Assembly (NCBI GenBank): GCA_963704755.1
Contig: OY969938.1
Coordinates: 4,800,001-4,832,000, forward strand
Source of the DNA: an uncultured Chloroflexia bacterium
GTDB taxonomy: Bacteria > Chloroflexota > Anaerolineae > Anaerolineales > Anaerolineaceae
Length of the DNA stretch: 32,000 bases
Direction of reading: 5' to 3'
Numbering within the stretch: the stretch's first letter is position 1; each line of letters begins with the position of its first letter. Position numbers and translations under genes: made by a program. A model generated the notes under the pieces. It had not been told where the DNA came from. It did no database searches and saw nothing but the letters and a program-made list of their open reading frames with translations. This document shows positions 1 through 32,000 of this stretch, piece by piece.

Positions 1-1
1 C

Positions 2-316
2 TTAACGGTAGCCCAGATCGCCGGGATCCAGGCGGCTAAGCGCACGTCCGACCTGATTCCCTTGTGCCATCCCATTCCACTGAATCAGATCACCGTCGAG
101 TTGGAATTGGACGATGCCATGCCTGGGGTAGTGATCACTGCCACACTCAAGACGAACGCCAAGACCGGCGTCGAGATGGAAGCGATGACGGCCGTTTCGG
201 TGGCCGCCCTGACGGTGTATGACATGATCAAAGCCGTGGAGCGGACTGCCCATATCGAAAATGTGCGCCTGCTGGAAAAACACGGCGGTCGCAGCGGTGA
301 CGTATATAACGTTTAA
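2..316 (+). CDS. moaC: cyclic pyranopterin monophosphate synthase MoaC, C-terminal part (5' end lies outside the window)
   Basis: The frame is open from the window edge. The translation ...[21 protein letters not shown]...[24 protein letters not shown] matches the conserved MoaC core. The TAA at 314-316 overlaps the next ATG (TAATG). Confidence 0.9.
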
Positions 317-1029
317 TGGCCGGTGAAATGCACATTAAAGTCTTACTCTTTGCCGATTTAAAAGAGGCTGTAGGGGCCGGGCAGCTTTCGTTGGATTTCG
401 ACCGGGCGATATCGGTCAGCGAGCTTAAACACAACCTGGTGAGCACTTATCCCGACCTGGAAGGCCGCCTGGAGACCGTGTTGGTCTCGATCAACCAGGA
501 ATATTCGGCCGGTGATGATCCCATCCCGGACGGGGCTGAAGTGGCTCTGTTCCCGCCGGTCAGTGGAGGCGCGGAAGGCCCGACCATCTATAAAATCACC
601 AACGATGCCCTCGACCTGGACGACCTGGTGGACCAAATCACCCTGACCAGCAGCGGGGCCGCCTGCATTTTCAGCGGCATGGTGCGCGGCGAGACTACCC
701 GCAAGGACCCCCACCAGACCGTTGCCCTGGATTACGAAGCCTACGTGCCCATGGCCGAGGCCAAAATGCGCCAGGTAGCGGAGGAAATCCGCGAAAGGTG
801 GCCGGCGGTCCAGGGGATCGCCATCGTTCAGCGGATCGGTCATTTGCTGCCGCGCACACCGACCGTGCTGATTGCCTGTACCGCGGCCCACCGGGACACC
901 GGTGTTTTTGAGGCCGCCCGTTATGGCATCGACCGGCTGAAAGAGATCGTGCCGATTTGGAAAAAGGAGATCGGCCCCAACGGTGAGGAGTGGGTCGAGG
1001 GAGGATATACCCCTCACAAGGGAGAGTGA
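316..1029 (+). CDS. molybdopterin synthase MoaD-MoaE fusion protein (sulfur-carrier domain ending in GG, fused to the catalytic subunit)
   Basis: The N-terminal ~85 aa read MHIKVLLFADLKE...EVALFPPVSGG, a MoaD/ThiS beta-grasp with a C-terminal Gly-Gly. The rest (IFSGMVRG...YEAY..MA...IAIVQRIGHL...IACTAAHR..F...IDRLKEIVPIWKKE) is MoaE-like. ATG at 328 (MHIKV) is an alternative start. Confidence 0.85.
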   Translation: MAGEMHIKVLLFADLKEAVGAGQLSLDFDRAISVSELKHNLVSTYPDLEGRLETVLVSINQEYSAGDDPIPDGAEVALFPPVSGGAEGPTIYKITNDALDLDDLVDQITLTSSGAACIFSGMVRGETTRKDPHQTVALDYEAYVPMAEAKMRQVAEEIRERWPAVQGIAIVQRIGHLLPRTPTVLIACTAAHRDTGVFEAARYGIDRLKEIVPIWKKEIGPNGEEWVEGGYTPHKGE

Positions 1030-1032
1030 TTT

Positions 1033-2142
1033 TTGGCCGGGGTGCGTTGCTGCCACTGCTTGAAAGCTTACCCGCAGGAGGGTATACCTTTCTGCTGCCC
1101 TGAATGCGGGGGAATCTATGATTACGACGGGCCGCCGGATTTTTTGGTCGAGAGGATCGAAGCCGGTTTGCCGGGTTTGTGGCGTTACCGGCACAGCTTT
1201 GGGCTGGATCCCACCGCGCCGGTGGTCAGCCTGGGCGAAGGAAATACACCCCTGGTTTGGCAGCCGCATGGTACCACGCAGGTGGGCCTCAAACTGGAAT
1301 CGTTGAACCCGACCGGCTCGTATAAAGACCGCGGCAGCGCCGTGCTGGCCAGTTTTTTACTCAGCCGGGGTGTAAGCGAGGCGGTCGAAGATTTATCCGG
1401 GAACGCGGGGGCCTCATTTGCTGCTTATGCCGCCCGTTCAGGTATTCACGGGCGGGTATTCGTCCCGGAGGAAGCTTCGGGTCCTAAACGGATCCAGATC
1501 GAGATGTATGGGGCCGAGTTGGTGCGGGTAGCGGGACCACGTTCGGAAGCGGCTCGGGCGGTACTCGAACAGGCCCAGAACGGCCTGCCTTATGCCAGCC
1601 ATGCTTACCTGCCTTATGGACTGGCCGGTATTGCCACCATTGCTTACGAGATCTGGGAAGACCTGGGACGGGCTGCACCGGGCAGCGTGGTAGCGCCGGT
1701 GGGTCACGGCAGCCTGTTGTTGGGCATCGTGCGCGGATTTGCCGCGCTCAAAAAGGCCGGGCTGATTGCAGAAACACCGTTCTACCTGGGCGTCCAGGCG
1801 GCAGCCTGTGACCCGGTCACGCGCGGTTTCCATTCCGGCCTGGAAGCGATGGCCTCCGCCGGTGAAGAACCCACCCTGGCGGAGGGGGTGCGCGTACGCA
1901 ACCCGGTCCGGGCCGAAGCCTTGATTCGCGAAGTCCAGGCCGGGCAAGGAGATATCATTTCTATCCCCGAGGCGAAAATCCGGCCGGCTTTCGAAGATCT
2001 GGCACGCCAGGGACAATACGTCGAGCCTACTTCTGCAATCGCCTGGGCCGCGCTGGATTTATTTGGGGAAAGATTGCCCCAACCCTGTGTTGTCGTTTTG
2101 TCCGGTTTTGGGTTAAAATATATTCCATCTAGCCAGGATTGA
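1033..2142 (+). CDS. thrC: threonine synthase-like PLP enzyme with an N-terminal Cys4 zinc ribbon
   Basis: CCHC...CCPECG ribbon, then the PLP-lysine motif SLNPTGSYKDRGS and DLSGNAGAS. The TTG start at 1033 is preceded by AAGGGAGAG and lies 3 nt after the moaDE stop. Confidence 0.75.
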   Translation: MAGVRCCHCLKAYPQEGIPFCCPECGGIYDYDGPPDFLVERIEAGLPGLWRYRHSFGLDPTAPVVSLGEGNTPLVWQPHGTTQVGLKLESLNPTGSYKDRGSAVLASFLLSRGVSEAVEDLSGNAGASFAAYAARSGIHGRVFVPEEASGPKRIQIEMYGAELVRVAGPRSEAARAVLEQAQNGLPYASHAYLPYGLAGIATIAYEIWEDLGRAAPGSVVAPVGHGSLLLGIVRGFAALKKAGLIAETPFYLGVQAAACDPVTRGFHSGLEAMASAGEEPTLAEGVRVRNPVRAEALIREVQAGQGDIISIPEAKIRPAFEDLARQGQYVEPTSAIAWAALDLFGERLPQPCVVVLSGFGLKYIPSSQD

Positions 2143-2212
2143 TTTGAACTAGAGGAACGCTAGCTACCTGATCCACTTGCGGCAATCGTTTTATGTAAAT
2201 GGTTGAGGTGGC

Positions 2213-2983
2213 TTGCGCCCCTTGAGTTCCAGGAGGACTCGATGGACCAACATGCTCCGAATTCAGGCGTCCGAATCGCCTGAGCACCTCGCTGAGCGTT
2301 TAGAGCTAGGCATATCTGATTTGCTTTTGCTCAGCCGTTCTTTAACTCACCGGTCATATCTCAACGAACATCCGGAAGCGCTGGAAGACAACGAAAGGTT
2401 GGAATTCCTGGGGGATGCCATCCTCGATTTCGTCGTCGGCGCCTGGTTGTATCACCGGTACCCGGAAATGCCGGAAGGGGATTTGACCCGAATGCGTTCG
2501 GCGCTGGTACATACCGAACAACTGGCAAATTTTGCCCGGATGATTTAGCTTGGGGGTGCCATGCGCCTGGGAAGAGGTGAATTGCAGGCGGGCGGCCGGG
2601 AACGTTCGGCTTTATTATGCGATACCTTCGAGGCGGTAATTGGCGCGCTCTATCTGGATGGCGGTATCGAAGCGGTCGATCGTTTCCTGTTTTCCTTCCT
2701 GGAAGTCGCTTCGGAAGATATTATCGTCCACCGCAAAAATGAGGACCCCAAGAGCCTGCTGCAGGAATGGGCGCAGTCTCAGGGGCATACCGCTCCGCAG
2801 TATGTCACCAAAAATTCATACGGCCCGGACCATTCCAAGGTCTTCGAAGTGGATGTGCTTATCGCCGGTGTGTATCAGGCCAGCGGCAGTGGACCGAGCA
2901 AACAGGCGGCCGCGAAAGATGCCGCTCGCAAGGCGCTGCGCAAACTTGGCTTGATTGAAGATTTGTCCGGAAAAAATCAATAA
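2213..2983 (+). pseudogene. rnc: ribonuclease III, one reading frame interrupted by an in-frame TAG at 2546-2548
   Basis: ORFs 2213-2548 and 2561-2983 are in the same frame. The N-half has the RNase III signature ERLEFLGDAILD. The C-half has GELQAGG...CDTFEAVIGALYLD plus a dsRBD (KSLLQEWAQ...GPSKQAAAKDAARKAL). The likely true start is ATG 2252. Confidence 0.85.
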
Positions 2984-3129
2984 ATGAGTCCATCGGGGAT
3001 GCACCTTGAAACGCTGAGGGTGATTATTGGTTGGCTAAGCTGCTCTGCCGCTTTTCCCGCCGGTAATGGTTCTCTTTTATGAAGCATCTCTTTCTGGATT
3101 TGTAAATTTTTACCACCACAGGACCTTAG

Positions 3130-6100
3130 ATGATTTCTCGTTTAAAGTCGATGGAACTGCATGGCTACAAGACCTTTGCGAGCCGGACGTTATTCGAATT
3201 CTCGGGCAAGATCACGGCGATTGTCGGCCCCAACGGTTCGGGAAAATCGAATATAGCCAATTCGATCCGCTGGGTCCTGGGGGAACAATCTTATTCCCTG
3301 CTGCGCGGTCGCAGGACGGATGATATGATCTTTGCCGGATCGGATCAGCGTCCCAGGGCGTCGATGGCTTCCGCGATGATCGTCTTCGATAACGAAGATG
3401 GCTGGCTGCCGATCGATTACACCGAAGTTTCCATTGCCCGGCGCGCATACCGGGACGGCCAGAATGAGTACGTGCTCAACGGCCAAAAGGTCCGCCTGAA
3501 GGAAATTTCAGAATTGCTGGCCCAATCCGGATTGGCTGAACGGACCTACACGATCATCGGCCAAGGGCTGGTCGATGCAGCCCTCTCGTTGAAACCGGAA
3601 GAGCGGCGCAAATTCTTCGAGGAAGCGGCCGGGATCGGGCTGTACCGTTCGCGGCGGGAAGAGTCACTCAACCGCCTGGAAAATACCCGCCGCAATTTGG
3701 AGCGGGTCCAGGATATTTTAAGTGAGCTGGAACCCCGTTTAAAGAGCCTGGAAAAGCAGGCTGCCAAAGCGATCGAGTACGACCGCATCAAGGCCGACCT
3801 GCGCATCCTGCTGCGCGAATGGTATGGCTATCACTGGCATCGCAGCCAGAACGACGTGGCCCATGCCCAGGATGTGCTGCACAGCCAGGAAGAGCGCTTG
3901 AACCAATCCCGGCTGCGGCTGGAAGAAGTGGATGCCAAGGTCCAGGCCATGCGCGACAACCTGCAAGCCCTGCGCCAGGAATTGAACGATTGGCACAACC
4001 AGTCCGCACTCCTCCACAACCAGCGCGAACAGATCAGCCGTTCGCTGGCCGTCCTGGATGAGCGCCAGCGGGCTTTGTCCGACCAGCAGGTCACTTTTAG
4101 ATCCGATTTTTCACGCCTGGAGGATGAAGAGGCGGCCCAGAAGGAACGCCTGGCCGATGCTCAGGAAGAGCAGAAACGGCTGCAAGATGCGGTCGATGAA
4201 GCCAATTTGCAGGTGGAAGCCGCCGAAAAGGCTTTGGAAGAACGGCGAGCGGCCCGTGAAAAACAGGTCAGTTTTTTGCGTTCCCTGCGAAGCCAGTCGA
4301 ACCGCAGCGAGAACCGCCAGGTGGAATTGAAAGCCCATCAAAAAGAACTGAATGGGCGCAAAGATAATCTGACCCGGGATATATCCAGACTGGAACAGGG
4401 ACTGGAAGCCGTCCAGCTTGGCGTACAAAACGCGGAAAACCAGCATAAGGCAATCCAGGCTGAACAAGGCCAGGTCGAAGACGGCCGGCGCAAGCTGGAG
4501 GAAGAGCTTCAGACGATCCTGGCCGAGACCAGCCGCCTGGATGAAGAACGCCGGCGAACTCAGAACCAGATTGCGACCAATACGGGTGAACAATCGCGGG
4601 CGAAGGCTCAGTTAGAGGTGCTCGAACAGGCCGAAAAAAGCCTGAACGGCCTGAACCAGGGGGCCAAATCGGTTCTACAGGCAGCCCGGGAGGGTAAACT
4701 TTCCGGTACCTACCGTGCAATCAGCAGTTTGTTGGACGTGCCGGCGGACTACGAAATAGCAGTCGCGGCGGCCCTGGGGGAATATTTGGACGGCGTTACC
4801 CTGGATGCGGGAACCGACCCGTTGCATGCCCTGACCCACCTGGAAAAATCCGATCATGGCCGGGCCATTCTGTTTCCCCTGGATGGCTTGAAGATCTCGG
4901 CCAATTCAAAGCCGGTCGTCTCGCCTGAATGTATTGGCATTGCTGCCGACCTGATCCGGGCGGATGCGAGCATCCAACCGGTGATTGGCCTTTTACTGGC
5001 CCAGGTCCTGTTGGTGGCCGATCGCGCCACCGCCCGTAAAGTTGCGGCGGAACAGCCCGGTTCGGTAAAAGTGGTCACTTTGAAAGGCGAAGTATTCTAC
5101 GGCTCGGGTGTGATTGCCGCCGGGCAAGAATCGCGCTCCAGCGTGATCTCCCGCCCGCGCCAGATCCGCGAACTACGCACATCCCTGGAGGGTTTACTGG
5201 CTGCGGCTAAAGATCTGAAGGCAGCCGAAAGCCAGATCGTCCAAAGGCTGGAAAGCTTGCAGACCGAGCGCCGGGGCAAAGAAAAGCAGTTGCGCGAGGC
5301 GACCCAAAAGATCGACCAAATTGACCGCAAAGTCCGAGAAACTTCGTTGCAGGCTCAGCAAGCCCGCCAGAAACTATCCTGGCAGCAGGACCAGATCAAG
5401 ACCCTGGGAACCCAGATCGAACAGGTCAAAAAGGAACTGGCCGGTCTGGCCACGGACCTACGCAAAGCCGAGGACGAGCAAGAATCGTTGGAACTGCAGA
5501 TCGATGAACAGCAGCAGGCCCTGGATTTGCTGCCGCTAGAGCGGCACCAGGCCCAGGTCACCCACTGGACGACCCAGGCTGCCCTGGCTGAACGCGGATT
5601 CGCGGATTCACAGAAGCGGATTGGCGAGTATGAACAGGCGGTCAAAAACAACCAGGTCCAACAGAATACCTTACGCCAACGCTTGGCCCAGATCGAGACG
5701 AACCTTAAGCAGATCGATGCGGAAAAGCTGACGAACCGCGGCCAGGAAAGTGAATTGAACGACCGGATGGAAGCGCTGCGCCAGCAAATCGAACCCGGCG
5801 AAGCCAGGCTGGAGAAATTAGAAGCCCAATACGAAACCTTATTGGCCGACCAGACGGCCGTGCAGCAAAACGCCAATGTGGCCGAACGCTACGTTACCCA
5901 ATCGCAACTCGAATTAAGCCGCTTAAACGATGGTATGGATTCATTGCGCCGGCGGATCGAGGAAGATTTCGGGCTGGTCGCGTTTGAATACCGCGGGGAT
6001 ATTTCCGGGCCAACTCCGCTGCCCTTGGATGGCATGGTGGAAGAACTCCCGGCCGTGATCGAAATACCGCCTGAGTTGGAGGATACGATCAACCGCCAGC

Positions 6101-6735
6101 GCAGCCAGCTTCGCCGCATCGGGGCGATCAACCCGGATGCGCAGAGCGAATACCTTTCGGTCAAGGAACGGTACGAATTTATGAGCAGCCAGGTGACCGA
6201 TCTGCACAAGGCCGATGAAGACCTGCGCCAGGTGATTGCCGAACTCGACGAGTTGATGAAACGTGAGTTCCGCAAAACATTCGATGCGGTGGCAGCTGAA
6301 TTCAAGGTCATGTTTACACGCTTGTTTGGCGGTGGAGCTGCCCGGCTGGTGTTGAGCGACGAGGATAACCCGACCGAGGCGGGCATCGATATCGAAGCAC
6401 GCCTCCCAGGGCGACGGGAACAGGGTTTATCGCTGCTTTCGGGTGGCGAACGCTGCCTGACGGCCTCAGCGCTGGTCTTTTCGTTGTTGAAAATATCGCC
6501 GACCCCGTTCTGCGTGCTGGACGAAGTTGACGCCATGCTGGACGAAGCCAACGTAGGCCGGTTTTGCGACCTGCTGAGCGAACTATCAGAGAACACCCAA
6601 TTTATCGTGATCACCCACAACCGGAATACCGTTCAGGTGGCCGATGTGATTTATGGGGTAACGATGGGGAAAGACACCGCCAGCCAGGTAATCTCCCTGC
6701 GTCTGGATGAAATCAGCGACGACATGGTTAAGTAG
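3130..6735 (+). CDS. smc: chromosome segregation protein SMC
   Basis: 1201 aa with Walker A GPNGSGKSN, very long heptad-rich coiled coils flanking a hinge, the signature LSGGE, and Walker B FCVLDEVDAMLDEANV. It sits directly downstream of rnc, as in the classical rnc-smc arrangement. Confidence 0.95.
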   Translation: MISRLKSMELHGYKTFASRTLFEFSGKITAIVGPNGSGKSNIANSIRWVLGEQSYSLLRGRRTDDMIFAGSDQRPRASMASAMIVFDNEDGWLPIDYTEVSIARRAYRDGQNEYVLNGQKVRLKEISELLAQSGLAERTYTIIGQGLVDAALSLKPEERRKFFEEAAGIGLYRSRREESLNRLENTRRNLERVQDILSELEPRLKSLEKQAAKAIEYDRIKADLRILLREWYGYHWHRSQNDVAHAQDVLHSQEERLNQSRLRLEEVDAKVQAMRDNLQALRQELNDWHNQSALLHNQREQISRSLAVLDERQRALSDQQVTFRSDFSRLEDEEAAQKERLADAQEEQKRLQDAVDEANLQVEAAEKALEERRAAREKQVSFLRSLRSQSNRSENRQVELKAHQKELNGRKDNLTRDISRLEQGLEAVQLGVQNAENQHKAIQAEQGQVEDGRRKLEEELQTILAETSRLDEERRRTQNQIATNTGEQSRAKAQLEVLEQAEKSLNGLNQGAKSVLQAAREGKLSGTYRAISSLLDVPADYEIAVAAALGEYLDGVTLDAGTDPLHALTHLEKSDHGRAILFPLDGLKISANSKPVVSPECIGIAADLIRADASIQPVIGLLLAQVLLVADRATARKVAAEQPGSVKVVTLKGEVFYGSGVIAAGQESRSSVISRPRQIRELRTSLEGLLAAAKDLKAAESQIVQRLESLQTERRGKEKQLREATQKIDQIDRKVRETSLQAQQARQKLSWQQDQIKTLGTQIEQVKKELAGLATDLRKAEDEQESLELQIDEQQQALDLLPLERHQAQVTHWTTQAALAERGFADSQKRIGEYEQAVKNNQVQQNTLRQRLAQIETNLKQIDAEKLTNRGQESELNDRMEALRQQIEPGEARLEKLEAQYETLLADQTAVQQNANVAERYVTQSQLELSRLNDGMDSLRRRIEEDFGLVAFEYRGDISGPTPLPLDGMVEELPAVIEIPPELEDTINRQRSQLRRIGAINPDAQSEYLSVKERYEFMSSQVTDLHKADEDLRQVIAELDELMKREFRKTFDAVAAEFKVMFTRLFGGGAARLVLSDEDNPTEAGIDIEARLPGRREQGLSLLSGGERCLTASALVFSLLKISPTPFCVLDEVDAMLDEANVGRFCDLLSELSENTQFIVITHNRNTVQVADVIYGVTMGKDTASQVISLRLDEISDDMVK

Positions 6736-6737
6736 AT

Positions 6738-6778
6738 CCGAGATATTTTCTGCCGCGAAGCGGCAGAAAATATCTCGG
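6738..6778. other. perfect 19-bp stem / 3-nt loop hairpin starting 3 nt after the smc stop; no U-tract
   Basis: CCGAGATATTTTCTGCCGC-GAA-GCGGCAGAAAATATCTCGG, read directly from the sequence. Confidence 0.6.
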
Positions 6779-6794
6779 AAAAATACAGAATCAA

Positions 6795-6826
6795 AAAGGC
6801 GCCCGGTTAAATTACCGGGCGCCTTT
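6795..6826. terminator. bidirectional intrinsic terminator between the convergent smc and PPIase genes
   Basis: AAAGGCGCCCGGT-TAAATT-ACCGGGCGCCTTT: a 13-bp GC-rich stem with A/T runs on both sides. Confidence 0.6.
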
Positions 6827-6853
6827 CGTCATGGCCAAAATTATCCGTCGAGC

Positions 6854-8189
6854 TTAGAGCCCTTCCGGGATCGCCGGGATGGTCGGCACTTTGCTTTGCC
6901 AGTTATCGTGCTGGGTGATGGTCATGGATGCTTTGGCGTCATTCAGCCAGGTAGTGAAATTATCATTTTCAACCGAGGTAATCCGGTCGGAGGTGATAGG
7001 GCGTTCTTCACGGCCCAGGAGTTGAATGATGTGGTAGCCGTACTGGGATTTAACCGGGTCGCTGATATCCCCAATGTTCTTCAACGCAAAGGCGGCATCT
7101 TCGAATTCGGCAACCATCTGGCCGCGAGTAAACCAGCCCAGGTCACCACCTTTGTCCTTGGTGGACGTGTCAATGGAGTATTCGGCAGCCAATTGGGTGA
7201 AATCGCCCCCGGCTTTTTAATTTTGCCTCGACGGTGTTGGCATCGTCCTGGCTGGAGACCAGAATGTGGCGCGCCCAAATGTATTCATCCGTCGTCGGCG
7301 GGGTTTTGTTAACTTCTTCGTTAACCTTTTTGTAGAGGAGGCTGGCGCGGAAAATCGCCCGCATATCAGTATCCGTGAGCTGTGCATCGGTAGTCAGTGA
7401 GCTGACGTAATTCTGGTAATCCGATTGGAAGCCGGCCAGGGTATAAGGCGTGGCCGTCGGTCCCGGTGTGCCCGTTTCGGTGGGAGCGGCGTTCGGATCG
7501 ATCGTCGGCGTTGCGGTCGGCGGTACTTCAGTCGGAGCCAGTGTACCGGTCGGGGTCGGAGTGATAGTCGGCGTCTGGGTAATGGTGGGAGTGGCGGTGT
7601 AAGGCTCCAGGGTCAACTGCTGCGGAGAGTACGTGGCCGTCGAGAAAGGTGTAACACCCACGGTTGGGGATGCCGTCGGGGTTCCATTGGCGTAGTAACC
7701 AAAGGCTTCCTGAATGGCTTTATCCACATCGACGTCGCTGACGGTGATGCCCATCTCTTTGGCTTTCTGTGCAATCACGGCGTCGTTGATCAATTCTTCA
7801 ATAGCCTGGTTACCCATGGTGGTGGTGCTGTTTAGATCCGTCAGGTTTTGTTGAATCTGGCTGTCGAAATAGCCTGCACCGGTGCTTGGGTCAGAGCCAA
7901 ACATTTGATTATATTGTTCTAGCTGAACTGTATTTTGAATTTTTTGGTAACGGTCGTATCGAACCCTGGTTTCAAAATCCTGCAGGGTGATTTTCGTCCC
8001 GTTGACGACTGCTACGGGCTGCCTGGGTTGTATTACATAAACATTCAGCACGCCATACCCGATGATCAATGCGACCACGGCAATCACGGCAATAGTGCTG
8101 AACAGTACGATTTTCCTTTGGCGATTTTCTTTTTCGACCCAATTCTGTTGCTTTCGGGTGGTGCTTTTTGATCGGCGACCTTTGGCCAT
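6854..8189 (-). pseudogene. membrane-anchored PrsA/SurA-like peptidyl-prolyl isomerase (parvulin), reading frame broken by one extra A in an A5 run (7214-7218)
   Basis: ORF 7170-8189 gives an N-terminal TM anchor, a chaperone-like domain, a Thr/Pro-rich linker and the start of a parvulin domain (WARHILV). ORF 6854-7192 continues the parvulin domain (AAEYSID..GGDLGWF..EFEDAAF..YGYHIIQ) in another frame. Deleting one A restores ...[18 protein letters not shown]... Confidence 0.85.
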
Positions 8190-8204
8190 TGAATAACCTC
8201 TTCT

Positions 8205-8252
8205 TCAAAAAAATGGGGCAGGCAAATATATTTTTATATTTGCCTGAGCCCC
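8205..8252 (-). terminator. intrinsic terminator downstream of rpsR
   Basis: On the minus strand: GGGGCTCAGGCAAATATA-loop-TATATTTGCCTGCCCC followed by a T7 run. Confidence 0.7.
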
Positions 8253-8274
8253 AATTACAGTCTATCCACTTGAT

Positions 8275-8559
8275 TTAGCGGATAACGTCGTTCCAGCTTT
8301 CGCCCACATACGGCAGTAATGCCAGATGGCGAGCACGTTTAATTTCCTGAGCCAACACCCGTTGATGGCGGGCGCAAGTGCCGGTTTGGCGGCGTGGGCG
8401 GATTTTGCCATCTTCAGTGATATAGCGGCGCAGTAAATCGATTTGTTTGTAATCGATCACAACATTCTTGTCAGCGCAGAACTGGCAGATTTTCGGCCGG
8501 GCCACGAAACGGCGCGGACCTGAGGGTGCCGAGTTCTCGTTGGGGTTATTTTCGCTCAT
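8275..8559 (-). CDS. rpsR: 30S ribosomal protein S18
   Basis: [46 protein letters not shown] is the canonical S18 core. GGAG lies upstream of the ATG. Confidence 0.95.
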
Positions 8560-8571
8560 TCCAACTTACTC

Positions 8572-8976
8572 CTAGAATGGATATTCATCTTCGATTTCGT
8601 CTTCTTCGACGGAATCGACGTTTTGATTCTGGCTGGCTTCGCGGCGATCTCCAAGAATCATCATCTCACTGGCTACAACTTCGACGGTGTTGTGTTTGGC
8701 ACCTTCGGAATCTTCCCAGTGGCGGGTCTGTAAGCGTCCTTCGATATAGACCTGCTGGCCTTTGGTCAGGTATTGTTTGCAAATCTCGGCAAGGTTACCC
8801 CAGGTTACGACGTTGAACCACTCAGTTTCGGTGTGGCGCTCGCCGTCGGATGTGTTCCATGTGCGGCTGGTTGCTACACTGAAAGTTGTCACCGGGCGAC
8901 CCGAAGGCGTGTACCGCATTTCGGGATCACGTCCCACGTGGCCGATAATCATCACTTTGTTGAGGCCCCTACTCAT
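8572..8976 (-). CDS. ssb: single-stranded DNA-binding protein
   Basis: LNKVMIIGHVGRDPEMRYTPSG..V..FSVAT...W....GE....TEWFNVV.WG.LAE (OB fold) plus an acidic tail ending in DEYPF. Confidence 0.95.
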   Translation of the reverse strand: MSRGLNKVMIIGHVGRDPEMRYTPSGRPVTTFSVATSRTWNTSDGERHTETEWFNVVTWGNLAEICKQYLTKGQQVYIEGRLQTRHWEDSEGAKHNTVEVVASEMMILGDRREASQNQNVDSVEEDEIEDEYPF

Positions 8977-9025
8977 GATTCACTCCTTGTATAACGACGA
9001 TTTTCAGACCAGAACCAGAATTAAA

Positions 9026-9310
9026 TTACTCGCGATTAATTAAGCTGAACCGCATGACCGGCTCAAGGAAACGTAAGTTACGTTCCAGTTCACCAGTGGA
9101 AGCGGGTGAAAGTTGCATTTCAAAAAGAACGTACTGGCCTTCGCGGCGTTTATTGATAATGTACGCTAAACGTCGTTTCCCCCAGTTATCGATCTTATTG
9201 ATCGTGCCACCTGCTTCATTGATCCAACCAGTAACCCGGTCGATGATGCCTTGCATGGCGGTCTCATCCAACTCCGGTTGGGCAATGAATATTAATTCGT
9301 AGGTACGCAT
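9026..9310 (-). CDS. rpsF: 30S ribosomal protein S6
   Basis: MRTYELIFIAQPELDE... is the S6 N-terminus. ATG at 9310 is preceded by GGAAAGGAGGATCCCTTT. The longer ORF reaching 9400 is 5' leader. The rpsF-ssb-rpsR order is the conserved operon. Confidence 0.93.
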   Translation of the reverse strand: MRTYELIFIAQPELDETAMQGIIDRVTGWINEAGGTINKIDNWGKRRLAYIINKRREGQYVLFEMQLSPASTGELERNLRFLEPVMRFSLINRE

Positions 9311-9840
9311 AAAGGGATCCTCCTTTCCTCGGGATAGCCCTCCGACAACGCAGTCTGCGCAGCGAAGAGCGGAAAGCAGCAATGGACCACACAGGGCCAA
9401 TTTGCAAGCTAGACAAGTTTACTACAGAATTTCCTATCCGCAAAGATAACAATTAGTGCGTGTCGAAAAAACGCCTTTAAAAAAATTGGGTATATGTGGT
9501 GGTGCGGCAAGGTGGCTCTACCATATATACCCCTGTCTGGATGATGAAAGGTGGTTATTTCAACGCCATCGCAAATAAAGGGGTGGCGAAATTGAGATAT
9601 TGGTATCCTTGGCCAACTTTGATGACCCTTTTATTACCCGCAATTAACCCTGGGAAGGTGAGCAAAAAAATGAACCATTCTCATATACTTTTAATGCTTC
9701 CTGGGAAGCCAGAAGTGGTTTGACTGAGAAAAACATTTGTGGGTTTCGGGATGCTTTGATTAGCTGTGTTTGGCGAAAGGCAAATAGGCAATTCTAAACA
9801 TCGGTCTCTTGAACATGAAAGAGAGGCTCGGTCCGAAGAA

Positions 9841-9879
9841 AACGCCGGGGATTCGCAAGCCTGGTGTTTATTATTTTGT
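9841..9879 (+). promoter_or_regulatory. terminator-like hairpin plus U-rich tail in the 5' leader of the flavoprotein gene (possible attenuator)
   Basis: AACGCCGGG/CCTGGTGTT forms a 9-bp stem (two G-U pairs) followed by TATTATTTT, about 20 nt upstream of the AGGAG RBS and ATG 9901. Confidence 0.3.
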
Positions 9880-9900
9880 GAATGAAGGAGAAGATGATTT

Positions 9901-11463
9901 ATGAGCACGAATGCGCAAGAGTCGAAGAGATATACCCGTCGAAGTTTTTTGAAGGGTGCAGCCGGAGTCGCTGCAATTGGTGTATTGGGCAGCTGCGCGC
10001 CAAAATTGGCTACCCCCGAAGGCGCTGCAACGGAAGAATCGACTTCCACGGAACCCATCGAAGTTTCCGAAACGATGGATGCTGACATCGTTGTAGTCGG
10101 TGGCGGGTCATCAGGGATGTGCGCGACCGTCCAGGCGGCCCAATTAGGCGCGAAAGTTATGCTCCTGGAGAAAAATTCCACCCTGGGTGGAAATGGTAAT
10201 GGCACCGAAGGGATGTTCGCCATTGGCAGTGATATGCAGAAGAAGGCCGGCATCGAAATCACTTTCCGTGAAATCATTTCCACCGAGCAAGAGTTCTTTA
10301 ATTACCGGGTGAACGCCTTATTCTGGAAAGACATGGTGGAAGCTTCGGCGGACGATCTCAACTGGCTAATCGATAACGGTGTGCCGTTTTCCGGTGTGGT
10401 CGACGATTATTACGGGCTAGGTAAGGTCAAAGCCTTCCACTGGTTCAAAGATGGAAAAGGCAAAAATTATATGGACGCCATGGCAGCCAAGGCCAAAGAC
10501 CTGGGCGTCACGGTTATGACCAGCACACCCGCCACCGATTTACTCCTGGATGGGAACAAAGTCGCCGGTGTTTATGCTAAAAAAGAAGACGGCAGCATGA
10601 TCCTGATCAATTGCAAGGCCGTGATTCTGGCTTCCGGCGGGTACGTGGACAATACCGATATGATGAACGCTCGTGGCTACGACATGACCTATTCGGCTCA
10701 CCAGGGTTTTCCCGGACACGACGGGGATGGGTTGAGGATGGCATCTGTCGCGGGCGCCGAGGACGTTTCATTGGAGCGGTGTTTCTTGCGTGACCCCTAT
10801 TCATACGGGATCGATTTCTTTGGTACCATGACACAGGCTATTCACCGCGGTGGGCCGTTCTTGTGGGTCAACCAGGACGCGGTTCGTTATTGCAATGAAG
10901 CCTGTGGAGCGTTCACGCCTGGGAATAACTCCAACGCCGTCCATACCCAGAAGACTTCCTATTTGATCTTCGATCACGGTGTTTTGGCCAAACTGGCCGA
11001 GTCGGTGGATAACCTGGAAGCGGATGTAGAAGATGCCGTCCAGAAATGCCCCGGCAAAAATATCTACAAAGCGAATACCATCCAGGACCTGGCCAACCAG
11101 ATCGGTCTCGATCCGGATACACTGTCCGCCACACTCGATCGCTACAACTCCTTGTGCAAGCAGGGCCTGGATGAAGATTTCGGTAAAACAGCCGATGATT
11201 TAATCGAGCTATCCTCGGCGCCGTATTATATCTTCAGGCAGGATATGTCCTTCTGGACTTCGATCGGCGGTATTCAAACCAATCGCAAGATGGAAGCGAT
11301 CAATGCCAGCGGCGATCCCATCCCAGGTCTGTATGTAGCCGGTACCGACGGTTGCGAGCTCTACCGCGAGACGTACACCATGAACGTGCCCGCGTCTTGC
11401 AACGCCAACAACTGCTATTCCGGCCGGACGGCTGCCAAGAACGCCTACGCCTCGATGGCCTAA
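9901..11463 (+). CDS. FAD-dependent oxidoreductase of the fumarate reductase / 3-ketosteroid dehydrogenase flavoprotein family, with a Tat signal and possible lipobox
   Basis: The twin-arginine motif TRRSFLKGAAGVAAIGVLGSC is followed by the dinucleotide fold DIVVVGGGSSGMCA...LLEK...GGN and the C-terminal GLYVAGTD motif. Confidence 0.75.
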   Translation: MSTNAQESKRYTRRSFLKGAAGVAAIGVLGSCAPKLATPEGAATEESTSTEPIEVSETMDADIVVVGGGSSGMCATVQAAQLGAKVMLLEKNSTLGGNGNGTEGMFAIGSDMQKKAGIEITFREIISTEQEFFNYRVNALFWKDMVEASADDLNWLIDNGVPFSGVVDDYYGLGKVKAFHWFKDGKGKNYMDAMAAKAKDLGVTVMTSTPATDLLLDGNKVAGVYAKKEDGSMILINCKAVILASGGYVDNTDMMNARGYDMTYSAHQGFPGHDGDGLRMASVAGAEDVSLERCFLRDPYSYGIDFFGTMTQAIHRGGPFLWVNQDAVRYCNEACGAFTPGNNSNAVHTQKTSYLIFDHGVLAKLAESVDNLEADVEDAVQKCPGKNIYKANTIQDLANQIGLDPDTLSATLDRYNSLCKQGLDEDFGKTADDLIELSSAPYYIFRQDMSFWTSIGGIQTNRKMEAINASGDPIPGLYVAGTDGCELYRETYTMNVPASCNANNCYSGRTAAKNAYASMA

Positions 11464-11470
11464 GCTAATC

Positions 11471-11512
11471 AAAACAAGAGGGTGGCAAACCGCCACCCTC
11501 TTGTTTTCGTTT
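11471..11512 (+). terminator. intrinsic terminator of the flavoprotein gene
   Basis: AAAACAAGAGGGTGGC-AAACC-GCCACCCTCTTGTTTT followed by CGTTTTT. Confidence 0.8.
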
Positions 11513-11532
11513 TTGGTATGCTTAATCCTAAC

Positions 11533-11583
11533 CGAATTCAAGGTGTCTGTGAGGGCTGCGCCTACGCAGACACCTTGAATTCG
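11533..11583 (-). terminator. 17-bp perfect-stem hairpin immediately downstream of the minus-strand oxidoreductase gene (no clear U-tract)
   Basis: CGAATTCAAGGTGTCTG ... CAGACACCTTGAATTCG. Confidence 0.45.
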
Positions 11584-11589
11584 GGTTCT

Positions 11590-12771
11590 TTACTTGATCA
11601 GCCCAGGCAAATTTGTGGGGGAAATGACTTCGCCGGCCTGGATGAGTGCGCGGGCTTCATCCACCTTGCCCCAGGTATCGACCAGCAGCACACCAGCTAC
11701 ACGGCTTTCCTGCAGGTAATAAACGACCCCCTTCTTGTACGGCTCTACCCAATCGCCGACGATGGGCAGGCTGGAATCGACCAGTCCAACCGCTTCGTAG
11801 CCCAGCTCGAACAGGTCGGAATAGAACATGGGCAGGAAGTGATATTCCTCGTGCTGCCCGGCCATGGACAGGCCGGCTAATTCGCCGCTTTTGTTGGCGT
11901 GGTCCTCATGCTCGGCATGCAGAAATTGGTGCAGATACGGGCTGTAGAAATCGATCACATCCCCGGCGGCGAAGATGTCCGCCAGGCTGGTGTGGTAGCC
12001 CGCATCGACCTGGATCCCTTTGCGGATGGTCACGCCGAGCTGCTGGGCCAGCTCCAGGTTGGGGCGGACCCCCAGGCCGGCGATGATGGCGTCGGCTTCG
12101 AGGCGCTCGCCCCGGTCGGTAACGACAAACGGTCGCGCATTTTCTTCGCCGACCTGCGCGACCATCCGGCCGTTCATCACACGCACACCTTTTCCTTCGT
12201 AAAACTGATTGATTTTTACGGCCATGTCATGCGGAAAGATCCGTTGGGCGATGCCATCTTCCGGAAATACCATGGTGACCTGCTTGCCCTGGCTGCTTAG
12301 CGCAGCGGCGATCTCGGAACCGATGTAGCCACCCCCGATCAAGATGAAGTCCTGGTTCGCGGCGGCTTTTTCGCGCAGCAAATGGTAATCATCCAGGGTG
12401 CGGTAGTAGATCACGGAGTCGGGGGCATCTTTCAGACGAATCGGTTTGGCGCCGGTGGCCAGCAGCAAGGACTCATATTCGAATTCAGCGCCGCTTTCGT
12501 CCTGGATGGTCCTGGCCTGGGGATCGACGGCGACGACTTTGTGTCCCAGGCGCATTTCTACTCCCAGGTTTTCGGTGTGGCGCCAGATATTATCTTCTTT
12601 TTGTTTTTTCCATAACCCTTTGGAGAGGGGCGGCCGGTTATACGGGGCAAATTTTTCTTTTCCGACCATCAGGATGGGGCTGTTGGGGTCCGCACGGCGG
12701 ATGCCGCGGGCAGCAGCGTCGGCGGCCATGCCACCGCCGGCGATAATGTATTTGAAGTGTTGCGTTGTCAT
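11590..12771 (-). CDS. NAD(P)/FAD-dependent pyridine nucleotide-disulfide oxidoreductase (ferredoxin-reductase / AIF-like)
   Basis: YIIAGGGMAADAAA (FAD GxGxxA), YNRPPLSK, FILIGGGYIGSEIAAAL (NAD fold) and IFAAGDV. GGAGG RBS at about 12779-12783. Confidence 0.8.
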   Translation of the reverse strand: MTTQHFKYIIAGGGMAADAAARGIRRADPNSPILMVGKEKFAPYNRPPLSKGLWKKQKEDNIWRHTENLGVEMRLGHKVVAVDPQARTIQDESGAEFEYESLLLATGAKPIRLKDAPDSVIYYRTLDDYHLLREKAAANQDFILIGGGYIGSEIAAALSSQGKQVTMVFPEDGIAQRIFPHDMAVKINQFYEGKGVRVMNGRMVAQVGEENARPFVVTDRGERLEADAIIAGLGVRPNLELAQQLGVTIRKGIQVDAGYHTSLADIFAAGDVIDFYSPYLHQFLHAEHEDHANKSGELAGLSMAGQHEEYHFLPMFYSDLFELGYEAVGLVDSSLPIVGDWVEPYKKGVVYYLQESRVAGVLLVDTWGKVDEARALIQAGEVISPTNLPGLIK

Positions 12772-13006
12772 GATTTGTCCTCCACTATGCTTGAACTCTA
12801 CAGCAAATTTGGTGAAAGTAAACAGAGATAATACATCAATTATATAAGCATTTGTGCTCGAATTATTGGGACGTTGATCAAGTTTATGTGATGTGGGCGG
12901 GCTTTTGCAGCAATCATATCCCTGTGAACTCTGCTTGTTAACACTTTCAACAATCTTTATTTCATCAATGTTTCAAATTATGTAATCTGAAACTTGAAAT
13001 TTTACA

Positions 13007-13015
13007 TGATAGAAT
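13007..13015 (+). promoter_or_regulatory. extended -10 element (TGATAGAAT) upstream of the TetR gene
   Basis: The TGnTAGAAT match lies ~20-30 nt upstream of the GTG 13034 / ATG 13040 starts, embedded in overlapping inverted words (TTTCAA/TTGAAA, ATGTAA/TTACAT at 12971-13007). Confidence 0.35.
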
Positions 13016-13033
13016 CAGAAATAAAACTGGAAA

Positions 13034-13627
13034 GTGGTTATGAATTTGGATAAGATCTCGCTTGATAAGGAAATAATCCTCAATGCAACAGAAGAAGTTA
13101 TTCGCCGTTTCGGACCAGACAAGGCGAATATCACTGACGTAGCAAAATCATTAAAAGTCAGCCATGCTGCCCTTTATAGATATTTTGCTGGGAAAACTGC
13201 CCTTTGGAATGCTGTTACCGAACGCTGGCTAACCAATATGAATGCCAGTTCAGAAGAAATTCTAAAAGAAGATAATCCTGCGGATATTAAACTTTTTCAT
13301 TTACTCGAAGACTTTACTGAAGCTAAACGCCGCAGCGCGATTAATGACCCGGAAATGTTTGCGAATTACATTAAGCTGGCCCACAGCTCAAAGGAAATAA
13401 TCGAAAAAAGTATCGAAGAAGTTATTAATCGTATCGAGGAGATTATCGTTCAAGGAATTTCGGAAGGTATATTTTTTACCGAATCTCCTCGTCAAGCAGC
13501 AAGAACTGTATATCTAGCAACCGGTGTTTTTATCAACCCCAACTTATTTGATGATCCGAATCGAAAACAGAACATAGAATCGGTTGTAGGACTTCTGATA
13601 AGAGGACTTAAAAATCCTGATAAATGA
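13034..13627 (+). CDS. TetR/AcrR family transcriptional regulator
   Basis: The N-terminal HTH reads ILNATEEVIRRFGPDKANITDVAKSLKVSHAALYRYFAGK, followed by an all-helical C-terminal domain. ATG 13040 is an alternative start. The gene is visibly AT-rich. Confidence 0.85.
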   Translation: MVMNLDKISLDKEIILNATEEVIRRFGPDKANITDVAKSLKVSHAALYRYFAGKTALWNAVTERWLTNMNASSEEILKEDNPADIKLFHLLEDFTEAKRRSAINDPEMFANYIKLAHSSKEIIEKSIEEVINRIEEIIVQGISEGIFFTESPRQAARTVYLATGVFINPNLFDDPNRKQNIESVVGLLIRGLKNPDK

Positions 13628-13676
13628 ATCAAGCAGGAAATGGGGGCCAGCTTCGTCCTCTCGCGATGCCTTTTTT

Positions 13677-13692
13677 TTGTAACGGGTTACAA
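13677..13692. promoter_or_regulatory. perfect 7-2-7 palindrome TTGTAAC-GG-GTTACAA (operator-like), with further GTTACA/TGTAAC half-sites at 13744-13749 and 13762-13767
   Basis: Read directly. It lies between the TetR stop (T8 run at 13671-13678) and the AAGGAG RBS (13791-13796) of the next gene. Confidence 0.4.
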
Positions 13693-13804
13693 ATTAAAAT
13701 ATATTGTATTTTGTAGCGTAATATAGTACTATTGTGGCTGGTAGTTACAGTATCATAAATATGTAACCTGTAGCACAAATATTAAAGGTTAAGGAGAATT
13801 CCTT

Positions 13805-14779
13805 ATGCGTAATCAAGAACCGACTGCCGACATGTCGGCGGTCACGAGCAGAGCGGTCCGGCTCGAGTCATTCGGCGGTCCTGAGGCCCTCACCGTTCGC
13901 GAAGTACCCGTGCCGCAGGCCGGATCGGGGCAGATTCGGGTTCGCGTCACCGCGGCCGGACTGAACCCGATGGACTGGATTATGACCTCTGACGCAGACA
14001 GCGCCACTCGATTCGGTTTGAGCCTGCCGTGCGGGTTCGGAACCGACTATGCCGGGATCGTGGACCAGGTCGGTAACGGTGTGACCGGGTTCGCGGCCGG
14101 CGACCGGGTGTTCGGCGCCGCCCTCTCCCGCGCGATATCCACCTACATTGTCCTGGACGTGGCAAAGACCATCGCGGCGGGCAGCGACGTGCACCACACC
14201 CCCGATGGCGTCGACGACCGCACTGCCGCCACACTTACGGTCGCAGGTTGCACGGCCTCCGCCGCCCTCGCCGTGGTCAACCCCGGCCCGCACGACACGG
14301 TGCTCATTGGCGGCGCGGGAGGCGGAGTGGGCGTGTTCGCTGTCCAGCTCGCCCGGCTCGCAGGCGCGCGAGTGATCGGCACGGGATCGGCAACCTCGGC
14401 CGATGACCTTCGTGCCCTCGGGGCCGAGCCGGTTACCTATGGCGAGGGCATGGTCGACCGGCTCCGCGCCCTGGCTCCCGCCGGCATCACTGCGGCCATC
14501 GACCTGTACGGGACCGACACGGTGCGGGCGGCCCGCGAACTTGGCGTTCCAGACGAGCGCATCACCGGCATCGCTGCACGGATCGACGGGATCAGGACGG
14601 CAAATGGGGCGAACGCCTCCCCTGGCGCCATAGAAGAGATTGCACGCATGGTCGCTGCGGGCCGGCTCCGAGTGCCCATCGCAGCAAGTTTCCCGATGGA
14701 GCAGATCCGTGCGGCGGTCGAGCTTCAGGCCAGCCGGCACGTGCACGGTAAGGTCGTCATCGACATCAGTCTGGGATAA
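13805..14779 (+). CDS. NADPH:quinone oxidoreductase / zeta-crystallin-like MDR-family oxidoreductase
   Basis: VRV.AAGLNPMDW, GDRVFG, and the Rossmann motif VLIGGAGGGVGVFAVQLA, ending in HGKVVI. Very GC-rich with G/C-dominated third positions. Strong AAGGAG RBS. Confidence 0.8.
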   Translation: MRNQEPTADMSAVTSRAVRLESFGGPEALTVREVPVPQAGSGQIRVRVTAAGLNPMDWIMTSDADSATRFGLSLPCGFGTDYAGIVDQVGNGVTGFAAGDRVFGAALSRAISTYIVLDVAKTIAAGSDVHHTPDGVDDRTAATLTVAGCTASAALAVVNPGPHDTVLIGGAGGGVGVFAVQLARLAGARVIGTGSATSADDLRALGAEPVTYGEGMVDRLRALAPAGITAAIDLYGTDTVRAARELGVPDERITGIAARIDGIRTANGANASPGAIEEIARMVAAGRLRVPIAASFPMEQIRAAVELQASRHVHGKVVIDISLG

Positions 14780-14798
14780 AAGAAAAAAGAGGTAATTT

Positions 14799-14849
14799 GA
14801 GTGTGTTCTTATTCGTGACGGCCACGCCGCCACGAATAAGAACACACTC
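14799..14849. terminator. perfect 19-bp stem hairpin between the convergent qor-like and recJ genes
   Basis: GAGTGTGTTCTTATTCGTG-13 nt-CACGAATAAGAACACACTC. On the minus strand it is followed by a T-rich stretch (CTCTTTTTTCTTTT), so it is plausibly the recJ-operon terminator. Confidence 0.5.
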
Positions 14850-14899
14850 AAAAACTCTTATCCCGAACTGACGTTAAATGGGTTTTTCTTGGAAATGAT

Positions 14900-17221
14900 C
14901 TATACAAACAATTCGGCCGGATCGACGCGGCGGTAGAATGCGCGGAAGGATGCGGTCTCGCGCAATTCATCGGCCAATTGAGTCGAGAGGCGCTCCAGGG
15001 TGGCCTTGTCCGGCACACCGCCTTCGGCCAGGCTGAACTGGCCGCCGTCTCTTTCGACCTGGCGGATATAGCCGCGGGCGATGACCCAGCCCAGACCAGT
15101 CTCGATGGTGGTTTCACGCTGGCCGAGGGCGCCCGCCAGGCCGGCCAGGCTTACCAAACCCTGCTGGGTGCGCAATGCAAAGCGGACCATGCCCATAAGC
15201 TGTTCCAGAAAGGCGCGAGGCTGGTCTTTGTCGAGGGCAAAGCAACCCAAGATGATTCGCTGGGGGGCGACCGCTCGCAGGGCATTCAGGATCAGCCGCT
15301 GATCGGGAGGTGGGTTCCAGATCACCAGGTTATCCGCGGGTCGCAAGGATTGGCGGGTAGCGCTGGGAAAATCCAGGCGCTGCACGCCTTCGGCCCAGAC
15401 GCAGCGCGATTCTTCTCGCCCGGCCAGCGCCAATACCCGCTGCGGATCGATTTCGGCCCGCAGATCGAGCACATTGTTGAGGGTCAACAGGGGCGTGGCC
15501 AGGTTGGTCTGCGTGGGGTGCAGCAGGCGGGCGTTGTGCCATTCCAGTTGGACTTCGTTCTGCCCGCGATAATTGTTGGCCCGCACCGTATAGGCCAGGT
15601 CGAAGGGCCCTTCGGGCAACAGGTCACGCGAGCTGTTCCACCAGACCACCCGGCGAGTATTTCCGGCCGGGTCTTCCACGATCACACTCAAATGGTCGTC
15701 GTTCTTGCCCAGGCGGGTGGCATCGACAACCTTTAAATTGCGCGTAGCCAATAAAACCACCGGGTTACCCTGGCCAAACGGGGACAAGCGTTCGATGTTT
15801 GCCACTAAATCGATGCCGATCTGGTCGAACCCCAGATAGGCGTCGATGCCGATCTCATTGACCGGCGCGGTAGCACCCATCTGGCGCTGGACATCCGCGC
15901 AGACCTGGCGGCGGAAAGCCGGCAGCTTTTCGGGCTGTAAGGAAAGCCCGGCCGCCATGGGGTGGCCGCCATAGCCATTGAGCAGCGAGGCAGCCGAGGC
16001 GATGGCCTGGGTGATGTTTACGCCTGGGATGGAGCGGGCCGAGCCATGGACCGGCCCGCCCGGGGCCGAGTTGAGCAGAATCACTGGGCGCTGGTACAGT
16101 TCAACCAGGCGGCTGGCGACGATACCGATCACGCCCGCGGCCCACTCGGGGTGGTCCAGGACCAGCACCGGCTGCTCCAGCAGGCCCGGCTCGCTTTCAA
16201 GCCGGGCCAAAGCACCTTTGAAGATCTGGTCGGTCAACACCCGGCGATGGGCGTTCAAGCCTTCCAGTTGGGCGGCAAAGATTTCGGCTTTCTGGCTGTC
16301 GCTAGTGGTGAAAAACTCGACGATCGGATTGGCGTCGTCCAGGCGGCCGAGCGCGTTCAGGCGTGGGCCGATCATGAAACCGATCTGTTCCTCGGTCATG
16401 TTGCTGGGGTCGAGCTCGGCCCGTGCATAGATCTTTTGCAACCCCAGCCGTTCGGCTTTGCGCAGGCGCTGCAGGCCAAGCTGGACGTGATAACGCGCGT
16501 CGCCACTCAAGGTGGCCACATCGGCCACCGTACCCAGGGCGACCAGGTCGAGCTGGGCGGCGGCCAGTTCAGGCCGGTCCATGCGCCGGCAAAGCTCTTC
16601 GGCGAATACATAGGCCGTGCCCGCGCCGGGAATGGTACGCAGGGGATGGCCTTCCGGCAGGCGCTGCGGATTGACAATTGCATAAGCCGGCGGCAGTTGA
16701 TCCGGCAAGGTATGATGGTCGGTGATGACCACCTCGACCCCGCGGTTGTTGGCGTACTCCACCGCCGGCTGGGCGCTCACCCCGGTATCGCAGCTCAACA
16801 ACACCTGCACACCGGTATCGAGAAAATCCTTGAGGTAGGGCACGGTGATCCCATGCAATTCCTTGCTGCGGATGGGAATGTGAAAACAGACCCGGGCTCC
16901 CAACCCGCGCAGCACGCTGACCAGCAAGGTAGTGGAGGTCTGGCCATCGACGTCGAAGTCGCCCCAGACGCCGATCAACTCCTGGGCCTGGATCGCACGG
17001 CGGATGCGCTCGACGCCCTTATCCAGGTCGGGCAGGTCGGTAGGAGCGGCCGGCCGGTAATAAAGAGGGTCCAGGAAGGCTTTGGCCAGTTCGGGGGTGG
17101 CGATGCCGCGCCGGAGCAGGGCCTGGGCCAATAAGGCCGAACCCTCGGCCTGGTCGATCATGGTCTGCGGTGGCGAACCGTCGGGCGGATCGATCCACTT
17201 GATTTCCGGTGTAAGAATCAT
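14900..17221 (-). CDS. recJ: single-stranded-DNA-specific 5'-3' exonuclease RecJ (long form, 773 aa)
   Basis: DHH-family motifs: VWGDFDVDGQTS, VVITDHH, GGHPMAAG. Confidence 0.9.
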   Translation of the reverse strand: MILTPEIKWIDPPDGSPPQTMIDQAEGSALLAQALLRRGIATPELAKAFLDPLYYRPAAPTDLPDLDKGVERIRRAIQAQELIGVWGDFDVDGQTSTTLLVSVLRGLGARVCFHIPIRSKELHGITVPYLKDFLDTGVQVLLSCDTGVSAQPAVEYANNRGVEVVITDHHTLPDQLPPAYAIVNPQRLPEGHPLRTIPGAGTAYVFAEELCRRMDRPELAAAQLDLVALGTVADVATLSGDARYHVQLGLQRLRKAERLGLQKIYARAELDPSNMTEEQIGFMIGPRLNALGRLDDANPIVEFFTTSDSQKAEIFAAQLEGLNAHRRVLTDQIFKGALARLESEPGLLEQPVLVLDHPEWAAGVIGIVASRLVELYQRPVILLNSAPGGPVHGSARSIPGVNITQAIASAASLLNGYGGHPMAAGLSLQPEKLPAFRRQVCADVQRQMGATAPVNEIGIDAYLGFDQIGIDLVANIERLSPFGQGNPVVLLATRNLKVVDATRLGKNDDHLSVIVEDPAGNTRRVVWWNSSRDLLPEGPFDLAYTVRANNYRGQNEVQLEWHNARLLHPTQTNLATPLLTLNNVLDLRAEIDPQRVLALAGREESRCVWAEGVQRLDFPSATRQSLRPADNLVIWNPPPDQRLILNALRAVAPQRIILGCFALDKDQPRAFLEQLMGMVRFALRTQQGLVSLAGLAGALGQRETTIETGLGWVIARGYIRQVERDGGQFSLAEGGVPDKATLERLSTQLADELRETASFRAFYRRVDPAELFV

Positions 17222-17232
17222 CGAGGCAGCAG

Positions 17233-18066
17233 TCAGAACTCGATTTCGGCGATCTGGTCGAAGTCCAGGTCCAGTTCGGTCAGCCCGGTATCAGACAGCT
17301 CTTCGTCGCTAATATCCGTACCGGCCCGCTCGCCACGTTCGCACAGCGAGCGGTAATTACAGAACATACATTTGTGTTCATCGCTGGTCAGCGGAAAGCC
17401 GGAGGCCAGGTCGTGCTCGACCTCGGCGGCCAGGCGGGCCAACTCTTGCCCGTCCTGGCTGTATTGTTTGGCCGAATAAGAAAAAATCTCGGGATATAAA
17501 GGCTCGGCAGTGAACCAATAGATCATCTCGACCTGTTCGGGCTGCACCGGGCTGCCGCCGTTCAGGTGTTGGGCGGCCTTGACTGCCATCCAGGGGTACA
17601 GGCGGGTCTGGATGCGCTGGCGCAGGCGCGAGCGGGGGGCTTTTTTTATCCCAGTTTTCCAGTCCACGATCAGCACTTTCTGGCCGGGCTCGATGCATAA
17701 TAAGTCGAATTTTGCCAGGAATGGATGGCCTCCGGCGTTACAACGCAAGCTGAATTCCGGGTAACGCTGCTCCGGCAAAGGCGTTGGTGGGCTGGCCAGG
17801 TAATTCCCCCACCAATCCTGCAGTAATTCATCACCGGCGGCTTGCGGGCCGATTTTGTCGGCGGGCAGGCCCAACTGGTGCTGGTGGACCATCTGGTGGA
17901 AACGCTGCCCACGCAGGATGCGCAGTTCGTTTTCCTGGGCCGGCTCGGATTGGATGGCCGGCCAGGGCTGGCGCAGCAGGTGGCGCAGCTCGAAACGGCG
18001 TGGGCAATCGACAAAATCTTGCAGGTTGTTCTGGTTGAAGGTGAAATTTGCCGGTAACTCAGCCAA
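17233..18066 (-). CDS. free-standing PD-(D/E)XK nuclease of the Cas4/AddB Fe-S type
   Basis: An N-terminal Cys (DFVDCPRRF), FDLL...LIVDWKTG (D..D-x-K) and C-terminal CMFCNYRSLC (CxxCx5C). The ORF is open to 18099, but TTG 18066 has a GGGAGG SD 6 nt upstream and overlaps the upstream stop by 8 nt. Confidence 0.7.
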   Translation of the reverse strand: MAELPANFTFNQNNLQDFVDCPRRFELRHLLRQPWPAIQSEPAQENELRILRGQRFHQMVHQHQLGLPADKIGPQAAGDELLQDWWGNYLASPPTPLPEQRYPEFSLRCNAGGHPFLAKFDLLCIEPGQKVLIVDWKTGIKKAPRSRLRQRIQTRLYPWMAVKAAQHLNGGSPVQPEQVEMIYWFTAEPLYPEIFSYSAKQYSQDGQELARLAAEVEHDLASGFPLTSDEHKCMFCNYRSLCERGERAGTDISDEELSDTGLTELDLDFDQIAEIEF

Positions 18067-20296
18067 AATTTTCCTCCCAGTATTGGTGCATATGGACAAA
18101 AGGCAGCGAGGGCTGGTTTTCGCGGCTGTTCGAGCGGCCGGTGTTCCAGGTGAGCACCAACGAGCGGCGCGCGCGGGTGATCCCCACGAAAAGCAGGCGC
18201 AGCCGTTCGGCGCAGTAGTCCACCCGGGCCTGGCGGGTGGCGATGCCTTCCTCGAGGTACAGGCCGGTCACGTCCCGTTCGACCAGGGCTTTCAATTGCG
18301 CCAGGGCCTCGGCTTCCAGGTTGAGTTGGCCGCGGACGAAGTATTTTTCGGAAATGTATTGGTCGTAGGGCTGCAAGGACGGGAAATCGTAGTTGTTGTT
18401 GGATACCAGGTACACCCGGTCCCATTCCAGCCCCTTGGCCTTGTGGACCGTGGCGACAACCACCTGGCCCTTGTGTTTGTCCGGGTCGAAACCGCTGTCC
18501 TCCTCGGAATAGCCCACCAGGCGGCGTTCGTTGCGGGCCACGCTGCGCAGTTCCTCGGTGAACTGGGGCAACGACCATTCCGGGTGGATCCGTTCGGCGC
18601 GCTCCAGCACCAGGGCCAGCTTGTGGGATAGGGCCAGCTCGGCCGGCTGGTCGAATAAGTCTTGGGCAATGGTCAGCAGCAGCTCGCCGGCGGGCAGCAA
18701 GGTGCTTTCCTGCCACTTGCGGACCAGGTCACGGTAGATCTCCAATTCGTTCAACAGGGCCGGTTCGGGGTTGTCCAGGGCCAGCCGGCTCAACCAGTCC
18801 TGCCCAGTGCGCGGCCAGAGATACTGCTCCACCTGGGCACAGCGGGCGATGGCCGTTTGAGTGGCCTTTTGCAGCGGGACGTTCTCGTTCGCTTCAATCC
18901 ATTTACGGCGAAAATCTTTATACACGGCGGCCAGTTTGGCCGCGCTGGTCGGCTCGCTCAGCATAGCCAGGACCTTGCCCAAAATGTCGGCGGTCTGGCG
19001 GGTGGACTGGCTGGATTGTAACAGTTCGATGGCGTCCAACCCGGCGTTTTTGAGCGCCTCGACCACCTTGCCGCCGCGCTCGTTGCGCGGCACCAGCACG
19101 GCCACAGTCTGGTCGGGGTGCTCCGGCAGCCAGCGTTTGATCGAGGTAACCAACGCGCGAACCTCTTCCTCGGGCGGCATTTTCTTGTCGTATAGGAACA
19201 GGCCACCCGGGTCGTCTGGTGGGTTAGGTTGAGGGTCGCCGGGTGGGGTGGGGCGGATGAAAGGCGGGGCCAGGGACGAACGCAATTCCTCGACCGGGTG
19301 TTCGCTGCCCGCCCAGCGTACCAGCTCGTTGGCCAGGCTGATGATGCTGGCGGTCGAACGGCCCGAATCAGGCAGGTCACGGGCCTGGACGCCGGGTTCA
19401 CGCAGGAACCGGCGCAAGAATTCCGGGCTGGCGGTCGTAAAGGTCTCGTAAATGGCCTGGTTGGGGTCGCCCACACGCACCCAGTTGCCCTCGGACCCGG
19501 AAAGCAGGCGCAGGATCTCTTCCTGCAGGCGGGAGGAGTCCTGGGCTTCATCTTCCAGAATGTAGGGCCAGCGATAGCGCAGGCGTTGGAGATAGTCTTC
19601 ATCTGAATGTATGGCTAAGAGGGCAAAGCGGATCAGATCGTCGAAATCGACCGCGCTGCGGTAGCTTAATCCACGCTGGTAAGCGGTATAGACTTCCAGG
19701 CCCAGCTCGAGCAGCGGGCTGGAGAAATTTAACTCGTCCATCTGGCGGCGGATATCGTCCGGGCTGACCTGCAAGTCTTTGGCCAGGCGGATGTAGCTGT
19801 GCGCCAGGCTAACGACCGCCGACTCCCAATCCCGGTAGGCTCGCTGGTTGTTGCGTAAATCGATATCGCTGGATGTATATTGTTCGTAAAATTCGGGGTG
19901 GGCCCGCAGCCAACCGTTGACGGCTACCTGCAAAATATCATCCGATTCGCGCTCGTCCACGATGGTGAAGCGGTCGGATAAACCGGCCAGGTCGGGGCGT
20001 TCACGCACAATGTCGTGGGCCAGGCCGTGCAGGGTGCGCACCCGGTAGCCCAGGTCGCGCAAGAAGCCGGACTCCTCGATGAAACCGCCTACCCGGCTGG
20101 AGAAATTGTCCACGGCCGAATTGACCAGGGTCACGATCAAGATTTCCTGGCCGTCATTCAGGGAGTCAGAGGCGATCAGGTTGGCGGCCAGGCGCGAAAG
20201 GGTGTAGGTTTTGCCGCTGCCGGGAACGGCCGATACGCCCATCCAGCCACCTTTGTAAGTCAGTACCCTGGCCTGGTTGGGGCGGGGATTAAACAT
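18059..20296 (-). CDS. UvrD/PcrA/Rep-type SF1A DNA helicase (745 aa, no nuclease domain recognised)
   Basis: Motifs I AVPGSGKTYT, Ia IVTLVNSA, II YILEDEAQDSS, III VGDPNQAIY, V VHKAKGLEWDRVYL and VI FVGITRARRSL. Confidence 0.85.
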   Translation of the reverse strand: MFNPRPNQARVLTYKGGWMGVSAVPGSGKTYTLSRLAANLIASDSLNDGQEILIVTLVNSAVDNFSSRVGGFIEESGFLRDLGYRVRTLHGLAHDIVRERPDLAGLSDRFTIVDERESDDILQVAVNGWLRAHPEFYEQYTSSDIDLRNNQRAYRDWESAVVSLAHSYIRLAKDLQVSPDDIRRQMDELNFSSPLLELGLEVYTAYQRGLSYRSAVDFDDLIRFALLAIHSDEDYLQRLRYRWPYILEDEAQDSSRLQEEILRLLSGSEGNWVRVGDPNQAIYETFTTASPEFLRRFLREPGVQARDLPDSGRSTASIISLANELVRWAGSEHPVEELRSSLAPPFIRPTPPGDPQPNPPDDPGGLFLYDKKMPPEEEVRALVTSIKRWLPEHPDQTVAVLVPRNERGGKVVEALKNAGLDAIELLQSSQSTRQTADILGKVLAMLSEPTSAAKLAAVYKDFRRKWIEANENVPLQKATQTAIARCAQVEQYLWPRTGQDWLSRLALDNPEPALLNELEIYRDLVRKWQESTLLPAGELLLTIAQDLFDQPAELALSHKLALVLERAERIHPEWSLPQFTEELRSVARNERRLVGYSEEDSGFDPDKHKGQVVVATVHKAKGLEWDRVYLVSNNNYDFPSLQPYDQYISEKYFVRGQLNLEAEALAQLKALVERDVTGLYLEEGIATRQARVDYCAERLRLLFVGITRARRSLVLTWNTGRSNSRENQPSLPFVHMHQYWEENFG

Positions 20297-22409
20297 GGCC
20301 GGCGCTTTCCGCTATAAACAGGCGGTGCAAAATGATGTTCATCGCTTGCAGCAGTGCCCCTCTTTCCTCGGCGCCGCGCTCGTTGATGCGGTTGCTATAC
20401 AGGTAAACATGGGTTCGGCAGCGAGCCAGCAGCCCGCCGGTCAGACGTACCAGGGTTTGCTGGTTGGCCTCGTACTCATCCGCGTCGGTCCAGACCTTGT
20501 CGATCGGCCAGCGCCGGCTGAGCACATACGGGTGGGTCAAGGGCTGGTAGAGACGCTCCCACCAGGCTTGCGCGCCGATATCCAGCCAGAACTGGTAGCT
20601 TACCGGGCGATTGGCCATGATGAAGGTGAAAGCCGGGGCAATCAGGACGGCGTCCGTTTCTTCTTGATAGGGCTGCAAGTACTGCGAGGCGATCACGCCT
20701 TCGCGCACCATGCGTAAATAGATTTCTCCCAGGTCGGAGGATGAGCTGCTGAGGGTGTTTTCGGCTACCCGGCGGAATTTCTGGATCAATTCGATCAGCC
20801 GGGCCGTGACCCCGGCCGCCTCGAAGTTGTCGTGAAAGCCAAAGCCGGGTTGCGAAATGACTTCGCCGAACAGCCGGCTGAGAAACACGTCCAGTTCGAC
20901 CGGCTGTTCGGCGCTGCGATAGTCCAGCAGCCAGGCGCGCAGGCGGTTATAGTGCTCGCCCACGCTGAACGTGATCCGCTCGCGGATGTCCGCGATCACC
21001 GGGTCGAAGTCGCCCAGCGGGTCTTCCACGTTGCGGTAACGGTACAATACGGCCGTGATCAGTTCGGCCCGCACCAGGTCGATGCCCTGGATGACCTGCA
21101 GAATCATCGAACGGAATTCGGCTTTCGTCGGCAGGACTTCCCACCGGGGGTGGGCCAGGTAGGCCAGGGTGATCAGGCAGCGGGCAGCCGGCTCATCGTG
21201 CAGGCTGCGCGAAGGACGGATGGAGCGGATCTGGACTTCGGATTGGGCCAGGCGATGGGTCAACGCGTGGCGCAGGGCGTCCGAGAGGTAAGGGGTCAGC
21301 ACGGCAATTTCGGCCGGGGGGATTTGCTCGTCTTTGATTAAATGGACGATTTCGCCGCTGACCTGATCGACCATCTCGGTGAAAAAGCGCAATCCGCTGT
21401 AGCTAAAGGCTGTTTCGATCCCGGCGGGTAGGTTTTCCTCCAGGCGGTGACCCAGGCCCTTAGCGAGGGTGTCCTGGAACTGGTTCATGGCGGGGCTCAT
21501 GTTGAGCGAAACTTGAAAAACGAGCTGGTCCGGGCATTCTTCACGCAATGCATAGCCGTAATCCGGGTCGGCGCCCAGGAAAACCCGGTTCCCGCCGCCG
21601 CTGTCGTACACTAGCAGAGCCGAATCAAGGGCAGGCAGCCATTCGCGGATCACGTCGTGGGCGACCGGCACGTCCTCCTCGACGTTGTCGTAGATCAGGT
21701 GGCGGTACTGGCGCCGTAAATAACTGCGTACCAGGTCGGAGGGCCAGAGTAAATTGGCAAAAACCTCGATTTGCAACGAAAAATCCAACAGGTTGTTTTG
21801 CAGGCAAAAGTCCCGGAAGCGGTTGGCGCATTCCTGGACCTGATCGTAGAGAATCAACTGGGCCGGGCGGCCCACCCAGGCGTTTTTCAGCCGTTCGGCC
21901 AGTTCCAGGTGTGAAAAACCGGCCACAGCCGCCTTGTTGAGGTTGTCCAGCACCTGGGCAAACAGGCGGTTGCGGTCGATCGTCACCTGTTCGAAGTAAC
22001 CTTCGTCCAGCAGCGGGCGGACCACCTGGGCCATGAAATATTGGGCCGTCTCCAGAGTCAAAAAGACGGGGGGCAATTCGGGATGGGAAAAACCGGCTTC
22101 GCCTGCGATAGCCGGCCAGAAAAGTTGAACCATACGCTGAGCCAGACCGCCGATGGTTATGGTTGAAGCCAGGCCACCATCCGGGTAATCCGGCCGGTGG
22201 AGCGAATCGACGTAGGGGATGGCCAGGGTACGCTGGGGGGCCAACACCAGGATCTGTTCGGCGGGGACGCCGTTTTCCATTAAAAATGCCAACCGACGGA
22301 CTGCTGCGGTGGTCTTCCCGCTGCCGGGAGGACCTTCCAGAAACAGTTTAGCCGATAAAGGCGCAGTTATGACTTCGATTTGGGCGTTAGTCAGGCCGTC
22401 GGTGGTCAA
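20289..22409 (-). CDS. SF1 helicase-like P-loop protein with degenerate catalytic motifs (AddB/AdnA-like scaffold candidate)
   Basis: Walker A GPPGSGKTT and Ia VLAPQRTLA are present. Motif II is degraded to LIYDNVEED and there is no clear GD..Q motif III. TTG start. The stop overlaps the ATG of the next gene (ATGTTTAA). Confidence 0.6.
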   Translation of the reverse strand: MTTDGLTNAQIEVITAPLSAKLFLEGPPGSGKTTAAVRRLAFLMENGVPAEQILVLAPQRTLAIPYVDSLHRPDYPDGGLASTITIGGLAQRMVQLFWPAIAGEAGFSHPELPPVFLTLETAQYFMAQVVRPLLDEGYFEQVTIDRNRLFAQVLDNLNKAAVAGFSHLELAERLKNAWVGRPAQLILYDQVQECANRFRDFCLQNNLLDFSLQIEVFANLLWPSDLVRSYLRRQYRHLIYDNVEEDVPVAHDVIREWLPALDSALLVYDSGGGNRVFLGADPDYGYALREECPDQLVFQVSLNMSPAMNQFQDTLAKGLGHRLEENLPAGIETAFSYSGLRFFTEMVDQVSGEIVHLIKDEQIPPAEIAVLTPYLSDALRHALTHRLAQSEVQIRSIRPSRSLHDEPAARCLITLAYLAHPRWEVLPTKAEFRSMILQVIQGIDLVRAELITAVLYRYRNVEDPLGDFDPVIADIRERITFSVGEHYNRLRAWLLDYRSAEQPVELDVFLSRLFGEVISQPGFGFHDNFEAAGVTARLIELIQKFRRVAENTLSSSSSDLGEIYLRMVREGVIASQYLQPYQEETDAVLIAPAFTFIMANRPVSYQFWLDIGAQAWWERLYQPLTHPYVLSRRWPIDKVWTDADEYEANQQTLVRLTGGLLARCRTHVYLYSNRINERGAEERGALLQAMNIILHRLFIAESAGHV

Positions 22410-22452
22410 ATTTCCCCATCTTTCTGTTGGCTATGAACGATACATACGGCGG

Positions 22453-23025
22453 CTAATATGGCTGGCCGGCCAGGCAATGCAGGACGGCCCGTGTGAGCAG
22501 GGCGTCATCCGAGGCGCGGTGCGAATTGGGCAGTGAAATGCCAAACTGCCGGCCGGCTTCCTCCAGGCGGAACAGTTTGAATGCCCGCCGGTAGGGATCG
22601 TAAACCCCACGGTACTCGGAGTACAACAGCATGACGTCGAACGAGGTGAGATTTTCCCGCCAGGTCAAACGGTACTGCTCCAGGGACTGGCGCATCAGGC
22701 GCAGGTCGAATTCGGCGTTGTAGATACCGATATTCCGTGAGACCAACAGTGGCCGCAAGCCGGCCCAAACGGCCGGCCAGGACGGTGCGGAGGCCACTTC
22801 TTCGTTGCTGATCCCATGCACTGCTGAGGCGGCCGGAGGGATCGGGTGTGCCGGGCGCACAAAGGATTGGAATAAGACTGATCCGTCGCTATCGATGATC
22901 CCCATCTCTACAATTTCGGAAGATTTGTCCAGACCGGTGGTCTCGGTATCGAGGTAAACCGGTTTGCTCTGGATCCATTTTTGGGCCAGTTCATTGACTT
23001 TTTGTTGGTTTGGGTTAATTGCCAT
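22453..23025 (-). CDS. DEDDh 3'-5' exonuclease (DnaQ / epsilon-like)
   Basis: ExoI YLDTETTGLD, ExoII IYNAEFDLRLM, ExoIII HRASDDALLT. Confidence 0.8.
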   Translation of the reverse strand: MAINPNQQKVNELAQKWIQSKPVYLDTETTGLDKSSEIVEMGIIDSDGSVLFQSFVRPAHPIPPAASAVHGISNEEVASAPSWPAVWAGLRPLLVSRNIGIYNAEFDLRLMRQSLEQYRLTWRENLTSFDVMLLYSEYRGVYDPYRRAFKLFRLEEAGRQFGISLPNSHRASDDALLTRAVLHCLAGQPY

Positions 23026-23120
23026 AATTTTTTATTGGAACTGCTCGATCTTGTGACTTAAGCCACCGTAACTTTTTAAAGTACAGGCTTCTTTTTCACC
23101 AGGCCGAGCAGCACCGTTTC

Positions 23121-24001
23121 CTAGTTCAAGGTCCAGTAGTCGAATTCGTCGGTGGAAGTAGTGAAATTAGGCGTGTTGCGGGCAGAAATCAACATACCGT
23201 ACGAGCCGGCATCGGGAAATTTGCTGTCGGTCACTTCGCCGATCTGCTGGCCGTTGACGAACAGTTTGAAATCATCGCCTTTGGCCATGACGCCTAAGCG
23301 ATTGGTCTGGTTGGAGCCGGTCAAGATGGCGTTGCTGGAATTGTTGCCGCTCTTCAGATCAACCTCATTTTCGCCATCCCAATAGCCAAAAATCCAATTG
23401 CCATCACAGGTGACCTGGAACCAGTAGCCTTTGATGTAGTCCGGGCTGCGCACGATCAGACCGTACATATCCGCGCCGGAGCAGTCGCCTACCTGGACGG
23501 TGGCCTGGATGTAAGCATCCTGGAGTTTGACACCGCCGGTGCGCCAGCCGTGATAATCGCTGGCGTAGCGGCTGGTCATGACTAGCGCGCCGTTCTCGAT
23601 GCGGATGTAGGTGTAGTCATCGTCGTAGGGTTGGTTTTCCAGGCCAAAATTCTTCCCGGTATCGAGGGTGTCTTTGCCGGTAGGCGGTCCCAGATACACG
23701 GCCGGGTCGGTCGAAAGGGGTGTGGAAGTCACGCCGGCGGGGGTCGCCGTTGGGGTGGCCAGGCTGGTCTCTGTCGCTATTGCCGTCGGGCTGCCGGTAG
23801 GCGTCGCGGCGGATCCTGCGGCAGTAGAAGTACTGCCGGGTAAGGTCGGCATTGCCGTTGGACTGGGTTGGCTGGTCAGCATGAGCGACACCTGGGTGGC
23901 GATCATGTCCGGGGTGGAGCTGGGGTTTTGGACGGGCAAGTTGCAACCCGCCAAGAGAGAATTGAGACTGCGATCAAAAAAGCGAAAATGGTTTTCCGCA
24001 T
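23121..24001 (-). CDS. secreted lipoprotein with a Thr/Pro/Ala-rich linker and a ConA/LamG-like beta-sandwich domain; the signal peptide is out of frame (apparent 1-nt deletion near 23952-23954)
   Basis: ATG 24001 (GGAG upstream) encodes MRKTIFAFLIAVSILS in one frame. The long ORF (23121-24044) continues with LLAGCNLP... in another frame. Joining them gives a canonical lipoprotein signal ending in LAG|C. Confidence 0.5.
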
Positions 24002-24067
24002 AAAATCTCCATTGTTGAATTGCTTTTTTTCCACAGATGGACACGGATGAACACAGATACTTTTTTT

Positions 24068-24125
24068 ATAACTGCCCGGCTAGAAAGGTAATAACCTAAA
24101 AATGAGCATAGGTATGGGCAGTTAT
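24068..24125. repeat. 10-bp perfect inverted repeat ATAACTGCCC / GGGCAGTTAT in the divergent promoter region
   Basis: Read directly: arms at 24068-24077 and 24116-24125 with a 38-nt spacer. Confidence 0.5.
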
Positions 24126-24284
24126 CAAGTATTTTTTATTTATAAATGTCCTCTATCCGTGTCTGTTTGGGTTCATCTGATGCAAATCATTGTGCTTAGA
24201 CATGGTTATAGCGTATCAGGAATTATAATCTTAATTAAGCGAGGGGTTGGAGCAGGTACGATATTCTATTTGAGCAGGGAAACG

Positions 24285-24845
24285 ATGCGGGTACTGGTAT
24301 TTTACAAACCTTATGGGGTGCTGACTTCTTTTACGGATCCGGAAGGCCGGCCGACCCTGAGCAGTTATATCGACGTGGCCGGCGTCTATGCGGCCGGCCG
24401 CCTGGATATGGATAGTGAAGGCTTGCTTTTGCTCACCGATGGCGGCGACCTGGCTCACCGGTTGACGGATCCCGGCCATAAGGTGGCCAAGACCTACCTG
24501 GTCCAGGTAGAAGGCGAGATCACTGCTGAGGCGATTACCGGCCTGGAGCGCGGGGTAGAGGTCAAGGGCCGGGTGACCCGGCGCTGCAAAGCCTTGCAGG
24601 TACCGGAACCAACGCTGCCGGAACGGGAAAAGCCGGTGACGCCGCACGGGCCGACCAGTTGGCTGCGCCTGGAACTGCGCGAAGGCAAAAAACGCCAGAT
24701 CCGCCACATGACTGCCAAAGTAGGCTTCCCGACTTTGCGCCTTCTGCGCATAGCCATTGGCCCGATCACCCTGGAGGGCTTACAGCCCGGTCAATGGCGG
24801 GAGCTGAGCGGGGAAGAGATCGATAAGTTGAGGAAGGCGCTGTGA
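24285..24845 (+). CDS. rluE: RsuA/RluE-family pseudouridine synthase (no S4 domain)
   Basis: MRVLVFYKPYGVLTSF, the catalytic motif GRLDMDSEGLLLLTDGG, KTYLVQVEG and GKKRQIRHM. The upstream extension to 24102 has no support. Confidence 0.8.
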   Translation: MRVLVFYKPYGVLTSFTDPEGRPTLSSYIDVAGVYAAGRLDMDSEGLLLLTDGGDLAHRLTDPGHKVAKTYLVQVEGEITAEAITGLERGVEVKGRVTRRCKALQVPEPTLPEREKPVTPHGPTSWLRLELREGKKRQIRHMTAKVGFPTLRLLRIAIGPITLEGLQPGQWRELSGEEIDKLRKAL

Positions 24846-24941
24846 AAGATTGGGTCAAGGGTCAGGTTTCAGGGGAGTGTTACGGTTTTGCTGTGTTTCG
24901 GTGATTCGGTAAAGACATGATTCCTCCGTGAAATCCGCATT

Positions 24942-25420
24942 TTGGATTTTGGGGGAGGTTTGGAGGAGGCAAAAAGCAGCCGGTCAACCAGCCTGTGGGC
25001 TGATAATGCCGGCGCTAACCCTCAACCCCCGGCCCCTTCCCCCGCTCTGGGGGAAGGGGTGACTTGCTATCGGAAGGCTGCTTTTGGCAGGCGCTATGCC
25101 CCCCGCTGCGCCGCTTCCCAAATCAGATTTTGATTTGGGGGGGAGTGCCAGATTTGCTGCTCATGGGCTCAATTCAGCCGGCGTTTGCCCTCATCCCCCG
25201 GCCCCTTCCCCCAGAGCGGGGGAAGGGGTGACTGGCTGCCGGGAGGCTGCTTTTGGCAGGCGCTATGCCCCCCGCTGCGCCGCTTCCCTTCAAATCGGGT
25301 TTTGATTTGGGGGGAAGGGCCAGATTTGCTGCTCATGGGCTCAATTCGGCCAGCGCTAACCCTCATCCCCCGGCCCCTTCCCCCGCTCTGGGGGAAGGGG
25401 TGACTGGCTGCCCCGAAAAG
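24942..25420. repeat. tandem repeat of about 169-172 bp, about 2.7 copies, each carrying the 27-nt hairpin CCCCTTCCCCC-N5-GGGGGAAGGGG
   Basis: Hairpins lie at 25033-25059, 25202-25228 and 25374-25400. The flanks (CTCA[AT]CCCCCGG..., TGACTGGCTGCC..., GGCTGCTTTTGGCAGGCGCTATGCCCCCCGCTGCGCCGCTTCCC, TTTGATTTGGGGGG) repeat in direct orientation. Confidence 0.85.
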
Positions 25421-25472
25421 CCCTCTTCCCTCATTGCCTCGTCGCCTCATCGACTGATTTCTACGAACTATT

Positions 25473-25500
25473 CTCCATTCTCTCCTCTCCATTCTCTCCT
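25473..25500. repeat. perfect tandem 14-mer CTCCATTCTCTCCT x2
   Basis: Read directly (25473-25486 and 25487-25500), just upstream of TATAAT at 25517-25522. Confidence 0.8.
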
Positions 25501-25532
25501 CCCTCCTTTTCGCCAGTATAATTAACCTCTGC

Positions 25533-27026
25533 ATGAAAACACAAATCATCCAAGTCGATGCTTACGACGACGTCGTATCTATCCGGGATAAGCTCACCTG
25601 GAGCAAGGCCGGCCGGGTGCTGCTGGTGATTCCGCGCAAACGGCCACCGCGATTGGCTCGTCTGGACCTGGTGCTTTTGCAGCGCAGCGCCGCCCAGGTG
25701 GGTGGACAATTGGGACTGGTCACTATTGACCCGGATCTGACCATCGCAGCCGGGGAGGCAGGCGTTCCTGCATTTCCCTCTGTCCCGGCTGCTCAACGGG
25801 CCGCCTGGCGCACTGGCTTTTCTAACCTGTCTCGTTTCCAGTTACAACAATCAGGCCCTCGCCTCAGCCAGCAGATCCTGAAAGAAAAGCCATCCCCTCA
25901 GGCGAGCGAGCCGGCCTGGTTGCGCTGGCCAGCTTTTATCGCCGGCCTGCTGGCAATGTTGGCCCTGGGGGTCTTCTTTTTACCCTCGGCCAGCATTGAA
26001 ATTTCACCCAGCACGATGCAGCAGGAATTGGATATCCCGGTGCGGGCATCTCTGGATGTGCCCGGGGTGTTGCCGTCCGGCGCGATCCCGGCCGTGGCGG
26101 TGGAAACCACAGTTGAGAACCAGATGAGCGCCGAGACCAGCGCCACCCAGGCCATTCCGGATACGGCTGCCACCGGGATGGTTGAGTTGACCAACCTGAC
26201 GGATCAGGCGGTGGATGTGCCCTCCGGCAGCGTTTTTAGAACGTTAGGCAATCCGGCCGTCCAGTTCGAGACGACGACTGAGGTGACCCTGGACGCACAG
26301 ATCGGCGCCAGTGCAGACGTACCCGTCCAGGCCGTGCAGGCCGGCAGCCAGGGCAACGTGGATGCCGGGCAGATCCGCGGTGTGGAGGGCGACATCGGGC
26401 TGCTCATCAGCGTGGACAATGCCCAACCAATGGCGGGCGGGAGCGATCGCCAGGCGAGAGCGGCCAGTGAGCAGGATTACACCCGCCTGCATGACACGGT
26501 CATTACTGCCCTGTCCGAGCAAGCGCTCCAGGCGCTGCAAGAGCAGTTGCCGGCCGGGCAGGTCCTGTTACCCGCCAGCCTGGCAATCAAGCAGGTCGAT
26601 CAGGATGTCCGCGACCCGCAGGTAGGCCAGCCGGCAGACCAGATCAATTTACAGTTGCAGGTCACCTTTCAGGCGTTAGCGATCCAATCATCCGACCTGG
26701 CTCAGCTAGCCACCACCAGCCTGGATGCCAACTTGCCGGCCGGGTATAATCCCGGTGCTGCGGCGGTTCAATATAAAAATATCGATTCCCCCAGGGTGGA
26801 TGCGGATGGCAGCGTCGTTTGGCAGATCCATGCCAGCCGGGAGATCGTTTCCGCGGTGAACGGCGCCGAGGTTGCCGATTGGATCCATGGGCAGACCCCG
26901 CTGCAAGCCCGGCAGTACCTGTCCGGCCACCTTTCATTGCGTGCTGCCCCGGTGATCCGCTTGCAGCCGGATTGGTGGTTCATGCTGCCGGCCTTACCTT
27001 TTCGCATCGAGGTGAATATCTTATGA
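25533..27026 (+). CDS. single-pass membrane protein with an extracytoplasmic baseplate-J (gp47)-like domain; function unknown
   Basis: Soluble N-domain, then a TM helix (WPAFIAGLLAMLALGVFFL), then GMVELTN....VPSGSVFRT....FETT..V.L......DVPVQAVQAGSQGNVDAGQI......I..VDNAQPMAGGSD, which resembles the Baseplate_J pattern. The stop lies 3 nt before ruvX. Confidence 0.55.
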   Translation: MKTQIIQVDAYDDVVSIRDKLTWSKAGRVLLVIPRKRPPRLARLDLVLLQRSAAQVGGQLGLVTIDPDLTIAAGEAGVPAFPSVPAAQRAAWRTGFSNLSRFQLQQSGPRLSQQILKEKPSPQASEPAWLRWPAFIAGLLAMLALGVFFLPSASIEISPSTMQQELDIPVRASLDVPGVLPSGAIPAVAVETTVENQMSAETSATQAIPDTAATGMVELTNLTDQAVDVPSGSVFRTLGNPAVQFETTTEVTLDAQIGASADVPVQAVQAGSQGNVDAGQIRGVEGDIGLLISVDNAQPMAGGSDRQARAASEQDYTRLHDTVITALSEQALQALQEQLPAGQVLLPASLAIKQVDQDVRDPQVGQPADQINLQLQVTFQALAIQSSDLAQLATTSLDANLPAGYNPGAAAVQYKNIDSPRVDADGSVVWQIHASREIVSAVNGAEVADWIHGQTPLQARQYLSGHLSLRAAPVIRLQPDWWFMLPALPFRIEVNIL

Positions 27027-27029
27027 TCG

Positions 27030-27488
27030 ATGAAAACCGCCGGATTCTCGGCTGTCGATCCCGGAGAAAAACGCATCGGGTTGGCCGTCAGCGATCCCAG
27101 CGCTACCATTTCCCGCCCGCTGCAAGTCTTGCCGCACGTTTCCAGGGTAGTAGATGCGGCCACGATCGCCCAAATTGCCCGCGACCAGGGCGCCATCCGC
27201 ATCATCGTCGGGCAGGCTTTGGACTGGGATGGGCAGGTTGGGCCAGCGGCCCGCCGCGCAGCCCGGATCGCCGAAGAAATCGGGCGGCAGATCGACTTAC
27301 CGGTGGTATTATGGGACGAAAGCAGCAGTACCCAGGATGCCCTGTCTGCCCGGTTGGCCATGGGCGTCAAACGGCAGAAGCGCAGCGGTCACCTGGATGA
27401 CCTGGCCGCAAGTGTGATCCTCCAATCCTATCTCGAAGCCCAACGAAATTCTCTCCCATCTCTACCGGAAGCCCCCCAGGAAGATTAA
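27030..27488 (+). CDS. ruvX: Holliday junction resolvase-like / pre-16S rRNA nuclease RuvX (YqgF)
   Basis: AVDPGEKRIGLAVSD......PL and a C-terminal LDD.AA..ILQ.YL. Confidence 0.9.
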   Translation: MKTAGFSAVDPGEKRIGLAVSDPSATISRPLQVLPHVSRVVDAATIAQIARDQGAIRIIVGQALDWDGQVGPAARRAARIAEEIGRQIDLPVVLWDESSSTQDALSARLAMGVKRQKRSGHLDDLAASVILQSYLEAQRNSLPSLPEAPQED

Positions 27489-28634
27489 TTGGATATGCCA
27501 AAGCGTTCCCGCAGCAGGATCCCAGCCGGTTGTTTGTTTATACTCGTCCTTGTGGCGATTGTTCTGGCCGTCTTAGCGCTGGCCGTCATCGAAATTCCAG
27601 GCCTGGCCCGGGCCGATTTCGGCCCGCCCGACCCGAGCCTGTCCCTGCCGGATCAACTACTCTACTCGGCCCGCGTGATGATGGCACGCTCGGATTTACT
27701 CGAGCCGCTTGATCCAAACGGCCAGGAACAACCTTTCACCATCAACGCCGGCGAATCGGCCAACGCGGTTTTCTTCAGCCTGGAACAAAACGGCCTGATC
27801 CGCAGCGCAGAAGCATTCCGGGCTTATATGATTTACTCGGGCAAAGACGTTTCGATCCAATCGGGAAATTACCAGATCAGCCCGGCCTGGAATTCACTCC
27901 AAATTGCCGAAAAATTACAGGATGCAACCCCCACCGAGGCGACTTTCGTCATCCTGGCCGGCCTGCGCAGCGAGGAAATTGCCCAGGTGGTGGCGACCTC
28001 GGGCCTGGCCATCAGCGCCGACCAGTTCATGCAGGCCGTGGATAGTCCTTCGCCCGACTGGCTGCCGGCAGACCTGGCCTCGTTGGACAACCTGGAGGGC
28101 TACCTCTTCCCCGGCGAATATACTTTCCCGCGCACGGCCACCCTGAGGGATGTGATCGTCACCTTTTTAGGGCAGTTCGAGAAAAATGTGAGCGACGATA
28201 TGCGCTCGGCCTTTCAAAACAACGGGCTGACCTTGCAGCAAGCTGTTACACTGGCCTCGATTGTCCAGCGGGAGGGAGTGGTCGAGGACGAACGCCCGAT
28301 GATTGCCTCGGTATTTTTCAACCGCCTGGCCAAAGATATGTCCCTCTCGGCCGATCCAACCGTCCAGTACGCGCTGGGCTATAACCAGGCGGAAAAGACC
28401 TGGTGGACCAATCCGCTGAGTTCGGCTGACCTGGAGGTCGATTCGCCCTATAATACCTATATCCATGATGGATTACCTCCAGGACCAATATCCAATCCTG
28501 GACTCAGTGCTTTGCAAGCAGTTGCCTATCCGGCTCAGACGCCGTATTATTACTTCAGAGCCCGCTGTGACGGTTCTAGCCTGCACGCTTTTGCCGAAAC
28601 CTTCGCAGAGCACTTGAACAATGCCTGTCCCTGA
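27489..28634 (+). CDS. mltG: endolytic murein transglycosylase MltG (YceG-like)
   Basis: N-terminal TM anchor, LASIVQREG (catalytic Glu), VFFNRL, L.ADPTVQY, SPYNTY...GLPPGPISNPG and YYYF. ATG 27495 is an alternative start to TTG 27489. Confidence 0.9.
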   Translation: MDMPKRSRSRIPAGCLFILVLVAIVLAVLALAVIEIPGLARADFGPPDPSLSLPDQLLYSARVMMARSDLLEPLDPNGQEQPFTINAGESANAVFFSLEQNGLIRSAEAFRAYMIYSGKDVSIQSGNYQISPAWNSLQIAEKLQDATPTEATFVILAGLRSEEIAQVVATSGLAISADQFMQAVDSPSPDWLPADLASLDNLEGYLFPGEYTFPRTATLRDVIVTFLGQFEKNVSDDMRSAFQNNGLTLQQAVTLASIVQREGVVEDERPMIASVFFNRLAKDMSLSADPTVQYALGYNQAEKTWWTNPLSSADLEVDSPYNTYIHDGLPPGPISNPGLSALQAVAYPAQTPYYYFRARCDGSSLHAFAETFAEHLNNACP

Positions 28635-28759
28635 CCCGATTCCGATAAAATCATTAAGAACCTATCCGAAGAATATTTTTTGGGGGTATGTTTTGAGTGG
28701 CTTTCCCACCCAAAATCAAACACCTGAAGCAATTTTTGGAAAGGCACCAAGGAGGAGCG

Positions 28760-29497
28760 ATGCACGTACTGGGAATTGATATTGGTGGTTCGGGTATCAA
28801 AGGCGCCCTGGTTGATGTGGAGACGGGGGAAATGGCCAGTGAACGTAAACGGCTGCTGACGCCCAAGGGTGCAAAACCGGCCGATGTGGCCGAGGTGGTT
28901 AGCCAGGTGGTAACGCATTTCGATTACCAGGGTCCGGTCGGCTGTGGCTTTCCGGCGCCAATCCGCAGCGGGGTCGCATTGACCGCCGCCAATATCGACC
29001 ACAGTTGGATTGGGATGAACACGGACCAGCTCTTCCGCGAAGCGACCGGCCAACCGGTGTACACGCTCAACGACGCGGATGCCGCCGGGATTGCGGAGGT
29101 CAACTTTGGGGCCGGCCGGGAACTTCCACGGGGCGTCATCCTGGTGATTACCCTGGGAACCGGCATTGGAACCGCCCTTTTTGTCGATGGGCACCTGCTG
29201 CCGAACACCGAACTGGGGCATATCACGGTGCGCGGGAAAGACGCCGAGCAGCGTGCTTCGGATGCCGCCCGCCAGCGTAAGGATTTATCCTGGCAACAAT
29301 ATGGCAAACGCCTGAATGAGTATTTACACGAGATGTACCGGCTGTTCTTCCCGGGCCTGGTCATTATCGGCGGCGGGATCAGCAAGAATTACGAGAAGTT
29401 CTTCCCTTATCTGGATATCAATACCAAAATTGTACCGGCGCAGTTGCTCAATCAAGCCGGCATCGTTGGCGCGGCGGTATATGCCAGCCAGCAATAG
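28760..29497 (+). CDS. ppgK: ROK-family polyphosphate/ATP glucokinase
   Basis: [42 protein letters not shown] and ELGH. ATG 28760 directly follows GGAGGAG. Confidence 0.8.
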
Positions 29498-29550
29498 GCA
29501 ACCAGGGTCGCAACAACAAACACTCGAAACCCGGCGCAAGCCGGGCTTCG

Positions 29551-29650
29551 AGTGTAAATGCCAGACCAGTGTCGAAGAGCGGGCTCGGTCTGGAGACCGG
29601 CCCGAACGCTCTAGACCTGTGCCCGGCCCGAACGCTTTGGGCCCATGACC
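29551..29650. repeat. copy A of a ~75-nt GC-rich structured repeat, with an internal 26-nt partial duplication at 29611-29636
   Basis: 29551-29610 matches 29851-29910 at 57/60 positions with an offset of exactly 300 nt. The tail TTGGGCCCATGACC is shared. Confidence 0.85.
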
Positions 29651-29715
29651 GGGCCGATATTGAAGACTCCGGCCGGGCAAAATGCTGTCAGTCGAACGAA
29701 CTTTCGCTGAAAGAG

Positions 29716-29741
29716 AGACCCACGAAGGTGGGTCTTTGTGT
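29716..29741 (+). terminator. terminator-like hairpin AGACCCAC-GAAG-GTGGGTCT plus TTGTGT
   Basis: Read directly. It lies between the two repeat copies, with no annotated gene immediately upstream. Confidence 0.35.
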
Positions 29742-29850
29742 GGGTGTAGGTGCAGCTTTAGCTGCCGGTTGGATATCGAAATGTTGGTTTCCAACTCGCA
29801 AAGTCTTTGTACCAAACGTTTTCCCGGCTTGGAAAGCCGGGCTACTACGA

Positions 29851-29923
29851 AGTGTAAATGCCAGACCGGCGTTGAAGAGCGGGCTCGGTCTGGAGACCGG
29901 CCCGAACGCTTTGGGCCCATGAC
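29851..29923. repeat. copy B of the ~75-nt GC-rich structured repeat
   Basis: AGTGTAAATGCCAGACC...GGTCTGGAGACCGGCCCGAACGCTTTGGGCCCATGACC. Preceded by the hairpin CCCGGCTT-GGA-AAGCCGGG (29823-29841). Confidence 0.85.
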
Positions 29924-29964
29924 CAGGCGGATAATCGGGGATTTAATAAGATTGAGAAAAGTAA

Positions 29965-29983
29965 CCCGGCTTCGAAAGCCGGG
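29965..29983 (-). terminator. hairpin CCCGGCTT-CGA-AAGCCGGG downstream of the lyase gene (third member of the CCCGGC hairpin family)
   Basis: On the minus strand it is followed by TTACTTTTCTC. It is near-identical to 29823-29841, including the CTACT flank. Confidence 0.45.
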
Positions 29984-30027
29984 CTACTCGATTGAAATCT
30001 ATTTTTTATTAACGCCAAAGTCCAGCC

Positions 30028-31479
30028 TTACTTCCCGCCCATCAGGCCGCCTTCGGTGAATTTGCGCATGTCGGAAAATACGGACCGGATTTCGTCCTGG
30101 GTCACCAGTTGGCCGCTCTCCTTGTGCTTCAATACCCCTGCGCCAGCCTTTTCCAGGGCGACTTCCTGAATGGTCAGGTCACGGCTGAGGGCTTCTTTGA
30201 CCAGGGCCGCGCCGGCCAGGTAACCGATCACCGGGTTGAGGGCTGTGACCACGATGGTGTTGCGTGAAAGCCAACCCTCGGCTTTGGATGCGTTCGCGCT
30301 AACGCCGATGACGCATTTGGAGGCGAAGGCATTGATCGCGCCGATCATGACGTGCATCATCTCGAACAGGTCATGGGCAATAATTGGCATCATCACGTTC
30401 AATTCAAGCTGGCCGGCTTGAGCGGCCAGAGTCACGGCGGTATCCAGGCCGATGACGTGGAACATGGACATATCCAGCATTTCGGCCAGCACCGGATTGA
30501 CCTTGCCCGGCATGATGGATGACCCGGGCTGTACTGCCGGCAGGTGGATCTCGTCCAGGCCGGTGGCCGGGCCGGAGGAGAGCAGGCGGAAATCGTTGGC
30601 CACCCGGATCAAGGTCACGGCCAGGGTGCGCAGCGAGCCGGCAAAGGCGCTCATATCCGCCATGGACTGCATGCTTTCGAACAGGTTGTCGGAGGTGTAC
30701 AGCTCGATCTTGGACAGGCGTGAGAGGGTTTCGACCATACGCTGGTGGTATTCCGGGTGTGCGTTCAGGCCGGTGCCGGTGGCCGTACCGCCAATCCCCA
30801 GGCGGCGCAGACCCCTGGCGGCCTGTTCGATGCGTTCGCCGTCGCGTTCGACCGCGCGGGCATAAGCGCCAAATTCCTGGCCCAGGCGCACCGGAACAGC
30901 GTCTTGCAAGTGAGTCCGCCCGGACTTGACGATGGGGTCGAATTCGATCGCTTTGGCCTTGAGCGCATCCACCAACTGGCGGATGGCGTAATCCAGTTCG
31001 TCCAGGCGCCATAAACAGCCCAGGCGAATGGCGGTGGGAATAGTATCGTTTGTGGATTGAGACATGTTGACGTGATCGTTCGGCGAGACTTTATATTCTC
31101 CCAGGCTGCCGCCCAAAATCACGGTGGCCCGGTTGGCGATCACCTCGTTGACGTTCATGTTGTGGCTGGTGCCTGCCCCTGCTTGAAAGGGGTCCACCAC
31201 GAACTGATCGCTCCAGCGGCCGGTCATCACTTCGTCGGAAGCCTGCATGACGGCTTTGGCAATATCCTCGTTCAACAGGCCGAGTGAACTGTTAACCTCG
31301 GCTGCGGCGCGTTTGATGATGGCCATCGACCAGATAAATGCCCGGTAAGGCTTCATGCCTGTGATGGGAAAATTCAAGACGGCCCTCTGGGTCTGGGCAC
31401 CATAGAGAGCCTGTTCTGGAACATGGATTTCTCCCAGGGAGTCCCGCTCGATACGAAATGGGGCAGCTATCGTTGACAA
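30028..31479 (-). CDS. aspA: aspartate ammonia-lyase (class II fumarase/aspartase family)
   Basis: The family signature GSSIMPGKVNPVLAEM and N-terminal RIERDSLGE..VP..ALYGAQTQRAVLNFPITG; NFPITG and NPV favour aspartase over FumC. TTG start 6 nt after GGAGG. Confidence 0.75.
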   Translation of the reverse strand: MSTIAAPFRIERDSLGEIHVPEQALYGAQTQRAVLNFPITGMKPYRAFIWSMAIIKRAAAEVNSSLGLLNEDIAKAVMQASDEVMTGRWSDQFVVDPFQAGAGTSHNMNVNEVIANRATVILGGSLGEYKVSPNDHVNMSQSTNDTIPTAIRLGCLWRLDELDYAIRQLVDALKAKAIEFDPIVKSGRTHLQDAVPVRLGQEFGAYARAVERDGERIEQAARGLRRLGIGGTATGTGLNAHPEYHQRMVETLSRLSKIELYTSDNLFESMQSMADMSAFAGSLRTLAVTLIRVANDFRLLSSGPATGLDEIHLPAVQPGSSIMPGKVNPVLAEMLDMSMFHVIGLDTAVTLAAQAGQLELNVMMPIIAHDLFEMMHVMIGAINAFASKCVIGVSANASKAEGWLSRNTIVVTALNPVIGYLAGAALVKEALSRDLTIQEVALEKAGAGVLKHKESGQLVTQDEIRSVFSDMRKFTEGGLMGGK

Positions 31480-31510
31480 AATAGACCTCCAGAGGATGAA
31501 TATAAGGGAT

Positions 31511-31543
31511 AAAAAGAGGAAGTCAACGACTTCCTCTTTTTTT
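31511..31543. terminator. bidirectional intrinsic terminator between the ferredoxin and lyase genes
   Basis: AAAAAGAGGAAGTC-AAC-GACTTCCTCTTTTTTT. Confidence 0.75.
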
Positions 31544-31551
31544 GTGCAATC

Positions 31552-31962
31552 TTATTCTGCGGTTGAATATCCTGGGCCCTCGCTGTAGTAATCGTAATTG
31601 GGCTTGATATCCGCGGTGAGGTCCACCAATTCTCCAGCTTCGAGGGTGCGGGTGGTCGACAGGTGTACCGGATCCCCATCATGGTTGGACCCATTGTAAG
31701 TCTCGGTATAGCCAGGTGTCCCGGCCGGGAAGGAGACTTTCTCGCCACCTTTTGCGATATACGCAGCCGGCACTTCATCTTCGGGGAAAATTGCAGCAAA
31801 GGGACATTCCGGGATGCAAGCTCCACAATCGATGCAAGTATCCGGGTCGATGTAATACCAGGGGTATTTGGCCTCAGGCTTTCCAGGTACGATGCATTCC
31901 ACCGGGCAAACGGTTACACATCCGCCATCGCGCAAACACAGGCTGGTAATGATATGTGTCAT
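31552..31962 (-). CDS. ferredoxin with two Fe-S cluster motifs and a ~70-aa C-terminal extension
   Basis: CLRDGGCVTVCP and CIDCGACIPECP. ATG 31962 is preceded by GGAGGATCCA. Confidence 0.85.
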   Translation of the reverse strand: MTHIITSLCLRDGGCVTVCPVECIVPGKPEAKYPWYYIDPDTCIDCGACIPECPFAAIFPEDEVPAAYIAKGGEKVSFPAGTPGYTETYNGSNHDGDPVHLSTTRTLEAGELVDLTADIKPNYDYYSEGPGYSTAE

Positions 31963-32000
31963 TGGATCCTCCAAATGTAGAAGTGAAAATGATTTGTAAT

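Follow-up and report, generated by a model that had tools for sequence, protein, structure and literature searches.

Does a five-gene operon encoding helicase-like proteins and nucleases specify an end-resection machine of the AddAB/AdnAB type split into separate polypeptides, as an earlier note on this DNA proposed? The locus lies in a stretch of 32,000 nucleotides from an uncultured Chloroflexia bacterium, hereafter the window. Our analysis retained the proposal for four of the genes and in an altered form.

Organization of the operon

The ORF list of the window contains five ORFs, A to E, arranged head to tail on the minus strand (Table 1). Together with the profile matches, it showed that these are real genes whose domains and junction geometry are as the earlier note had them. 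The closely spaced junctions were found again on re-reading the sequence, including an 11-nt gap between D and E that follows the two overlaps. A GGGAGG motif lies 6 nt 5' of the TTG codon assigned as the start of D, and the public annotation already uses this codon, since an identical public protein (P0121, 277 aa) begins there. Similarly, public protein P0001 (706 aa) is identical to B and has the same start. The B/C overlap of 8 nt recurs in loci L001 and L003, and two Bacillota copies, L085 and L095, likewise have overlapping junctions. From this arrangement, B and C are likely to be translationally coupled. A terminator scan detected no terminator-like site within the A/B gap, and A is probably co-transcribed with B-C-D-E in the source genome.

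Table 1. Coordinates of the five genes and of their junctions in the window.
Feature	Position	Strand	Details
A, stand-alone DEDDh (DnaQ/RNase T-type) 3'-5' exonuclease	22453..23025	-	190 aa, PF00929
A/B intergenic spacer	22410..22452	-	43 nt
B, inactivated SF1A helicase-like subunit	20289..22409	-	706 aa, TTG start
B/C overlap, ATGTTTAA	20289..20296	-	8 nt
C, intact UvrD-like SF1A helicase	18059..20296	-	745 aa, PF00580 + PF13361
C/D overlap, TTGGCTGA	18059..18066	-	8 nt, given D start at TTG 18066
D, stand-alone iron-sulfur PD-(D/E)XK nuclease	17233..18066 (ORF alternative 17233-18099)	-	277 aa, PF12705
E, RecJ, 5'-3' ssDNA exonuclease	14900..17221	-	773 aa, TIGR00644

A helicase-like protein and a presumed UvrD-type motor

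B has one weak profile match, to the N-terminal domain of UvrD-helicase (1.5e-7, residues 7-242). Its AF2 model (pLDDT 86.7) adopts a complete four-subdomain SF1A helicase fold that aligns end to end with the ~650-residue structures of UvrD, Rep and PcrA. Foldseek search with this model gave E-values of 1e-21 to 1e-18 for UvrD/Rep/PcrA, in addition to a TMq of 0.59 for AddB and 0.62-0.63 for AdnB. The invariant residues of B are Q10 of the Q motif, K32 of the Walker A motif GxGKT, D241-N242, and R663, the arginine of motif VI. In motif II, the Walker B aspartate is kept and the catalytic glutamate is replaced by an invariant asparagine (D241-N242 for D-E); moreover, hhalign of B against the C family revealed that B lacks motif III and the motif IV arginine. 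The degraded motifs and the retained Walker A motif reported for B are thus borne out, suggesting that B probably binds nucleotide and is not a motor. B has more than 4,900 relatives in the database, with at least 599 species genomes carrying it. Its long invariant blocks and the strong purifying selection on it show that the gene is not in decay.

C matches UvrD-helicase (PF00580, 6e-42) and UvrD_C (PF13361, 1.7e-18) and contains the motifs GSGKT, DEAQD, GDPNQ, SGRST, HKAKGLEW and VGITRAR, in agreement with its first description as a complete UvrD-type SF1A helicase; it is presumed to be the 3'-5' motor. Its scores are well under all NCBIfam equivalog cut-offs (Rep 129 against 951, AddA 75 against 708), and the best of them are for Rep, PcrA and UvrD models and structures rather than for RecB or AddA. 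Neither protein carries a cryptic nuclease domain at its C-terminus, as the helicase fold spans the whole model of B and C terminates 25 residues past motif VI.

An iron-sulfur nuclease and a long-form RecJ

D matches PDDEXK_1 (PF12705, 8e-22), and its four cysteines C21, C233, C236 and C242 (C...CxxCx5C) are invariant across 20 orthologues, as are E104, D121, D135-W-K137 and Q153..Y157. It is a nuclease of the Cas4/AddB/AdnA/Exo5 PD-(D/E)XK class, and its identification as a stand-alone iron-sulfur enzyme stands. Structural similarity search using Foldseek matched the D model to ACE1, RecE, Exo5, Cas4 and the AdnA nuclease domain, with a TMq of 0.52-0.57 and an rmsd of 3.6-5.8 Å. In addition, D ends in a conserved acidic tail, (L/I)DF(D/E)QIxEIx(F/Y), which has no structure in the model. 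E is RecJ, as previously assigned, scoring 464.6 bits against TIGR00644 (cut-off 396.9). It comprises DHH, DHHA1 and RecJ_OB domains, its residues 62-559 match RecJ structures in the PDB at an E-value of 4e-74, and a C-terminal extension of ~210 residues makes it a long-form RecJ.

The conserved unit comprises B, C, D and E

Synteny was examined in a sample of 83 Anaerolineae species loci, with denominators of 68, 56 or 55 according to the count. The genes are syntenic in relatives: in 59 of 68 loci B is followed by C, and 32 of 56 have the full B-C-D-E set, with overlapping or short junctions. Partial sets among the same 56 loci are B alone (6), B-C only (10) and B-C-D without E (8); put differently, ~10% of Anaerolineae loci have B without any of C, D or E inside 8 kb, and ~18% have C with D and E not nearby. 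B-C-D-RecJ also occurs in Bacillota (L085, L095, and L089 from the cultured Acetivibrio clariflavus), as well as in Salinibacter ruber, on plasmid pSR56 (56.5 kb). The plasmid set has evidently moved as one unit, since the four proteins it encodes are all 41-43% identical to those of the window (B 41%, C 43%, D 42%, E 42%). In Bacillota, too, E has been transferred along with B-C-D. Gene order and orientation are constant over the three phyla at 25-43% identity. Some variant loci, in which C and D are missing, combine an FHA protein with a B-like protein and a short form of RecJ; B may therefore partner RecJ even where C and D are absent. In Desulfolucanica and Ilyobacter, a B-like gene stands alone.

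The 3'-5' exonuclease assignment of A was likewise upheld. It matches RNase_T/DEDDh (PF00929) at 8.6e-17, with ExoX and DnaQ-type models and structures among its matches, and is predicted to be catalytically intact from the legible motifs Exo I (DTE), Exo II (NAEFD) and Exo III (H-x4-D). The claim that did not survive is the conservation of a five-gene set: just 10 of the 55 Anaerolineae loci have A upstream of B, at a distance of ~1.8 kb in 2 of those 10, and A is missing from the Bacillota and Salinibacter copies, all of which otherwise have B-C-D-RecJ. A-B adjacency is seen in closer relatives of the window, including L001, L002, L004, L007, L017, L040, L055 and L065, and A is constantly accompanied by an unrelated upstream 3-keto-disaccharide-hydrolase-like gene. 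The conserved unit is therefore B-C-D-E, four genes and not five, and A is probably a lineage-specific add-on outside this core.

Comparison with known systems

Similar to AddAB of the Bacillus subtilis type, the module combines a live SF1A motor with a dead subunit of SF1A fold. B does resemble the N-terminal half of AddB: AddB has a UvrD-like four-subdomain fold with Walker A as the sole surviving helicase motif, and it serves as the Chi-scanning site (PMC3321194). Both systems also have a nuclease of the RecB family whose iron-sulfur site is of the form C...CxxCx5C, D corresponding to the AddB nuclease, and adjacent genes with junctions of the translationally coupled kind. However, they differ in that the nuclease is fused in AddB but encoded here after C as a separate protein, C has no nuclease, which leaves one RecB-type nuclease rather than two, and RecJ is within the conserved unit. 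At the sequence level, B, C and D gave no match to AddA, AddB, AdnA, AdnB or RecC models or structures; neither sequence nor profile searches linked B to AddB, RecC or AdnA, and no full-length alignment of B or C to AddB or AddA appeared in the profile search. An AddAB/AdnAB-type machine in pieces is thus supported by the fold and Walker A motif of B and by the nuclease class of D, but it is an architectural analogy that does not imply descent, because the sequence-level link to AddAB is absent.

The mycobacterial AdnAB is likewise a heterodimer of two UvrD-like subunits. The B model superposes on AdnB, and the best superposition of D among helicase-nuclease machines is on the AdnA nuclease domain, both with the TMq values given above. 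In contrast to the module, both AdnA and AdnB carry a fused nuclease, and two motors have been proposed for AdnAB, compared to the asparagine-substituted B lacking motifs III and IV. [quoted passage not shown]

A 3'-5' helicase joined by RecJ on the 5' strand is also found in the RecF pathway, which uses RecQ (or UvrD) with RecJ in E. coli, B. subtilis and Deinococcus radiodurans. Deinococcus has no RecBCD; the RecFOR pathway is its major route of double-strand-break repair, and UvrD has a role there with RecJ. In these pathways the helicase and RecJ are unlinked, and a dedicated dead-helicase subunit and an iron-sulfur nuclease are absent, whereas here four genes form one conserved, transferable operon. 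In eukaryotic long-range resection by Sgs1/BLM-Dna2, a 3'-5' helicase unwinds the DNA and an iron-sulfur PD-(D/E)XK nuclease degrades the 5' strand. The four-cysteine nuclease D belongs to the same superfamily, and the likeness drawn here is one of nuclease fold and functional logic. Dna2 carries its nuclease on an SF1B helicase, and RecJ and a dead-helicase subunit are absent.

An unfused operon of UvrD and a Cas4-like (pfam12705) gene was remarked in passing by Hudaiberdiev et al. 2017 in "several bacteria, mostly Clostridiales", in a non-defence context and with a suggested repair role (PMC5704561). It is probably the same module, because its description, as far as the retrieved passages go, matches the Bacillota loci here. 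It comprises two genes only; those passages mention neither the dead-helicase subunit B nor a function test, and a term search of the article returned "RecJ" zero times and Chloroflexi once, unrelated.

Canonical machines in the host lineages were taken from the scores for named genomes in Supplementary Table 1 of PMC6452273. AddAB, AdnAB and RecBCD are all scored 0 in Anaerolinea thermophila, Anaerolineaceae oral taxon 439 and Caldilinea, as well as in two Chloroflexus and three Dehalococcoides genomes; A. thermophila and oral taxon 439 have RecQS 0 and RecJ 1. These scores concern genomes related to the source of the window. With RecQ scored absent as well in the two Anaerolineae, B-C-D-E may be the main resection machine in Anaerolineae. 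A. clariflavus, scored with AddAB present and RecQS 0, possesses the module beside AddAB, a further difference from AddAB itself, and the module is thus not just a stand-in for AddAB. The RecQS score of 0 in both A. clariflavus and A. thermophila, with AddAB coexisting in the former, would fit a RecQ-substitute role.

A putative resection module and its alternatives

We propose, with a probability of roughly 0.55, that B, C, D and E form a module of four parts that resects DNA ends or gaps. It may best be read as a split single-motor, single-nuclease machine of AddAB-like build to which RecJ is coupled; neither curated family models nor published papers describe such a B-C-D-E machine. A dead and a live SF1A helicase paired with an iron-sulfur RecB-type nuclease is the signature of end processing by AddAB, AdnAB and RecBCD, and is not typical of excision helicases. 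This makes it rather unlikely that B-C, with RecJ, D and here the ExoX-like A, is instead a general unwind-and-degrade module that widens nicks or gaps in mismatch repair, post-replication gap repair or stalled-fork processing. E. coli uses UvrD, RecJ and ExoI/ExoX for such widening, and both gap processing and the RecF pathway classically pair RecJ with RecQ or UvrD. The affinity of C to Rep, PcrA and UvrD, the ExoX and DnaQ-type matches of A, the lack of D in the FHA variants and, in A. clariflavus, the presence of the module beside a scored AddAB together with the RecQS score of 0 all agree with excision; against it, A does not share the conservation of the module, and none of the examined loci contains linked MutS/MutL or UvrABC genes. 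A five-subunit complex, as in a literal reading of the earlier note, with A degrading the 3' strand in place of the AddA nuclease and RecJ the 5' strand, accords with the uninterrupted 43-nt A/B spacing on one strand, its recurrence in closer relatives and the intact catalytic motifs, but the scarcity of A before B, its tie to the hydrolase-like gene and the Bacillota and plasmid copies without A render it very improbable.

A mobile system against foreign DNA, serving anti-phage or anti-plasmid defence or plasmid maintenance, is improbable. On pSR56 the full set sits behind an XRE-HTH/Peptidase_M78 regulator with toxin-antitoxin and recombinase genes nearby, and UvrD-like/Cas4-like pairs recur among defence systems in the passages of PMC5704561. 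PADLOC, a check proposed at the outset, matched C to GajB-type and D to Cas4-type proteins, but at the domain level only and with no GajA or similar system partner. Moreover, the phage records hold no homologue, the GC content of the locus equals that of its flanks, B is as widespread as described above, and the Anaerolineae neighbourhood consists of housekeeping genes (pseudouridine synthase, ruvX, yceG, oxidoreductase) common to relatives although their B proteins are only 51-68% identical. It is also highly unlikely that independent housekeeping genes are merely clustered, with C a UvrD/PcrA, D a solo Cas4-like protein, E RecJ and B a decayed paralogue. The partial Anaerolineae sets and the lone B-like genes of Desulfolucanica and Ilyobacter would suit this, but the constant order and orientation, the overlapping junctions, the joint transfer to a plasmid and the purifying selection on B argue against it.

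In the resection module favoured here, B and C would form an AddAB/AdnAB-like heterodimer, in which C is the sole 3'-5' motor, running on the 3'-ended strand, and B, itself not a motor, serves as a scaffold and handles the unwound 3' strand in the manner of the AddB N-terminal half and RecC. D could dock onto this heterodimer, possibly via its acidic C-terminal tail, and cleave the displaced 5' strand or free blocked 5' ends; RecJ would next degrade the displaced strand processively in the 5' to 3' direction. Lacking a nuclease for the 3' strand, the core would by default leave a 3' tail of single-stranded DNA ready for RecFOR/RecA loading, and Chi would not be required. The earlier idea that strand-specific degradation is handed over to two exonucleases, one 3'-5' and one 5'-3', is accordingly kept for its RecJ half and dropped for A, which is not in the conserved unit. 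In the source genome, A perhaps trims 3' ends.

Layout of the operon

The operon comprises five adjacent minus-strand genes, A to E (see the table), at the coordinates proposed in an earlier note made from the sequence alone. The junctions described there hold as well. The ORF coordinates give an 8-nt overlap between B and C, and the junction sequences, as read, give an 8-nt overlap between C and D (TTGGCTGA) when TTG 18066 is taken as the start of D, a spacer of 11 nt between D and E, and one of 43 nt between A and B. The sequence GGGAGG lies 6 nt upstream of this TTG, and the database entries P0001 (706 aa) and P0121 (277 aa), identical in sequence to B and D respectively, have the same starts as those used here. 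A promoter and terminator scan returned counts not above those of shuffled sequence, with no site in the intergenic gaps.

Features of the window, in window coordinates
Feature	Position	Strand	Description
Pyr_redox_2 gene	11590-12771		oxidoreductase
Low-GC stretch	13001-14000		GC 0.43, against 0.64 next door
TetR/alcohol dehydrogenase segment	13034-14779	+	TetR regulator and zinc-type alcohol dehydrogenase
E	14900-17221	-	ORF, 773 aa
D	17233-18066/18099	-	ORF, alternative starts; 277 aa from TTG 18066
D C-terminal tail	17233-17330	-	acidic low-complexity linker and conserved end peptide
C	18059-20296	-	ORF, 745 aa
B/C overlap	20289-20296	-	8 nt
B	20289-22409	-	ORF, 706 aa, TTG start
A	22453-23025	-	ORF, 190 aa
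307-aa gene	23121-24044	-	N-terminal half Thr/Pro/Ser-rich
Baseplate_J-like gene, ruvX, yceG/mltG	25533-28634	+	PF04865 protein of 497 aa, directly upstream of the other two

Conservation and spread of a four-gene module

Judged by gene order across genomes, the conserved unit is the four-gene module B-C-D-RecJ. The protein collection contains more than 4,900 relatives of B, and at 50% identity there are 1,077 clusters. In a scan that took a single genome from each species, queried with the closer B sequences because a 31-member alignment (down to 27% identity) was too diverse, the B gene was found in at least 599 species genomes. Of the matches listed, 80 loci in all, nearly every one bears the label Anaerolineae or unclassified Chloroflexota, with the cultured Ornatilinea apprima among them, and one 2.2-kb contig is labelled Arcobacter sp. 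The window's proteins were located in these 80 and in three loci identified before the scan. C lies downstream of B on the same strand in 59 of the 68 loci with at least 2.5 kb of downstream sequence. Where 7.5 kb or more of downstream sequence is available (56 loci), B-C-D-E is complete in 32; 8 carry B-C-D without E, 10 carry B-C only and 6 carry B alone. The lone B genes (L011, L039, L052, L054, L074 and L080; ~10% of the Anaerolineae species loci) have unrelated neighbours, namely formiminotransferase, secY, clpP, a xanthine-dehydrogenase-type gene or a transposase. In these genomes C, D and E must lie elsewhere or be absent.

Outside Chloroflexota, distant relatives of B, with 21-30% identity, also stand in this operon. 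A Clostridiales MAG (GCA_021736925) encodes B672-C735-D265-RecJ759 with overlapping junctions, and the cultured Acetivibrio (Clostridium) clariflavus encodes B689-C744-D274-RecJ763. The module is also present in one Bacillota MAG, B-C-D occurs on two further contigs, and B alone occurs in Desulfolucanica and Ilyobacter. Moreover, the 56.5-kb plasmid pSR56 of Salinibacter ruber M8 (Rhodothermota) carries a complete B-C-D-recJ (NC_014028.1, 8059-17884), whose proteins are 41, 43, 42 and 42% identical to those of the window, respectively. This equal divergence of all four proteins shows, on the measure of sequence identity, that the cassette moved as one unit, RecJ included.

Upstream of the pSR56 cassette are a gene for a 202-aa protein without a Pfam match and a gene for a fusion of XRE-HTH and Peptidase_M78 (IrrE-like), a regulator type linked to DNA-damage or prophage-type induction. 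Two metagenomic contigs (L087, 1-2705; L088, 1-5343) encode an FHA-domain protein followed by a B-like gene, with no C or D nearby; in L088 a short RecJ of 573 aa follows the B-like gene. The A. clariflavus module is closely followed downstream by genes for a phosphatase of the PP2C type and for a Ser/Thr kinase (L089, 16533-19364). The FHA, PP2C and kinase neighbours are a possible hint of a connection with phospho-signalling.

The four subunits of the module

C matches PF00580 (6e-42) and PF13361 (1.7e-18), Pfam giving helicase domains only. Motifs I-VI are all readable, including DEAQD, GDPNQ and VGITRAR, and by these motifs C is an intact UvrD-like SF1A helicase. It stops 25 residues past motif VI and is thus without a nuclease domain. 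Against the curated models C scores 129 bits for Rep (cut-off 951), 126 for PcrA (911), 113 for UvrD (1144), 92 for recB (TIGR00609; 696), and 75 and 63 for the AddA models TIGR02785 (707.65) and TIGR02784 (860.75). As these scores are far under every cut-off, C represents a distinct UvrD-like family. E scores 464.6 bits against TIGR00644 (cut-off 396.9) and consists of DHH, DHHA1 and OB domains (PF01368, PF02272 and PF17768) with readable DVD, DHH and GGH motifs, which identify it as RecJ. Some 210 extra C-terminal residues of RecJ were considered as a hallmark of the module and dropped, as a solved RecJ of 757 aa exists.

By sequence, B has only a weak N-terminal UvrD-helicase match in Pfam (1.5e-7). 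It has no AddB match at E <= 0.01 in the curated models and nothing against RecC or AdnA models and structures; searches of solved structures with the single sequence and a 20-member profile returned Walker-A-level matches or none, without AddB. The AlphaFold2 model of B (pLDDT 86.7, pTM 0.83) has a complete four-subdomain SF1A fold. Structural similarity search using Foldseek aligned this model over its whole length with UvrD, Rep and PcrA (E 1e-21 to 1e-18), with TMq of 0.59 for AddB and 0.62-0.63 for AdnB. Since UvrD-type structures cover the entire model, B has no space for a concealed nuclease domain. Walker A K32 and N242 are invariant across the B family down to 27% identity, Q10 of the Q motif is invariant in the closer relatives, and R663 of motif VI is nearly invariant family-wide. 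Profile-profile alignment of the B and C families (E 6e-5) places D241-N242 of B over D249-E250 of C. By this alignment B retains the Walker B Asp, has Asn at the position of the catalytic Glu, and lacks both motif III (GDPNQ) and the Arg of motif IV. B, which retains Walker A and the Walker B Asp and has lost the Glu and motifs III/IV, therefore probably binds nucleotide but is no motor.

D matches PF12705 (PDDEXK_1) at 8e-22 (78.8 bits against 22). Invariant in 20 orthologues are D121, D135-x-K137, Q153...Y157 and the cysteines C21, C233, C236 and C242, one N-terminal and three C-terminal as in predicted iron-sulfur ligands. The AlphaFold2 model of D, with pLDDT >90 over the core, resembles the Cas4-family protein ACE1, RecE, Exo5, Cas4 SSO0001 and the AdnA nuclease domain (TMq 0.52-0.57, RMSD 3.6-5.8 Å), and matches the AddB nuclease more weakly. 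Sequence searches of solved structures with D alone or its profile gave Walker-A-level matches or none, and did not find AddB. D is thus a predicted Cas4/AddB-type PD-(D/E)XK nuclease with four cysteines placed as in iron-sulfur enzymes. Altogether, the earlier note had read B as a helicase-like protein with degraded motifs and a retained Walker A, B and C as free of nuclease domains, and D as a separate Cas4/AddB-type nuclease with C...CxxCx5C. The family alignments confirm the first of these, Pfam, the end of C and the fold coverage of B the second, and PF12705, the invariant cysteines and the fold the third.

The C-terminal tail of D ends in a conserved peptide, (L/I)DF(D/E)QIxEIx(F/Y), in the orthologues of L002-L083, which is unstructured in the model (pLDDT <50); the Bacillota tails read ...SWDDVPEISY or ...EWEDIEELT. 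It is a possible docking peptide. The notion that this acidic tail mimics an SSB tail to recruit RecJ stays speculative, since the SSB tail of L001, the closest relative, is not comparable. That SSB (L001, 18627-19001; 124 aa), encoded between rpsF and rpsR, ends in ...NQATEFHR, without the usual acidic ...DDDIPF-type tail.

A is a neighbour of the module

A matches PF00929 at 8.6e-17 (62.6 bits against a gathering threshold of 24), and its Exo I-III motifs, including the His, are readable (DTE, NAEFD and H-x4-D), as in a stand-alone DEDDh, DnaQ-like exonuclease. It lies upstream of B in 10 of the 55 Anaerolineae loci with at least 2.5 kb of upstream sequence, and in two loci it is ~1.8 kb away. 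Next to A is a gene for a 307-aa protein with a weak concanavalin-like/3-keto-disaccharide-hydrolase domain at its C-terminus. The counterpart of this gene accompanies A in relatives wherever the upstream sequence suffices, so A may form a unit with it rather than with B-E. Given its rarity upstream of B, the two distant placements and the unrelated gene alongside, A is a neighbour within the window's sub-lineage and lies outside the core. The five-gene unit put forward in the earlier note is therefore not conserved as such.

Comparison with AddAB, AdnAB and RecBCD

AddAB is a stable heterodimer and a Chi-regulated dual nuclease. AddA carries an SF1A motor and a C-terminal RecB-family nuclease in one polypeptide, and the C-terminal half of AddB is a RecB-family nuclease, often 4Fe-4S, fused to a dead helicase. 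The N-terminal half of AddB has a UvrD-like fold that has lost its motifs except Walker A and harbours a Chi-scanning site (PMC3321194); B has this fold and this Walker A. Unlike AddA, the motor C has no fused nuclease, and the nuclease is a separate protein, D, encoded after C, whereas in AddB it is fused to the dead helicase. Neither B nor C belongs to a curated AddA or AddB model. As the sequence searches of structures with B and D gave no match beyond the Walker A level, the likeness to AddB and AdnA derives from predicted folds and motifs, and the relation to AddAB is one of analogy rather than demonstrated descent. The split AddAB-type machine of the earlier note thus stands as an architecture, but not as a case of shared descent, for which no sequence-level match was found.

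AdnAB has two subunits, each an SF1 motor with a fused C-terminal RecB nuclease, whereas B and C have no nuclease domain and B is without the catalytic Glu and motifs III/IV. RecBCD combines RecB (SF1A and nuclease), RecC (a dead helicase without Walker A and a dead nuclease) and the SF1B motor RecD. The module differs in that B retains Walker A, and no SF1B/RecD gene lies in the operon or the window. It therefore fails the fused-domain hallmarks of AddAB, AdnAB and RecBCD, and shares their design logic.

Neither NCBIfam nor Pfam nor PADLOC has a model dedicated to B, C or D, or to the operon as a whole. The sole trace of the module found in the literature is a two-gene remark by Hudaiberdiev et al. 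(2017), who noted in 'several bacteria, mostly Clostridiales' an operon of unfused UvrD and a Cas4-like pfam12705 protein, which they called non-defence and perhaps repair (PMC5704561). A term search of that paper returned no 'RecJ' and one unrelated mention of Chloroflexi, and its passages on the operon mention neither a dead-helicase subunit nor a function test. Chloroflexi are not mentioned in PMC1193525. In the rows consulted of Supplementary Table 1 of PMC6452273, Anaerolinea thermophila UNI-1 and Anaerolineaceae oral taxon 439 both score 0 for AddAB, AdnAB, RecBCD and RecQS and 1 for RecJ, and Caldilinea aerophila, two Chloroflexus and three Dehalococcoides score 0 for AddAB, AdnAB and RecBCD. 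By these published scores, no canonical machine would compete for the role in these Chloroflexota. Clostridium clariflavum DSM 19732 scores AddAB 1, AdnAB 0, RecBCD 0, RecQS 0 and RecJ 1, so in Clostridia the module coexists with AddAB by that score; both module-bearing lineages, Anaerolineae and Clostridia, are scored without RecQ (PMC6452273).

A proposed resection mechanism and its rivals

The model proposed here builds on what is observed, namely which parts the module has, the state of their motifs and the joint inheritance of the genes. B and C would form an AddAB-like heterodimer in which C, the sole motor, moves 3'-5' on the 3'-ended strand and B serves as a nucleotide-binding scaffold for that strand. 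D, tethered to B-C, would nick or clear the displaced 5' strand, which RecJ would then digest. As the core has no 3'-strand nuclease, the default product would be a 3' tail, formed without Chi control. Equally, the module may be viewed as a helicase dedicated to RecJ; the two descriptions are compatible, and we favour their combination with a probability of roughly 0.55. A bolder version, which we put somewhat short of even odds, is that B-C-D-RecJ is an undescribed, Chi-independent four-subunit resection machine, the missing double-strand-break end processor of Anaerolineae and a mobile cassette. Its parts would be a dead helicase serving as scaffold, one motor of the UvrD type, a single tethered nuclease with an iron-sulfur site and a RecJ dedicated to it. 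Being self-contained, this set could pass from phylum to phylum and onto plasmids.

Several other readings were weighed against this resection model. That the module serves excision at nicks or gaps is rather unlikely. A role on foreign DNA or in plasmid function appears improbable; the complete copy on pSR56 keeps a defence reading alive, whereas several features argue against a defence island. The other genes of the window are housekeeping (moaE/thiS, SMC, SurA-like, oxidoreductases, pseudouridine synthase, ruvX, yceG, ROK and fumarase), the flanks of the operon are common to relatives whose B is only 51-68% identical, and the GC of the operon equals that of its flanks. PADLOC, which bears on the anti-phage alternative of the earlier note, gave domain-level matches only, and no B homologue was found in phage records. 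Gabija pairs the UvrD-like helicase GajB with GajA, an OLD-family ATPase/TOPRIM nuclease; C, and weakly B, have GajB-type domain matches, and no GajA-like protein is encoded in the operon or the window. We give very little weight to a literal five-subunit complex including A, which adjoins B here and lies outside the core, and just as little to independent genes that are merely clustered, a reading to be set beside the lone B genes on one side and the joint transfer to pSR56 on the other.

Bacterial double-strand-break resection is taught as the work of RecBCD, AddAB or AdnAB, with RecQ/RecJ as a back-up. If the resection model is true, a conserved operon combines the AddAB design (one live and one dead helicase with an iron-sulfur nuclease) with RecJ and fills the resection gap of Chloroflexi. 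Such an operon would amount to the fused machines 'taken apart' by nature, opening to test what the dead helicase contributes, whether one nuclease plus RecJ suffices and whether Chi-type regulation is dispensable. Cultured carriers are Acetivibrio clariflavus, Ornatilinea apprima and Salinibacter ruber M8.

Other features of the surroundings

In L001 and L004-L006 the Pyr_redox_2 oxidoreductase gene directly follows recJ. In the window the TetR/alcohol dehydrogenase segment, which overlaps the low-GC stretch, lies between the two, and is probably a recent insertion. On the other side of the operon, the trio of PF04865, ruvX and yceG/mltG is also found in L001 and L003, an odd conserved housekeeping place for a phage-baseplate-type protein.
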